From positions 304,523 through 368,522 of the forward strand of contig CAYHBZ010000001.1 of assembly GCA_964355175.1 (NCBI GenBank): a stretch of 64,000 nucleotides of DNA, read 5' to 3'. Of the stretch, positions 1 through 64,000 are shown in pieces. Source of the DNA: an uncultured Gammaproteobacteria bacterium. GTDB taxonomy: Bacteria; Patescibacteriota; Patescibacteriia; Magasanikbacterales; GWA2-37-8. The notes under the pieces were generated by a model. The model was not told where the DNA came from, ran no database searches, and saw only the letters and a program-made list of their open reading frames with translations. The translations under genes were made by a program, and so were the position numbers. How positions within the stretch are numbered: the stretch's first letter is position 1; the number at the start of each line of letters is the position of its first letter.

Positions 1-2708
1 TAGCCGGCATTGCGTTTAGCTCCGATACAAGTCTCACTTTTGGGAATACACATACCATTTTGTTGTCCAACCACACAACATTGATCGTTGACTGCATCCG
101 CACAAGTATTATTATTTTTAGTGCAATCAAATACAGAAAACTGAACAGTGTTACTTTTTTTGGAACCAATAGTGGTAACAAATAATGGACCAGAAGCCAC
201 ACCGCCTCCTGGCTTGGTAGTAATATGATGATTGGTATCAAGTGTGACGAAAGATGTTTCCAAACTTGAAAGCATACTAGAACTAGCCCCAATTTTCCAA
301 AAATAAGCCACATCTATATTTTCTAAATTATCACCATAAATATTCAAGACATTACCGACAAAAGGCACCGGCCCAGAAGGTGGATTAATAGCACAAATAC
401 CCGGTTTGGCATCACCACTCACAGTACGAATGGAAAAATTATTGTTGATTGGACTAAAAGTAACATTGTCGGCTAATTTTATTCTTACCGAAAAATCAAA
501 ATTTAAATCAATCGTGCTTGGTATTTTTACCATTACTTGCCCATCATTCCAAATAGAATTAAATTTTTTACATTCTTGAGGAAAATCAACACTACCAACA
601 ATATTTGGATTGGCGGCGTTGCCATCTTTATTTAAAATTACCGACCCACCCTGCGCTCCAAAATTCTTACCATAAATGACCAAATAATCTCCGCGAGCGG
701 TACTGGTAGCACTCAGAGCAGTAATGATAGGGCCGTTTGGATTAGAACCAGAAATAGAAAACTTTATTCCATTACTATACAGACCACCTTTTTTGGCCTG
801 CACGGTAAAACCACCATTACCCAGACCAACTGGCACAAAACTGCTAATTAAATTTTCATCCCAACTGCCAATTTTTACCTTAGATCCCTGAAAAAATATA
901 CCGTCATTAACTACATTGAGATCAGCCAATTTACCAAACCCTTTACCGGACACTGAAAATGGTTGGCCTTCAAAACCTGCCGCAGGATCTATGGTACAAA
1001 TCCCGGGATGAGAAATATTAGTAAGAGTAAAGACACTGCTGGCTCCCCAGCTATCATTGGTAACATCAGTGCCATTTGTACCACCAACCTCTGTCACTAC
1101 TTTCAGCGGACCGGTGGCAGCAATCGAGGCTGGCACAGAAACTACAATTTGATTATCGGTCCAATATTTAAAATTCGCGCCACAATTTACCGGCATGGCT
1201 TCTACCCATTTGCCACTCGTACTGCTAGCAAAATAAACATGGCCTGGATTTTTTCCAAAATATTTACCAAAAACAGATACATAATCCCCTACCGCTCCAT
1301 TATCCAAAGAAAAATAATCAACTCTTACTTTATTTACACAAACGCCGGTAGCCGCTCCAGCCACCTTTTCACAATAACCACTGGAACAATCGGAATTTTG
1401 TGTACAAATGTCGCCGGCACAAGATCCACACTCACCGCCACAATCGCCAGCCGGACTTGGGAAAGAAAATTTTTCTCCTACACTTTCGTCAAGCTTGTTA
1501 TCATAACAGTGGGTTGGTTTTAAATTTATTGAAAAATTAGTTTTAATTTGATTATTTCCCCAATCTATCCCCAATAAACCAATATTATGAGAACCTAGAG
1601 CTGCTTTGAGGGTGTTCCAATTTACAGTTAATGTGCCACTGGTATCACAATTATTCTGTGGCTGGACAGAAGTAATAAAATTATTATCGGCAATCAAATT
1701 TAATGTTTGCAAACCAACATCATCCTTGTAATCAACTATTACTCCGATAGTATCACCCTGACTAAAACCGTCTCCTGGCTGAGGAAATTTAACGGTAATT
1801 TGCGGAGGCGTAGAGTCGATTTTATCACCTGAAGTAAAACTAACATCACTGCAATTATAGGCACCACTGCAAGAAAGACTTTGCAAACCAGACTTTGTTT
1901 TAATATTGGCAGATTTTGCTATTACAATCTTATAAGGGGTCTTATACTCAAAACAATAATAATTGTTATTATTCAAACACTTAGTGGGAGGAGAAAAATA
2001 TACTTCACGATTATTGCCGCCCTGATAATTCCAAGTACCGTCGACCACACTGTTGGTAAAAGTATTAATTACCTGTATGTTATCCGGATGGCCACCAGCA
2101 CCAAGGTGATTTAAACTGTCGATGTCAACATCTTTATTAAAAACCATTATAGGAGAGTAGTTGGCCACACACACATTGCCGCCAGACGGTTTTTTATTAA
2201 TATGAAAAGATTCACCCGCACTACAGTCGACTCCCTGTGGGCAATCTCCACAGGATGGACATTTACCCCCGCAATTCGCGCCACCTTTGTCTATCTGCGC
2301 TTTACATTCTGGGTTGACTCCACCATTGAATCCGGTGGCTTCTACTAATTTAGTCATCACAAAAGCCACTATAGAATAAGCGGACAAAATAATCGCCAAG
2401 CCAATAGTAGCATTAATTAAGATTTTTTTGGCAGTACCAATCTGCTCTTCATTGCCGCCGGAAGTCATCCATTCATATCCGGCATATAACATCAGCACCA
2501 CCGCCAAAATTCCGAGCAACCCCAAAGCTGATTTAATAATATTGGCCACGATGATACGAATATCCACATGACCAAGACCGGTGGCATCCAAAGGCTGTAG
2601 ACCCAAATCAAGCGGAGCGGCCAGAGCTGAACTAGCAAAAAATAGACCAACGGAAAAAAATATTATACCAGCCGATATTAATAATAATTTTTTAAAATTA
2701 TTTTTCAT
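1..2708 (-). CDS. Large secreted/surface protein, 3' end cut by the window edge and absent from the ORF track. It has an N-terminal T4SS-pilin-like (VirB2/TrbC-like) two-helix module, Cys-rich linkers and repeated IPT/TIG-like modules.
   Basis: I translated the minus strand by hand from the ATG at 2708 and found no stop down to position 1. The N-terminus reads MKNNFKKLLLISAGIIFFSVGLFF...DIRIIVANIIKSALGLLGILAVVLMLYAGYEWMTSGGNEEQIGTAKKILINATIGLAIILSAYSIVAFVM. Cys-rich linkers follow (CGGKCPSCGDCPQGVDC, GDCGGECGSCAGDICTQNSDCSSGYC). Repeated GDYVSVFGKYFG / GDYLVIYGKNFG modules are typical of IPT/TIG domains. The start lies 2 nt after the stop of the upstream paralog. Confidence 0.7.
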   Translation of the reverse strand, partial: MKNNFKKLLLISAGIIFFSVGLFFASSALAAPLDLGLQPLDATGLGHVDIRIIVANIIKSALGLLGILAVVLMLYAGYEWMTSGGNEEQIGTAKKILINATIGLAIILSAYSIVAFVMTKLVEATGFNGGVNPECKAQIDKGGANCGGKCPSCGDCPQGVDCSAGESFHINKKPSGGNVCVANYSPIMVFNKDVDIDSLNHLGAGGHPDNIQVINTFTNSVVDGTWNYQGGNNREVYFSPPTKCLNNNNYYCFEYKTPYKIVIAKSANIKTKSGLQSLSCSGAYNCSDVSFTSGDKIDSTPPQITVKFPQPGDGFSQGDTIGVIVDYKDDVGLQTLNLIADNNFITSVQPQNNCDTSGTLTVNWNTLKAALGSHNIGLLGIDWGNNQIKTNFSINLKPTHCYDNKLDESVGEKFSFPSPAGDCGGECGSCAGDICTQNSDCSSGYCEKVAGAATGVCVNKVRVDYFSLDNGAVGDYVSVFGKYFGKNPGHVYFASSTSGKWVEAMPVNCGANFKYWTDNQIVVSVPASIAATGPLKVVTEVGGTNGTDVTNDSWGASSVFTLTNISHPGICTIDPAAGFEGQPFSVSGKGFGKLADLNVVNDGIFFQGSKVKIGSWDENLISSFVPVGLGNGGFTVQAKKGGLYSNGIKFSISGSNPNGPIITALSATSTARGDYLVIYGKNFGAQGGSVILNKDGNAANPNIVGSVDFPQECKKFNSIWNDGQVMVKIPSTIDLNFDFSVRIKLADNVTFSPINNNFSIRTVSGDAKPGICAINPPSGPVPFVGNVLNIYGDNLENIDVAYFWKIGASSSMLSSLETSFVTLDTNHHITTKPGGGVASGPLFVTTIGSKKSNTVQFSVFDCTKNNNTCADAVNDQCCVVGQQNGMCIPKSETCIGAKRNAG

Positions 2709-2709
2709 C

Positions 2710-4788
2710 TTAGTTAATCAGTTTTTTATTAGTCTTTATCCATTCTACACAAGTATCTTTGGTAAAATTATTACCAGCAGAAACCAATCCATCACAACAA
2801 AAATCTTTTCCGCCACTAACTGTTTCACAGCAGGTGTTACCGGGTTTGGTAGGATCACAAGTTGGAGAAATGCGACTTGGTGTAGTGGCCTGAGTTTTAT
2901 CCGGTCCAAGTCCAGGATAAAAACAATTGAAATGCGCGTCCTCTACCGTGGAACTAACCACCGGCATATAAAATTGATTATCCAAAAAGGTCGGATGTTC
3001 CATAGTTACTGTCTGATAATCCAAATTCAGATAAGGTTTGTGATAAGCTGGGATCCATGGCTTTTCCGGAGTAGACACAGTAGGAAATTCTATCAAATCA
3101 ATTGAACTAAGAGATTCAACTCTCATTCGTTTACTAAACACCATCTCCCATTTTTGATTTTTAACTACATAATCTGAATCTGGCGCCGGAGTGATATTCA
3201 CAAGATAAGGAGCGGTAATATCTATTTCGCTATTAATTTTGAAACTCCAATAATTATTATCTGGAACCAACCAGTTATTAAAAACCGGCAAAGTAGTGGT
3301 GGCGGTCTGAGCGGATCCATTTTTATTACCATCAAGAGCGTTACTAGCCAGATCCGATACGCCAGAAAAAGGCTGAGATTGGAATGTGCCGCCCAAAGTT
3401 TTAGCAGCTTTCAAAAGCAAAGTATATTCGTCTTCATTTAGACAAAAAATATCTCCACCGCAGGCATTCACTCCACATTTGAGCGACGGTGTAAATTCTA
3501 GAGTCCGGTAATTATTTACCAAATTAAAACTGCCGGCCGGTAAAATATTTTTTAAATTTTTTAAATATATATACTGATCCGATCCTAGCTTAGGAGCTTT
3601 ATAATATTTAGCTGTGCCAAAAGTAGATGTCGTAAAATCGCCCTGCAAACCGGTAGGATCAACTGCTTCGGAAAAAGTAATTTGAACTACTGAATTTCTA
3701 GCCTCCCCTTTTGGATTATCGGTAATGCTTTTTGGAAACACATCTACTACGGTTGGCGGAGTCAGATCGAGAGTGTTATTGCACACGAATTGCCAAGAAT
3801 AATAATCGTTGCCAAGATTTTGTTTGTTGAAAATAGATGGATAATTATTTTCAGAATTATTTTCTGCGATCTTTTTACCCAGATTGACAGTATACCCTAC
3901 CGATTCGGTTTCACTGCCCAAATAACCACCGTCAGATAAGGAAGAGTTGGTAATTGGTTTGAGAACCAAAGTAAAATGACCTTGGACATTATTGTAACTA
4001 CTTATTGATGACAAAACTACCAAACCAGTAATTGGCTGATTGCTGTCTGTACGCTTGACATTGATATAATCATCCATTAATTTCGATCCTGTGCCAGAAG
4101 GAGTCGTAGTCGCGTGATCACAATCGGTATTCCAATTAAATGTGGCTTTACCAGTGTTAATACAATCACCAAATGTATTGCTACCGTTGGTATCTACTAC
4201 AAAACTTGGCAGATAAACCGGCTTGGCAAAAGTAATCACAATTTTTGTATTACGCGGCACATCTTTTTGATCACGAGCTGGATAGTGATCTTTGACAACT
4301 TTACCCAAAGCACCACTGCCGGCAAAATTATAATTTTGGCTCGGGGCGGTATTGGTAGTACCTTCCGTACCAAAACCGTCTTTTACTCCAAGCATCTTCA
4401 TAATAAACGCCACGATCGAATAAGCGGATAAAATAATCACCAAACCAATCACGGCATTGCGAATAATACTTTTGGCCTGACCGATCTGATCTTCATTACC
4501 ACCGGCGGTCATCCAAAGATAGCCCGCATATAGTATGAGACATACCAAAACAATCCCGACTAAACCCAAAGCCGCGCGAATAATGTTGGCAATAATAATG
4601 CGAATATCAAAATTCGCCAAACCAAGCGGTTCTTGGATTATTTGCAAACCTTCATTGACGGTGTTCTGAGCTAAAGCGGTATTAAAAGACAAAAAAACCG
4701 CCACTAAAATTGCCCCCAATATAGTGACGGTCTTTAATTTATTGTATTTATTTTTTACGATCCATTGAAGCATGGGACAATGGAACAA
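2710..4788 (-). CDS. Secreted/surface protein with an N-terminal T4SS-pilin-like module, SbsA-type Ig-like domains and a Cys-rich C-terminus. It is a paralog of the 1..2708 protein over the N-terminal module.
   Basis: The 692-aa ORF carries the motif DIRIIIANIIRAALGLVGIVLVCLILYAGYLWMTAGGNEDQIGQAKSIIRNAVIGLVIILSAYSIVAFIM, nearly identical to the neighbouring gene. TPPTVVDVFP...ITFSEAVDP and DITAPYLVNITP segments resemble bacterial Ig-like (SbsA/Big_5) domains. The C-terminal part is Cys-rich (CCETVSGGKDFCCDG). Confidence 0.75.
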   Translation of the reverse strand: MFHCPMLQWIVKNKYNKLKTVTILGAILVAVFLSFNTALAQNTVNEGLQIIQEPLGLANFDIRIIIANIIRAALGLVGIVLVCLILYAGYLWMTAGGNEDQIGQAKSIIRNAVIGLVIILSAYSIVAFIMKMLGVKDGFGTEGTTNTAPSQNYNFAGSGALGKVVKDHYPARDQKDVPRNTKIVITFAKPVYLPSFVVDTNGSNTFGDCINTGKATFNWNTDCDHATTTPSGTGSKLMDDYINVKRTDSNQPITGLVVLSSISSYNNVQGHFTLVLKPITNSSLSDGGYLGSETESVGYTVNLGKKIAENNSENNYPSIFNKQNLGNDYYSWQFVCNNTLDLTPPTVVDVFPKSITDNPKGEARNSVVQITFSEAVDPTGLQGDFTTSTFGTAKYYKAPKLGSDQYIYLKNLKNILPAGSFNLVNNYRTLEFTPSLKCGVNACGGDIFCLNEDEYTLLLKAAKTLGGTFQSQPFSGVSDLASNALDGNKNGSAQTATTTLPVFNNWLVPDNNYWSFKINSEIDITAPYLVNITPAPDSDYVVKNQKWEMVFSKRMRVESLSSIDLIEFPTVSTPEKPWIPAYHKPYLNLDYQTVTMEHPTFLDNQFYMPVVSSTVEDAHFNCFYPGLGPDKTQATTPSRISPTCDPTKPGNTCCETVSGGKDFCCDGLVSAGNNFTKDTCVEWIKTNKKLIN

Positions 4789-4797
4789 AATTATAAA

Positions 4798-5040
4798 TTA
4801 TCTCTTCTTGGTTTCTTCTGGCAAACGACCAATTTTTTTAAGGTATTCCATTTTTCCAGCTACCTTAAGACTGTGCAAAGCACTTTTGCGACGCATGTTA
4901 CGACTCTTATCTTTGTCGTGATAGCGGATTTTCTTTACCTGTAAAATCTTACCTGACTGCTGCCAACGTTTTTTGACGCGGCGCATGTAGGATTCAAAGG
5001 ATTCGTTTTTTCTTCTTTTTATTTCTGACACAATATTCAC
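4798..5040 (-). CDS. rpsU: 30S ribosomal protein S21 with a basic C-terminal extension
   Basis: The segment KNESFESYMRRVKKRWQQSGKILQVKKIRYHDKDKSRNMRRKSA follows the S21 pattern (KNESLEDALRRFKR...REFYEKPS..RK). Confidence 0.6.
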   Translation of the reverse strand: MNIVSEIKRRKNESFESYMRRVKKRWQQSGKILQVKKIRYHDKDKSRNMRRKSALHSLKVAGKMEYLKKIGRLPEETKKR

Positions 5041-5102
5041 CTCCGTTTAAAATTAAAATTTACGGCAGATAGCATAAAAATGCTGTCTTCATTATACCTT
5101 AT

Positions 5103-6500
5103 TTATCGCTTATCGTCAAATCGACCCAACTTTCTTTTTAAGACTGTAACTAATTTTTTTTGATCCACGATTTCTTGAATACCGGATTCCATGTCGCGGA
5201 TGATGGCGGTGCCATCTTGCACTTCTTTTTGACCAATAATTACGGTGAAAGGAGCTTTCAAACTATCAGCCAACTCCATCTGACTCTTGAGCGAGGTTTT
5301 GAAAAAATTAAAAGCAATTTTTACTCCAGCACCGCGTAATTGATTTATTAATTTCAAAGTTACGCGACGAGCCTCTTCTCCCAGCTGAGCCACATAGGCA
5401 TCAGTTGGTACTTTTGGCATTTCACGATTATTTTTTTCATTGTATTGTTTGAGCGCCAAAACCGCGCGCTCGAGACCAATCGCCATACCAGCCGCCGGGG
5501 TTGGACGTCCGCCCATTTCTTCTACCAGCAGATCGTAGCGACCACCGCCACCTAAAGCGCTTTGCGATCCTTCTAAATCATCGGCTGGATAAATTTCAAA
5601 TACGGTATTAGTATAATAATTTAAACCGCGGACCAAAGTGTGATCCAATTGATATGGAATTTCAAGCACATCCAAATATTCCAATACTTTCATGAAATGA
5701 TTTTTGCTTTCCGCTCCGAGCCAATTAATAATTTGTGGCGCTTCTTCTTTTACAGTCTGACAGCCTACTTCTTTACAATCGAGCAGACGCATTGGATTTT
5801 TGGTAATACGCTGACGACACTCTTCGCAAAGATAAGAACGCTTACTGCGATAATAATTCACCAATTCATTTTTATAATTAGCGCGCTCAGCCGAAGTACC
5901 AATACTATTTATTTTTATTTCTACCGGCAAACCTAGATCTTTGAAAAAATCATAAGCTACCAAAATCAATTCGGCATCCATGGCTGGATCATTGGACCCA
6001 AAAGTTTCAAAACCAAACTGGTGAAACTGACGATAGCGACCGGCTTGCGGACGGTCATGACGGAACATTGGCCCCCAGTACCACAGCTTGGTAGGCTGAG
6101 GCATATTCCAGAACCCATGCATAATATAAGCACGCACTACGGAGGCAGTCATTTCTGGACGCATGGCTACTTTGGTGGTATCTTTATCTTCAAAAACATA
6201 CATCTCTTTGTCTACAACATCGGTACCTTTACCAATACCACGTACAAACACGCCTACTTCTTCCAAAATTGGGGTTTCAATACGAGCGAATTGAAAATGT
6301 TCGGCCAAATCAGAAATAGATTTATACATCGGCTTCCAATATTTTTCATCCTTTGGCAAAATATCGTGCATACCGCGCAACAACCCATAAGTACGTTTTC
6401 CTTTTTCAACAACGCCTTCTTTTTCTTTAACAGGCTTAGCGGCTTTCACAATCTTTTTCACTTCTGGTTTTTTCATTTTCATTTTTTTATCTTTAGACAT
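5103..6500 (-). CDS. hisS: Histidyl-tRNA synthetase
   Basis: Class II HisRS motifs are present: RGMHDILP, ETPILE, DKEMYVFEDK, RPEMTASVVRAY, WYWGPMFRHDRPQAGRYRQFHQFGFE, and GGGGRYD...AAGMAIGLER. The ORF-track start at 6530 is a TTG that overlaps the lepB stop. The ATG at 6500 (MSKDKK) is the more likely start. Confidence 0.9.
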   Translation of the reverse strand: MSKDKKMKMKKPEVKKIVKAAKPVKEKEGVVEKGKRTYGLLRGMHDILPKDEKYWKPMYKSISDLAEHFQFARIETPILEEVGVFVRGIGKGTDVVDKEMYVFEDKDTTKVAMRPEMTASVVRAYIMHGFWNMPQPTKLWYWGPMFRHDRPQAGRYRQFHQFGFETFGSNDPAMDAELILVAYDFFKDLGLPVEIKINSIGTSAERANYKNELVNYYRSKRSYLCEECRQRITKNPMRLLDCKEVGCQTVKEEAPQIINWLGAESKNHFMKVLEYLDVLEIPYQLDHTLVRGLNYYTNTVFEIYPADDLEGSQSALGGGGRYDLLVEEMGGRPTPAAGMAIGLERAVLALKQYNEKNNREMPKVPTDAYVAQLGEEARRVTLKLINQLRGAGVKIAFNFFKTSLKSQMELADSLKAPFTVIIGQKEVQDGTAIIRDMESGIQEIVDQKKLVTVLKRKLGRFDDKR

Positions 6501-6510
6501 AAAAGAAGAA

Positions 6511-7116
6511 TTAATATTTTGGAGCTTCAAAAACTTGAATGCGATTTATAGGCCAACCGCGTAGCCAGGTACGACCAACAATGAGACTGGCGTCCACTTT
6601 TCCGAACCGGCGAGAATCAAAACTATTTTCTCGATTATCCCCCATCATGAAATATTGATCTTTGGAAAGTGACATATTTATTTCACCTTCAGTGACAACA
6701 CTTTTTGGGATATAATTTTCTTCAAGCAATAAACCTTCGGGGTGTTCGTTGTTGTAAATAGTTACTTTATTTTCCGAAATTTTTACGCGTTCACCCGGCA
6801 AACCAATCACGCGCTTGAGAAAATATTCTTGGTGATTGTTTGGATATTTAAATACCACGACATCGCCGCGTTTGGGCGTATGCAGACGGTAACTCAACTC
6901 ATCAATAATGAGGTACTCGTGATCATAAAAATTTGGCTCCATGGAAGCGCCTTTGACGTAAAATGGTTTGAAAAGATAATAGCGTACCAGCGCAATCGTA
7001 ATACCGGCCAGCAGAGCAACTTTGATAAATTCCAAAAGTGCTAATCCGGCTCCAGCTAGATAACGACGCAAATAACGCCACAAATTTGAATTAAATTGAT
7101 TTTTTTCGTCAGTCAT
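6511..7116 (-). CDS. lepB: Signal peptidase I
   Basis: An N-terminal TM segment is followed by GASMEPNF, RGDVVVFKYP, KRVIGLPGE and GDNRENSFDSRRFG, which match the S26 peptidase boxes. Confidence 0.85.
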   Translation of the reverse strand: MTDEKNQFNSNLWRYLRRYLAGAGLALLEFIKVALLAGITIALVRYYLFKPFYVKGASMEPNFYDHEYLIIDELSYRLHTPKRGDVVVFKYPNNHQEYFLKRVIGLPGERVKISENKVTIYNNEHPEGLLLEENYIPKSVVTEGEINMSLSKDQYFMMGDNRENSFDSRRFGKVDASLIVGRTWLRGWPINRIQVFEAPKY

Positions 7117-7162
7117 AAATATGTTTAGTAGCCAGTATAATACCCCATTTTTTGCCTTTTGG

Positions 7163-7193
7163 CAAATTTAAAATCCCGAGCATAATCGGGATT
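7163..7193 (-). terminator. Hairpin after the tRNA pair, possibly an intrinsic terminator
   Basis: aatcccga (7172-7179) pairs with tcgggatt (7186-7193). On the minus strand a T-rich run follows the hairpin (plus-strand aaatttaaa). Confidence 0.4.
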
Positions 7194-7196
7194 TTG

Positions 7197-7270
7197 TGGG
7201 CGATTGAGGAATCGAACCTCAGACCTCGTCATTATCAGTGACGCGCTCTAACCATCTGAGCTAATCGCCC
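7197..7270 (-). tRNA. tRNA-Ile (anticodon GAU)
   Basis: The reverse complement is GGGCGATTAGCTCAGATGGTTAGAGCGCGTCACTGATAATGACGAGGTCTGAGGTTCGATTCCTCAATCGCCCA. It folds as a cloverleaf with anticodon loop CTGATAA. CCA is not encoded. Confidence 0.9.
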
Positions 7271-7320
7271 TTTTAATTAAAAAGACTATATCATTTCTCC
7301 CACGAAAAATCAAGACTTCG

Positions 7321-7394
7321 TGGGCGACAGAGGATTTGAACCTCTGACCTTTACAATGTCAATGTAACGCTCTAACCAACTGAGCTAGTCGCCC
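7321..7394 (-). tRNA. tRNA-Val (anticodon GAC)
   Basis: The reverse complement is GGGCGACTAGCTCAGTTGGTTAGAGCGTTACATTGACATTGTAAAGGTCAGAGGTTCAAATCCTCTGTCGCCCA. The anticodon loop is TTGACAT. Confidence 0.9.
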
Positions 7395-7592
7395 TTAAAA
7401 CAGATGGATTGTAGCAGATGTTACTAAAAAAATCAAGATGAGATTGGTTTTAATGTGCTGGTAGCAAAACTGTTCCGAGCGGCCATACGACTGCCGCAGC
7501 GCAACCTGCCAGGGCCTAACTCTGAGGAAAGCGATAAATACTTTTGGTACCGGCAAAAAACCAAAATCTGCGAGATAATGTTACAGGGGAAT

Positions 7593-8561
7593 TTAAAAAA
7601 TTTTTTTCAAATAATTCAATACATAGTCCCTTACGCCATCTTCCAATTCCCAGAATTTATCATGGTAACCCGCATCCCGCAGTAAATTAATTTCTGCTTT
7701 GGTATAATATTGATATTTATCCTTCAAATCTTCGGGCATTTCTATAAATTTAATCTTGGTCTCTTTTTCCAAAGCAGAAAAAATTGCTTTTGCCAAATCA
7801 GAGAAAGATCTGCTTTTCCCAGTACCAACATTAAAGATTCCATTGACGTTTGGATTCTTTAAAAAATATAAAACAACTTTTACCACATCCTTAACATATA
7901 TAAAATCCCTTAGCTGGCCGCCGTTAGAATATTCTTTATTGTAAGATTTAAACAATTTTATTTCATTAGTCTGAACTATTTGTTTGAAACCGTTAAGTAC
8001 TACCGAAGCCATTCTGCCTTTGTGATATTCATAAGGTCCATAAACGTTAAAAAATTTTAGACCCACCCACTGTGGTGGCCGCACTTTTTGCGCTAAAACC
8101 CAAAGATCAAATAAGTGTTTTGATTGGCCATACAAATTCAACGGCTCCAACTCAAAAATATTGTCATCAAAACCACGACTGCCGTCTCCGTAAGTGGCTG
8201 CAGAAGAAGCATATATAAATTGAATGTCTTTCTTCACACAATAATTAAATAGATGCTTACTATATTCATAGTTGGTTTGTAAAATAAAATCCTTATCATC
8301 TTCAGTAGTATCTGAACATGCTCCCATATGTATAATAGCTTTGATGTCAAAAAAATTATCTGATTTTATAGCTAACAAAAATTCATCCCTATCAAAATAT
8401 TTATCATATTTTAAGATTCCCAAATTCTTTCTCTTTGCATCATCAAGCAGATAGTCAACTATTATAATATCGTTGATCAACCCGGCATCATTTAGCGTCT
8501 TGATTATATTGGCACCAATAAATCCAGCCCCTCCTGTGATTATTAATTTGCTATTTGACAT
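7593..8561 (-). CDS. hldD: ADP-L-glycero-D-manno-heptose 6-epimerase (NAD-dependent epimerase family)
   Basis: ITGGAGFIGANIIKTLNDAG, HMGACSDTTE, YASSAATYGDG, YGQSKHLFD, FFNVYGPYEYHKGRMASVV and NVGTGKSRSF follow the HldD/RfaD sequence pattern closely. Confidence 0.8.
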   Translation of the reverse strand: MSNSKLIITGGAGFIGANIIKTLNDAGLINDIIIVDYLLDDAKRKNLGILKYDKYFDRDEFLLAIKSDNFFDIKAIIHMGACSDTTEDDKDFILQTNYEYSKHLFNYCVKKDIQFIYASSAATYGDGSRGFDDNIFELEPLNLYGQSKHLFDLWVLAQKVRPPQWVGLKFFNVYGPYEYHKGRMASVVLNGFKQIVQTNEIKLFKSYNKEYSNGGQLRDFIYVKDVVKVVLYFLKNPNVNGIFNVGTGKSRSFSDLAKAIFSALEKETKIKFIEMPEDLKDKYQYYTKAEINLLRDAGYHDKFWELEDGVRDYVLNYLKKIF

Positions 8562-8643
8562 ATTTAAAAAACAATAATAACACTTTAATAACTTCTGCCA
8601 GATGATAACCTATCTAAAAAAATAACTTTTTTCATAGAGCAAA

Positions 8644-9951
8644 TTAACTGTCCATTTTTCTACTTTCTTCTAAACGATAAGAATCACTTTCTTCGTGATG
8701 AGTACTTATTTCCAAAATTTCTGATTCATCCAAACCGCCAAAACGATGCTTCACGCCTTGAAAAATCCTCACGAAACTTCCGGGCAACATTTCACTAACA
8801 CTATCACCTACCTCCATACGCACTTTGCCTTTTAGAACTAGAAACATTTCATCTTTATTTTTGTGATAATGCAAACTACATTGAAAACCTTTATTCAAGC
8901 CCAAAATCTTACTACAATAAGAGTCGTTATTTTCCAACCATTTTTCATAGCCCCAGACTTTTTTTACAATAAAAACATCATCGATATGCCTTTGAGTGTT
9001 GGTAAGGACGGAAAGCAGTTCTGATTTATTTATTACCGACGTACCAGATTTTTGGACAACAATTTCACCGGCGCAATTTGACAGATAAGCAGCGGTCTCC
9101 AGGTCCGCCCCAGATAAAATTGAAGCGAACGCGACGGCCGCGATTGTGTCTCCAGCACCCGTAACATCGTATACCTTTACAGCTCTAGCCTTAATTTGTT
9201 TTAAATTCCCTTTTTTATCTGCAAGCAAAATTCCTTCACCACCTAGGGTTAAAAACACATCAGCGTTAAATATTTTTACCAAATTAATCGCTGCGTTGGT
9301 ATATGTATTCTCTCCAGTCATTTCTTGCGCTTCTTTCAAATTGGGACTAAGATAATCAACTCCTTTAAATAACAGATGTCGGCCTGGTTTAATATCAGCG
9401 AAGACTAACTTCTTGTTATTCCTACATAACTCCAACAGACGCTCAACTAAAATAGGAGCAAACAAACCCTTGGCATAATCCGATATCATTACACCATCAA
9501 CATTTTCAATTACTTTTGATATTTTATTTATAAACTCTTCAACTTCTGTTTCAGGTATATCATTGGTGTCTTCAATATCTACTCTCAGCAGTTGCTGACC
9601 TGTAGCCACAAAACGATGTTTAACCGTTGTAGGATATTTGGAAGAACTTATTATGCCTGAATAATCAATACCAACTTCTGACAACATTTCCAAAATTTTT
9701 TTTCCAAAAAAATCGGATCCAACGATACCAGCTAAAAAGACCTGCACCCCCAAAGCTGAAAAATTATTGGCCACATTAGCCCCACCGCCCAGTCGATAAT
9801 AGTCGTCTTTATTCTTTCTAAGAACCGAAACTGGCGCCTCCGGTGAAATTCTTTGAACTTCTCCATTCGTATATACATCCAACATGATATCACCTATAAC
9901 TAAAATTTTTTTATCCTTAAATTTCTCTAATATTTGGGCTATACTTAGCAT
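8644..9951 (-). CDS. Fusion of a PfkB-type sugar kinase (HldE domain-I-like heptose-7-phosphate kinase) with a C-terminal cupin of the phosphomannose-isomerase type
   Basis: The N-terminal part has ILVIGDIMLDVY..G.VQRISPEAPV and GGGANVANN...DVTGAGDT, the ribokinase/HldE kinase motifs. The C-terminal roughly 110 aa has VWGYEKW...SLHYHKNKDEMFLVLKG...HRF..., a two-His cupin core. The usual HldE cytidylyltransferase domain is absent. Confidence 0.7.
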   Translation of the reverse strand: MLSIAQILEKFKDKKILVIGDIMLDVYTNGEVQRISPEAPVSVLRKNKDDYYRLGGGANVANNFSALGVQVFLAGIVGSDFFGKKILEMLSEVGIDYSGIISSSKYPTTVKHRFVATGQQLLRVDIEDTNDIPETEVEEFINKISKVIENVDGVMISDYAKGLFAPILVERLLELCRNNKKLVFADIKPGRHLLFKGVDYLSPNLKEAQEMTGENTYTNAAINLVKIFNADVFLTLGGEGILLADKKGNLKQIKARAVKVYDVTGAGDTIAAVAFASILSGADLETAAYLSNCAGEIVVQKSGTSVINKSELLSVLTNTQRHIDDVFIVKKVWGYEKWLENNDSYCSKILGLNKGFQCSLHYHKNKDEMFLVLKGKVRMEVGDSVSEMLPGSFVRIFQGVKHRFGGLDESEILEISTHHEESDSYRLEESRKMDS

Positions 9952-10040
9952 AAAATTCTATTTCTACGTACTAATTTTACTTTATAATTTATAATTAATA
10001 CCCTATAATTATAACGCTAAAAACTGCCGAGGTCAATATG

Positions 10041-10069
10041 AAAATCAAAAAATCAGCTTGGTAGCTGAT
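10041..10069 (-). terminator. Intrinsic terminator downstream of the 16S rRNA
   Basis: On the minus strand, atcagc / gctgat (10052-10069) form a hairpin that is followed by tttttgatttt (plus-strand aaaatcaaaaa at 10041-10051). Confidence 0.5.
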
Positions 10070-10074
10070 TTTCG

Positions 10075-10103
10075 CTTGACTTCATAAATGTGACAAAGAA
10101 CCA
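10075..10103 (-). other. 3' half of the 16S rRNA processing stem
   Basis: cttgacttcataaatgtgacaaagaacca is complementary to 11837..11864, whose reverse complement is cttgacaacataaatgtgacaaagacca. The two halves bracket the mature 16S. Confidence 0.65.
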
Positions 10104-10183
10104 TATCTATCTTGTTCGCCGATTCTGATCAGAGATCAGGATAAGCTCGACTTGGATTCACATACTTTCGTATGAGTATCTCC

Positions 10184-11734
<1,551 letters not shown>

Positions 11735-11836
11735 TAAAAAAAGAGAATGATAAGCTCGGAAAAATTCCGAACTATTATTTGTTTTGTTGTTGAATAGACA
11801 GATTTTTAAATATATAAATTTTACTTTATATACTTA

Positions 11837-11864
11837 TGGTCTTTGTCACATTTATGTTGTCAAG
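11837..11864 (-). other. 5' half of the 16S rRNA processing stem
   Basis: This segment is complementary to 10075..10103 and lies in the leader between the predicted promoter and the 16S 5' end. Confidence 0.65.
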
Positions 11865-12039
11865 GTTCATTCTTTCCTTTTGAAGCCCAGATAAGGCTTC
11901 GACAAAGAAAGAAAAAAGAGGAAGCCATTTTGACTTACTCTTTTCTCTTTCCAGTATCGTCCGAAATTTCCGGTAGACTTAGAAAAATGATTTGATTTTG
12001 AGGTACAATTTGGAGGTAGGTTTTTTCAAAAGCTTTTAC

Positions 12040-12068
12040 ATAATAGCATAAGGTAAAAACCCTGTCAA
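12040..12068 (-). promoter_or_regulatory. Sigma-70-type promoter for the 16S rRNA unit
   Basis: The minus strand reads TTGACA (12068-12063), a 17-nt spacer, then TATTAT (12045-12040). It lies about 300 nt upstream of the 16S 5' end. Confidence 0.55.
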
Positions 12069-12088
12069 GGGCGGAAAAATGGCTTGGT

Positions 12089-12097
12089 TGTGGATAA
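12089..12097 (-). promoter_or_regulatory. Perfect TTATCCACA (DnaA-box consensus) 20 nt upstream of the 16S promoter -35
   Basis: The plus strand reads tgtggataa, an exact 9-mer match. It directly abuts the trmD stop codon. Confidence 0.3.
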
Positions 12098-12754
12098 TTA
12101 GCGACTTTCGCCTTTACGCCAATCCCTTATTTTTTTATGGTCTCCAGAAAGAAGAATTTTGGGCACTTTTAGGCCCATAAAATTTTCCGGACGGGTATAT
12201 TGAGGGTATTCAACAATTCCATCTTCAAAGGTTTCTTCTTTGAGCGAATCACTGTTGCCGAGAACTCCCGGCAATAAACGCGATACAGCTTCGATAATAA
12301 CCAGGGCTGGCAATTCGCCGCCCGCTAACACATAGTCCCCGACAGACACCCGATCATCCACAAATTTATAGACACGCTCGTCAAAGCCTTCATAGCGACC
12401 ACTGATGATGACCAGATTATCTAGTTTAGAAAATTGTTTGGCCATTTTTTGATCAAACTTTTTTCCATCCGGATCCATGATAATTATTTTGGTTTTTGGT
12501 TGTTTTATTTTTTTGCCATTTTTTACCAAATCCATATTTTCTAGAGTGAGATAAATTGGCTCTACTTGTAGTACCATACCAGCTCCCCCACCGTATGGTT
12601 TATCGTCGACATGGCGTTGCTTATCCAAAGTAAAATCACGAAAATTATGAGTAATAATTTCTATTAGTTCCTTATTTTGCGCACGCCCCAAAATACTATC
12701 TTGGCAATAGTGATGAATCAGATCTGGAAAAATTGTGAGAATGCTAAATTTCAT
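12098..12754 (-). CDS. trmD: tRNA (guanine37-N1)-methyltransferase
   Basis: MKFSILTIFPDL, DDKPYGGGAGMV, SGRYEGFDERV and GDYVLAGGELPALVIIEAVSRLLPGVLGN are TrmD signatures. Confidence 0.9.
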   Translation of the reverse strand: MKFSILTIFPDLIHHYCQDSILGRAQNKELIEIITHNFRDFTLDKQRHVDDKPYGGGAGMVLQVEPIYLTLENMDLVKNGKKIKQPKTKIIIMDPDGKKFDQKMAKQFSKLDNLVIISGRYEGFDERVYKFVDDRVSVGDYVLAGGELPALVIIEAVSRLLPGVLGNSDSLKEETFEDGIVEYPQYTRPENFMGLKVPKILLSGDHKKIRDWRKGESR

Positions 12755-12867
12755 AATTTCTAAGGTTGAGACAAAATAGAAAATTAATTTTCTATTTTGC
12801 GAGACCTGAATAAATTAGATGGCCTCGCAGAGGACTCATAGTCCCTTGATTATACTATCAAAAAGCT

Positions 12868-12901
12868 AAAAAAACAAGAATACCGACTTTCGTCGGTATT
12901 C
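12868..12901 (-). terminator. Intrinsic terminator after the 1472-aa gene
   Basis: gaataccgac (12878-12887) and gtcggtattc (12892-12901) form a 10-bp stem with loop tttc. A T-run follows on the minus strand. Confidence 0.55.
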
Positions 12902-12919
12902 TGTAAGTTATTTTAACTT

Positions 12920-15900
12920 TTATTTTACATTGAAATCAAAGCTATTCTCGGCAAGCACCACATTCTTGCTATCGAGTACTTTCACTTTTGCAGTGTAGGT
13001 ACCGGTAGCTAATTTCTTGCTCAAAGAGCTGGTAGCATTGAATTTAACGGCTTGACCTTTGGATAGCGTGCGGGTTCCGTCAACCTCACCCACTACTTTG
13101 CCATTGGCATCTACTACCTGGCGAACGATTTTTACTTTTACTGGTTTACCAGTTTCGTTCTTATAGGAGTAGGTGTACTTCACAGCACTGCCTGGTTTAT
13201 AATCAACTTTTAATCCGGTGATCACCACTTTGGAATCTGGATTATTGGTAGAAATTGAAGGTGGAGGCAGAGGTTTCTTTACAGTTACATCAAAGCTGTT
13301 TTCACCCAAAAGCTTATTTTTGGAATCCATTACTTTAACTTTGATAGTGTAGTTGCCGTCAGCCAATTTACTGCTTAGTAAATTGCTAGCGCTTGACTTA
13401 AAGGTCTTGCCTTTAGCAATCGAAGCGCTGCTATTTACCTGAGCCACTACTTTACCATTAGCATCGAGCACCTGGCGTGCTACTTTAATCTTTAAAGTAG
13501 CACTATTTTCATTCTTAAAGGAATAAGTGTAAGCAACTGAGCTGTTTGGAACATATTGCAATTTCTTTACTGGTAATATCACCAACTTGGAACCAGGATT
13601 GGAAAGAGTAAAGATTGTTACATTGGAAGAATTAGAGGATCCTACATTGGAAGATTCAGGTAAAGTGGTTAGAGCAGAAGCTTCTTTTAAACCTACAGTT
13701 ACTTGATAAATGGTGCTTAAAGCTCCAGTAGCTGAACGGAATCTGATGTTTAGTGTCTTTTGACCATCACCGGCAGACAACGCAAATACCTTGGTAGTGG
13801 CGTATAGTTCCCACACAGCGCCTACGAAAGCAGAGTCTTCGGAGATTATCATATCTTTAGCGTTGAAAGCTGAAAGATTGATAGTGATATTTCTAGAAGA
13901 TACTGAGGAAGGATTACCTGGTAAGCTGACGGAAACTTTCGAAGGAGCCGAACCAGCACCACTGGTAACACCACCACCGCCGCCGCTTGATCCACTACTA
14001 ACACTTACAGTGTTGCCAGTAAAGGTAGCGGAGTCAGATCCGGTATCAGTAGAATCTTTACTATCGGTAAAGGCAAGAGAAACAGTACCGTTTCCAGAGA
14101 CCTGGAACAATCCATCATTATTTGTTTTAGCACTAGCTACAGAGAAAATATTACCACTGCTTTGGAAGATACCGGTACTAGCACCAGTTTCAGTCAAAGT
14201 GATTGTTTCAGAGTCACTATAAGTATCGGAAGTGACAGTTACAGTCATAGTATCAGCAGAAGTAGTCAGGTTGGCGTCAGTATCTACTACTTTCAAATAC
14301 ACAGAACTAGCGGCAGTAGCATAGGTACTAGCGGCAGTACCAGCACCGTCTACGAAGTCAACCGAGGCAAGTGGGTGAACAATAGCGCCAGTTTCAGTGA
14401 CTGTACCAGTATTAGTAAAGGTGCCAGGAGCGTATAGAGTGTAGCTAGAACCGATAGTCAAAGAACCGGCATTGGTAATACTATCAGTAGAAGTGGTGTT
14501 ACCGGCCAAAGTATAGGTGCCGGCACCAAGAACTAAGCCCCAATATCTTTCAGCTGCTGGGGTTACAGAACCAGTACCAGTGTATCTTACAGTAGAGCTG
14601 GCCGAAGTAAATGTACCACTGTTAACAAAAGCGGTAGTACTGCTAGGGAAAGTCAAGGTAAAACTAGAACCATTTAAAGTCTTGCCGGAATTAATTGTAA
14701 GCACATTACTGACAGTGGTCGAACCAGACAAGGTGCCAGATGTGCCGTTGTTAACAACTAAATTCCAGTAAGTGGTGGAGGCGATGGTGGAGGTGGCACC
14801 GGAGAAGACTACAGTGGAGGTGCTGGCAGTGAAGGTACCGTTGCTTAATAATGGAGTGCCTGTACCGGTGAAGGTTAGGGTCTTGCCATTGGCGTCTAAA
14901 GTTTTTCCAGAGTTAATGGTTAAGACATTGCTGACGGTGGTGTAGCCACCTAATGTACCGGCAGTGCCGTTATCTACAGTCAAATTGTAATAGGTGGTGG
15001 AGGCAATAGTAGCAGTAGCACCGGAATAGACGACAATGGAGGTGCTGGCAGTGAAGGTACCGTTATTAACTAATGGGATACCGGTACCACTTAGAGTAAG
15101 AGTATAACTGCTTGCATCTAAAACCTTGCTGGCATTAACAGTTAGGACATTGCTGACTGTAGTGGAACCAGTTAAGAGGGCAGTCCCGGCGTTGTTAATA
15201 ACCAAATTAAAGTAAGTTGTGGAGGCAACGTCGGGTCCTGTAACACTATTTGAATAGGTAAAGGTAGAACTACCGGCGTTAAATGTGCCGTTATTAATAA
15301 ACGTAGAAGCGTTGTTACCTGTAACTTCTAAAGTACTTGTACCAGCATTAAAAACCGCGCCGCTGTTAATTCTGATACCAGTATTCCCTCCTGCTTGCAA
15401 TCCACCGTATACGGTTGAGCTAGCTGAATCAACCGTCACAGTATAAAAGGTACCGGAGGCCATATTTACACCATTACCAGTATATCTAATAAGTAAATTA
15501 CTAAAATTTGAAGCACCCGTATTATTAACAAACGGAGTTCCTGTGGCAGCTAAAGTAAGATTTTCAATACCTGGCTCCAAGATCGAAGGGGTACCCACAG
15601 TAAATAAATTATTTACTGTAGTACTACCTGTAATAGTGTTGGAAGTGGCACCATTCAAAGTCAAGTTGTAGTAGGTGGTAGAAGCAACGTTGGCGGTGGC
15701 ACCGGAGAAGACTACGGTAGAGGTACTGGCGGTGAAGGTACCGTTGCGTAAAAACGGAGTGCTGGTACCGGTCAATGCCAGAGTATAGCCGTTGGCATCC
15801 AAAGATTTAGTGGAGCTAACAGTAAGTACATTGGTGGTGGTCACATTACCGGCTAAAGTACCGGCAGTGCTGATTAATAGGTTGTAGTAGGAAGCAGAGG

Positions 15901-17338
15901 TGATTGGTTGGGTACTACCACCACCGTAGACCACAGTCGAAGTGCTGGCAGTAAAGGTACCACTTTGTGTAAATGGTGTGATACCTAACAAACTGATCGT
16001 GTATCCATTGGCGTCCAATACAGCGCCACTGCTAATTACAAGATTGTTCATTTCTACTATACCCGCCAATACGGCGGCAGTTGAATCGATTTGTAGACCG
16101 TAGTAGGTAAGGTTAGCGGCAACATTAGTAGCGCCGACACCGGAATATCTGACTACACCATTACTGGTAAGAGTACCAGTTTTAACAAGCGGAGTACCAG
16201 TGCCAGATAAATTCAAAGTGAAGCTAGAAGTATCGAGTGTCTTGCTGGCATTAATAGTCAATACACTACTGACAGTAGTAGAGCCAGACAGTGTACCTGA
16301 GGTGCCATTATCAACAGTCAAATTATAATAGGTGGTGGAGGCGATGGTGGCAGTAGCACCGGAGTATTTAACGGTAGAACCGCTTGGAACAAAAGTACCA
16401 TTTCGCACAAATGGAGTGCTCGTACCAGGCAAATTTATTGTACTTCCTGAATGGCCTGTTAAACTACCTGAGCTACCTATAGTAAGAATATTAGTAGTAG
16501 TAACATTAGAAGTTCCTGCTGTAGACAAAGTTACAGATCCATTTATAGTTAAATTATAAGGCACAAATCTACCTGAAGTTATACCACTATCACCAATTAA
16601 CTTTCCAGTACCAGTCATTGTTACAGTACCTGAAGTTTGAATCAAAGTACCTGGTGATAATATACTTCCTCCAACATTTAGATTAAAGGTAGATAAATCA
16701 AAAACTCTCAGTGAATTAACAGTAAGATCGTTGGTAGTTGTAACACTACTACCAAGCGTGGTATCATCGGCAATAGTAAGGTTGTAAAAATTTATTGATC
16801 CAGGGCCGCTAATAGTTTTAGTAAGACCGGACATCGTGAGAGTACCAACTGTTTGGCTAAGAGTAGTAGTGACATTAACATTACCAGACACATTAATTGT
16901 TCCAGTGGCGTTAAATGCAGTTCCGCCTAATCTCAGATCAACAACAGCCAAAGTACCGCCTACCTGAAAAGTACCGGCGTCTTGTGCAAAACTACCAGTG
17001 CCAGTAAGGGTTACGCCTGAATTAATATTAATAGTTCCGGTATATGTAGAATCCATTGATATGCCGGCAGTAGTTGTACTGACATCAAAAACAGCATTGG
17101 TAGTAGTTCTAGCTCCATTAAAAAACAAATCTTTACCGGTCAGAGTAGTACACGCTGCACCAACTCCACCGATAGTATCTTCCCAATTAGTAAGAGTTGA
17201 AGCCAGCTGAGAACTGCTCGCAGTCCAAGTACAAAAAGCCGCACTTGCCTGCTGACCAAAAAACATTGAGGAGAGCAGAAGTGCTGACCCCACTAAGAGT
17301 AGTTTAGACCTACTCAGAAATGACACATTCGTATTCAT
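12920..17338 (-). CDS. Giant secreted repeat protein (1472 aa), probably a beta-helix-type adhesin, with two C-terminal Ig-like modules
   Basis: The protein has a signal-like N-terminus (LLLVGSALLLSSMFFGQQASA). About 70-75-aa T/S/G/N-rich units recur many times (…TTVSNVLTINSGKTLDANGKTLTFTGTGTPL..NGTFTASTSTVV(Y/F)SGAT.TIASTTYYNLTV.NGT…). Two C-terminal modules of about 110 aa are also repeated (…YTYS(F/Y)KNE…KVKV(M/L)DSKN…ENSFD). Confidence 0.85.
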   Translation of the reverse strand: MNTNVSFLSRSKLLLVGSALLLSSMFFGQQASAAFCTWTASSSQLASTLTNWEDTIGGVGAACTTLTGKDLFFNGARTTTNAVFDVSTTTAGISMDSTYTGTININSGVTLTGTGSFAQDAGTFQVGGTLAVVDLRLGGTAFNATGTINVSGNVNVTTTLSQTVGTLTMSGLTKTISGPGSINFYNLTIADDTTLGSSVTTTNDLTVNSLRVFDLSTFNLNVGGSILSPGTLIQTSGTVTMTGTGKLIGDSGITSGRFVPYNLTINGSVTLSTAGTSNVTTTNILTIGSSGSLTGHSGSTINLPGTSTPFVRNGTFVPSGSTVKYSGATATIASTTYYNLTVDNGTSGTLSGSTTVSSVLTINASKTLDTSSFTLNLSGTGTPLVKTGTLTSNGVVRYSGVGATNVAANLTYYGLQIDSTAAVLAGIVEMNNLVISSGAVLDANGYTISLLGITPFTQSGTFTASTSTVVYGGGSTQPITSASYYNLLISTAGTLAGNVTTTNVLTVSSTKSLDANGYTLALTGTSTPFLRNGTFTASTSTVVFSGATANVASTTYYNLTLNGATSNTITGSTTVNNLFTVGTPSILEPGIENLTLAATGTPFVNNTGASNFSNLLIRYTGNGVNMASGTFYTVTVDSASSTVYGGLQAGGNTGIRINSGAVFNAGTSTLEVTGNNASTFINNGTFNAGSSTFTYSNSVTGPDVASTTYFNLVINNAGTALLTGSTTVSNVLTVNASKVLDASSYTLTLSGTGIPLVNNGTFTASTSIVVYSGATATIASTTYYNLTVDNGTAGTLGGYTTVSNVLTINSGKTLDANGKTLTFTGTGTPLLSNGTFTASTSTVVFSGATSTIASTTYWNLVVNNGTSGTLSGSTTVSNVLTINSGKTLNGSSFTLTFPSSTTAFVNSGTFTSASSTVRYTGTGSVTPAAERYWGLVLGAGTYTLAGNTTSTDSITNAGSLTIGSSYTLYAPGTFTNTGTVTETGAIVHPLASVDFVDGAGTAASTYATAASSVYLKVVDTDANLTTSADTMTVTVTSDTYSDSETITLTETGASTGIFQSSGNIFSVASAKTNNDGLFQVSGNGTVSLAFTDSKDSTDTGSDSATFTGNTVSVSSGSSGGGGGVTSGAGSAPSKVSVSLPGNPSSVSSRNITINLSAFNAKDMIISEDSAFVGAVWELYATTKVFALSAGDGQKTLNIRFRSATGALSTIYQVTVGLKEASALTTLPESSNVGSSNSSNVTIFTLSNPGSKLVILPVKKLQYVPNSSVAYTYSFKNENSATLKIKVARQVLDANGKVVAQVNSSASIAKGKTFKSSASNLLSSKLADGNYTIKVKVMDSKNKLLGENSFDVTVKKPLPPPSISTNNPDSKVVITGLKVDYKPGSAVKYTYSYKNETGKPVKVKIVRQVVDANGKVVGEVDGTRTLSKGQAVKFNATSSLSKKLATGTYTAKVKVLDSKNVVLAENSFDFNVK
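14450..16600 (-). repeat. Degenerate in-frame tandem repeats (unit about 220 nt) within the 1472-aa gene
   Basis: Recurring nucleotide blocks are visible, for example ggtggtggaggc(g/a)at(g/a)gt...gcaccggag(t/a)a...gtgaaggtaccgtt near 14770, 14990, 15670 and 16330. Confidence 0.6.
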
Positions 17339-17426
17339 AGAAGAAGATGAATTAATTACTTTTTATTTAATAAAAAATTAATAAAATTATTTTGTAGGAA
17401 TTTACTTAAAAATAGACTACAAATGC

Positions 17427-17455
17427 ATTATACACTTTTTTTAAATTCCTTGCAA
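17427..17455 (-). promoter_or_regulatory. Sigma-70-type promoter for the 1472-aa gene
   Basis: The minus strand reads TTGCAA (17455-17450), a 17-nt spacer, then TATAAT (17432-17427). Confidence 0.5.
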
Positions 17456-17474
17456 AGGATAAAAGTATTTTACA

Positions 17475-17483
17475 TGTGGATAA
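17475..17483 (-). promoter_or_regulatory. Perfect TTATCCACA box 19 nt upstream of the -35 of the 1472-aa gene promoter
   Basis: The plus strand reads tgtggataa, and the minus-strand context is CACTTATCCACA. Confidence 0.3.
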
Positions 17484-17520
17484 GTGCTCACGGAACGATT
17501 CTTCGTTTCACTTGGAGTGA

Positions 17521-17556
17521 TAAAAAACAAAAAACCGCCTCGACAAATCGAAACGG
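17521..17556 (-). terminator. Intrinsic terminator after the KH-domain gene
   Basis: On the minus strand, ccgtttcga / tcgaggcgg form a 9-bp stem that includes G:U pairs. It is followed by ttttttgtttttt. Confidence 0.55.
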
Positions 17557-17570
17557 TTTTTAAAATTTTC

Positions 17571-17954
17571 TTAGATTCCCAAGTCATCCACGGCGCTGGT
17601 GTCAATCATCGGTGCCGCACTTGCACTCTGCATAGGGCGAGGACCGCGACCGCCTACCGGCTCATTGATCTTTAGGTTCACGCGAGCATTGTGCTTGGCG
17701 CCTACGATCTTGAGCAAGGTGCGGATGGAGCGAGCGGTTTGGCCGCTGCGTCCAATGACATAGCCCATGTCGGCTGGATCGACATCCAAAGTAATGAGCA
17801 CACCGCGTTCATCAATGATACGGTCGGTCTTTACTTTGTCTGGGTTGTTCACAATCGCCTTTACAAGCGATTCAACAAACATCTGATCTGCTTCCATAGT
17901 ATTGTCGTTATATATTTCATTTCTACAGTCTGTCGACATGTGGAGGTATTCCAC
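17571..17954 (-). CDS. KH-domain RNA-binding protein (KhpA/YlqC-like) with a C-terminal extension
   Basis: FVESLVKAIVNNPDKVKTDRIIDERGVLITLDVDPADMGYVIGRSGQTARSIRTLLKIVG contains the KH GxxG core (GRSG). Its position next to rpsP is typical. The true start is probably an internal Met (MEADQMFVESL). Confidence 0.75.
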   Translation of the reverse strand: MEYLHMSTDCRNEIYNDNTMEADQMFVESLVKAIVNNPDKVKTDRIIDERGVLITLDVDPADMGYVIGRSGQTARSIRTLLKIVGAKHNARVNLKINEPVGGRGPRPMQSASAAPMIDTSAVDDLGI

Positions 17955-18005
17955 CAGCTCTGCTTTTCTATAATATCAAAATCCTGAAATTCGGTCAATC
18001 TTTTT

Positions 18006-18060
18006 GTCATCCCGAGCGATAGCGAGGGATCTTTAGATTCCTCATTATATTCGGAATGAC
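18006..18060 (-). repeat. Palindromic element copy A (intergenic, between rpsP and the KH gene)
   Basis: The sequence is gtcatcccgagcgatagcgagggatctttagattcctcattatattcggaatgac. The termini and the inner gagggatct/agattcctc segments are mutually complementary. It has the same architecture as copies B and C. Confidence 0.6.
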
Positions 18061-18066
18061 AGCGAA

Positions 18067-18381
18067 TTACGCAATTTTTTTCTTCTCGGCCAATTTAGTA
18101 GCGCGACGCTTACTGATAAATACTGATTTTTTTGTTTTGCCTTTTACCAATCCAGCTTTCAAAAACAAATTGTGCAAAGTTGGAGAGGCCTGAGCGCCTT
18201 TACCAATCCAGTAAGTAATTCTTTCGGCATTTGGCAAAAGTTGATTTTCTTTGGCGTGTGGATTGTAAGTACCAACCTGTTCCAAATAAGTACCCCAAGT
18301 ATCCTTGGTCTTTTCAGAAACGATAATGCGATATGTGGCAAATTTATTTTTACCAATACGCTGTAAACGAATTGCTAACAT
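18067..18381 (-). CDS. rpsP: 30S ribosomal protein S16
   Basis: MLAIRLQRIGKNKFATYRIIVSE...GTYNPH matches the S16 N-terminal signature. Confidence 0.9.
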   Translation of the reverse strand: MLAIRLQRIGKNKFATYRIIVSEKTKDTWGTYLEQVGTYNPHAKENQLLPNAERITYWIGKGAQASPTLHNLFLKAGLVKGKTKKSVFISKRRATKLAEKKKIA

Positions 18382-18464
18382 AGATTAATTTAATTTTTAT
18401 AAGAGTTTCTCTCATGACTTGTGAAGATCACGGAGAAGTTAAGAGCTGGCCTACTATACTATGT

Positions 18465-21400
18465 TTAGCTGGTTTTGTCAACATTTTCCTGGTCGGCGTA
18501 CTTCCCGATCTCGCCGATATTCACACTCAGTAGCTTGGAAACACCTTCGCCGCCCATAGTCACCCCGTAGAGCGCGTCGGCCGAGTGCATAGTGACGCGG
18601 TTGTGGGTAATCACGATAAATTGAGATTTGGCGGCCAATTCACTCATAATATTGGCAAAACGCAGAGTGTTGGCTTCATCGAGCGCCGCTTCAACTTCAT
18701 CCATTACTACAAATGGAGATGGGTTGCAGTTTAATATGGCGCAGATTAGCGCTATCGAGGTAAGGGTGCGTTCACCGCCCGACAGAGAGCTGATATTTTT
18801 TATTTTCTTACCGGGTGGGTTTACGATAATATCAATACCGGTAAGAATTTTATCGCGTTTTTTGTTTTTCAATACACCACCATTGTCATCCCCGTGAAAA
18901 CGGGGATCTTGGATTCCCGCTTCCGCGGGAATGACAGAGCCGTCGTTTGAAATGACATTACCATTGGCATCCAACATTTCTTCGCTTTCCGGTTCGCCAT
19001 AAATTTCTTCAAGCTGTGCTCCCCCACCATTAAATAATATTTGAAAATAACGATCAAATTCTTTGCGAATTTGTTTAAAGGCTTGTGAGCGTTTTTTCTT
19101 CATGATTTCGTCGAGTTCTTCGATCATCTTAGACAGATCCCCCACCGCTTTGGTCAAATCTTCCAGTTGACTGGAGAGAAAATCATAACGTTCTTTGGTG
19201 GTTTCGTATTCTTTCACTACTTCTTCATCAATACCACCAATCAAACTAAGCTGATATTTAAATTTAGAAATTGAATCCGCCACCTGATCCAGATCCACTT
19301 GAGAAAGCACACTATCCCAGCGTTCAGAGATACTCAAAAGCGAAGAACTGAGCTCATTATTGGCTTCATTATTTAGATCTTCATTTTTGGTTTCAATTTT
19401 AGCCAATTGAATCTTGAATTCATTGCGGCTACTCAGAATTTCATTAACTTCCGTCTGTTTTTTCTGCATTACTTCTTGCAAAGCAAACACGCGCTGTTTT
19501 TTAATTTCTTCCGCGTCATTAAAATTCTTTATTTCAGTAGCAATTTCCAAAATATCTTTCTCGCTGTTTTCAATTTCCGCTTTTACTTTATTTCTTTCCA
19601 CTTCCAAATCTTTCAGATGTTCGCCATACTCCTGCGGACTCATGCGAATAAAATTCAATTCTTTTTCCATCTGCACAAATTCGGCACTCTGCGAATCGCG
19701 CTGAGTGTGCAAAGCAATTAATTGATTTTGAGATTTTTCTTTTTCCATCTGGGCCAAAAGCTGGTCGGTCTTGGCTTTATCGAGTTGTATTTCTAAATCA
19801 CGGAAAATTTGTTCTTGTTTTATCAATTCTTCTTGATAATTAAAACCGGCATTTTCCGCAAAAGAAGTACTGCCGGAAAAACTCAAATGCATTCTTTTTT
19901 GTCCACGGAAACCACCTTTCATTACACCCCGTTTTTCCGCCACATCACCATCCAGAGTAACATAACGAATACGGCCGATACCCAAGCGTTGGGCCACAGC
20001 CAAATTTTTCACTATCAAGGTGTCGCCCAGGATAAATGAAAAAACATTACGAAATTTTTCATCAAATTTCACCAGATCAATCGCCAAACCAAATACGCCG
20101 TCTTCGTTTACTAGATTCTGGGCTTCGTAGCTTTCATTACGACCCACGATTTTATTAATCGGCAAAAAGGTGGCCACACCCATTTTTTCTTCACGCAAAA
20201 ATTCAATGGCGTTTTTGGCCACACTTTCATCAGCCACTACCAGCGATGATAAATTCGCGCCGGCGGCCACTTCCAGAGCGGTACGGTATTCATCCTGCAC
20301 TTCACCCAGCTCGGCCACCAGGCCATATACTTTTCCCAATCGATTTTTGTTTTCCAAAACTGAGCGTACGGCCGTAAGACCACTAAGCTCCAGATACTGA
20401 CGCTCGCTTTTTTGTTCAAATTGTTTGGTTTGCAATTGTGACAGACGCACCGCCGCCTGAGTTTTTTCGCGCGCCAAATCTTGCACCATCGCATTTTTTT
20501 GCGCGAACAATTTTTCCGCTTTCGAAATTTCCGCTTCAATGGACGCGCTATCACGATTTAATTTTTCTTTTTGAATCTGCAATTCCGCCACTTTATTTTC
20601 CAACCAACCGATATTTTGCTTGCCCAAATCACTATAGGCGTTTTGAATTTTGCCGGATAATATGGCCAACTCACGCTCCCAATCATTTTTAATTTTTACA
20701 GCCGCTTGATGTTTTTCTTGTAATTTTACAAACACTTCCTGACGACTTTCCGCGCGCGCCAAATCCGACAATTCATTCTGCACCGTTTCCAATTCTTTAA
20801 AAGCAATACGATAATTTTCATCCAATTCTTTTATGGTTTTATCCAGCTTATCCATCTCAGTTTTATTGCTCCAATATAGCGATCCATAGTATTTTTCTTG
20901 AGCTTCACGCAAATTTATTTCCACTTCATGGCGCTGTTCCAATTTACGGACCTGTTTGGAAAGCAGACGCAAACGCGGCTCTACTTCTTTGAGCAATGTA
21001 TCCACCTGCTTCATATTATCCTCTGTCCGCGCCAATTTCAGGCTGGCCTGGTGGTGTTTGATTTGATATTCCTTTATACCGGAAGCTTCATCCAAAAAAT
21101 CTTTACGCTCGGCTGGTGTCACCGTCAACATTTTGTCTATTGTCCCCTGACCGACTATACTATAAGAGTGCTGGCCAAACTGTGCCTTGGCAAGCAAAAG
21201 ATGGATATCCAGCATGCGCACCGGATTACTGTTTATGAGATACTCACCTTCGCCACTGCGATATAGACGGCGCGTAATCACCACTTCTTCGGCTTCAATA
21301 TCCGCGCGATTATCAGAATTATCGAGTACCATCGAAATTTCGCAAGCACCCAGTGCTCCGCGCGCTGCCGAGCCACCAAAAATAATATCTTCGCTCTTTT

Positions 21401-21593
21401 TACCACGCAAAGTTTTTAGGCTCTGTTCACCCATTACCCAGCGAATCGCATCCACCACATTGGATTTGCCCGAGCCGTTTGGCCCCACAATTGCAGTAAC
21501 ACTAAAACGACCGTCACGGGGCGGCAAAAAGTTTAATTTGGTCTTTTCAGCAAAGGATTTAAATCCCTGAATTTCTAAACTTTTGAGATACAT
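18465..21593 (-). CDS. smc: Chromosome segregation protein SMC
   Basis: MYLKSLEIQGFKSFAEKTKLNF...VGPNGSGKSNVVDAIRWV is the Walker A head. Long coiled coils and a hinge follow. The C-terminal head has LSGGERTLTSIAL and FVVMDEVEAALDE. The likely start is the ATG at 21593, because the ORF-track start at 21623 adds 10 non-conserved residues. Confidence 0.9.
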   Translation of the reverse strand: MYLKSLEIQGFKSFAEKTKLNFLPPRDGRFSVTAIVGPNGSGKSNVVDAIRWVMGEQSLKTLRGKKSEDIIFGGSAARGALGACEISMVLDNSDNRADIEAEEVVITRRLYRSGEGEYLINSNPVRMLDIHLLLAKAQFGQHSYSIVGQGTIDKMLTVTPAERKDFLDEASGIKEYQIKHHQASLKLARTEDNMKQVDTLLKEVEPRLRLLSKQVRKLEQRHEVEINLREAQEKYYGSLYWSNKTEMDKLDKTIKELDENYRIAFKELETVQNELSDLARAESRQEVFVKLQEKHQAAVKIKNDWERELAILSGKIQNAYSDLGKQNIGWLENKVAELQIQKEKLNRDSASIEAEISKAEKLFAQKNAMVQDLAREKTQAAVRLSQLQTKQFEQKSERQYLELSGLTAVRSVLENKNRLGKVYGLVAELGEVQDEYRTALEVAAGANLSSLVVADESVAKNAIEFLREEKMGVATFLPINKIVGRNESYEAQNLVNEDGVFGLAIDLVKFDEKFRNVFSFILGDTLIVKNLAVAQRLGIGRIRYVTLDGDVAEKRGVMKGGFRGQKRMHLSFSGSTSFAENAGFNYQEELIKQEQIFRDLEIQLDKAKTDQLLAQMEKEKSQNQLIALHTQRDSQSAEFVQMEKELNFIRMSPQEYGEHLKDLEVERNKVKAEIENSEKDILEIATEIKNFNDAEEIKKQRVFALQEVMQKKQTEVNEILSSRNEFKIQLAKIETKNEDLNNEANNELSSSLLSISERWDSVLSQVDLDQVADSISKFKYQLSLIGGIDEEVVKEYETTKERYDFLSSQLEDLTKAVGDLSKMIEELDEIMKKKRSQAFKQIRKEFDRYFQILFNGGGAQLEEIYGEPESEEMLDANGNVISNDGSVIPAEAGIQDPRFHGDDNGGVLKNKKRDKILTGIDIIVNPPGKKIKNISSLSGGERTLTSIALICAILNCNPSPFVVMDEVEAALDEANTLRFANIMSELAAKSQFIVITHNRVTMHSADALYGVTMGGEGVSKLLSVNIGEIGKYADQENVDKTS
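18885..18935 (-). repeat. Palindromic element copy B, inserted in frame inside smc
   Basis: The sequence is gtcatccccgtgaaaacggggatcttggattcccgcttccgcgggaatgac. It contains two hairpins (tccccgt/acgggga and attcccgc/gcgggaat). On the minus strand it is read as VIPAEAGIQDPRFHGDD within the SMC C-terminal head loop. Confidence 0.6.
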
Positions 21594-21628
21594 AATTATG
21601 CGGCTTATTATACCACAGCCCAATTATC

Positions 21629-21657
21629 TTGACAAAACCCCAAAATGGGGATATAAT
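21629..21657 (+). promoter_or_regulatory. Consensus sigma-70 promoter for nrnA
   Basis: TTGACA (21629-21634), a 17-nt spacer, then TATAAT (21652-21657). The ORF-track TTG start at 21629 is in fact this -35 hexamer. Confidence 0.6.
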
Positions 21658-21673
21658 CGCCTGTTCCTTATAT

Positions 21674-22630
21674 ATGAAGAAAATAGTTTTACAAATTCAC
21701 GATAAGATCAAAAACGCCAAAAATGTGGTTTTGATTCCGCATCAAAACGCCGATGGCGATGCCCTGGGATCGGCGGGCGCGCTTTTTGATTATCTCACTT
21801 CGCTTGGCATCCAAGTGCGTATTTTTTGTCTTACCCCTCTGAATCCCCGCCTGAGCTTTTTGCCGCATAGTGAAAAACTCACCACCGACCAAAGTATTTT
21901 TTTGGATAAAGAAATTGATTATATTATCGTAGTGGATTCCGGCGATCTGGAATATGCCGGCGTCCATAATTTGGTAAAAGATCATCCGGCCGAAATTATT
22001 AATATTGATCACCACCACACCAACAAACAATTTGGTACTCATAATTTAGTGATCCCCACCATGAGCTCTACCGCAGAAGTAATTTTTCATTTTCTGCGTC
22101 ATGTTCGCGCGCGCTTTACCCATCGTATTGCCACTGCCCTACTTACCGGCATCATCACCGACACCGATAATTTCACCAATGCCGCCACCTCCCAAAGCGC
22201 TATGGCCGCGGCCGGCGAACTGATTCGTCACGGTGGCAATTTGAATCTGATCAACACCCATACTGTCCGCAATAAATCCGTGAATCTCTTGCATTTATGG
22301 GGCGAAGTACTAAATCGCCTCCAAAAACACGAGGGTCTGGATATGGTCTATACCTATATCACCCAAGCCGATTTGGACAAACACCAAGTGAGCGAAAACG
22401 AAAGTGAAGGCATTGCCAATTTTCTCAACAACTTAGACGAAGGCAAGCTGGCCTTAATTCTCAAAGAAACAAAAGACGGAAAAATCAAAGGCAGTTTCCG
22501 TACCACTCGCGACGACACCGATGTCTCGGCGCTCGCCAAAAAAATGGGCGGCGGCGGACACAAAAAAGCGGCGGGATTTTCTACTACAGGTACAATTGAA
22601 GAAGTATTAGAAAAAATAATGGCTTTGTAA
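21674..22630 (+). CDS. nrnA: DHH/DHHA1 phosphoesterase (NrnA-like oligoribonuclease/pAp phosphatase)
   Basis: HQNADGDALGS, VVDSGD, NIDHHHTN, GIITDTDNF and GGGGHKKAAGF are the DHH and DHHA1 motifs. The start is placed at the ATG at 21674 (MKKIVLQ). Confidence 0.8.
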   Translation: MKKIVLQIHDKIKNAKNVVLIPHQNADGDALGSAGALFDYLTSLGIQVRIFCLTPLNPRLSFLPHSEKLTTDQSIFLDKEIDYIIVVDSGDLEYAGVHNLVKDHPAEIINIDHHHTNKQFGTHNLVIPTMSSTAEVIFHFLRHVRARFTHRIATALLTGIITDTDNFTNAATSQSAMAAAGELIRHGGNLNLINTHTVRNKSVNLLHLWGEVLNRLQKHEGLDMVYTYITQADLDKHQVSENESEGIANFLNNLDEGKLALILKETKDGKIKGSFRTTRDDTDVSALAKKMGGGGHKKAAGFSTTGTIEEVLEKIMAL

Positions 22631-22638
22631 TTTTTTGG

Positions 22639-22667
22639 TTGACCTGCGAGTATAATAATAGTAAAAT
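22639..22667 (+). promoter_or_regulatory. Putative clpP promoter
   Basis: TTGACC (22639-22644), a 17-nt spacer, then TAAAAT (22662-22667). Confidence 0.4.
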
Positions 22668-22670
22668 ATC

Positions 22671-22844
22671 AATAATACTTTCCATTCACTCACCTGTGAA
22701 AACACTCGGATAATTTGCAACCCGCCGAAGCTCTGGCTCTGAACTCGTCGCTTGGCTCCTCAAACAGCAGAGCCAGCCACGCTTCGTCGGCTCACAAATT
22801 ATTTCCTCGTGTTTTCAATGGTTCGTTCATTGGAAAATATTATT
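22671..22844 (+). repeat. 174-nt imperfect palindrome forming the predicted clpP 5' leader
   Basis: The left arm is aataatactttccattcactcacctgtgaaaacactcggataatttgcaacccgccgaagc. The reverse complement of the right arm is aataatattttccaatgaacgaaccattgaaaacacgaggaaataatttgtgagccgacgaagc. The central part has ctggctctg (22733-22741) paired with cagagccag (22768-22776). Confidence 0.55.
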
Positions 22845-22865
22845 TCTACATAATTAAAACATACT

Positions 22866-23462
22866 ATGAATAACGACATTAAATCCCAGATACTTATTCC
22901 GACCGTTATTGAAAAAACCAGCTACGGCGAACGTGCCTACGATATCTATTCTCGCTTGCTTATAGATCGCATTATCTTCCTCGGCCAAGCGATCGACGAT
23001 CATGTGGCCAATATTGTAATCGCTCAATTGTTATTCTTGGAAAATCAAGACCCTAGCAAAGATATCAAAATATATATCAATTCCCCAGGAGGATCTGTAT
23101 CCGCCGGCATGGCCATCTACGACACCATGAAATATATCAAAGCCGATGTATCTACTATTTGTATCGGCATGGCCGCCAGTATGGCCGCCGTCTTGCTCGC
23201 ATCTGGCGCCAAAGGCAAACGCATGATTCTGCCCAACGCTGAAGTGATGATTCACCAAGTAATGGGCGGCATGGAAGGCCAAGCCAGTGATATCAAAATC
23301 CACGCTGAACGGATCCTACGCATGAAACAATCTCTGAATAAAATTTTGGCTGAACACACTGGTCAAGATATAAAAAAAGTAGAACAAGACACCGACCGTG
23401 ATAATTTTATGATTGCCAAAGACGCCGTCGCTTACGGCCTAGTAGACAAAATTGTTGAATAA
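22866..23462 (+). CDS. clpP: ATP-dependent Clp protease proteolytic subunit
   Basis: [35 protein letters not shown] and [11 protein letters not shown] (catalytic Ser) together with MIHQ (catalytic His) identify ClpP. Confidence 0.95.
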
Positions 23463-23483
23463 TTAGCTATAATTAGCCAAAAA

Positions 23484-23507
23484 ATACCCAAAATTGGGTA
23501 TTTTTTG
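23484..23507 (+). terminator. Intrinsic terminator after clpP
   Basis: atacccaaaattgggtat forms a hairpin (23484-23501) that is followed by ttttt. Confidence 0.6.
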
Positions 23508-23517
23508 TTTTACCCCC

Positions 23518-23546
23518 TTGACAAGATCCTCATTCTATGCTATACT
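23518..23546 (+). promoter_or_regulatory. Consensus promoter with no downstream plus-strand ORF
   Basis: TTGACA (23518-23523), a 17-nt spacer, then TATACT (23541-23546). Confidence 0.6.
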
Positions 23547-23552
23547 TATGAG

Positions 23553-23803
23553 TTGCTAAAAGTGAAGCACCCCGATTCGTTCGGGAACAGGATAAATAAG
23601 CATAGCCGCCCCATAAGGGTATTAGGATCCAGGTCAGTGCAAATTATCGATTCACAACAAGTAAGTATAATTAGCACCGACCCGTATCCACTACAAGCAT
23701 GGGGATGTGTTGACGGATAGAACTGGCTTCGGCTCGTCTTCTCCCTTGACACATCTTCTTGGGTGCGGTTTCCGGGGAATTAATTTTCCCCACAAAAACA
23801 ACA
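23553..23803 (+). ncRNA. Candidate structured non-coding RNA of unknown class
   Basis: The region is bounded by a consensus promoter and a strong terminator. Internal hairpins include cccga/tcggg (23571-23585) and a 16-position stem at 23632-23647 / 23667-23682. Further pairs are gatgtgt/acacatc (23704-23710 / 23749-23755) and ggggaa/ttcccc (23774-23791). The region is more GC-rich than other intergenic DNA in the window. The two ORF-track ORFs here do not look protein-like. Confidence 0.4.
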
Positions 23804-23835
23804 CTGCCTACTTCAAAAAAGTAGGCAGTTTTTTT
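23804..23835. terminator. Bidirectional intrinsic terminator
   Basis: ctgcctac (23804-23811) pairs with gtaggcag (23821-23828). A T-run follows on the plus strand and a T-rich tract follows on the minus strand. It would serve both the ncRNA candidate and the VanW-like gene. Confidence 0.6.
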
Positions 23836-23854
23836 ATTTTTATTTAATTTATTA

Positions 23855-25846
23855 CTAATTGTTTATCGGCACTGGTTCGCTAGGTGTAGCTCCTTGAGCT
23901 TCTGTCGCACCAACCGCCGGAGCTGCACAAGTTTCGCCTGGTTTGCACTCTGGCACCGCGTCCACACCCACCATACAAATTTTTGGCAACGGTCGATAGT
24001 AGCTATCAAACACACGATCTATTTTTTCACCAGCTGGCGTAACTCTACTATAAGTAAAACTGGCCACCGCGCCGCGAAAAGCATTTTGACATTTTACTTC
24101 GCCAGGTTTTAATTTAGCACTTTTTATTTCTTGTGGCTCGCCCGATGGAATCCATTTTTTTACGAGCGGATGAGTGTACGACCCATTGCGACCATCCGGT
24201 TTACCCCAGAGCGTGAAGATAAGTTGTTGTTTTTTATAATCAATCTCGGTCTGCAACAACAAATAATGTCCGGTATCATTTTTAAATTTTAAATCGAGTG
24301 ACGGCTCATACAAAGTAGCATCGGTACCGGGATTGCCATTCACCGGATCGGAATAATACCCGACCACCAAAGAATGATTTTGACGTTGGGTAATATCCAT
24401 ACCAGAATTCATGGCCATACGGAAAAGAGTGGTACCGATCTGACACATACCACCACCTATTTCATTTTTTATTTCGTTTCCTTTAATCACCGCTTCCGGC
24501 AGAAAACCATTTTCCGCCGTAAACGGACCAGCATAGCGGATAGCGGAAAATTCTTCATCTGGTTTTATAAGCGCACCATTTAGACGTGCCACGGCGTGGG
24601 CGATATTTTTGATACGATTGGTATGGCTATCTTTAAAAGTAGAATATCCCACCCCTACCACTTCTTCAATACCAAGCTCATTGGCATTGGCCATTTTTAC
24701 TACCGGCTCCGCCACATCTACAGTAAGCGCTACGGTTTTATTGGCTTGAGCCGGATGATAATTTCTATCTTTAAAAGCGGCATTGAGATCAGCATAAGTT
24801 TTTTCAGCATTCAAAGTAAGACCCGTTTGACTGGCTTGAAATTCCTTGACTTTACCTTTTTCATCCACGGCAAATTTGGCATCTTGCGCCGATCTATCTA
24901 CTAGGGGGCGCAGGCTCTCCAAATAAGTTTTTACTTTTTCTTGATTTAAAATAAATATCGGCTGTTGATTTTCATCCTTGGTCACTTCAATCCAGCCGCC
25001 ATATTGCGCCAAGGTCAAAGGCCAATCACGACGAGCTTTGGTCTGCGGATCCACATAATTTAATCCTAGATCACCATATCCCAAAACAGCCGCTAAATTT
25101 TCACTGGCTTTTTGGGCGTCAGAAAATTTTATGGCCGGTTCAAATTGTTTGGCGGTGACCGGTATATTTCCGAGATAGAGCTGACTCAAATTTGTTTGAA
25201 TTTGTTCAATAATTTTTTCATACTCAAATTCCAGCCCAGACTGCTCGGACACCACCGAATAATTCAACGGTGAAAAAGAAGTAATAAAAATATTAGCGTT
25301 GCGCGGTTTGTCTACTTTGTCGTCCAGATTATCTTTAAGCAGGCTCATTAAATTTAGCCAGTCTACTTTTACCGGCACATTCAAATTAGTATTTTGAACA
25401 CGATAATACAGCGGTCCAAACAAACGCGCCGGCCAACTACCCCCGCGGCCAAGTCCGTAAGCCGCCTGCCACAAAGCATAGCTGTCCAGCTTCACCAATT
25501 CAGCTGCCTCGCCGCCGCTGGCGACAGTATCAATACGCAAAACGGTTTTTTTATCGTTCACATTCACATCCAAATTTATACCCTCTTTGGACAATCTATT
25601 GTTGGTAGTCTCAATAAAATTATTTAAATCAGAGCGTGTCATCGAGCCAAGATGATAATTTCCGGCATAAACTCCCGGATAAATTTTATCCTGATAAACT
25701 TTCAAATAAGTAGCCGTTGCCCCCGAAACCACACCAAGTACCGCGACCAAAACCAAAAAAAATACCGCGACTATTTTTAGCGGACGCTTCCAAGGTTTTG
25801 CCTCCACCGATTCGCTCGGAAAGGTCTGTTTGATATCTTCATTCAT
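23855..25846 (-). CDS. VanW-family membrane-anchored protein
   Basis: The protein has an N-terminal TM segment. GGGMCQIGTTLFRMAMNSGMDITQRQNHS matches the VanW core motif. The tail is Cys-containing. Confidence 0.65.
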   Translation of the reverse strand: MNEDIKQTFPSESVEAKPWKRPLKIVAVFFLVLVAVLGVVSGATATYLKVYQDKIYPGVYAGNYHLGSMTRSDLNNFIETTNNRLSKEGINLDVNVNDKKTVLRIDTVASGGEAAELVKLDSYALWQAAYGLGRGGSWPARLFGPLYYRVQNTNLNVPVKVDWLNLMSLLKDNLDDKVDKPRNANIFITSFSPLNYSVVSEQSGLEFEYEKIIEQIQTNLSQLYLGNIPVTAKQFEPAIKFSDAQKASENLAAVLGYGDLGLNYVDPQTKARRDWPLTLAQYGGWIEVTKDENQQPIFILNQEKVKTYLESLRPLVDRSAQDAKFAVDEKGKVKEFQASQTGLTLNAEKTYADLNAAFKDRNYHPAQANKTVALTVDVAEPVVKMANANELGIEEVVGVGYSTFKDSHTNRIKNIAHAVARLNGALIKPDEEFSAIRYAGPFTAENGFLPEAVIKGNEIKNEIGGGMCQIGTTLFRMAMNSGMDITQRQNHSLVVGYYSDPVNGNPGTDATLYEPSLDLKFKNDTGHYLLLQTEIDYKKQQLIFTLWGKPDGRNGSYTHPLVKKWIPSGEPQEIKSAKLKPGEVKCQNAFRGAVASFTYSRVTPAGEKIDRVFDSYYRPLPKICMVGVDAVPECKPGETCAAPAVGATEAQGATPSEPVPINN

Positions 25847-25848
25847 AA

Positions 25849-26301
25849 TTATTCCTCCACTATAATAATTGGGATATTACCATCTACTTTATTTTTTGGC
25901 AACGCCACCGTCAGTACCCCATTTTTAAACTCAGCTCGGGCCATTTCCACTTTTACTTCCACCGGCAATACGATGGTGCGTGAAAATTTACCCCAATAAC
26001 ATTCGCGATAAAAAAATTCCAGCTCAGTGCTCAGCGGCGATTGGCGCTCACCACGAATCGTGAGCACATCATTTTGTAAATGCAATTCCACATTTTCCGG
26101 TTTGCATCCGGCCATCGGCGCCACCACTACCACTTCGTCTTTTGTCTGCACCACATCTATCGCCAGCTGACCTTCGCTGTTTAAAGCCGAAGATTCCGTC
26201 GAATTCCCTTTCATGAAATCGGCTAAGATAGAAAAATCATCTGCATTGTTTTCAAGTGGCAGAGAAAAATTATTATTCATATGTCTATTATTATACAACA
26301 A
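25849..26301 (-). CDS. Hsp20/alpha-crystallin small heat-shock protein
   Basis: DVVQTKDEVVVVAPMAG...LTIRGERQ...GKFSRTIVLP...A.FKNGVLTVALPK is the alpha-crystallin domain pattern. Confidence 0.85.
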   Translation of the reverse strand: MLYNNRHMNNNFSLPLENNADDFSILADFMKGNSTESSALNSEGQLAIDVVQTKDEVVVVAPMAGCKPENVELHLQNDVLTIRGERQSPLSTELEFFYRECYWGKFSRTIVLPVEVKVEMARAEFKNGVLTVALPKNKVDGNIPIIIVEE

Positions 26302-26352
26302 ATTTCAAAAAAACAAAAATCGGCGACCAAAGCCAAATTTGCTAATTTTGCA

Positions 26353-28203
26353 CTATCGTTTTGGAACCTTTTGATCAATCTTGGAAGCCAATTTATGCTC
26401 GGCGCAATAATCCACTACGGCCTCAAGGAAAATCTTGCCGTACTTGGCCAATTTTATATCACCAAATCCGGAAATCTTACGCACATCCTCCAAAGTCAGC
26501 GGCAGATAGGCCGACAGTTCGAGCAAAGTAGCGTCGGAAAATATCAGATAAGCCGGTACATTTTCTTTCTGTGCCAATTCGGTGCGGACGATTTTGAGTT
26601 TACCAAATAATTCCTCTTCATAAGGAATATCTCCGAGAGACACTTTCTTGCTTTTTTCTTTCACGGTTTCTATTTCTTTTTTATCCGCGATTTTTACCAA
26701 GAAAATTTTCTCTTTGCCCAGCAGGACATCACGACTTTTTTCCGTAAGCGCCAAAATTGGATATTCACTGCCGACTTGTTTGAGATAATCAAAAGAAATC
26801 AAATCTTTAAAATAGCGAAACCAATCTTCTTTGGGAATATCTTTGCCAATGCCGTAAGTTTTCAGAGTTTTGTGATACTCGCTAATTTTTTGGTTTTTGG
26901 AACCGCGCAAAAAATCCACCACATAAGTAAGTCCATAGCGACTTTCCAATCTGGCCACGGCCGACAAAGCTTTTTGGGCAATTACGGTAGCGTCAAATTT
27001 TTCACGTACGGTGAGACAGACATCACAATTACCACACTGCTCCGGCGCTTCTTCATCGAAATAATTTAATATGGCCCGACGGCGGCAAGCATTGGCTTCG
27101 CATAGAGTAGCCATTTGCGAAAGTTTACGCAACATTATTCGTGTTTGCTCCGGATTATTTTCTACAGCGGCAAATCTTTTGAGTTTCATTACATCACCGC
27201 CGCTGTAAAATAAAATTGCTTCACTTTTCAGCCCATCACGGCCGGCACGTCCGGTTTCCTGATAATAGCTTTCGATATTTTTTGGCAAATCACCGTGAAT
27301 CACAAAACGCACATTGGACTTGTTTATACCCATGCCAAAAGCAATCGTAGCCACAATTATTTTTATCTGATCTTTGATAAATAGGTCCTGGTGTTTTTGT
27401 CTTTTGTCTCCATTTAATCCGGCATGATAAGACTTTACCGAAAAACCGTCGGCTTTTAATTTATCCGCCATCTTGTCGGCCGAATTACGCGATAATACAT
27501 AGATAATACCAGAATCATCGCGATGTTTTTTCAGGTAAGCTACTATCTGCTCATACATTTTTCGTTTTGGCTCGACACTATAATGAATATTGGGGCGATT
27601 GAAACTAGAGGTAAAAACGCTTGGTTTTTTTAGCTGTAATTTATTTAAAATATCATCACGCGTGAGCTGATCCGCCGTAGCCGTGAGCGCGATAGTCGGC
27701 ACCTGTGGAAATTGTTTTTTCAGCGACGACAACAAGCGATACTCTGGCCTGAAATCATGCCCCCAGCTGGAAATACAATGCGCTTCATCAATCGCAAACA
27801 AAGAAATATCCAAATCTCTCAAAAAAACCAAAAACTGCTGATTATTACCAAGCAGCCTCTCTGGAGAAACATATAATAATTTTATTTCTTTTCTTTCCAA
27901 CTGCCTATAAATATCCGAAAGTTCATCATTATCAAGCGATGAATTCATGTAGGCCGCCCTGATGCCATTGAGGCGCAAAGCATCTACTTGATCTTTCATC
28001 AGAGCGATGAGCGGCGAGATTACCACCGTCAAACCACCAAACATCAAAGCCGGAATCTGATAACATAGTGACTTTCCCCCGCCAGTGGGCATCAAAACAA
28101 ACGCATCTCGTTTTTGCAAGATGGTTTGGATAATTTCTTCTTGATTGAATCGAAATGATTCGTAACCAAATTTGGTTTTAAGAATTTGCGCGGGAGATTG
28201 CAT
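26353..28203 (-). CDS. recQ: ATP-dependent DNA helicase RecQ
   Basis: [52 protein letters not shown] and GRAGRDG are present. A zinc-binding Cys cluster (CRRR...CGNCDVC) and a C-terminal HRDC-like region follow. Confidence 0.9.
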
Positions 28204-28221
28204 TAGTTTAAAAGTTTCAGG

Positions 28222-28641
28222 CTATTGTGCACAAGAACGAGCCAATAAATAATCGTTGGCCGTCGGCTCGGCGCCATTTTTAATTTCATTGGCGCGCTTC
28301 TCGCCCAATTTGGCATAGAAACACGCTTCCATAGCCGGAGTAATTTGAGTCGGCAACTTCGCCGGATCAATACCCACTTTCTCCAGCGCTTGTTCTTGGG
28401 CCGGAGATAACATCGGATTCTTGTCTACTGCCGCATTGTTTGTATTTTTTGTCGTAGAGGCTGGTTGTCCATATGAATTTTGAAGCAAAGGTTTGATACC
28501 ATATGGATCGGCCACATACAGATAAATACCCGCAATGATTAGGAGAAAGAAAATGATTCCCAGAATCATAAAAAATATTTGCAGAAATTTTTTCATATAA
28601 TTTTGATTTAAATATATTACCAGATTTATTGTATCACCCAT
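28222..28641 (-). CDS. Small membrane-anchored protein of unknown function
   Basis: The ORF has one clear TM segment (FLQIFFMILGIIFFLLIIAGIYLYV). The likely start is the internal MKKF. Confidence 0.5.
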   Translation of the reverse strand: MGDTINLVIYLNQNYMKKFLQIFFMILGIIFFLLIIAGIYLYVADPYGIKPLLQNSYGQPASTTKNTNNAAVDKNPMLSPAQEQALEKVGIDPAKLPTQITPAMEACFYAKLGEKRANEIKNGAEPTANDYLLARSCAQ

Positions 28642-28688
28642 CTATAACAAAAGCAAAAAGCGAGCTATTAACTCACTTTTCACGTCCG

Positions 28689-28779
28689 CGGAGAGGCAGG
28701 GATTTGAACCCTGGATGCAGTTTTAAAGCTGCATAACACATTAGCAGTGTGCCGCTTTCGACCACTCAGCCACCTCTCC
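28689..28779 (-). tRNA. tRNA-Ser (anticodon GCU), class II with a long variable arm
   Basis: The reverse complement is GGAGAGGTGGCTGAGTGGTCGAAAGCGGCACACTGCTAATGTGTTATGCAGCTTTAAAACTGCATCCAGGGTTCAAATCCCTGCCTCTCCG. The anticodon loop is CTGCTAA. Confidence 0.9.
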
Positions 28780-28861
28780 AAAATATGTAAATTGTGCTAT
28801 AATTGTACCAGAAAAATAAAAATAGTCAACCCATCTGCAATTATCAACTTAGCTATTGATT

Positions 28862-30445
28862 ATGAAAAAAATACTTTTTTGGCTGTTATTGGTACTAAAT
28901 TTAGTCTATCCGCTGACCATTATATCCAATACCCTAGACGGTGATTTCGGTTGGCATCTGCGTTTTGGACAGGATATCCACACGCAGAGCTCTTTTCCCT
29001 ACCTCGATACCTACACCTATACAAAATATGGCGAACCTTGGACCAATCACGAGTGGGGCGGCGACTGGATTATTTACCAGGTTTATTCTCATCTAGGATA
29101 CTTCTGGATCAATATCATCGTGGCACTGGCCGGCGCTCTCGCTTTTTGGATTATCGGCAAAGCATTTATTAAAAAACCTGGAGTTTCTTTTTTGTTTTTT
29201 GCTCTGGCCTGCCAGATGGCCGTGTACCATATTTTCGCGCCACGTCTGGCGATGTTTTCGCAATTATTTGCCGCTTTGATTATTTTAATAATTGAAAAAT
29301 ATTCCTCCCGTCCGCGCGCGCTATACCTGATACCGTTTATTATCTGGCTGTGGTCCGTTTTGCACGGTAGCTGGATTTTGGGCTTTATTATTATGAATAT
29401 TTATTTGGGTTGTGCCGTGCTTCCATATATTGTGGGCCAAAAATACCAAAAATATTTTAATGAAGAAAAAAAGCCGCTTACTTTTATTTATCAGCTAATA
29501 GGGATTCAATTGCTGGCGGCAGTGCTAATTATAATCAATCCCTACGGCATAAAAATTTGGCAAGAAATCTTTCAGTATTTTGGACAAAATTACTACAAAG
29601 CCCACATTAGCGAATGGACACCGAGCTATGCTTATCCGGTGTTTCCAAAAATTTTGATTTTGCAGACCATTACCTTAGTATTGGTAATATACGGCTTTAT
29701 CAAACGCAAAGTAAAATTTACTTACCTGACTTTTTTCCTGGCCTTTTTTTACGCGGCCATGATGTACAAACGCCAAGCGATTTTTACCGCCCTGCTTTCC
29801 GCCCCAATATTATATTATACCGCCACTTTTATGCGGGAACAGATGACCAATTTAAAATTTTATAACTTTTTTATAAAACAAAAAGAAAAATTCTATTTTG
29901 TCGGAATAATTATCACGATACTTTTGATAATATTCTATGCCCGCCAAATGCACTATACCGATGATCCTTGGAATGACAAAATTCTTTCCTATAATAACGC
30001 TCCGCCCTACGAAGCGACCATATTTTTACAAAACTATACCGCGGGAAAATCAATAAAATTATTCAATGAATTCAGTTGGGGTGGATTTTTAAATTGGATG
30101 TTGCCAAATGCTCTGGTATATCTGGACGGCCGCGGCAGTGCCACCTGGATGCACGACAAAAATACCAGCATGCTACAACACTATATCGAACTCAAAGAAG
30201 AAGATAATGCCGTAAAAATAATTGAAGATACCGGGGCGGACTATATCATGTTACGCTATCCCAAATTTGTCATTAGCGGCATTCCCAGCTTCGCCGACCG
30301 ACATTTATTTGGTGATAATTTCAAAGAATATTTCGTGAATCATGAAGAAAAACTGAGGGAGAAAATTGACAATAGCGGTCACTGGAAAAAAATATATTCA
30401 GACAATCGCGCTAACATCTGGCAAAAAATTAATCCCGCGCCATAA
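28862..30445 (+). CDS. Polytopic integral membrane protein, possibly a GT-C-type glycosyltransferase
   Basis: More than 10 hydrophobic segments are followed by a soluble C-terminal domain. The start is placed at the ATG at 28862 (MKKILF). The functional call is only a guess based on architecture. Confidence 0.6.
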   Translation: MKKILFWLLLVLNLVYPLTIISNTLDGDFGWHLRFGQDIHTQSSFPYLDTYTYTKYGEPWTNHEWGGDWIIYQVYSHLGYFWINIIVALAGALAFWIIGKAFIKKPGVSFLFFALACQMAVYHIFAPRLAMFSQLFAALIILIIEKYSSRPRALYLIPFIIWLWSVLHGSWILGFIIMNIYLGCAVLPYIVGQKYQKYFNEEKKPLTFIYQLIGIQLLAAVLIIINPYGIKIWQEIFQYFGQNYYKAHISEWTPSYAYPVFPKILILQTITLVLVIYGFIKRKVKFTYLTFFLAFFYAAMMYKRQAIFTALLSAPILYYTATFMREQMTNLKFYNFFIKQKEKFYFVGIIITILLIIFYARQMHYTDDPWNDKILSYNNAPPYEATIFLQNYTAGKSIKLFNEFSWGGFLNWMLPNALVYLDGRGSATWMHDKNTSMLQHYIELKEEDNAVKIIEDTGADYIMLRYPKFVISGIPSFADRHLFGDNFKEYFVNHEEKLREKIDNSGHWKKIYSDNRANIWQKINPAP

Positions 30446-31157
30446 CCAGTCCATACACTTTTTGCGCTCCGGCGGATTTTAATACACGCGCACACTCCTG
30501 CATCGTGGCCCCGCTCGTGAAAACATCATCCACCAAAATAATATTTTTAGAGAGCGCGTCACGACCTTGCCAAACAAAAGCGCCATTTAGATTGGACAGG
30601 CGCTCAGCTCGATTTAATTTGGCTTGCTGTTTGGTAAATTTTATTCTCTGTAAATTGAGATCATCCAACTGAATACCCGGATGATCTTTTTTTAATACTT
30701 GAAAAATATTTTGCGCGATTAATTGCGCCTGATTGAATCCGCGCTCACGCCGACGCCGGCTATGTAGCGGCACGGGCACAAGTGTGGCATCACAGCTAGG
30801 CAGATTACCGGCTTGCCAAATAGTATTCAAAAATTCTGTCGTGATTTGAAGCCAAAGATTATTGATATCCGTAACTAGATTATACTTAAATTTTTTTATC
30901 AATCCACTCACCGCTCTATTATTTTGATAATTAAAAAAGGCGGCCACAGCTTCTAGACTGCTGGCCGCCTGACAATTGAGACAATTTTTGCCGTTTAAAT
31001 TTTTCAGATGACAAACTGGACAATAAAATTCTCCGCCGTTAAAACTTTGTATTATACAACTATCACACCACCACACACCCTCTTGATCGCAGCCCAAACA
31101 AAATATCGGAAACAAACAATCCTTTATAAATTGCACTAGCTCCCCTCCCCTAAACAT
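30429..31157 (-). CDS. comFC: ComF-family competence protein (ComFC, phosphoribosyltransferase domain)
   Basis: N-terminal Cys clusters are present (CLGCDQEG..C, CPVCH...CLNC). RGFNQAQLIA and ILVDDVFTSGATMQECARVLKSAGA form the PRTase motif. The start lies 4 nt after the upstream stop. Confidence 0.8.
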   Translation of the reverse strand: MFRGGELVQFIKDCLFPIFCLGCDQEGVWWCDSCIIQSFNGGEFYCPVCHLKNLNGKNCLNCQAASSLEAVAAFFNYQNNRAVSGLIKKFKYNLVTDINNLWLQITTEFLNTIWQAGNLPSCDATLVPVPLHSRRRRERGFNQAQLIAQNIFQVLKKDHPGIQLDDLNLQRIKFTKQQAKLNRAERLSNLNGAFVWQGRDALSKNIILVDDVFTSGATMQECARVLKSAGAQKVYGLVMARD

Positions 31158-31160
31158 ATT

Positions 31161-31757
31161 TTATTTTACCATTGTAAAATTATCTACAAACCAAGTGTCG
31201 CCACTTTTTACCAAGCTCACTTTGGCCTGAGCGTCTTTTTGAGTAATCACTCCGCCTTTTTCTTCAGTAATTTTTACCTGCAAATCTACCGTCGCGCTGA
31301 CATCAGTCCAAGCGGATATTTTGGCGCTATAGGCCTCCACACTCACGGCATAAAAATTTGGACTATTAGCGGGAATATTAGCCGGAATTTTGGCACTTAA
31401 TTGTTTCCAGTAGCTGTCGGTGGCCAAACTTTCCACATCCATCATATTCTGATAGCGGCTTTCCGAAGAATATGAATTCAATCTTTCCACGAAAATTTTA
31501 GCAAAATTTTGAGCGGCCTTTTGCTGAGTTTCCAAAGTGCTGGTTTTTGGCACATTTACATTCTGTAGATTGGTGACTGGCAAAGTGGTGCCGGCAGGAT
31601 TACTTTCAGAGTCGCCAGGCAATACTGTATTACCAGCATTATCTACTGCCGGAGCATTTTTATTTTTGGAGCGCACATACAAAAATATACTGACACCCAA
31701 AATAAATAATACGATTAAACTAACTACGATAAAAATACGGGCGCGTAATGACATCAT
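31161..31757 (-). CDS. Bitopic membrane protein with a C-terminal alpha+beta domain, possibly VirB8-like (NTF2-like)
   Basis: A single N-terminal TM segment (IFIVVSLIVLFILGVSIFLYV) is followed by a low-complexity linker and a globular domain of about 120 aa. The gene lies immediately downstream of VirB4. The VirB8 assignment rests only on architecture and context. Confidence 0.5.
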   Translation of the reverse strand: MMSLRARIFIVVSLIVLFILGVSIFLYVRSKNKNAPAVDNAGNTVLPGDSESNPAGTTLPVTNLQNVNVPKTSTLETQQKAAQNFAKIFVERLNSYSSESRYQNMMDVESLATDSYWKQLSAKIPANIPANSPNFYAVSVEAYSAKISAWTDVSATVDLQVKITEEKGGVITQKDAQAKVSLVKSGDTWFVDNFTMVK

Positions 31758-31766
31758 ACAAAATTA

Positions 31767-33635
31767 TTATTTAGTTTGATTTTCAAATTCTTGTTTGGCG
31801 CGTTCGATCTCAAGCAACTGCTGCGGGTTGGTGGTCACCAGCTGATCTTCGGTATACGAAGCCACGATCTTGATAGCGGCATGTTTGAGACCGGCAAAAA
31901 ATATTCCTTCACCCGGAGCACTCTCCAACAATAAATATTTTTCACTATCCGTAAGCATGAAAACTTTTTGAATGTTGTCCACGGCGGCCGGAGATTGGCG
32001 GAGCAACAATTGCAAAGCCGAATTGGTCACAATCGCCTGTCCGTATTGGGAATGCAAGAAATCATTTACATCCTGCGTAATAGTCGTGACACCCAAATAA
32101 TATTTACGACAGCGTTTCACCAAAGCAAAAATAAATCTGGCGGAATCTTCGTGTTGCATCAGCCACCAGGCTTCATCAATTACGAGCACGCGCTTGCGAC
32201 GCTCGGAGCGCACCGTGTTCCAAATATAATTGATAATCGCGTAAATAGCGAGCGGACGCAATTCATCTTCCAAATCACGCACACTATACACCACCAACTG
32301 ATTTTTCATTTCCACATTGGTTGGCGAATTGAATAGTCCACTAAAAGTACCTTCGGTATATTTTTTCAATTTTAATACCAATTCGTTCGAGCCTTCCATA
32401 CCTTCGAGCACTTCCTGCAAATCTTGCATGATTGGCGCTTCGACAGTATTGAGATCCACACCGGATACGATATCTTTTTTGGCGTAAGTTTCGATGAGCG
32501 CTCTATCGATTACCGAATCCTGCTCAGTAGTAATACCACCAAGCATAATACGGAGTAATCCTTTCACAGTAATAACCGCGCTACGAATAATATCGTCGAC
32601 AGACAAATCCTGCTCCATTGGGCGAGGCAGATCAAATGGATTTACTTTACTCTCACTGCTCAAAGAAATATTAATATAAGTACCACCGACCGCGTCAGAG
32701 AGATGTTTATATTCCATTTCCGGATCAATCACAATCACTTCCAGGCCCATCATGAGAGAGCGCAAAATTTCCAATTTAATGGCATAGCTTTTACCGGCAC
32801 CGGAAGTAGCAAATACTACCATATTGGCATTCTGCATCGAAAAACGATCAAACAAAATCAAACTATTGTTGTGACGATTGATTCCGTACAAGATACCATT
32901 ATCGGAAGTAAGCTCGGCAGAAATAAATGGAAAAGACGCGGCAATCGGCGATGAATTCATGTTGTAGGAAATCATCAATTCATCATTGCACAGCGGCAAA
33001 GTAGAATTAAAACCTTGCTCAGCTTGATACAATACTTTGCGACTCATGATCAATTTACTGCCAAAAATACTTTCGATATCTTCGGATAACTGATCCAATT
33101 TTTCTTTATTTTTGGTATAAATAGTGACATAAAAAGCAAACTGAAAAAAGTGCTCTGTCCCCTGGGTTAGATTGTCGCGCAAGCCTTCAATATCACGCAA
33201 AGCGGTCTCACGAATTGGATCACGCGGCGCGCCCTTTTCGGCATCGGCGCTAATCTGCGCTTCGAGCGCACCTACTTTATTTTTTAATTGTTTCAAAATA
33301 ATTTCGGCTTTAATCGGATAAAAGAACATTGAAATATCCATATTCACCGACAAACCAATCACGGGAGAGCTCCAACCCACGGAAATATAACGCGGATAAT
33401 TCATGATGAAAAGCGTACGACAAAAAGTGGTGCCAAGCTGGATAAAATTGGACTCAATATTAAAAGCCGCCGGCGCGATAATATCACGCAACGACACCAC
33501 GCCCTCACGATAGACCTGCTCTTCTTGCAGAGTAATGAGTTCGGCAGCGGTAGCTTTTTCTAACTTGCTTTTATCTTTACTACCCAAACTCGCTTTATCG
33601 TTTTGTTTGGCAATGAATTGTGGTTTAAAGGCCAT
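31767..33635 (-). CDS. virB4: VirB4/TraC/PrgJ-family T4SS ATPase, C-terminal 622-aa part
   Basis: DIIAPAAFNIESNFIQLG..FCRTLFIMNYPRYISVGW is the VirB4 middle domain. VVFATSGAGKSYAIKLE is Walker A and RVLVIDEAWWLM is Walker B. TQDVNDF is also present. Confidence 0.85.
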   Translation of the reverse strand: MAFKPQFIAKQNDKASLGSKDKSKLEKATAAELITLQEEQVYREGVVSLRDIIAPAAFNIESNFIQLGTTFCRTLFIMNYPRYISVGWSSPVIGLSVNMDISMFFYPIKAEIILKQLKNKVGALEAQISADAEKGAPRDPIRETALRDIEGLRDNLTQGTEHFFQFAFYVTIYTKNKEKLDQLSEDIESIFGSKLIMSRKVLYQAEQGFNSTLPLCNDELMISYNMNSSPIAASFPFISAELTSDNGILYGINRHNNSLILFDRFSMQNANMVVFATSGAGKSYAIKLEILRSLMMGLEVIVIDPEMEYKHLSDAVGGTYINISLSSESKVNPFDLPRPMEQDLSVDDIIRSAVITVKGLLRIMLGGITTEQDSVIDRALIETYAKKDIVSGVDLNTVEAPIMQDLQEVLEGMEGSNELVLKLKKYTEGTFSGLFNSPTNVEMKNQLVVYSVRDLEDELRPLAIYAIINYIWNTVRSERRKRVLVIDEAWWLMQHEDSARFIFALVKRCRKYYLGVTTITQDVNDFLHSQYGQAIVTNSALQLLLRQSPAAVDNIQKVFMLTDSEKYLLLESAPGEGIFFAGLKHAAIKIVASYTEDQLVTTNPQQLLEIERAKQEFENQTK

Positions 33636-33638
33636 ATT

Positions 33639-34325
33639 TTATTCTTGTTCAATTTGCATCTTATCCATTGGCGCCATACGCTCGGTGAGAGCGATATCGG
33701 GATTATAAGTAGAGTACAATACTTCTACCAGAGACTGAGTGTCGAGGCGCACCACTTCCAGACCAATTCCGCGCAAACCAGACTCTACTTGGCGCACACG
33801 CTGATCTAAATCATATTTGCGTTTGGTGAATCTTTCCGCTTTTAGTTTTACCGTCACGGCCGGATGAAAAACTTCGCTCAAACGCGCCCAAAAACTTTTT
33901 TGTTTATTGGACAAAGGATCATAAGGCACCACTACATAAAAATTTTTGCTCATAATCTCCCCCATCTCGACAAGCTCCGACACAAAAGATCGATAGTCGG
34001 CAATCTGCGCGCGCAACAATTCATTGGTCTGTTCGCGCTCGCGTTTGAGCAAATCTTCCAGGTACGGCTTGATATATAATTCACGCGACTGAATTACCAC
34101 CTGCAAAGGGTGGTCCAAACCGTTGAGAAAACTCACATAAGCGGATACGATAGCGTTTTGTTCGTCTTCATTTTTCAAAGCAAAATTAATGCTCGATACT
34201 AACATTATAGCACGCATCGTGCCATCTTTCATCACCACGGTATCCTGTCTGATTTCTGAAACAGACAAAAATCTTTGGGCGGATGGTATGCTGGTTTTTT
34301 TTGCTGCCGCTTTTTTATTCTTCAT
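33639..34325 (-). CDS. VirB4 N-terminal segment encoded as a separate 228-aa ORF
   Basis: DTVVMKDGTMRAIMLVSSINFALKNEDEQNAIVSAYVSFLNGLDHPLQVVIQS follows, as I recall it, the N-terminal pattern of Gram-positive VirB4 proteins (Tn916 Orf16/PrgJ type). It is separated from the 622-aa ORF by TAA-AAT-ATG in the same frame. Confidence 0.55.
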   Translation of the reverse strand: MKNKKAAAKKTSIPSAQRFLSVSEIRQDTVVMKDGTMRAIMLVSSINFALKNEDEQNAIVSAYVSFLNGLDHPLQVVIQSRELYIKPYLEDLLKREREQTNELLRAQIADYRSFVSELVEMGEIMSKNFYVVVPYDPLSNKQKSFWARLSEVFHPAVTVKLKAERFTKRKYDLDQRVRQVESGLRGIGLEVVRLDTQSLVEVLYSTYNPDIALTERMAPMDKMQIEQE

Positions 34326-34331
34326 ATAAAA

Positions 34332-34784
34332 TTAATCTTCCGGTTTATAATAACCGCCGGTATTTACCGCCAAGGCCAAATCGCGCAGACGGTTATAGGA
34401 TAAATTTGGCACCTCCGCGATCTTTTCTACTAGCACCACCGTTTCCATTTTGCGCAATTGTTCCAATTCTTCTTTGGTGTCCATTTTATACCAGATGCGT
34501 CGACTCGGTCGGCGCAGTGTCTGAAACAAATTCAATAAAAAATAATGAAAAGACTGTCCGTTGATTTTTACAAAAGCCAAGATCAGAGAAAAGCTACCTA
34601 GAGTGGCTAGAGAGAAAATGAACAAAGCCATGTCCGCCAATTTAAAAGTAATAAATAAAATCAGTCCGGCAATTAGCAAGATCAAAAACTGACGCGTAGT
34701 CACCGGTCCAAAAATTTTATCCTCAACGTCAATAAATTGTGGCACTACAAACTGTTCCATATTAAATAGCCAACTCTTTTTCAA
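34332..34784 (-). CDS. PrgI-family (VirB3-like) small membrane protein
   Basis: VPQFIDVEDKIFGPVTTRQFLILLIAGLILFITF followed by a second TM segment is the PrgI-family pattern. The gene lies directly upstream of VirB4, as in Gram-positive T4SS loci. The likely start is the internal MEQF. Confidence 0.6.
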   Translation of the reverse strand: MKKSWLFNMEQFVVPQFIDVEDKIFGPVTTRQFLILLIAGLILFITFKLADMALFIFSLATLGSFSLILAFVKINGQSFHYFLLNLFQTLRRPSRRIWYKMDTKEELEQLRKMETVVLVEKIAEVPNLSYNRLRDLALAVNTGGYYKPED

Positions 34785-35901
34785 AATTAATTAAAGCTTC
34801 AATTTCCGCTAAAGAAATTTTATCTCTTTCTCCCAGCACTCCGGATAGTGGTCGTCTCTGCTCTATCGCCTCATCCACCGCGCTAATATAAGATTGATAC
34901 AGAGGACTATTATGCCAAGCGTCCCAGGATTTCATAAACAGCAGATAGGATTCTTCTTTCAAGTTCAAAAATTTTTGTTTCAGGCGCTCAGCGGCATCGA
35001 CCGGCTTGGAAGACAGGCGGCGAAAATCTACCAGATTGAAAAATTGAATCTCGTCGAGAGGCCCCATGGCCATCGGTTTGCTATGCACATCGTGCATCAT
35101 CGCTCTAGGAGTCACCGAAGCCGCGCGCATTGGCGCAATATTTTGGGCCGGTTTCTGCTCTGTTTTTTTTGCGATCAAATCTTCGATCGGCGCCGAAGCT
35201 ACGCCGGCACTGAAAATAATTTTATCTACAATATTTTCTTTCACTTCCTTTTTTTCTACTTTCGGCAAGTAAGTGGTTGGTTTGGATTTTTCGGTCAATT
35301 CTCTAGCCTGAGTTTCAGTCAATCCCAATCCACCGTCTTTTATAGAACGGCCACAAGCATCCAGAGTATCAGGTTCACTGCGAATATCTTTTAGACGGAG
35401 CTGAACGACACTACGCAAGCGACTATCAATTTGAGGTGAAACTTTAAATGATAAACTGGAAATGATTTTGGAAACTTGATCGGTGCGATTGGATGCTACG
35501 GTAGTTTTGGCATGTTCACTGTCTGGGACTTCTTCATGGAGCAATGATTTCAAATCTTCATTTTTCAAAACTGGCTTTCCTGGCACTTTTTTATCGTCAT
35601 CCTGAGCGACTTTATTGTCATCCCGAACGGATGTGAGGGATCTTTCCGGCCTGTTAGATTCCTCGCTTACACTCGGAATGACAGTATTCACCTTTGGAAC
35701 GACAGGTGCTAAAACAGGCTTCACAGGTGCGGACACAGGCACAGCCGGTGTTGGCGCCACTGGTGTCGGTGCAACTGTTGGTACAGCCACTGTCGGTGTA
35801 GACGCGCCGGCCTGGCGTTTTTTTATTTCAGTCAAAGAAACCCTCTCGGTCGTGCCGTCGGATTTTTTTACCGTAATCATGATTTGATTATTGTCTGGCA
35901 T
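34762..35901 (-). CDS. Hypothetical protein (379 aa) with a Pro/Val/Ala-rich segment and an embedded palindromic element
   Basis: The ORF is part of the operon and its ends overlap or abut the neighbouring genes. The repeat-derived peptide VIPSVSEESNRPERSLTSVRDDNKVAQDDD is embedded in it. I recognise no domain. Confidence 0.6.
   Translation of the reverse strand: MPDNNQIMITVKKSDGTTERVSLTEIKKRQAGASTPTVAVPTVAPTPVAPTPAVPVSAPVKPVLAPVVPKVNTVIPSVSEESNRPERSLTSVRDDNKVAQDDDKKVPGKPVLKNEDLKSLLHEEVPDSEHAKTTVASNRTDQVSKIISSLSFKVSPQIDSRLRSVVQLRLKDIRSEPDTLDACGRSIKDGGLGLTETQARELTEKSKPTTYLPKVEKKEVKENIVDKIIFSAGVASAPIEDLIAKKTEQKPAQNIAPMRAASVTPRAMMHDVHSKPMAMGPLDEIQFFNLVDFRRLSSKPVDAAERLKQKFLNLKEESYLLFMKSWDAWHNSPLYQSYISAVDEAIEQRRPLSGVLGERDKISLAEIEALINFEKELAI
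35596..35682 (-). repeat. Palindromic element copy C (35617-35682) plus an adjacent half-copy (35596-35610), in frame within the 379-aa ORF
   Basis: The full copy is gtcatcccgaacggatgtgagggatctttccggcctgttagattcctcgcttacactcggaatgac. The half-copy gtcatcctgagcgac matches the left arm of copy A at 13 of 15 positions. Confidence 0.6.
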
Positions 35902-35903
35902 AT

Positions 35904-36914
35904 TTATAAGCTATGTTGATGTAAACCAATCACCAGGCGTAATAATTCTCTGAGCCAATTCTGCACGGCTTGAGTATTTGGTTCATTTTGATAAAAATCG
36001 GCAATAAATTTTTCTTGAGCAAAAGTTTTAATATCCGCTTCATAAACCAAAGCAAATACTTGGTGAACAGCTTCCTGAACTTTCACGCCAGAAACAGCTT
36101 CGGAAGTGGTCGGTATAAATTCTCCATTATAATCCAAAGTACGAATCAAACCATCAAATTCTTTATCCAATTCTTGGGCATTCAAGCCATTATAAGCCAT
36201 CAACAAACGATCGCGCACTGGCACACCTACCACCACCGATTGATAAAAATAATTTTGTAATAAAAATTTATGATCAGATATTGATAAATCCCTAAAATAT
36301 GCCCAGGCCATTTGTATTATTAGACTACTGACCAAAACTTCCAGCCAATAAAACTGTGCACCTTCGTAATCGTCTTCCTTGGTAGCCGCAGGCAAAGAAT
36401 TTAATAATTTTCCGACATAACTAGTTGAAGCCGCGCCGGTAATTATTTGCCTCAAGGTATAGACAAATAAAATATCATCATAATAAGGCAACTTGCCGGC
36501 CAAAATCAAACTAATTTCTTCATCGTTATACGGCTTGATTTCTTTCAGATCAGGCGACAAATTATCAGTAGCGGCTGATACCAAAAAAATCTGTGAAGAT
36601 AAGCTATTTAACAACTCTTGATCGCTGGGGTTGGCTATAAAACTTTTGATAAGATCGACGCTGATTAAACTTATTAAAACCTTATCAATTTTTACAAGCA
36701 GTCCATTACTGGTATTTTGCAATTGTTTGGATAGATTTTCGGCCACACCATAGATACCCTTGGAATTTGGAGTAAACAGCTCTAGACGATCCTCGGCGGC
36801 GACCAATTCATTCAAAGCCAAGACAACCTCATTTTGTGGCTGAGAATAAAAGGTATATAATTTTTGCGCTCCAAGCTTTAAGGCCATATTTAAGAAAATA
36901 TTTTTTCGTTCCAA
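35904..36914 (-). CDS. Hypothetical soluble protein (336 aa) in the T4SS-like operon
   Basis: The ORF has no TM segment and a helical-looking composition. It overlaps the upstream gene by 25 nt. Confidence 0.6.
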   Translation of the reverse strand: MERKNIFLNMALKLGAQKLYTFYSQPQNEVVLALNELVAAEDRLELFTPNSKGIYGVAENLSKQLQNTSNGLLVKIDKVLISLISVDLIKSFIANPSDQELLNSLSSQIFLVSAATDNLSPDLKEIKPYNDEEISLILAGKLPYYDDILFVYTLRQIITGAASTSYVGKLLNSLPAATKEDDYEGAQFYWLEVLVSSLIIQMAWAYFRDLSISDHKFLLQNYFYQSVVVGVPVRDRLLMAYNGLNAQELDKEFDGLIRTLDYNGEFIPTTSEAVSGVKVQEAVHQVFALVYEADIKTFAQEKFIADFYQNEPNTQAVQNWLRELLRLVIGLHQHSL

Positions 36915-37963
36915 TGAAATTGATTATCGGATTCGCTGAAATATACCAACTCATCAGTTATTAATTTTTGCTCCTGCAAAATCGAGCTGAACTGGACTAA
37001 TAAATTTAATTGATCTTCATCAATCAAACTAACTTTACTTTTAACTACCGACAATAATTTTTTAATAAAATCAGGGGCTTGAGTTTTTAGCCAATCGGCG
37101 ACTGCGGTGGCACTGCCCAACCATTGGGTGAGATCCGGTAATGCTTGCAAAAAATTCAAATAGGTTGCGGATTTATCAATTTCCGCTTGCGGTTCCACCT
37201 TTTCTTCGTGCAAACATTTATCTTCTGTGATATTTTTCCAAATTTTTCCACTTACCAAAGAGTCGTAAATTACCAATATATATTCCAAAGCGGCTTTCAA
37301 CGGCGCATCTAAGCTGGTAACCTCGATAAATTGTCTAGCAAATTCTTCTACTTTTGTTTCTTCATTATCGGTTTTGAATTCATCCAGCATTTTCACCCAT
37401 TGAGAGATAGATTTATTATTTTTATCATCGAGATCGCCGACAATATTTTTATTTTCAGAGATATCGTCGGCAAATTTGCCGGCATCTTCTTTGTAAATAT
37501 TTATAAAACAATATTGGGCGAAGTAATTTCTAATACTTTCGATAACTTGTATCTTGCCAGACAACACAGCCAACAACAAAAATCTGGAGCCAAGTAAAAA
37601 ATCTTGACGCAAACTTTTCTGTTGAGCAAAATTCAAAAAACCAAGCCAGGCATAATACTTTTGATAAAACCAATTTTGTTCATCATTTAAAAAATCAAAA
37701 AATATTTTTTTATTAGACCAATCTTCCAAAGACCCGAGAATTTCACTATCTGCACCATCGTAGTAATCAGATTGATAATGGTACAAAGAAAACAGCAAAT
37801 TCAGCTGCACCTGTTCACTGGCCAAGACTGATTGATCTACATCAGCCCAATCTCTGGCGGTATAATCCGAGCTATTGTTTTCTAATTTACGCAACAAAAC
37901 CTGGCGCTCCTGCTCTGAGCGCTCTGGAAAAAAATTGGAAATTAATTCTTCGTAAGAAAACAT
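36890..37963 (-). CDS. Hypothetical soluble protein (357 aa) in the T4SS-like operon
   Basis: The ORF has no TM segment and is acidic. It is the gene immediately downstream of the VirB6-like gene. Confidence 0.6.
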   Translation of the reverse strand: MFSYEELISNFFPERSEQERQVLLRKLENNSSDYTARDWADVDQSVLASEQVQLNLLFSLYHYQSDYYDGADSEILGSLEDWSNKKIFFDFLNDEQNWFYQKYYAWLGFLNFAQQKSLRQDFLLGSRFLLLAVLSGKIQVIESIRNYFAQYCFINIYKEDAGKFADDISENKNIVGDLDDKNNKSISQWVKMLDEFKTDNEETKVEEFARQFIEVTSLDAPLKAALEYILVIYDSLVSGKIWKNITEDKCLHEEKVEPQAEIDKSATYLNFLQALPDLTQWLGSATAVADWLKTQAPDFIKKLLSVVKSKVSLIDEDQLNLLVQFSSILQEQKLITDELVYFSESDNQFHWNEKIFS

Positions 37964-37992
37964 ACTACCTGTTTATTTTATTGATCAAAATT

Positions 37993-40900
37993 TTATGATG
38001 TTGGATCTTTCTTATTTTTTTCAGCAGTTCCTTTTTCTACCGGTTTAAATGCCGCCATCTGCCTCTTTGGTGCCTTGCCGTCATCAGTAAAAGCCCCTTC
38101 ATTGTATAAAGAAATCAACTGACTGATATTTGTAATATGCTCCTGCTTACCTTTTGCCATCACAGTAATATTCATTTTACCGGTCTGATAAGCTTCCTGA
38201 GCGTCTACCTGAGATTTCTTGGCCAAAGTCATCAACACATCTTGAGGGTTGGTAAACAACTGATCCTTTACCAATTCATTAAACCAATCATTGGTAGTTT
38301 GCTGGTGTAAGGCGTCTTCTTTATTCTTTATATGTCCAAGACGTTTACCTGATTTTACCTCAGAGTATCTCCCGGCCAGCCCAATACCGTCATCGGAAAA
38401 TTTCTGTGCCCAATTATGACGCCCTGAATCAGACCCATTGGCTTTTTTACCATTAATCAAGAGACCATCCTTTTCTGTAAAATAATCTTCAACGTTTTCC
38501 GTGGAAGCCAAACCGGCCATATGGTTTAGATAACGTGGAGTAGTTTTTTGATGGTTTAAATGACTGGTAATATCACCTCTGGATATACGATACGCTTTGC
38601 CTCTGGTTCTAGTAGCATAGCCTGTACCCTCATCTAAGTTAATATAGGAATGCGATTGTTTACCGGCACGATTGCCAACATCCAATTTGTTGACCTCACC
38701 CAACACACCATCTTGGGCGATTCCAGCACCCACCAATACATGCCTTTGTTTACCTCTGCTAGATTTGATATTATCGGCATGGCCACCATTTTCAGTATGA
38801 GAACCACCGGCCATCTCATCGCGTAAATTGGTAACAAATTGAATTTGAGATTGATTATCATCCTGCGTCTTGATATATTGAGCCATTTTAGACTTATCGG
38901 TAATTGTTTTTAATGGAGCACTGTCAGCACCAAACTTATCACCGAATGTTTTTAATTCACTACCGGTAAAATCTTGATTTTCCAATTTATCATAAAATTG
39001 AGCCACACTCATACCCATTTCTTGCACAGCATAATCCATCACTTTGGCTACTTGTTTATGCATACCGGCAAATTCTAAATCACCACCAGTACTCAAAACC
39101 GCAAACAAATCATTAATTTTTTCAACGTTAAACTCCTTGCCTTGCCAACCAAGCCCACCATCTGCAACATTTTTTTGCATCTCCGCTTTTAAATCAGGTG
39201 CCATCGCGCGCCAAATACCATCATCAAGCCAACTTTTAGAAACACCATGATCAAGCATAGCGGCCATAATATTTTTATCGGCAGAAGTTGGCCCAGTACC
39301 TTTACCCTCTTTCGCATCTTTTCTCTTTTGAATCATCGCCAAAAGATTGGTACCAAAGTTACTGGTATAGGTGCTATAATCCATGTCCGTAAATCTTTTA
39401 CGATAATATTCTCTACCTTCAGATAAAGCCTCGTTTGGCACAGTGATACCTCGAGGTTTGTAAACTTCTTCTTGCTCTACTTCACTCAATAAATAATTAT
39501 GATCTTTGGAATAGGCATTTTTTTCCTCAGTTTCCTTGGCATGAGCCGCTGAATTCTCCCAAGAAATACTAGAGGTTCTTTTGGCTCTAGCTTTCTGTAC
39601 AGCCTCTTTTCTAGCGTCCTTAAGTGTCTGATCATTGTTATCTATAGATGAAATTTCTTCCTGTAGGGTTTCAATACTATCTTCTTTAGCTTTTATCGTA
39701 CTCCCATTTTTTACATCAAAATCGTTAAATGCTTTTTTGGCAGCTTCTAATTCTTCCGGATTGGAAGGATCCGCCGCTCCCAAAGCTGCTTGTAGCCTAT
39801 TTTTTTCCGAAGACAATTTACCAAGCTCTTCCTGTTCCGCTTTTAGCTGAGTGCGTTTGAGGGCCGAACCTTCAGAATGCATATTGTTGGCTGATTCCAA
39901 AATTTCCTGAGCCTCAAGCTCAGCTTTTATTGCCTCTTCGTCAAAGCCATGTTTTGCTTTAGTTAAATTATTGCTGAGTTGCGTTTTGGCAGTATCAGCA
40001 CCAAGTTCGGCTCCAGCTTGCTTTCTGAGAAGGCCCTTACCGCCATGTTTTATTATTTTACCATTTTCATCTTTCTTATCTTCGGTGTCAGAAAAAGCAA
40101 CGGCGGCTTTCTTTTCCAATTCTTCAATTTCAGCATGTTCTGTGCCTTCTTCAGCTGCTATAGCTGCTTGCTTGGCGAGTAATGCTCCGGCATGTTCCAT
40201 GAAATGCAACTTAGCACCACCTTCAGCTAAATGAGCGGCTTTCTCAGACAATTCCGCTTTAAACTTCGCCTCCACCTTGGCGGCGACCACTTGTTTTCCT
40301 TTGCCACTTTTACGATATTCTTCCAATGTTCCCGACATCAGTTCCTTGGTTCGTTCTTTGTTTCTATCAGCTCTTTCATTATGACCAACAACTTGTTCAG
40401 CTATACTACCTTTTTCATATTGAAATTTACCATCTTTAAAACGAGAACTCTCCAAAGTGGCACGGCGACCATACTCTTGGAATTCAGAAGTTTTAGCGGC
40501 AGAGCGTTCTTTTTCCGCGGCCAACATACCTTGGGCAACACGATCAAAGCCATCTGGCATATCACGCAAAAATGCACCTTTAGGAATGGCCGTTATCCTT
40601 TTATCTATCAATTCTTCTTGTAGTTTGGATTGATCTTCTGTTTTCTTTAAAGTTTTACGGCTGCCAATTAATTTGGCGCGAGCTTCATAGCGATTTTTTT
40701 GAAACCAACTCCTTGAATCCTTATCTTCATATTCATATTCACCTTCGATATCTTTACCATTTTCATCTTTCTTATTAACAAATTTCATTCTGGCGTTTCC
40801 TTTATCATCTAATTTTACATTACCGTGCTCATCTTTCTCCTCCTCCATTTTTAATCTAGGACCTTCCGAACGATAAATTTTCCAGCTTTCCAACTGGCGT

Positions 40901-42189
40901 TTGGCAAAATTTTGAACTCTTTCTACCGTATCTCCCAAAGGTGTCGCATTCCAAACCGCACTCTTGATACCACTGCCAGCGGCACTCACCGCTTTACTAC
41001 CCATATCTTTGGTCTTATTAAATGCCCACATACCGGCCGCTACACCAGAGCCAACCGTAGCCACTTTCTTGGCAAAATCCGTGGCCTTGCTCATCGCACT
41101 GCCACCTACTGTACCAAGCGACTGCGCGGTCTTGGCACCAACAAGTAAAATACCAATTGCGATAGCGAAGTTGGCAATTTTATCAAAACTCATCACCGCG
41201 CTAATACCCACGGTCGCGGCCGCGCCGTTAACTTTCGCACCCGGCATATTTTCTTGCGGAGCGGAATTATTCTCTTTGCTACTAATTTCAGAATTTATCT
41301 GACCACTGCCCACTACCGCAAATGACAGCCATAGGAAAAATACTACGACCGGACCCACGATGACATGATTACCAAACTCACTCCACCATTGCGAAGCATA
41401 TTTTTCGGTTTGCGGAATCACGCTGAGCACAAAAGCAAATGGCGACAACACAATCAAAATCCACAGCACCAACATGCGAGCCAAAAGCATAAATACAAAT
41501 ACGGCCATAATGCCCAAAGTGAGAGCGGCAAAACCAAGTGCGCCCACCGCGGCACCAAAAATTTCTGAATTACTGGTGAGACCTTGCGGACCAGTTTCGG
41601 GATTGAGAGAATAAATTTTATCCAAACTAAAAGCGTTGATCAAATTACCACCGGCCGTGGCGGCGATACCGTTTACAAAAGTAATCATTACCACCTGAGA
41701 AATATCAATAATCACGCCACAAATTATTCGACTGAAATTTACCAAAATAGCGGCAAAGAAAAACTTCACCAACATTTTTTTCCATTCGTATTGTTCTAGA
41801 CCCAAGATAGTACCAAAAGCCACCAGCAACAAAACCACCACAAAAAACATATTGGTAATATCACGCACCATCACCCAGCCTACCTGCACAGCGGTGGAAT
41901 TCAGATAGCCATTATAGCCGGCAATCTCAATAATAAACGACAAACAAAAAATCGCCAGACGAATCATCAAAGCCGCAGCGGCCAAGAGCATGGTCGTGAT
42001 TGCTTTGACAAAAGTATTAGGCTCAAAACCACCGGCGGCGGCCGGCTCGGCATACACCACATTTGTACCCATCACCGCATACACACCCAGACCCAAAACC
42101 AGCAAAAATACAAAAAGGGCCACTTGGTTTTTGTGGGCAGATAAAAAGTTATAGAGTTTAATTGTTCTCGCTTTAATACTTGAGAACAT
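37993..42189 (-). CDS. VirB6/TrbL-like polytopic membrane protein with a charged C-terminal extension of about 1000 aa
   Basis: The N-terminal 350 aa or so contain at least 6 TM segments (…MVRDITNMFFVVVLLLVAFGTILG…ILVNFSRIICGVIIDISQVVMITF…), as in VirB6/TrbL/PrgH-type channel proteins. The remainder is K/E/A-rich and looks like coiled coil. It is the first gene of the operon. Confidence 0.6.
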   Translation of the reverse strand: MFSSIKARTIKLYNFLSAHKNQVALFVFLLVLGLGVYAVMGTNVVYAEPAAAGGFEPNTFVKAITTMLLAAAALMIRLAIFCLSFIIEIAGYNGYLNSTAVQVGWVMVRDITNMFFVVVLLLVAFGTILGLEQYEWKKMLVKFFFAAILVNFSRIICGVIIDISQVVMITFVNGIAATAGGNLINAFSLDKIYSLNPETGPQGLTSNSEIFGAAVGALGFAALTLGIMAVFVFMLLARMLVLWILIVLSPFAFVLSVIPQTEKYASQWWSEFGNHVIVGPVVVFFLWLSFAVVGSGQINSEISSKENNSAPQENMPGAKVNGAAATVGISAVMSFDKIANFAIAIGILLVGAKTAQSLGTVGGSAMSKATDFAKKVATVGSGVAAGMWAFNKTKDMGSKAVSAAGSGIKSAVWNATPLGDTVERVQNFAKRQLESWKIYRSEGPRLKMEEEKDEHGNVKLDDKGNARMKFVNKKDENGKDIEGEYEYEDKDSRSWFQKNRYEARAKLIGSRKTLKKTEDQSKLQEELIDKRITAIPKGAFLRDMPDGFDRVAQGMLAAEKERSAAKTSEFQEYGRRATLESSRFKDGKFQYEKGSIAEQVVGHNERADRNKERTKELMSGTLEEYRKSGKGKQVVAAKVEAKFKAELSEKAAHLAEGGAKLHFMEHAGALLAKQAAIAAEEGTEHAEIEELEKKAAVAFSDTEDKKDENGKIIKHGGKGLLRKQAGAELGADTAKTQLSNNLTKAKHGFDEEAIKAELEAQEILESANNMHSEGSALKRTQLKAEQEELGKLSSEKNRLQAALGAADPSNPEELEAAKKAFNDFDVKNGSTIKAKEDSIETLQEEISSIDNNDQTLKDARKEAVQKARAKRTSSISWENSAAHAKETEEKNAYSKDHNYLLSEVEQEEVYKPRGITVPNEALSEGREYYRKRFTDMDYSTYTSNFGTNLLAMIQKRKDAKEGKGTGPTSADKNIMAAMLDHGVSKSWLDDGIWRAMAPDLKAEMQKNVADGGLGWQGKEFNVEKINDLFAVLSTGGDLEFAGMHKQVAKVMDYAVQEMGMSVAQFYDKLENQDFTGSELKTFGDKFGADSAPLKTITDKSKMAQYIKTQDDNQSQIQFVTNLRDEMAGGSHTENGGHADNIKSSRGKQRHVLVGAGIAQDGVLGEVNKLDVGNRAGKQSHSYINLDEGTGYATRTRGKAYRISRGDITSHLNHQKTTPRYLNHMAGLASTENVEDYFTEKDGLLINGKKANGSDSGRHNWAQKFSDDGIGLAGRYSEVKSGKRLGHIKNKEDALHQQTTNDWFNELVKDQLFTNPQDVLMTLAKKSQVDAQEAYQTGKMNITVMAKGKQEHITNISQLISLYNEGAFTDDGKAPKRQMAAFKPVEKGTAEKNKKDPTS

Positions 42190-42210
42190 GAAAATAAATT
42201 TACTGTCATT

Positions 42211-42239
42211 ATTATATCATAATTCAGCTAAGCGAACAA
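42211..42239 (-). promoter_or_regulatory. Putative extended -10 promoter for the T4SS-like operon
   Basis: The minus strand reads TTGTTC (42239-42234), a 17-nt spacer whose last bases give TGA, then TATAAT (42216-42211). Confidence 0.4.
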
Positions 42240-42264
42240 ACAAAACCCTCATCTCTCCAAACAC

Positions 42265-42273
42265 TTATCCACA
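42265..42273 (+). promoter_or_regulatory. Perfect TTATCCACA box in the divergent promoter region, 21 nt upstream of TTGACA (42295-42300)
   Basis: This is an exact 9-mer in the context CACTTATCCACA, the same extended context as the box at 17475. Confidence 0.3.
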
Positions 42274-42390
42274 CATTTATTTTTAATAAAAAAATTGACA
42301 GTGCTAGACCGATTTGTTAAGGTGAATTAAATGCTCTTTACACTGTGTGTTGAGCTTTTCGCTCACACCAACCACCCCCAAGAGGACGCC

Positions 42391-42714
42391 ATGAAGCTGC
42401 TCGTCAGTCTCACTTGCTTGGCGCTCTCCTGCGCCACCGAACCTCCCCCGACGATCTCGACGACGTCGAGTCTCATCACCACCGACCCGTGCCAGGGCAA
42501 ACAGTGGCTGGAAGAACATATCCTGGACTGCGGTCCAGGCAAATTCTACTGCTACCCCAAAGTGACTCAGCCGAAAAATGCCAACTGCCGGCTGATGTGC
42601 CAGACGCACTGGTACCCTATCAGCTGGGTCGAAGGCCAGGAGGGCGACAGCTACATCCGCATTCGCGACGACTTCACCGGAGATATCCTCCTGTGCCTCG
42701 TGCGAGCAAAATGA
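42391..42714 (+). CDS. Small Cys-containing secreted protein encoded in the high-GC island
   Basis: MKLLVSLTCLALSCA is signal-like. AGAGGA lies 6 nt upstream of the ATG. Codon usage is GC3-rich, unlike the rest of the window. I recognise no family. Confidence 0.5.
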   Translation: MKLLVSLTCLALSCATEPPPTISTTSSLITTDPCQGKQWLEEHILDCGPGKFYCYPKVTQPKNANCRLMCQTHWYPISWVEGQEGDSYIRIRDDFTGDILLCLVRAK

Positions 42715-42819
42715 GGTGACTCAACGGGGTTTCCGCCAAGGGGCTGACGCTAGCCGTCGGCTCCTGGCTCCCCAACTCATTTAGATAACGGCTTTAGGGC
42801 TGTTTTTTTATTTTTGGAG

Positions 42820-42828
42820 TTATCCACA
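42820..42828 (+). promoter_or_regulatory. Perfect TTATCCACA box between the two GC-island genes
   Basis: This is an exact 9-mer inside the AT-rich spacer of the island. Confidence 0.25.
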
Positions 42829-42905
42829 GAGATATTGTATTTTTATCAAATTGTGGCATACTAAAATAGTATGGGTAATAAATTACCCTCAATCTAGCCA
42901 AATGG

Positions 42906-42934
42906 TTGACAGAAACAACCGTTTGTGCTATAAT
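42906..42934 (+). promoter_or_regulatory. Consensus sigma-70 promoter for the second GC-island gene
   Basis: TTGACA (42906-42911), a 17-nt spacer, then TATAAT (42929-42934). Confidence 0.55.
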
Positions 42935-43018
42935 AAGCAATCGTTCTTTACAAGTGCTAATTTTGCCTATTTGGGCGAAATTGGCCAATATAACGAGAGA
43001 AGGAAATAAAAATGGGAA

Positions 43019-43072
43019 GAGATTGTGGTGGAATGTTTGTTTGCTAAGGCAAGCACACAGTCCACCACAATC
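43019..43072 (+). other. Perfect 13-bp hairpin in the 5' leader of the second island gene
   Basis: agattgtggtgga (43019-43031) pairs with tccaccacaatct (43060-43072). The left arm lies inside an 11-codon mini-ORF (ATG at 43009, MGRDCGGMFVC, stop 43042-43044) that is preceded by gaaggaaa. Confidence 0.5.
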
Positions 43073-43146
43073 TCGGACGCATGTTGCTCCAAGATAGTGT
43101 GGTCGGTTCTCACGAACCGCTAGCCTCTCTGTCTCAGGAGAACACC

Positions 43147-43554
43147 ATGCGCTACGCGCTCCTGGCCATCACGGCCGTTCTGTTCGTCGCCTGTGCGTCC
43201 GAAGCCGGAAATTCCGGCCCGGGCAACAGCTCCAACCAATGGCAGCCGACTGCCGACGCCGGGTCGCACAACGACTCCAGCGCCAAGCAGGCCGACAGCA
43301 GCTCGCAGCCGCAACCGGACCAGCAGGTCGTCGAAGTGAACGCCTGCGTGGACCTCAGCGTCAACGACGGCATCTACGACTGCCAGGACGGCAATCCGCA
43401 GACGACCATCGTGGCCAATCCGGAAACGTGCGAGTACCAGGCTGAAATGTGGTACTCTACGCCGGACAAGACCCAGGTCCTGGACGGCGCCAAGCGCGTC
43501 ATCGCCAAGGTCGGCAAGTACACGGTTGACTGCGTGCGCAAAGAGACGAAGTAA
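43147..43554 (+). CDS. Small lipoprotein-like secreted protein encoded in the high-GC island
   Basis: MRYALLAITAVLFVAC has a lipobox-like FVAC. AGGAG lies 8 nt upstream of the ATG. The mature part is S/Q/D-rich and then contains Cys. Codons are GC3-rich. Confidence 0.6.
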   Translation: MRYALLAITAVLFVACASEAGNSGPGNSSNQWQPTADAGSHNDSSAKQADSSSQPQPDQQVVEVNACVDLSVNDGIYDCQDGNPQTTIVANPETCEYQAEMWYSTPDKTQVLDGAKRVIAKVGKYTVDCVRKETK

Positions 43555-43703
43555 TGCAGAACTTCGTCGCCGGCAAACGCCGGTCCTTCCGCGAGCCCCC
43601 AGCTCGCCCTCCTCCTCTCGTGTCCGCTTCTGCATCGGCGCCATTCCCCATGGCGCCGCGGACACTTCCTTAGGATATTATTTTGTTAGTGTTTTGAGGA
43701 AAT

Positions 43704-43735
43704 AAAAAAATCTCGGTTTATGACCGAGATTTTTT
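43704..43735. terminator. Bidirectional intrinsic terminator
   Basis: An A-run precedes tctcggt (43711-43717), which pairs with accgaga (43723-43729), and a T-run follows. It sits between the island gene and the convergent 2649-aa gene. Confidence 0.6.
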
Positions 43736-43755
43736 GTTATTTTTAAATTATATAA

Positions 43756-46700
43756 CTATGGATTTTCTATTTTATTTACTGGCACAACTACTCTAGACTT
43801 AAATAAAGTATTAGAGTGAGAATTTTCAGATGTATCAGTATATATAGAATAAAAACTACACTCTTGCATTTTACCATCATAGCAACTACTTGTACCATCT
43901 GTACCTGCAGTTTCACTATCCACACAAGTACCATTACACCATCCCCAATTATCCAACACCTGAACTTTTGGTTGATAAACACAGCAACCGCCCAGTTTGG
44001 CATCATCCCATTTTGTCTTTTGAACACCACTGAGGACATCACAATTTTCATGCCAGATAGGAGCGCCTTCTTGGCCAGTACAATTATAATAAACTGTGGC
44101 GGTATATGGATGGAGATCACAGCTTTGATTTAGAATATATCCAAAGGCAGGAGCTTTGGTCTCATCAGCGGTACACTGAGGCAACAACTTGCCGTTACAT
44201 TCACTATCCATAGTACAAGGCACACTAGAACCGTTACATACACCGGCTTTACACATACCGCCTATAAAGTATCCGCGCTGATTCCAAAAACTACCATCAC
44301 TGGTTTTTTTGATATCACTTGGATCACCGGTACCCGGGTCAATAATAATTCTTCGCACCGGCATATGATCTGAGTCGGCATTATAGAAGAATTTGAAACT
44401 TGCTTCGTATGGCTTGGTGTCGATGACCAGATGATCAGTAGCGGATGCGGGCAATTTATTGTTAATGTTGAAACCATCCTGGAATATTTCCTGACATTTG
44501 CCGCTGGTGTCACAATCACCGACCGGATGTACTTGAGGAACTGATTTAGAAGGATCGTGGGCATCGCCATTATAATTTGTAGCTATATTAGTCACATCCA
44601 AATCTTTGGTAGTCAAAACCAATTTATCACTGGTGGTTGGCGATCTATATAATTGAGTTTTGTTATCAGAGAATATACTGATATTGCCAAACGGAATCTT
44701 AGCATAAACCTGCACGAGCAAACTCAGCGACTCTTTGATCTTGTCTACCAAAGGCTTACCACTGGTTGGGGCTTTGGAACTCATATTCTTTGGCAAACAT
44801 ACTTTCACCTGATCTCCAACACAACTATTTTCGTAACAAGCGGCATCAGTAGCACAACCTAAAGTACTGCTAACTACCCCATTGAAACTACAGTTACCTG
44901 CACAGAAGAAACCATTCTTTTCACAATTACTACTGCCATTGGCAGCATTACAGTCCAAAGCCATCTTTGGCGTGGTTGTACTACTGGTACAAGAGTTGGC
45001 TGAAAGATTACAAACCGAAGTATCGCCAAAAGCATTCTTACACTTAGTATTATCACCGGTACCGTCGGAATTTTTACATTTAAATTGACAAGTATTGTTG
45101 TTACCATGATTAGCACAAACGATATTGTAATTACAATTACTGTCTTGAGTACAACTGGAATAACTGGCAAGACTCCAGCGATCATAAGTTAAATTATTTG
45201 AGGTAAAACCTTTGTATCCTACAGGAGAACCTTTAGGACACATAGCTGTACTAAGCGGCTCTTCAAAAATTCCATTCGTGCCAAAACAAGAACGTAATAA
45301 ATACAACGGACTATTAGGGCTTTTGGTTTTAGAGTCATTCATGAAAGCGAACGGTGAGCTGGTAGCTTCACGAGTAAAATTCACTTTATTTTTATAAACG
45401 GCATCTACATTGGAAACATCTATCGTTTTGAAATCGCTTTTGGTATATTTCCACAACCTATCCGCCCAAGGTGCAAATTTTGTATCCAAACTGTCGAACT
45501 GGACATAGGCCTGGCAACCAATCTGAGTGTTTTGGAAACTTGACATAATGTTTGAATACCAAGTACCGTCCGGATAAGCTTTTGGTTCATCCGGCACACA
45601 GTGGGTATAACACCAATCTGGGTCATAATTATCACAGCCCTTAATTCCGCTAGCGGCTTTATAATCACTATGGAAACCTACGCCACAGATAGTGTGTGGA
45701 GATTCTTCAAAACCGTCATCAAGCGCAAGGGCAAACACACAATCAGAATCTGAATTATACACGTTAGCAGATGTATTAAAACATCTATCAAAACCACCCA
45801 AATCCGATCTGTAAATATTCGCGGCCACACAATACTTTGTTCCTTCCGGTAGTGCCGCGGCCGACTGTGGATTACTGCCATTGATATCCACTGATCCCTC
45901 TATTGAACCAAGTGGCAACCAACTCATACATGGATATTGTGGATCGTCCTTTGTACCACCAATTACTCTAGATTTATCATACTCCAAACAAAAACCTTTC
46001 CAACCATACAAATTTTGAATTTTATTATCTTTTATCTGACAGGTACCTCCGGCTTTTTCACATTCTCCTGGTGGCAATTGAGCCGGATTTTTAGCATCAA
46101 AAGCAACACTACATGGCTGATCATCTTTTGAACCACCTAAACATACACCTTTATTATCTTCAGCATACACTGTCTTCAAGGAAGAATCATTTTTCTGAGA
46201 AAAATACTTGACTACGGACTTATTACCAAATGTTACTTTGGCATAATCACAATCACAAACCTGAGCCGCCGGATCTCCGGCATCAAATACAGCACCACCA
46301 TTTTCAAAGCATTTATTTAATTTGGTGGAATCCTTCAAATTATTCGCAAAAATATTTGGAAAAGGAGAGTCTTTTTCCGGATAAGCGCGACAAGCCTTAC
46401 CAATACTAGAAGCGGCCAAATCACTATTTTTGCCATCATTACCTTGCAAACACCATCCATTTGTACAAACACCGTCATTTTGTGCACCACAAGATACAGT
46501 AGTTGTAGCTGATTTACAACCAAATTTATTACTACCACCCGCGCACTTTGTGACATCATTTCCACAAGGAATAAGCCTAAGCAATCTCCAATCAGGATCG
46601 GGATCAGAAGCTTTGGCGATATTAAATTGCCACAATTCCTCTACCGGATAACTTCCCAAAATAGACAGACCTACTAACTCTCTTCCTTTCCAGGACACAT

Positions 46701-49700
46701 CGCGAGTTACATATTTTTCTTCAGTCAAAACCTTATTGGAATACTCACTTTGTCCGGTAATAAATTCGGCGCAATTTGCAGCTTGCCCATTTGGATCACT
46801 GGCACTAGGCAACTTGTCACAGAGGCCAATCGCGGTACACTGGGAAACTTTTTTATTTTGTTTATCATCCCATTTGTCGGTGCTGGCTTTGCATTGGAGC
46901 CATTCCGCGCATTCGCGATCACGCTTCACTGAAATAATACGATTAGCGTCTAGATTACCAGTAGTCATTGGATTGACTTTGGTGACTGCAAATAAATTAC
47001 CACTGATATCGCCCAAAGTACTATCGCTTTTGGCGTAGGTAGCTACAGTATCATATACCTTGGTTGGTTTATCGGTTTGATCAAACAGCGCACACCCGGC
47101 TTTTTGACTAACCTGTCCAGCACAATCACCTTCTGTTAGTTTAGTATTGTCAAACAAATAATAAGTTTGATCTTTATCAGCGTGGTCAATAAATTCAGAA
47201 CAGGTATCTTGTTCAGCCGGACACTCACCTACAAAATTTTTGTATTTGCCGGTATCACCAAATGACCACAGGTTAAAATAATTTCCATTTTTCTTATAAT
47301 CAGGATAGCAGGCTTGTTTGTCTTTCAGGTCGGGCAAACAAATATTTCCGCCAGAACATTCATCATTACTGCTACAGAAAGTTTGTGGATTGGCCACAGC
47401 CAAAGTAGTGCTGTTGCCACAGACACTCACACCTTTCCAAAACCAACCGGATATAGGTTGTTTGGATATCGGATCATTGAAGGTTCGCAGGGAACAAATT
47501 TTATTTCCACTCACAGCCGGATCTTTGAAATAGGCTGTACCTTTGCTGGAATTATAAGCATCACAACCTACCGCTTCCGCTTTACACAAAATACCACTTT
47601 TCGGACCAGCGTCACTAGTATTATCTTCAAACTGATTTGGATCAATTTTTACTGTGGTAGTAACATATTTTATTTTACCGGTCGCAGTCAAAGTCTGTTT
47701 ACCGGCATAGGTACAACCAAGATCTACAGCATTACAACTACTATTACTCTTACCATCGGCCACTAGATATATAGTACTACTGTCGGTACTATCGGCTGGG
47801 ACATAATAGGTCGAATCCAATACTTGCGGATGAGACAAACTACTATTATTTATATTGGCAGCAGTAATCTCGGACAAAGTAAATCCTTTTATATTCATAT
47901 AACAGCCACTCTTGCCCTGCTCTACCTGACAAGAGAACGACTTCCCGCCTACCACAGCAGTGCTCTTGGTACCGCCAATGCCCGACAAGAATACATTATA
48001 GGCGCGCGGACCGGCATCGGATACTTTATTAAAAGTATCTTTAAAAGCGGTACAACCAATAGCACCATCACGACAGAGATAACTAAAGTTGGTAAGGTAA
48101 TACAAAGTATCACCCAAACTATTTTTTGGACCGGTGTAAGCGGTACAGCCCAAAGCGGCGCCCGGTAAATTATCAGCCGGTTCGTCATCGCAAATTGAAT
48201 CCACTCGCAAAGAATTCTTTACCAAGTAGATATAATCGGAGACTTTTGTCAGACGAATATTATCCAAGAATAGACTACCGCTACCATTTAAAGTAAAGAT
48301 AAGACTGTTTAAAGTGGCGGTATCGGAAGATGGTAATTTAATGTTGAATTTGAATACTTGCCAGTTGTTATTGGCGCTAAAAATTGAAATATCAGTTGTC
48401 TTGCCGTTGTTGTCACTCATTTTCACAGACGCATTTAGACCGGTCCCTTTGGCCCAGAAAGTGAGATCATAACTCTGATCAGAAGCCTTGTCCACATCGC
48501 CACCCGAAACCGGTACAGATTTGGAAAGTACTGCGTTGTTGCCGGACAGTTCCAAGGAATGTTCACCGGCGTGATTTGATTCATTAGACCATACTACCGT
48601 GCCACCGTTTACCGACCAGCCTTTGGCCGCGGAAACTGAATCGGCAGTTTCAAAGGTAATGATAGGATTAGTGCTGCTGGCATCCAAACCAATAGTTTGA
48701 ATATTATTACCGTGATTGCCTTTATAGGCGCGACAAGAAACCATCTCAGCCGCGCAAGTCTGGCTGGATTGGTTGTGACTTATTATACCTCCTGGCAAAC
48801 CATAATAATAACAAGCACCATCTTTGGCTTCGCCGTTGCCAAAACATTTGTCTGGACCAGCCATTTCGTCACTATTTAGACGATACTGTGCACAGTCGGC
48901 GGATACTACCACAGTAGTGTGCATCAGAGCATAGTAAACATTGCCTTGATCATCATTAAATTGTCGACAATCCGGATCAGCAGTTCCGCTCTTATATAAT
49001 TTTTCATTACATTGATATTGCTTGGCATAGTTGCGCTCAACATCATCCTTAAATACTGTCAAAGGATTACCGTCAGTATATTTTTGCAAAGTATATGATT
49101 GTAATTGATAGCCACCAACTTTTGAACCTTCGTAAGTATAGAAATTTTTCTGTTTATTTTCATCCGGCTTGATACAACTGCGCAACAGGGTAAAATTTTC
49201 TACTTTTTCACCACCGTCTTGCGAGGATTCCATATTAGTGAAACCGGTACAATTATCGTCCGCCACAGTACATTCTTTGCCGGATTCAAAATTATTATAT
49301 TTGGAAGGAGGCACTATATAAGCGAGCGGATTGCCGCCGGAATAAGTGGTAGGCATTTCTTGATAGGCATTATACCCTACACAGCGGGCATCACACTGGT
49401 CGTTCCAGGCCGTGACAGTGTTATTGTCTACCTGGGCCGCCAAAAATTTACCGGGAATACCAGGAGCATCAGTGTCATTTACATTTTTGAATATCGAACA
49501 GCCGACTTCGCTAGCAATACAAACCTTGGCATAGCTGTCGCACTCTGTTTTTGGAGTCATCTTGATAAGATCGGACAAACTCTGTGGCCAATTTATACCA
49601 TTGGCACTGTTGGCATCTTTATCATAACAATTCAAATAATCCGGAGCTTTTTTGAGATATACCAAATCAGTATTAACATTACTCACACTTGGAGCATTTC

Positions 49701-51705
49701 CAGCGCTGGCATTTTTTACCAATCTAAAAGCACTACAACCGGCGGCTGAAGCATCACAGCTAGAAACTTTGTTATTTAAATAAATACCTTTGTTGGAAAT
49801 ATCAGTATAAGGAGCACTAAGCGCGGTAGATGTTGTCCAGCCAGCATTATTTTGATTCAAACTATACGCGCTACAACCAACATCATTTTGTTCACAACTG
49901 CCGGTATCTAAAGTGCGATACAAATAACCAACCTGCTCACCCTGACTATTGGTAAATGAGCGGCAAGTAGCATATTTTGGTTCACATTTTTGACCTTCCT
50001 CAAACTTCCAGACATTTTTTTCACGCACACAGTTGCCATAGCCTATACAATGACCGGTGCTGTCGCGACCCACGCAGGTTTTGATATCCATACATTCCTC
50101 TAAACGATCCGGCACATCCGCACCTACCGGAGTTGTGCCATACCCCAGAGCATCACAACGAGTTTGTTCTAATTTTACTACCCAATTTGGATCTACCAAA
50201 TGACAATATGGGAAATTGGTCGGATCATCATTTACGCTAAGCACATTGCCTTGTGCGTCTTTTACATAACTACATTTATAAAAACTTTTCACTACCTCTT
50301 CTAGAGTGGCGGGATTATCCGGATCACTGCGTTTGGCTGCAATCTCCATGCCTAATGGGAAAATACCAAGCTGGCGCAACACCGCGATATTGCTATAGCA
50401 ATAATTATTATCTTTATCAAAACAACGTGGGTCCTGATTGGCCGTAACATTGGTCGGTGGAATCAATTTGGAGGTAGGGTGTAAAAAACCGCGCTTCATC
50501 GCCTCGGCGATGGTGAGAGGATCTCCATGTTTGGCTTCTTGGATAGCTTGGACCAAGCTATCATCAGCACGACAGTTGTATACACCATGCGAATCACAAC
50601 TATTGAGCTGGGTCAAAATATCATAATCCTCGGCCGCGGTTAATTTTGGTGTCAAAAATTCACTAAAGACAGCTTCGGCGGCGGCGCGACCGGCCAGTTC
50701 GGTACCGGCGCTGTTTGGATTCTGACCAACATTAGCAGCTGGACATTTGCCGCTACCGGTAACACCTGGAATACTCACACAGCCGGCTCCAAACGGGAGC
50801 ATTCCATTTTCTCGGAAATTTTTGAGCATCTGACTGGAGAGAGTATTCAAAAATATACTGAGGGTGGAAGGGATAATTTCATAAGCACCAGATCCCATGG
50901 CGGCGCCAATCTGAGCTTGGCTTTTATCGTTTTGTTTGTTGGGCGCATTGGCTTTCATTTCGTCAGCCGTTACTTGAGCTGGCGTTTTGATGCGGTTATC
51001 AATCAGACCGGTCACAGCTTTGAAACCGCCGCCCTCGGCACGGGTAGCTCTGGCATCATCAGTCTGCTGAGCGTAGAGACGGTCAATTTTTTCAGTAGTT
51101 TTAATATTTATACCCAAATCAGTATCATCCACTTTTAAAGAAGCGGAAAAAACTTTACTAGGGTCAATTCCATTATTATAAACACTACTCAAAGAATTAC
51201 CCCAATTAGTGGAAAAAGTTCGTAAATTACAAGCCGGCTTGGGCGGATTGGCACCATAATTATAGTTCAAACCTATTCTGAGGGCTAGATCCAACTTGAT
51301 ATCTGGCACTTTACATAGATCCAAGCCGAAAGTTTTTCCCAGACTATCGATAGCGGCACCGGCGGCGTCATTACCCACATCTTTGAGATAGCCGCCCACA
51401 CTCTTGGTATGAGCAAACGGATTCTGACCTTTGCCACCCGAAGCCAACCAGACGGCGCTGTCATAGGCCACTTTACGCATAAAATAACCGACAGCTTGTT
51501 GAGCGGCATTCATCACGGCAATTTTCCAACCATTTTTAATTGTGTCCCATATGCTTTTCGCCTGTGCCTGAACATCAGCAATAACTGAAACTGGCAACTG
51601 AGCCTGAGCCGGCTGAGCGGACAAAATAAATTCAGTAAATGAAGAAAAAACAAATAGAGTCAAAAGTATGCCGACCGCGAATTTTTTTGTTTTTCTAAAA
51701 AACAT
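43756..51705 (-). CDS. Giant Cys-rich secreted protein (2649 aa) with no domain I can name
   Basis: The ORF is uninterrupted over 7.9 kb. It has a signal-like N-terminus (FAVGILLTLFVFSSFTEFILSAQPAQA). Cysteines are very frequent throughout, often as C-x(n)-C pairs. Confidence 0.85.
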   Translation of the reverse strand: MFFRKTKKFAVGILLTLFVFSSFTEFILSAQPAQAQLPVSVIADVQAQAKSIWDTIKNGWKIAVMNAAQQAVGYFMRKVAYDSAVWLASGGKGQNPFAHTKSVGGYLKDVGNDAAGAAIDSLGKTFGLDLCKVPDIKLDLALRIGLNYNYGANPPKPACNLRTFSTNWGNSLSSVYNNGIDPSKVFSASLKVDDTDLGINIKTTEKIDRLYAQQTDDARATRAEGGGFKAVTGLIDNRIKTPAQVTADEMKANAPNKQNDKSQAQIGAAMGSGAYEIIPSTLSIFLNTLSSQMLKNFRENGMLPFGAGCVSIPGVTGSGKCPAANVGQNPNSAGTELAGRAAAEAVFSEFLTPKLTAAEDYDILTQLNSCDSHGVYNCRADDSLVQAIQEAKHGDPLTIAEAMKRGFLHPTSKLIPPTNVTANQDPRCFDKDNNYCYSNIAVLRQLGIFPLGMEIAAKRSDPDNPATLEEVVKSFYKCSYVKDAQGNVLSVNDDPTNFPYCHLVDPNWVVKLEQTRCDALGYGTTPVGADVPDRLEECMDIKTCVGRDSTGHCIGYGNCVREKNVWKFEEGQKCEPKYATCRSFTNSQGEQVGYLYRTLDTGSCEQNDVGCSAYSLNQNNAGWTTSTALSAPYTDISNKGIYLNNKVSSCDASAAGCSAFRLVKNASAGNAPSVSNVNTDLVYLKKAPDYLNCYDKDANSANGINWPQSLSDLIKMTPKTECDSYAKVCIASEVGCSIFKNVNDTDAPGIPGKFLAAQVDNNTVTAWNDQCDARCVGYNAYQEMPTTYSGGNPLAYIVPPSKYNNFESGKECTVADDNCTGFTNMESSQDGGEKVENFTLLRSCIKPDENKQKNFYTYEGSKVGGYQLQSYTLQKYTDGNPLTVFKDDVERNYAKQYQCNEKLYKSGTADPDCRQFNDDQGNVYYALMHTTVVVSADCAQYRLNSDEMAGPDKCFGNGEAKDGACYYYGLPGGIISHNQSSQTCAAEMVSCRAYKGNHGNNIQTIGLDASSTNPIITFETADSVSAAKGWSVNGGTVVWSNESNHAGEHSLELSGNNAVLSKSVPVSGGDVDKASDQSYDLTFWAKGTGLNASVKMSDNNGKTTDISIFSANNNWQVFKFNIKLPSSDTATLNSLIFTLNGSGSLFLDNIRLTKVSDYIYLVKNSLRVDSICDDEPADNLPGAALGCTAYTGPKNSLGDTLYYLTNFSYLCRDGAIGCTAFKDTFNKVSDAGPRAYNVFLSGIGGTKSTAVVGGKSFSCQVEQGKSGCYMNIKGFTLSEITAANINNSSLSHPQVLDSTYYVPADSTDSSTIYLVADGKSNSSCNAVDLGCTYAGKQTLTATGKIKYVTTTVKIDPNQFEDNTSDAGPKSGILCKAEAVGCDAYNSSKGTAYFKDPAVSGNKICSLRTFNDPISKQPISGWFWKGVSVCGNSTTLAVANPQTFCSSNDECSGGNICLPDLKDKQACYPDYKKNGNYFNLWSFGDTGKYKNFVGECPAEQDTCSEFIDHADKDQTYYLFDNTKLTEGDCAGQVSQKAGCALFDQTDKPTKVYDTVATYAKSDSTLGDISGNLFAVTKVNPMTTGNLDANRIISVKRDRECAEWLQCKASTDKWDDKQNKKVSQCTAIGLCDKLPSASDPNGQAANCAEFITGQSEYSNKVLTEEKYVTRDVSWKGRELVGLSILGSYPVEELWQFNIAKASDPDPDWRLLRLIPCGNDVTKCAGGSNKFGCKSATTTVSCGAQNDGVCTNGWCLQGNDGKNSDLAASSIGKACRAYPEKDSPFPNIFANNLKDSTKLNKCFENGGAVFDAGDPAAQVCDCDYAKVTFGNKSVVKYFSQKNDSSLKTVYAEDNKGVCLGGSKDDQPCSVAFDAKNPAQLPPGECEKAGGTCQIKDNKIQNLYGWKGFCLEYDKSRVIGGTKDDPQYPCMSWLPLGSIEGSVDINGSNPQSAAALPEGTKYCVAANIYRSDLGGFDRCFNTSANVYNSDSDCVFALALDDGFEESPHTICGVGFHSDYKAASGIKGCDNYDPDWCYTHCVPDEPKAYPDGTWYSNIMSSFQNTQIGCQAYVQFDSLDTKFAPWADRLWKYTKSDFKTIDVSNVDAVYKNKVNFTREATSSPFAFMNDSKTKSPNSPLYLLRSCFGTNGIFEEPLSTAMCPKGSPVGYKGFTSNNLTYDRWSLASYSSCTQDSNCNYNIVCANHGNNNTCQFKCKNSDGTGDNTKCKNAFGDTSVCNLSANSCTSSTTTPKMALDCNAANGSSNCEKNGFFCAGNCSFNGVVSSTLGCATDAACYENSCVGDQVKVCLPKNMSSKAPTSGKPLVDKIKESLSLLVQVYAKIPFGNISIFSDNKTQLYRSPTTSDKLVLTTKDLDVTNIATNYNGDAHDPSKSVPQVHPVGDCDTSGKCQEIFQDGFNINNKLPASATDHLVIDTKPYEASFKFFYNADSDHMPVRRIIIDPGTGDPSDIKKTSDGSFWNQRGYFIGGMCKAGVCNGSSVPCTMDSECNGKLLPQCTADETKAPAFGYILNQSCDLHPYTATVYYNCTGQEGAPIWHENCDVLSGVQKTKWDDAKLGGCCVYQPKVQVLDNWGWCNGTCVDSETAGTDGTSSCYDGKMQECSFYSIYTDTSENSHSNTLFKSRVVVPVNKIENP

Positions 51706-51718
51706 ATTAGGGTTTGGG

Positions 51719-52381
51719 CTATCTATTAGCAGACGAAGTGGAAATATTATTTAAATTTTGAATATTGTTGTTGGTATTATTTGGACTCATCATTTCCTGT
51801 ATCATCTGCATCAATTCAGCATCGCTATAATTATCCACGATTTCTTTTTTTACACCGGCACCTATCAACATCGCTCTGACCTGAACCGGATCTTTTATTG
51901 CCTGCTCTAGATTTGTAATCGGAGCGGTAGCCGGAGCCTGCAAATCAGCTGGCGTGGCACCGACAGTGCTGGTAGCGGAAACCTCAGTAGCTTCTAGGGC
52001 CTGTCCACAATCAGTGCCTTCGGCACACAGCGGATTGGTTTTGGTCTGTATTTCTTTGCCATCCAGGATGCTATCGCCATCGGTATCAGGCAAATAAGGA
52101 CTGGTGCCATAAACATAAAGCTCGTCAAAATCACTCAGCTCATCGCGATCGGTATCACGAAATCTCAAAGCATCCACGGTATCTACCTGATCTTTTATTG
52201 AAGCGGAAATTTCTTTGTTAAGAGCGAAGCGACTATAGATATTATTGCGAATTTGCAAAACACCCAAACCAATCGCTAAAATAGCAAAAGCCAACAGCAA
52301 GACAAAACCAATCTTCTGTTCTTTAGTTAAGATTGAGCTAATAGTTTTTTGACTGTCAGCCATAACCAGAATTAATTTCAT
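51719..52381 (-). CDS. Membrane-anchored protein with thrombospondin type-3-like calcium-binding repeats
   Basis: A TM segment (IGFVLLLAFAILAIGLGVLQI) is followed by DTDRDELSDFDE and DTDGDSILDGKE, which fit the D-x-D-x-D-G motif. The stop lies 13 nt upstream of the giant gene start. Confidence 0.65.
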   Translation of the reverse strand: MKLILVMADSQKTISSILTKEQKIGFVLLLAFAILAIGLGVLQIRNNIYSRFALNKEISASIKDQVDTVDALRFRDTDRDELSDFDELYVYGTSPYLPDTDGDSILDGKEIQTKTNPLCAEGTDCGQALEATEVSATSTVGATPADLQAPATAPITNLEQAIKDPVQVRAMLIGAGVKKEIVDNYSDAELMQMIQEMMSPNNTNNNIQNLNNISTSSANR

Positions 52382-52406
52382 TAATTATACCACAGAAACC
52401 ACATTA

Positions 52407-53258
52407 TTATAATGTGGATATCTTTGATAGCTGCTCCCAATTAGCAACTGACAGCTCTTGCGCCCGCACTGTTTCTGAAAAGCCCATATTTTTTAGGGCT
52501 AATTGAAGTTTTTCTTTGTTTTGTTTGCCGAAATAAGGCAGAAGATTTTTTATCAACAATTTACGTTTCTGAGCAAAACCAATTTTCACCATTTGAAAAA
52601 ACTTTTTATTATATTCGGCATCAGGTCGTTTCTGATCTATTTTTATTTTTAATACGGCCGAGTCCACCTGAGGCGAGGGCCAAAAATTATTTCTATTTAC
52701 TTCCCCTACCATCTCCGCTTGGCCAAAATATTGCACTGCGATAGCCAACACTGACATATCGCCCGGCTTGGAACAAATACGCTGAGCCACTTCTTTTTGT
52801 ACCATTAGGGTCATCTCTTTTGGTTTATTGGATAAATCTTCCAAAAATAGCTTCAGAACCGGCGAAGTGATTTGATATGGCAAATTGGCCACCACTTTAT
52901 AATTTTTGGGAAATATTTTCGGATCGGCGCGCAGGACATTGCCCCAAATAATTTCAAAATTATCTTCTTGGCTTTGGGCCAAACGCGAGCTGATTTCTTG
53001 CCAATACGCCTCAAGTTTTTTTTCAATTTCAAAAGCCAGCAATTTTTTTACTTTCGCGGCCAGATCCAAAGTAAGGATGCCAAAACCAGGACCGACTTCG
53101 ATCACGGTATCTTTTTTATTTACTCCGCTCACAGCAATGATCATATCAATGACCTCCGGATTGATTAGATAATTTTGACCGTATTCTTTGGATGGTCGCA
53201 GCTGAAATTTCGCACAAAGATGTTTGAGATAATCAACATTAAAAAGTTTTTCATTCAT
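52407..53258 (-). CDS. rsmA: 16S rRNA (adenine1518/1519-N6)-dimethyltransferase
   Basis: YGQNYLINPEVID, VIEVGPGFGILT and ANLPYQITSP are KsgA/RsmA motifs. Confidence 0.9.
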   Translation of the reverse strand: MNEKLFNVDYLKHLCAKFQLRPSKEYGQNYLINPEVIDMIIAVSGVNKKDTVIEVGPGFGILTLDLAAKVKKLLAFEIEKKLEAYWQEISSRLAQSQEDNFEIIWGNVLRADPKIFPKNYKVVANLPYQITSPVLKLFLEDLSNKPKEMTLMVQKEVAQRICSKPGDMSVLAIAVQYFGQAEMVGEVNRNNFWPSPQVDSAVLKIKIDQKRPDAEYNKKFFQMVKIGFAQKRKLLIKNLLPYFGKQNKEKLQLALKNMGFSETVRAQELSVANWEQLSKISTL

Positions 53259-53259
53259 A

Positions 53260-53859
53260 TTATATTTGTACTTCCAAACCGCCTTGTCTTAACATTTTTA
53301 TTTTATTCCCGACAGCCGATACGATAGTGGTGTGAGGATTATGAGGCAATTCGCCATAATCCAAAATAATATCCGGTTGCTCCGATAGGGATTTAAATAT
53401 TTCATAAAACTCAGCGGCGGAATAACAGCTAGGCTGACCAGCTAAATTGGCGGAAGTGGCGACAAGCGGTCTTTGGATTTTTTCCGTAATTGATTTTATC
53501 AGCGGATAATCGGATACGCGTATGGCTACCGTATTATTTTTACCTACCACTCCCTTGGCCAATTTACCTAGAGCATAGTTACCTACCACGGTAATAGGAC
53601 CAGGCCAATAAGCATGGGCCAGACGATTTAAATTATAATTCCAGAGCAAATATTTTTTGGCCATTTCGATACTATTTACGGTTACTAGTAATGGCTTGTC
53701 GTCACTGCGGCCTTTGATTTTGAAAATTCTATCTACCGCCGCTTGATTGGTAGCGTCACAGCCTAGGCCGTAAGAAGTCTCAGTTGGAAAAACCAAAACT
53801 TTTCCGTTTAAAATTTCGGAAACTACTTGGGCTAGATTGCATTCTGACAGTATTTGCAT
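53260..53859 (-). CDS. tsaC: L-threonylcarbamoyladenylate synthase (YrdC/TsaC type)
   Basis: VLVFPTETSYGLGCDA, IKGRSDDKPL, WPGPITVV and TSANLAGQP are present. The start is placed at the ATG at 53859 (MQILSE), directly after the prfB stop. The longer ORF-track start would overlap prfB by 83 nt. Confidence 0.8.
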   Translation of the reverse strand: MQILSECNLAQVVSEILNGKVLVFPTETSYGLGCDATNQAAVDRIFKIKGRSDDKPLLVTVNSIEMAKKYLLWNYNLNRLAHAYWPGPITVVGNYALGKLAKGVVGKNNTVAIRVSDYPLIKSITEKIQRPLVATSANLAGQPSCYSAAEFYEIFKSLSEQPDIILDYGELPHNPHTTIVSAVGNKIKMLRQGGLEVQI

Positions 53860-53860
53860 A

Positions 53861-54937
53861 TTATTCTTTAATCCATTTGAGATAGGATTCGCACAGTGGC
53901 AATAATTCTCCTTCGAGCACGCCTTCCGGATCGGTACTTTCATAATCGGTGCGATGATCTTTTACCAGATGATACGGATGCAAGACATAACTTCTGATTT
54001 GATTCCCCCACTCAGCGCTTTTGTATTCGCCGCGTAATTCTTTGTGTTCTTTGGCGAGTTTTTCTTCTTCAATACGATACAGCTTCGCTTTGAGAATTTT
54101 CATCGCGGTTTCTTTGTTTTGGGTTTGGGAGCGTTCGTTTTGGCAGGATACGCTGATACCGGTAGGAAGATGAACGATACGCACAGCACTATAGGTGGTG
54201 TTTACACTCTGTCCACCTTTGCCACCGCTCATAAAGGTATCAATACGCAAATCTTTTGGGTCAATACTTACCTCTACTTTGTCATCCAGCTCGGGCAACA
54301 CCTCTACGAGCGCAAAGGAAGTATGTCGCATTTTTTCAGCATCAAACGGCGAAATACGCACGAGACGATGCACACCGTGTTCGGATTTGAGATAGCCAAA
54401 AGCGTAGCGTCCGGACACGCGAAAAGTAATGGATTTGTATCCGGTTTCTTGCCCGCGACTTTCATCCAATATTTCTATACGCCATTTTTGTTTTTCACAA
54501 AATCTGCTAATCATACGCAAAAGCATTTCTGTCCAATCCTGCGCTTCGGTGCCACCACTGCCGGCATGCATGGATACTATGGCGTTGGTCTGATCGTATG
54601 GCCCATTTAAAAGTAAAAATAATTCATATTCCTCAAACTTTTTTTCGAGCTGAGTAATTTGCGCCTCAATTTCTTTTTCCAGACTGGGATCTTCTGACTG
54701 GCTCAGCTCCAAAAGATCATTAGCTTGTTTTTTTATCTCATCCCATTTGTCTACTTCTCCTTTTATATTCTGATAGTCTTGACTTATAGCTTGCGCACTT
54801 TTTTGATCAGACCAAAAATCGGCGGCGTTCATCTGCTTGGCCAATTGCTCCATTTTATTTTTTAAATCCTCTAATTTTAAAAGAGTGACCGCCTCCTCAA
54901 TCTTTTTATTCAAAATCCGCAACTTTTCCAAAAGCAT
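53861..54937 (-). CDS. prfB: Peptide chain release factor 2, a single uninterrupted ORF
   Basis: The SPF tripeptide (RISPFDA) and the GGQ motif (SGGKGGQSVNTT) are present, together with the N-terminal DFWSD region. No frameshift site is needed to obtain the full-length protein. Confidence 0.9.
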   Translation of the reverse strand: MLLEKLRILNKKIEEAVTLLKLEDLKNKMEQLAKQMNAADFWSDQKSAQAISQDYQNIKGEVDKWDEIKKQANDLLELSQSEDPSLEKEIEAQITQLEKKFEEYELFLLLNGPYDQTNAIVSMHAGSGGTEAQDWTEMLLRMISRFCEKQKWRIEILDESRGQETGYKSITFRVSGRYAFGYLKSEHGVHRLVRISPFDAEKMRHTSFALVEVLPELDDKVEVSIDPKDLRIDTFMSGGKGGQSVNTTYSAVRIVHLPTGISVSCQNERSQTQNKETAMKILKAKLYRIEEEKLAKEHKELRGEYKSAEWGNQIRSYVLHPYHLVKDHRTDYESTDPEGVLEGELLPLCESYLKWIKE

Positions 54938-54938
54938 A

Positions 54939-55436
54939 TTAGAAAATCTTTACCAAACCCAGGGTAAAAGCCAAAGTAATTAGATTGGAAGCGATTACTC
55001 CAGCCAATAGATACGGCCAAGCTTTTTTGGTGGGCATACCCAAAATAAAAGCGATCAGGGCGGCCGTAATTCCACCATTGATTGGCAAGGGCAAGCTCAT
55101 AAAAATAAACAAACCCCATAGTTCATACTTTTGATATTTAGCAAATTTCTCCTGGGCGTGCAATATGGTTTTCGCCCAAGCTTTTCCAAAAAAACCGGAA
55201 TTTTGAGAGATCCAATTGTGGAATCGTTCAGCTAATAATAAAATCAAAGAAATCGGCACCATATTACCCACCGTCACTATCGCCATGGCTTCCCATGGAT
55301 TCAGATGAAAAACAACCACACCAATAGCCAAAGATACCTTTTCGGTAAAAGGCAACATGGATAGAATAAAAGTAGCAATTTCCGGAGGAAAGCCTTGGAA
55401 AAAATTGACTATATATTGAATGGTTGGATTGTTCAT
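54939..55436 (-). CDS. Small multi-pass membrane protein, possibly of the small multidrug export (COG2426) family
   Basis: The protein has four to five TM segments. The family call is from memory of the pattern and is weak. Confidence 0.5.
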   Translation of the reverse strand: MNNPTIQYIVNFFQGFPPEIATFILSMLPFTEKVSLAIGVVVFHLNPWEAMAIVTVGNMVPISLILLLAERFHNWISQNSGFFGKAWAKTILHAQEKFAKYQKYELWGLFIFMSLPLPINGGITAALIAFILGMPTKKAWPYLLAGVIASNLITLAFTLGLVKIF

Positions 55437-55544
55437 AGATAATCTATAGTTTAGCCTATAAAAACTCTTTTGACAAATATTGACCTTTTATATGATATAC
55501 GACTGTGCTATGATAGAAATAATTAATTTTTAACCATATAACAT

Positions 55545-55937
55545 ATGGAACTCAATACCCTTTTGTTCCTAGTCGGACGTATCGTATTCGGCGGCTATTT
55601 CATCATGAGTGGCCTCAACCACTTTCAGCATGCGGATATGCTCAGTGGATATGCGGCCAGCAAAGGAGTAAAATCTCCAAAGATGGCGGTATACTTTAGC
55701 GGTTTACTGTTACTGGTTGGCGGCTTGGGCGTATTACTGGGCGTATGGGTACAGTTAGCAGTATTATGCCTAGTACTTTTCTTGTTGCCAGTTAGTTTTA
55801 TGATGCATGCTTTCTGGAAAATTACTGACCAAAATATGAAGATGACAGAGAGTGTCAATTTCAAAAAAAATATGGCATTACTAGGCGCGGCTTTAATGTT
55901 GCTTGCTATTTCTACTCCTTGGCCTTTGTCGCTGTAA
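55545..55937 (+). CDS. DoxX-family membrane protein
   Basis: GRIVFGGYFIMSGLNHF plus three further TM segments is the typical DoxX layout. Confidence 0.7.
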   Translation: MELNTLLFLVGRIVFGGYFIMSGLNHFQHADMLSGYAASKGVKSPKMAVYFSGLLLLVGGLGVLLGVWVQLAVLCLVLFLLPVSFMMHAFWKITDQNMKMTESVNFKKNMALLGAALMLLAISTPWPLSL

Positions 55938-55954
55938 AATAAATAAAAATAAAA

Positions 55955-55983
55955 GCAGCCAATCAATTGGCTGCTTTTTTTCT
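55955..55983. terminator. Bidirectional intrinsic terminator
   Basis: gcagccaat pairs with attggctgc (55955-55974). It is flanked by an A-run and a T-run and sits between the convergent doxX and the 2283-aa gene. Confidence 0.6.
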
Positions 55984-55995
55984 TTTTTTTAATAA

Positions 55996-58900
55996 TTAAT
56001 TGATCGGTACAGACACCAAAAGATCTTTTATAAACGCGCTAATACCATCACTTATAATAACCTTCGGTTTAAATACACCCGGCGCAGAATAAGTGTGCGA
56101 TAAAGAACTGTTTATCACCGATGCCGGCGTGATTACCCCGTCGCCAAAATCCCAGGTATATGAATAATAAGGTTTATCTGATTCGTAGAGATAAACATTT
56201 TTAAAGTAAGAATCAAAGACAGCTGGACACCAGGCATTGCCGCAATAAGAAGTAAAGTACATTTCACTGTAAGCTTTGTTGGCCAATAATTTGCCTACCG
56301 GGATTTTGTAATGTTTCCATTGACCATAAGTGGTGTAATCTTTAAAACTGTTGTCTGTATTGGCAGATTCTCCGTATACAGCATTTAAAGCAATATAATT
56401 TTTCACATTCCAATCCGGGTAGCCATTGTCAAAACCAAAGCCGTGGCTCCAGCCGAGACCATTAGATTTGAAGTCCAACTCTACTATCGTACTAGAGGTG
56501 ATGGTATATGGATGATTCACCGCTTTCCACATCATCTTATTTAAATATAGCGTATCGCCATTGTCTTGCGCTTCGCCTGAACCGGAGGCGAACGATGGAA
56601 TGATGTTACGAAGGTTTAATTTACTGAAATCCAATTTAGCCAGTACTTTGGAAGCGGCTCCGCCGGCTGGTTCGGCGGTGAAACTCAGCGCCAGAGATGA
56701 AGTCCCTATAATTGGTGCAGAAAAAACACTGGCCGTAAGCGGTAAATAACCAGAGTTTATATTCACACTCTTGGTATCAATATTTTTACCATCACTCACT
56801 ATCACTTTGGCATTAAAGGTTCCGACTGAATTATAAATATGATTTATAGTATTCATAGCCGGTGAACTTTCTGTCACTACCCCGTCCCCAAAATCCCAAC
56901 TGTAGGAATAATTGGATTTGTCCGATTCATAAACATTAATATTTTTGAAATAAGAATCAAAGACAGCCGGACATGAGCTGTTGCCACAATAGGAATTAAA
57001 GTACATTTCGCTGTAGGCTTTGTTGGCTAATAATTTTCCTACTGGAATTTTGTAGTGTTTCCATTGGCCGAACTCTTTGTAATCATTGAAAGAATTATCA
57101 GTGGTAGGAGATTCGCCGTAAACCGCGCTGAGAGCTATAAAATGTTTCACATTCCAATCTGGATAACCGTTATCAAAACCAAAACCGTGACTCCAACCCT
57201 TGCCATTGGATTTGAAATCCAATTCTACCACGGTATTAGGTGTAATTGTATGAGAGTAATTTACCGCTTTCCACATCATTTTATTTAGATAAAGAGTGTG
57301 CCCATTATCTTGAACTTCGGCGGATCCAGACGCATAAGATGGTATAATGTTGCGGAGATTTAATTTGCTAAAGTCTAAAGCTAAAACCTGTTTACCGGCT
57401 CCATCAGTCGCGTTGGCAGAAAAATCCACCGCTAGCGGCGGCACCCCACTGGTAGAGCTAGCGACAATGGCGGCTTTGAGAGGCAGGTAGCCTGGGCTGA
57501 TAATTACACTTTTAGTGTCAGTATTTTTACCGTCACTCACAATAACTTTCGCGGAGAAATCACCATCTTGTAGATATTGGTGGGTAGTGGCGGCAAAGAC
57601 AACCGAACTTTGTACAGGCGTACCATCCCCAAAATCCCAACTGTAAGAATAATAAGATTTATCAGATTCGTAGACATGGACATTTTTGAAATAAGAATCA
57701 AAGACAGCCGGACATGAGCTGTTGCCACAATAGGAATTAAAGTACATTTCGCTGTAGGCTTTGTTGGCTAATAATTTTCCTACTGGAATTTTGTAGTGTT
57801 TCCATTGGCCGAACTCTTTGTAATCATTGAAAGAATTATCAGTGCTGGCAGATAAACCATATACCGAACTCAAAGAGATATAATTTTTCACATTCCAATC
57901 TGGATAACCATTATCAAAACCAAAGCCATGACTCCAGCCCTTGCCATTGGATTTGAAATCCAATTCTACCATAGTATTTGGTGTAATTGTGTATGGACTG
58001 TTTACTGCCTTCCACATCATTTTGTTTAGATATAAAGCATCACCATTATCCTGGACTTCAGCTGAACCAGAAGCGTAAGAAGGTATAATATTGCGAAGAT
58101 TTAATTTGCTAAAGTCTAATTTAGCCGGCACTTTGGAAGCAGACCCTCCGATTGTTTCAGCACTAAATTTGACTGTGACGGGCGGCACACCAATAGTAGT
58201 GTCCGCGACAAGCTGAACACTCAATGGCATTACATACACACTACTAATTGGACCGACAAAATTACCGGTTAAACTCTCATAACCACTCTTATTCACTGCG
58301 ACAACACTGTAATAATATGATCCGTTACTAGGAAAATTATTATCGGTATATTCTGTTGATGAAACATTGGCAATGTTAGCTAGCGGCATTAATCCTGCAG
58401 TACTACTAACCATCAACTGCGAACGATAAATATTGAAATGATCGAAATTGCCAACAGGATCAAGATATTTGTCCCATTTCAAAACCACCCCGTCTTTAGT
58501 AGAAGTCGCTGTAATATTATTTACACTTTGAGGAATATTAAAATCTTTAGTAAGATCAGCAGTATTGAACACCATTTGTGCGCCATACAAATAACCGCTA
58601 GACCACACGGCCATCAAATTATTTCCGTTGCCGGCCAAAGATACCGCGTCGCTATTAAAATAATTTTGACTGGCTAAATTTATATTCTGTGGCGACAGCC
58701 AACTGCCGTTCGCCAATTTGGTTGTCCAAGCTAAATTAGTTTGACCGCTATTGTTATTATAATTTTGATATACAATCTGCACCTTGCCCTGACCAGCCAG
58801 TGCCAACTTCGGATATTCAGCACTCATACCACTAATAATCGGCGACACTTCTTCATTTGACTTCCAGACCACTCCATTAAACCAGGTGTACATCACTCTG

Positions 58901-61900
58901 GATCGGCTTTGTCCGGAAACTGGATCCTGATAATATTCCCTAAAGGCGTAATGCAAATTATTATTTTCTGATTTCAATACCGGCATATCTACCGAACTAG
59001 TGGACACTATTACCGATGATGACCAACTAGATCCGCTTTTGATAGTATGCTTTATTTTATTTTCGCTTCCCGCTTTATAAACCAAGTGTAATTTATTGTC
59101 GGCTGTCACGGCTAACAAAGGATAACTTGGGTATTGGTCAAAATTAAGATTATTAATAGCCGACCAACTGCCAGACAGGGGTTTAGATATAAAATTGATT
59201 GTTCTATTACCAGAAGTCTGACAACTATCATTCCAAGTCGCACCATCCACCCAAGCGACCGAAGTATTGCCGACACTATCTACAGTAAAATTTGGATCGC
59301 GTGATTCGGTAGAATTATTGGACAAATTAGCCGGACCAACCCATTTACTACCATCAAAATAGTAATGGTAAATTTCCTGATCATTGAAACTAACGCAACC
59401 GCCGCTACCACCGGAACTTTGCCACATCAAATGAGGATTAGATCCGACCATTTTTAACTTTAACGAACTTACAGGACGATAACCGGTTAAGTTGCCGTCG
59501 GTCTGCCACACTTTTTCATAGACAACTATCGGCTCAGTCCAAGTGCTATTTTGGTATTTTAGATACATTAATCTTTCTTTGATTATACGCGGGCTTTGAC
59601 TGAGATTGTCTTCTAAATAACGATACACCACATGAGCGACACCGGAGGAATCATATTCCAACATATATTGATCACGCGAAATGCTAGCCGTGCTAGTGCT
59701 GCTTTCCACTACATATTGAGGCATCGCCCAAGGATCAGCCGGCTTAGCGGACGGATCTTTGATAGTAAAATAATTATCACTGTTATCAATACCTTCTAAG
59801 AAATTTTTTGCGTCCGCGCCGCGTACTCTGATTTTAAATTTATCCCCTGTATAAGATGAACTGAGCGGTATGGCCCAATTATAACTTCCGGTATTTGGAA
59901 TATTGTTAACCAAACTTGTAAATGAATTTGGATATTCTAAATATAAACTTACTTTGGAAACACCGCCGGTTGACGAAGAGGTCCAATTAATCGTATTGGT
60001 CGCGCCCAGCGTAAATATTTCACCGCCGTTTGGTGAAGTCACCGTAAAGGTGGGAGCTGTGCCGTCGATTATTTCAAACGGCCCCCATTCTTTGGAAACA
60101 GATTCATTGCCACGAAAATCTCTTAAGTTGCCTTTTATTTTATAACCAGTACCTAGAGGTAAATCCGTTGGCACATACCATTTCATTTCCGCGTAATTAT
60201 TTACCGCTTGATTCACGGCTGTTCCCAAAAATTGCCAGATTTGATTCGTCGGATTCCATAGATAAAAATCCCCTTCCTTAATTCCCACATTATCCGATCC
60301 AAAGGTTAATAAACTATATTCTTGTTGATTTTTTACTTTATAAGTAGTCGCCCAACGTAATTCCGTGGCGGAATTTACTGGCGCAACCGTATCTGATTTT
60401 AAATGTGAAAAAAAACGAATATTAGTAGTGGTGGCATTTGGTGAAACATCGAAAGACTGACGGAAACCGTCATATTGTGTTTTTTCTATATATCCAAACA
60501 ACCGGCCATTATTATATCCTCCTTTGCTAAAATTTCCATCATTGTCTGTACTGACAGAGCCCGTACCCTGAGTAAACCCACCTACATTAGGAAATTTTTC
60601 TTTATCCAAAGTAACAAATCCGCTAATTCCACCAACATATTTACTGTCAGTGGCACTCATCTGCACCGACACTGGATTGGAATAATAATGTAAATTATTG
60701 TTAGTATCGAGCACACCCATCGAAAAATCATAAATTACATTCTCTTCAAAATAACCTATTATATATTTACTAGGATCATAACCGGTGTAGTTCCAGTTGG
60801 TATCGGTTTTTTTCTTGAACATCAAAATATAACCAGCGCGATTTGGATCCGGTTTTGATTGTGGGATAGTGGCAATAACCGCCGGGTTGCCGTTTAGGCT
60901 ATATTTAAAAACGGAAAAATATAACGGCAAGGCGGCGTAACTATTCGCGGCGCTGGCAAAATTAAAATTTTTCGCTATCCAGTTGTCATCATAGTTGGCG
61001 TCCCGATCGCCTTCCGCGTACAATCTAAAATCAACATTGCCGATATAGCCGATAGTATCCGGTATGTTAAAATTAACAACAACGGTTTCGTTTGGCTTGA
61101 TCACCGTACCTGCCGGCAAATTAAATGTCAGACCAGTATTATAATTATCCGCGAAAATATAAAAAGTGGTGGTGGCGACATAATCATATCCTCGATTTTT
61201 TATAGTCACAGTAAAATTTGCCTGACTTCTGTTTACCAAATTACCGGCATTTACCAAATCAACAAAAATTAAATCACCTTGCGCCAAAGCTCGAACAACC
61301 GATAAAGTAGACTTTATTTCCTGGTCAAAACTACCATCAGCCGCCTGACTCAATAAAATATTTTTATTCAAAACAGCCACCTTATCCAAATTCACTTGGT
61401 AAATCTTCCAAGTACTGACAGTCGCGCTTTCATCAATTACATTTTCCACACCAAGCAATCTTTCGTTCGTAGTATCATATTGTGAATTTAAATAATTCAA
61501 CAAACTGTTAATCTTACTCTGAATGGAAATTTGAAATCCTCCATCCGCGGCCAAAGTAAGGGTTTTGAAAGGATACAAATATTGCGCGGTAAAATTTATT
61601 AAATAATAGCTAGGGTTACTATTTTCAGTATAACGCATCGCTCCATCGGATGGGATACTATTGGTTATAAATAATAAAACTTTTGGCAAAGCATCTGAAA
61701 TAGAATAACTTCCGGCCCACAGCGCCCAAGCTACCTGCGCGCTAGTTTCCACATCACTGGCATATCTAGGCTGTAAACCATAGCCGCCGTCTTTATTTTT
61801 TTGCGCGATAATTTCATCCAAAAGCGCCTGGTAAGGCTGACCTAGACCAACCAAAATTCTAGCCTTTATCGCTTTCTCACGCAGATTGACCGGAGCGGTA

Positions 61901-62847
61901 TTTTTCAAAAAATTCACCGCGGCCGTATACTGATCATTATTGGTAAGTTTAAAATCACTTAACGCGAAAACCACTTCGGCCGTAGTCTCATACTGATTAT
62001 AGCGACCAAAACTACCATCGGGATTTTGCTGAGTAGAAATATAATACAAAGCATTATCGGAAGGATACTTTTCAATACCATCATAGCTAGCAATAATCGG
62101 CGTACCGGCACTAACACTCTCTACGCCCAGCCAAGCACGCAAATATTCACCAATAGTAGCCTGACGCCCATTTCTTTTTTTCAAATTTTCTTCAATCGAA
62201 TTTGCCTGTTCGCGAATACCGGCACCAGAGACAGAATATAAATCCAAATCAGATTGTTTTTCGATAAATCTATTTTTTATATCTGCCTTGATAGCTGATT
62301 CGTTCAAATCATGCAGAATATTTCTTTTAGGATTAGCTTTGAGATCTTTGCGCCAATCTACCACACTGTTTAAATTTGGATCAACGGTTTTATTTTGCGC
62401 TACATACGGATGTGCTTCTTTAATTCTGCTGGTCAAAAAATCTCTTTCTATTTTTATCCTATTTTGATCGGAGTTTTTATCGGTAGCAATTTCGCGATAT
62501 TGACCTACCATTTCCTGAATATCTTTAGGTACATGGTATTGATCCATCGCATCAGCGTCCCCCATTTTATGTTTGGGAATAGTTAGATTTTTCAAAGATT
62601 CACTATCGCGACGAGATGAAAACTCAGCGGCCTTTTGCTGATAAACAGAAAAATCCTGTGGCAAAACCACTTCCTGTTCCCAATCTATCGCCGACCAATC
62701 TGTTTCTGGTAAATTTGAAGCGGTAGAACTAACCGACAATACACCCTTGGTATTTTTCACACCGACAGCTTGTGCCAAAGTAGGCAAAAAATTACCTACG
62801 ACTAGGCTGATGATTATAGGTGTGACCAAAAGGCGTTTTAGGAACAT
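55996..62847 (-). CDS. Giant multidomain secreted protein (2283 aa) with prenyltransferase/terpenoid-cyclase-like repeats, a beta-propeller-like region, an Fn3-like domain and three C-terminal modules each ending in a PKD domain
   Basis: The N-terminus is signal-like. QQNPDGSFG, QKNKDGGYG and QAADGSF repeats fit the prenyltransferase-like alpha/alpha toroid pattern. S/W-containing strands recur (SGSSWSS, SGSWSA, NGSWLSP). An Fn3-like segment is present (VLKWDKY...FNIYRS...YYYSVVAVNKSGYES). WDFGDG...VIVSDGKN PKD motifs occur three times. Confidence 0.85.
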   Translation of the reverse strand: MFLKRLLVTPIIISLVVGNFLPTLAQAVGVKNTKGVLSVSSTASNLPETDWSAIDWEQEVVLPQDFSVYQQKAAEFSSRRDSESLKNLTIPKHKMGDADAMDQYHVPKDIQEMVGQYREIATDKNSDQNRIKIERDFLTSRIKEAHPYVAQNKTVDPNLNSVVDWRKDLKANPKRNILHDLNESAIKADIKNRFIEKQSDLDLYSVSGAGIREQANSIEENLKKRNGRQATIGEYLRAWLGVESVSAGTPIIASYDGIEKYPSDNALYYISTQQNPDGSFGRYNQYETTAEVVFALSDFKLTNNDQYTAAVNFLKNTAPVNLREKAIKARILVGLGQPYQALLDEIIAQKNKDGGYGLQPRYASDVETSAQVAWALWAGSYSISDALPKVLLFITNSIPSDGAMRYTENSNPSYYLINFTAQYLYPFKTLTLAADGGFQISIQSKINSLLNYLNSQYDTTNERLLGVENVIDESATVSTWKIYQVNLDKVAVLNKNILLSQAADGSFDQEIKSTLSVVRALAQGDLIFVDLVNAGNLVNRSQANFTVTIKNRGYDYVATTTFYIFADNYNTGLTFNLPAGTVIKPNETVVVNFNIPDTIGYIGNVDFRLYAEGDRDANYDDNWIAKNFNFASAANSYAALPLYFSVFKYSLNGNPAVIATIPQSKPDPNRAGYILMFKKKTDTNWNYTGYDPSKYIIGYFEENVIYDFSMGVLDTNNNLHYYSNPVSVQMSATDSKYVGGISGFVTLDKEKFPNVGGFTQGTGSVSTDNDGNFSKGGYNNGRLFGYIEKTQYDGFRQSFDVSPNATTTNIRFFSHLKSDTVAPVNSATELRWATTYKVKNQQEYSLLTFGSDNVGIKEGDFYLWNPTNQIWQFLGTAVNQAVNNYAEMKWYVPTDLPLGTGYKIKGNLRDFRGNESVSKEWGPFEIIDGTAPTFTVTSPNGGEIFTLGATNTINWTSSSTGGVSKVSLYLEYPNSFTSLVNNIPNTGSYNWAIPLSSSYTGDKFKIRVRGADAKNFLEGIDNSDNYFTIKDPSAKPADPWAMPQYVVESSTSTASISRDQYMLEYDSSGVAHVVYRYLEDNLSQSPRIIKERLMYLKYQNSTWTEPIVVYEKVWQTDGNLTGYRPVSSLKLKMVGSNPHLMWQSSGGSGGCVSFNDQEIYHYYFDGSKWVGPANLSNNSTESRDPNFTVDSVGNTSVAWVDGATWNDSCQTSGNRTINFISKPLSGSWSAINNLNFDQYPSYPLLAVTADNKLHLVYKAGSENKIKHTIKSGSSWSSSVIVSTSSVDMPVLKSENNNLHYAFREYYQDPVSGQSRSRVMYTWFNGVVWKSNEEVSPIISGMSAEYPKLALAGQGKVQIVYQNYNNNSGQTNLAWTTKLANGSWLSPQNINLASQNYFNSDAVSLAGNGNNLMAVWSSGYLYGAQMVFNTADLTKDFNIPQSVNNITATSTKDGVVLKWDKYLDPVGNFDHFNIYRSQLMVSSTAGLMPLANIANVSSTEYTDNNFPSNGSYYYSVVAVNKSGYESLTGNFVGPISSVYVMPLSVQLVADTTIGVPPVTVKFSAETIGGSASKVPAKLDFSKLNLRNIIPSYASGSAEVQDNGDALYLNKMMWKAVNSPYTITPNTMVELDFKSNGKGWSHGFGFDNGYPDWNVKNYISLSSVYGLSASTDNSFNDYKEFGQWKHYKIPVGKLLANKAYSEMYFNSYCGNSSCPAVFDSYFKNVHVYESDKSYYSYSWDFGDGTPVQSSVVFAATTHQYLQDGDFSAKVIVSDGKNTDTKSVIISPGYLPLKAAIVASSTSGVPPLAVDFSANATDGAGKQVLALDFSKLNLRNIIPSYASGSAEVQDNGHTLYLNKMMWKAVNYSHTITPNTVVELDFKSNGKGWSHGFGFDNGYPDWNVKHFIALSAVYGESPTTDNSFNDYKEFGQWKHYKIPVGKLLANKAYSEMYFNSYCGNSSCPAVFDSYFKNINVYESDKSNYSYSWDFGDGVVTESSPAMNTINHIYNSVGTFNAKVIVSDGKNIDTKSVNINSGYLPLTASVFSAPIIGTSSLALSFTAEPAGGAASKVLAKLDFSKLNLRNIIPSFASGSGEAQDNGDTLYLNKMMWKAVNHPYTITSSTIVELDFKSNGLGWSHGFGFDNGYPDWNVKNYIALNAVYGESANTDNSFKDYTTYGQWKHYKIPVGKLLANKAYSEMYFTSYCGNAWCPAVFDSYFKNVYLYESDKPYYSYTWDFGDGVITPASVINSSLSHTYSAPGVFKPKVIISDGISAFIKDLLVSVPIN
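55999..58230 (-). repeat. Three in-frame tandem copies of a roughly 741-nt (247-codon) module
   Basis: 56941-57103 is identical to 57682-57844, which is 163 nt at an offset of 741 nt. The third copy (about 55999-56740) is clearly diverged. All three copies contain LDFSKLNLRNIIPS...WSHGFGFDNGYPDWNVK...WDFGDG. Confidence 0.75.
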
Positions 62848-62857
62848 ATAATTAAAT

Positions 62858-63517
62858 TTAAGATAACATCCTTATTATTAGAAAACAAAATAGATAAACC
62901 ACTATTGAAAAAAATACTAGGTACATAAAAATATTGCCCATTTCCAATGTATCTAGTTTGCGTTCTACAAAAAATTTTTTATCCGACAATAATTTATTGG
63001 CTTCGTTTGCTATATCAACAAGAAATAATTTCGTAAATTTAGTAGGTAAAAATATCAAATTCTTTTCATAGAACTCAAAATCCGTATCATCGTCGGCATT
63101 ATCTGAAGACGAAAACACAATCGCAATGCTATAATAATAGCTCTTTAAAGATACACTCTTGGTTATAATAAAACGATCTACCATCTTTAATGGAAGACGT
63201 ACCGAATCACACCAAATTTCTCCTGAAACATAATCTATTTTAAAAGCATGCGACCCCGATAGAGCCAAAATATTTTTCAAGATTAGATAAAAAACAAACA
63301 GAACTAAAACAAGGCCAAGATAATCTTTTGGCGCCTGCGGAATTAAACGAGACAGTCCATATCTTTGGTAAGTAAAATAAAAAATTAAGAAAAATACAAC
63401 AAACCACGACAAATTAAGAAAAATAGCGAGATAATTTTTTTGTTTAACAATCAATTCTTGATTTGAATGCTTGACGGAAAATCTTCCAAAAGTAATAATT
63501 TTTTGCAATAAATTCAT
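62858..63517 (-). CDS. Hypothetical membrane protein (219 aa)
   Basis: The ORF has three TM segments (two N-terminal, one C-terminal). I recognise no motif. Confidence 0.5.
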   Translation of the reverse strand: MNLLQKIITFGRFSVKHSNQELIVKQKNYLAIFLNLSWFVVFFLIFYFTYQRYGLSRLIPQAPKDYLGLVLVLFVFYLILKNILALSGSHAFKIDYVSGEIWCDSVRLPLKMVDRFIITKSVSLKSYYYSIAIVFSSSDNADDDTDFEFYEKNLIFLPTKFTKLFLVDIANEANKLLSDKKFFVERKLDTLEMGNIFMYLVFFSIVVYLFCFLIIRMLS

Positions 63518-63523
63518 AATAAT

Positions 63524-64000
63524 TTAATTGATTTTTTTATGCCAATGTAGCTTATCCACTTTTCTAATATTTTCCTCTTCGCCGATAATCTCTAAATATT
63601 CCAATAATTTTATCAATTCATCGTCATCCTCCTGTCCGATAAACTCTTTTACAAATACAGCGTTGCCGTAGTTACGCTCCAATTTTTCTTTAGAATCATC
63701 CACCATAATAATTGAATCCAAGGCATAGCCGGTTTTTTTCTTTATTTTTCGTAAATCTTTTATATTATAAAAATAACCTAAATCGTGATCAAACCGACGA
63801 ACACAATGCTGACTCGTCAAAACTATTTTTAGCTCCCCGAGATCTTTAAAAATAACATCGACAACTTGACCTGCATAGTCCTCGCCTGATGAGGTCCAGA
63901 CCGCAACATCAAATAATTCTAAACACTGCTGTAAAAATTTATCTAGTCCAGGTCTTTTATAAATATTATATTCAAATACCTTAAAATCCGGCTCCCGCCC
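63524..64000 (-). CDS. NIF/FCP1-like HAD-family phosphatase, 5' end cut by the window edge
   Basis: The frame stays open to position 64000 beyond the ORF-track TTG start. My hand translation upstream reads ...YKRPGLDKFLQQCLELFDVAVWTSSGEDYAGQVVDVIF..., followed by IIMVDDS...NAV.V..F. This matches the layout of CTD-phosphatase-like HAD proteins. Confidence 0.6.
   Translation of the reverse strand, partial: GREPDFKVFEYNIYKRPGLDKFLQQCLELFDVAVWTSSGEDYAGQVVDVIFKDLGELKIVLTSQHCVRRFDHDLGYFYNIKDLRKIKKKTGYALDSIIMVDDSKEKLERNYGNAVFVKEFIGQEDDDELIKLLEYLEIIGEEENIRKVDKLHWHKKIN

Follow-up and report, generated by a model that had tools for sequence, protein, structure and literature searches.

The 64,000-nt window analysed here encodes a secreted protein of 2283 aa that ends in three tandem modules, in each of which a PKD domain is interrupted, between its second and third strands, by a domain predicted to fold as a beta-jelly-roll. 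The explanation we favour, with a probability of roughly 0.6, is that this protein is a secreted or surface adhesin of an uncultivated, ultra-small bacterium of the CPR/Patescibacteria that is related to Candidatus Magasanikbacteria, in which nested jelly-roll modules are subject to gene conversion and probably mediate multivalent glycan binding. The gene and its immediate surroundings comprise the following features:

55996..62847, minus strand: complete gene of a secreted modular protein, identical to database protein P0153, which is encoded on a 550-kb contig
62767..62847, minus strand: signal peptide, aa 1-27 (MFLKRLLVTPIIISLVVGNFLPTLAQA, followed by V), read by eye from the translation
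55951..55978, strand not assigned: bidirectional terminator-like hairpin with a 12-bp stem and T-runs on both strands

The translation confirmed the ORF of 2283 aa given in the preliminary description; it is intact and starts with ATG. On inspection, its N-terminus shows an n-region with K/R, then a hydrophobic core and AQA, consistent with a Sec-type signal peptide. The C-terminus shows neither a cell-wall anchor, LPXTG included, nor a transmembrane segment or sorting signal, so that attachment to the cell surface is something we infer; of the earlier wording "modular surface protein", the modular character stands and secretion is supported by the Sec-type N-terminus. The gene starts 10 nt downstream of a preceding ORF for a 219-aa membrane protein, which suggests co-transcription, and the hairpin separates its stop codon from a convergent DoxX gene (55545-55937, plus strand). 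The housekeeping neighbourhood is conserved (Sm_multidrug_ex, prfB, sua5 and ksgA, then another protein of ~2,600 aa), and the retained synteny with prfB, sua5 and ksgA shows the gene to be a stable part of the chromosome.

The C-terminal modules form a direct-repeat family (D1) of three copies, with start-to-start distances of 744 nt (248 codons) and 741 nt (247 codons):

57502..58242, minus strand: module 1 (M1), aa 1536-1782, consisting of PKD strands A-B, the insert and PKD strands C-G
57643..58143, minus strand: insert of M1, aa 1569-1735, a putative CBM30-like beta-jelly-roll
56758..57501, minus strand: module 2 (M2), aa 1783-2030, with the layout of M1; modelled by AlphaFold
56902..57399, minus strand: insert of M2, aa 1817-1982
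55999..56757, minus strand: module 3 (M3), aa 2031-2283, with the layout of M1; the most diverged module and the end of the protein
56158..56658, minus strand: insert of M3, aa 2064-2230

The preliminary description had counted three tandem modules of 247 codons each; their number and tandem arrangement hold, and their actual lengths are 247, 248 and 253 aa. The presence of PKD domains in all three was borne out by Pfam, with three stretches each above the cut-offs for PKD (69.5 bits, cut-off 23.5) and PKD_4 (79.9 bits, cut-off 27). In the intact modules, the Pfam PKD matches start only at profile position 25-28, and an alignment of the three modules places, upstream of the unassigned part, a segment, "PLSVQLVADTTIGVPPVTVKFSAETIGG", that resembles PKD strands A-B. 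When the insert (~165 aa) was deleted in silico, M1 and M2 matched PKD positions 2-77 of 80, and M3 matched positions 16-70. Since deletion of the insert restores the PKD match, each module corresponds to a single PKD domain split between strands B and C. A PKD domain is therefore present, as had been proposed, but the order of an unrecognised part followed by a PKD domain has to be revised, because strands A-B precede the insert. The AlphaFold model of M2 (pLDDT 83.1, pTM 0.80) rebuilt a complete seven-strand PKD beta-sandwich, including the N-terminal strands A-B, and folded the insert as a beta-jelly-roll of the type B CBM kind.

No solved structure matched the whole composite module (best query-normalised Foldseek TM-score 0.38), and searches of NCBIfam and direct sequence searches of the PDB with the whole protein returned PKD-type matches only. 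The system to which these domains are best compared is that of the PKD domains of bacterial secreted proteins (PF00801/PF18911), such as those of the ColG/ColH collagenases and the CelJ PKD domain in 2c4x. Unlike the PKD domains of the ColG/ColH and CelJ types, each of those found here is broken between strands B and C by a domain of ~165 aa. In the literature on PKD proteins of Magasanikbacteria, giant surface proteins of CPR bacteria and PKD/CBM domain insertion, we found nothing relevant.

The non-PKD part of the module had been suggested to be a possible binding module, and the structure prediction with a Foldseek search that had been proposed for one module agrees with this: the best matches for the M2 model were Bacteroides xyloglucan surface glycan-binding proteins, CBM30, CBM4 and CBM29. 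The best whole-module matches, with E-values of 2e-4 to 2.8e-4, were to SGBP-B of Bacteroides xyloglucan utilization loci (5e7h, 5e7g, 7k44), which likewise combine Ig-like and CBM-like beta-sandwich domains at the cell surface; however, the domains of these Bacteroidota lipoproteins are serial, not nested, and the TM-score is ~0.3, with 11-13% identity. None of the three excised inserts matched Pfam, CBM30 included, even at E<=1. A word-indexed homologue search with M2 gave 2 matches only, and the family emerged from an exhaustive HMMER search in which a profile of the three inserts was compared with 1.84 billion cluster representatives. At E<=1e-3, this search recovered 1,243 proteins, of which 443 remained at E<=1e-10 and 54 at E<=1e-30; no relative was confirmed among the metagenome contigs scanned with the insert profile. 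With 1,243 cluster representatives in its family, the insert is no lineage-specific oddity.

Family members usually contain 2-8 tandem copies of the domain connected by short linkers (median 20 aa) and, where their source gives a name, are called "hypothetical protein"; among those examined, no Pfam family covers the insert repeat. Their partner domains include S8 subtilase, Por_Secre_tail (T9SS), RHS and amidase domains, and tandem copies within secreted proteins of these kinds (S8 proteases, T9SS cargo, RHS proteins, amidases) are a context typical of targeting or binding modules. A comparison of 46 diverse members with Pfam yielded PKD (in seven nested modules), DUF4082 in one and sub-threshold CBM30 in three, the best of the latter at E 0.0017. 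At E 0.028, the family profile aligned with two CBM30 structures, 1wmx and 2c24, and the motifs W...LEFD...G.GF...YG...W.H.KIP were in register. Neither the inserts nor the family reached the curated threshold of CBM30 (PF21582); a match to a well-known carbohydrate-binding family, a possibility raised beforehand, was thus found for CBM30 below threshold and for none above it. We therefore use "CBM30-like" to denote a relationship that would at most be remote, short of demonstrated membership; by these profile comparisons, the insert belongs to a very large family that lacks annotation and is distantly related to CBM30. Its nearest named family, below threshold, remains CBM30 itself (C. thermocellum CelJ/Cel9D-Cel44A; 1wmx, 1wzx, 2c24), a type B module with beta-glucan and xyloglucan as its ligands (PMC10992016); the insert differs from it in being nested inside a PKD domain. 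The subtype present in the window has a C-x5-C loop, whereas the wider family has NDHD at the same place.

The inserts would bind a ligand, most probably a glycan. Recognition of protein by the insert, in protein-protein or cell-cell contacts with a host surface protein or an S-layer, would be an alternative that we consider unlikely but worth retaining: the sole signal at the sequence level is to CBM30, CBMs and surface glycan-binding proteins make up most of the best structural matches, and, like CBMs, members of the family occur alongside secreted hydrolases.

The inserts of M1 and M2 share a block of complete identity, located in the following positions:

57682..57844, minus strand: putative conversion tract, M1 copy, in the C-terminal third of the insert (DNSFNDYKEFGQWKHYKIPVGKLLANKAYSEMYFNSYCGNSSCPAVFDSYFKN)
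56941..57103, minus strand: putative conversion tract, M2 copy, identical over 163 nt

The two copies are exact over 163 nt at an offset of 741 nt, precisely as first reported, and the identity does not extend by a single base on either side. In the rest of the insert, M1 and M2 differ at 76 of 341 sites (22%), against 0 of 163 within the block, synonymous changes included. At the flanking rate, 163 consecutive identities have a probability of ~1.4e-18, and a run of this length was reached in 0 of 200,000 permutations. Within the block, M3, already described as the diverged copy, differs from both M1 and M2 at 34 of 163 sites, and over the whole module it shows 67% nucleotide identity to them. 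At the codon level, the PKD halves of M1 and M2 have a dN of 0.34-0.62, with dS saturated or near-saturated, and over all modules their dN ranges from 0.34 to 0.78; for the insert, dN is only 0.07-0.11, with dS saturated in comparisons with M3. These per-copy estimates, recommended in the preliminary description, indicate strong purifying selection on the insert and a fast-evolving PKD carrier.

The same pattern was found in two other assemblies. In one of them (L002), modules 1 and 3 share an identical tract of 461 nt although a different module type lies between them, and in the other (L003) two modules share an identical tract of 458 nt. Both tracts are confined to the insert, with ends within ~20 nt of its boundaries, and the insert copies within each of these genomes are 97% identical. 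More generally, insert nucleotide identity is 85-97% within genomes and 72-83% between genomes, which is the signature of concerted evolution. As judged from these alignments, the insert-coding segments undergo intragenic gene conversion, and the 163-nt block is best read as a conversion tract between M1 and M2.

Collapsed or chimerised repeats might have produced an assembly artefact, to which the identical block and perhaps also the number of three modules would then be due. All the sequences are metagenome assemblies, in which bubble-collapsing by the assembler could lengthen perfectly identical tracts, and repeats of 163-461 nt equal or exceed the usual k-mer sizes; an artefact could thus account for the exact length of the tract. 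However, the block is flanked on both sides, within the same contig, by sequence that is 22% diverged, so that the overall arrangement of three modules cannot be put down to collapse. Modules are likewise present in independent assemblies of relatives (three in L001, which is probably a long-read assembly, three in P0154 and two in P0003), and P0154 is the same in samples from JGI and from ENA. The exact 2283-aa protein is on record from two contigs, in NCBI and ENA, and homogenization restricted to the insert recurs in L002 and L003. An artefact is, accordingly, quite improbable, even if identical repeats of 163 nt here and of up to 461 nt in relatives are a hazard for short-read assembly. 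A recent tandem duplication of the whole module without gene conversion is still harder to sustain. The copies are in tandem and the 741-nt offset is precise, but such an event would leave uniformly low divergence, whereas the divergence observed is a mosaic (dN of 0.34-0.62 in the PKD halves, 22% in the insert outside the block and 0% within it), and the homogenized copies of L002 are modules 1 and 3, with another module type in between. Where recent duplication and ongoing gene conversion had been offered together as explanations, it is therefore gene conversion that the mosaic identity supports.

The first 1,535 aa of the protein form a scaffold consisting, in order, of the signal peptide, a helical repeat region, Ig-like domains, a seven-bladed beta-propeller and an Fn3 domain:

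61288..62100, minus strand: QQNPDGSFG / QKNKDGGYG repeat region, aa ~250-520; sub-threshold matches only
61006..61275, minus strand: CARDB-like Ig-type domain, aa 525-614; 21.2 bits against 22.7, just under the Pfam cut-off
59854..60054, minus strand: Big_7 / Kre9-like Ig domain, aa 932-998; Pfam match below threshold
58528..59742, minus strand: beta-propeller, aa 1036-1440; modelled with 27 strands in about seven four-stranded blades
58276..58524, minus strand: Fn3 domain, aa 1442-1524; Pfam fn3 E 0.0019, 18.8 bits against a cut-off of 25

The repeats of aa ~250-520, which had been called prenyltransferase/terpenoid-cyclase-like, are present, but all family matches lie below the Pfam cut-offs and the assignment to that family is not upheld. 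The window protein gave SQHop_cyclase_C at E 0.0027 (17.2 bits, cut-off 26.1) and Prenyltrans at E 0.14 (12 bits, cut-off 26.5), and in the toroid region of the orthologues the values were 4.6e-5 for SQHop_cyclase_N (best 23.2 bits, cut-off 26.2) and 3.8e-4 for TED_complement, again below the cut-offs. For PF00432, PF13243 and PF13249, the prenyltransferase and squalene-cyclase toroid families, there was no match above the curated threshold, and a profile of the region reached E~0.02 against the PDB. The region is possibly an alpha/alpha-toroid of the squalene-cyclase or TED-like type. For the CARDB-like domain, two orthologues (P0155 and P0159) bear the precomputed annotation PF07705. The Fn3-like domain noted earlier is real at the profile level: the orthologue profile matched PDB entry 3mpc ('Fn3-like protein') at E 2.8e-5, and P0160 bears a precomputed PF00041, while the single-sequence Pfam match is below the cut-off.

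The long region described as propeller- or sialidase-like is a propeller according to the model. Its structural likeness is to seven-bladed propellers (CylK, PLL-family lectins and integrin alpha), which are nearer to it than sialidases. A six-bladed sialidase/BNR propeller was examined by Asp-box and nearest structure and rejected, the sequence signal amounting only to E~0.7. The PLL-family seven-bladed lectins (5c9o, 6gxr, 6gxs) and the CylK propeller (7ron) share 10-14% identity with aa 1036-1440, and this region showed no sequence-family match to PLL lectins or CylK. The propeller fold by itself does not imply lectin activity.

Besides the identical protein P0153, a search with aa 1-1535 found ten orthologues that show 31-68% BLASTP identity over the scaffold, and the C-termini carried on this scaffold differ. 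P0154 has three nested modules of another subtype, P0003 has two nested modules, and P0161 and P0162 have one each; P0155 and P0156 instead have three Laminin_G_3 modules, and P0157 and P0158 have Glce-type beta-sandwich domains. The hhalign probability between the insert family and the LamG modules of P0155 and P0156 is 0.2%, and the LamG heads are thus non-homologous replacements rather than diverged copies. Compared with the window protein, P0154 is 69% identical in the scaffold and 33-47% in the insert, P0003 is 61% identical in the scaffold and 77-80% in the insert, and P0004, which has a different scaffold, is also 77-80% identical in the insert. Insert similarity is out of step with scaffold similarity, which points to exchange of the terminal cassette; these comparisons indicate that the terminal array has been exchanged across lineages, both in copy number and in module type. 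The matches on genome contigs were to Candidatus Magasanikbacteria MAGs (L003, L004). Two MAGs are labelled Gammaproteobacteria, and their matching contigs are CPR-like in appearance.

Nesting was assessed with a small HMM of the PKD C-half, which caught P0154, P0161, P0162 and P0058. The insert domain was present in 155 of 163 proteins examined, and a PKD C-half directly followed it in only eight. Five of these eight share the scaffold, namely the window protein (P0153) and its orthologues P0003, P0154, P0161 and P0162; the other three are P0001, a fragment of the frameshifted L001 orthologue, P0004, which is of FG-GAP type, and P0058. Nesting within a PKD domain is lineage-specific among these proteins.

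Taken as an adhesin, the protein would consist of a conserved scaffold of ~1,535 aa bearing a variable C-terminal array, placed on the cell or released from it. The PKD domains would form a rod, each presenting one jelly-roll side-on; this geometry, and the closeness of the insert termini that it implies, are suggested by the topology and pTM of the model. Three near-identical binding heads would allow multivalent binding with a gain in avidity, and the target would most likely be a glycan on a host cell or an environmental polymer. That the inserts are instead small catalytic domains (a GH16-like glycanase or a lyase), making the protein a multi-headed enzyme, is very unlikely given that they are shorter (~135-165 aa) than GH16 catalytic domains, that an EXDXXE-type motif is absent among the near-invariant family residues (W, T, F, G, G, D, Y, G, S, N, E), which are spread over the strands, and that 2-8 tandem copies beside bona fide catalytic domains behave as accessory modules do.

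A more far-reaching proposal, which we put forward tentatively and consider doubtful as a whole, is that the C-terminal array is an exchangeable cassette by which CPR episymbionts recognize hosts or substrates, with heads matched by conversion, and that it comprises both a new composite module and a new CBM-like family. A conserved stalk would swap non-homologous lectin-type heads between lineages and genes, namely modules of the nested PKD/CBM30-like kind (in three subtypes or more), LamG modules and Glce-type sandwiches, and gene conversion would keep the heads of one protein identical for multivalent binding. The PKD domain with a nested jelly-roll would then be a composite recognition module not previously described, and the insert family of ~1,200 clusters would be a new CBM-like family.

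Repeat-bearing surface adhesins with concerted repeat evolution are known from streptococci (alpha C/Rib) and staphylococci (SasG/Aap). The window protein resembles them in being a long secreted protein with tandem Ig-like repeats that are homogenized by intragenic recombination and vary in copy number by lineage. It differs from them in having only three repeats, in the confinement of homogenization to the inserted domain while the PKD halves diverge, in the absence of LPXTG or another known anchor and in its CPR host lineage. As a repeat adhesin with lectin-type modules under gene conversion, it would therefore be of a known kind, instructive but not unprecedented. The locus moreover illustrates cleanly, in a natural setting, both domain insertion in a PKD loop and gene conversion with tracts that end at domain boundaries.

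CPR/Patescibacteria are mostly uncultivated, and how they recognize hosts or substrates is largely unknown. The locus offers a concrete candidate for expression, either as the domain of ~165 aa or as the nested module of ~250 aa, for which a confident model is available. As the insert family is also widespread in Planctomycetota-type and T9SS-secreted proteins, its ligand, once defined, would annotate more than 1,000 protein clusters together. It would also indicate what this bacterium binds and, if the array is indeed an exchangeable recognition cassette, what uncultivated cells attach to.

Convergent with the giant modular-protein gene lies a gene for a membrane protein:

55545-55937 (+), DoxX-family membrane protein gene

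This gene is missing from the related loci L007 and L008, both otherwise syntenic with the window, and their ~2600-aa gene is syntenic with a very large ORF of the window (43756-51705, minus strand, 2649 aa). Another very large ORF occupies 37993-42189 (minus strand, 1398 aa), and neither of the two window ORFs matched any Pfam family at E<=1e-3. The orthologous, syntenic locus L001 (ENA ERZ1286166 contig_3323, 4657-11930) is probably an unpolished long-read assembly, in which frameshifts split the giant gene into many short called genes, although three modules are still visible by tblastn.

Ribosomal and transfer RNA genes were also located in the window:

10186-11741 (-), complete 16S rRNA gene
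7196-7394, tRNA-Val and tRNA-Ile, ~3 kb downstream of the 16S rRNA gene

Given this complete 16S rRNA gene and the lack of a 23S rRNA gene anywhere within the 64 kb, the rRNA genes appear to be unlinked.

The nested modules also occur in a second architecture, with an FG-GAP-like N-terminus followed by 2-3 modules, found in the contigs L002 and L004 (the latter from a Candidatus Magasanikbacteria MAG):

L002 59-3127 and 3137-10372, and L004 22-2295, ORFs of this architecture and a neighbour

The FG-GAP-like gene of L002 is directly upstream of a 2411-aa RHS/YD-repeat ORF, and module 2 of these proteins carries a separate insert subtype, with ~43% identity to the window type. The MAGs to which L002 (CAZXEV010000032.1) and L005 (CAYZHG010000081.1) belong bear the label 'uncultured Gammaproteobacteria bacterium'. 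Both contigs code for proteins that share 74-80% identity with the insert of the window, and both closely resemble the Magasanikbacteria contigs; this looks like mis-binning or mislabelling.

A relative of the insert domain was detected in Planctomycetota:

DATBFY010000268.1 (Tepidisphaeraceae MAG) 8001-8504, insert-domain relative, ~33% identity

Many of the best matches within the insert family start, at the N-terminus, with a planctomycete-style LEPR..L motif. Every insert of the window (56158-58143, minus strand) contains the motif SYCGN(S/A)(S/W)CP. The window-type insert reads WSHGFGFD where the wider family has GE(I/V)HGIGFD, and has a C-x5-C loop at the place of that family's conserved NDHD(V)xNP motif. 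The C-x5-C loop may form a disulphide in place of a metal site.
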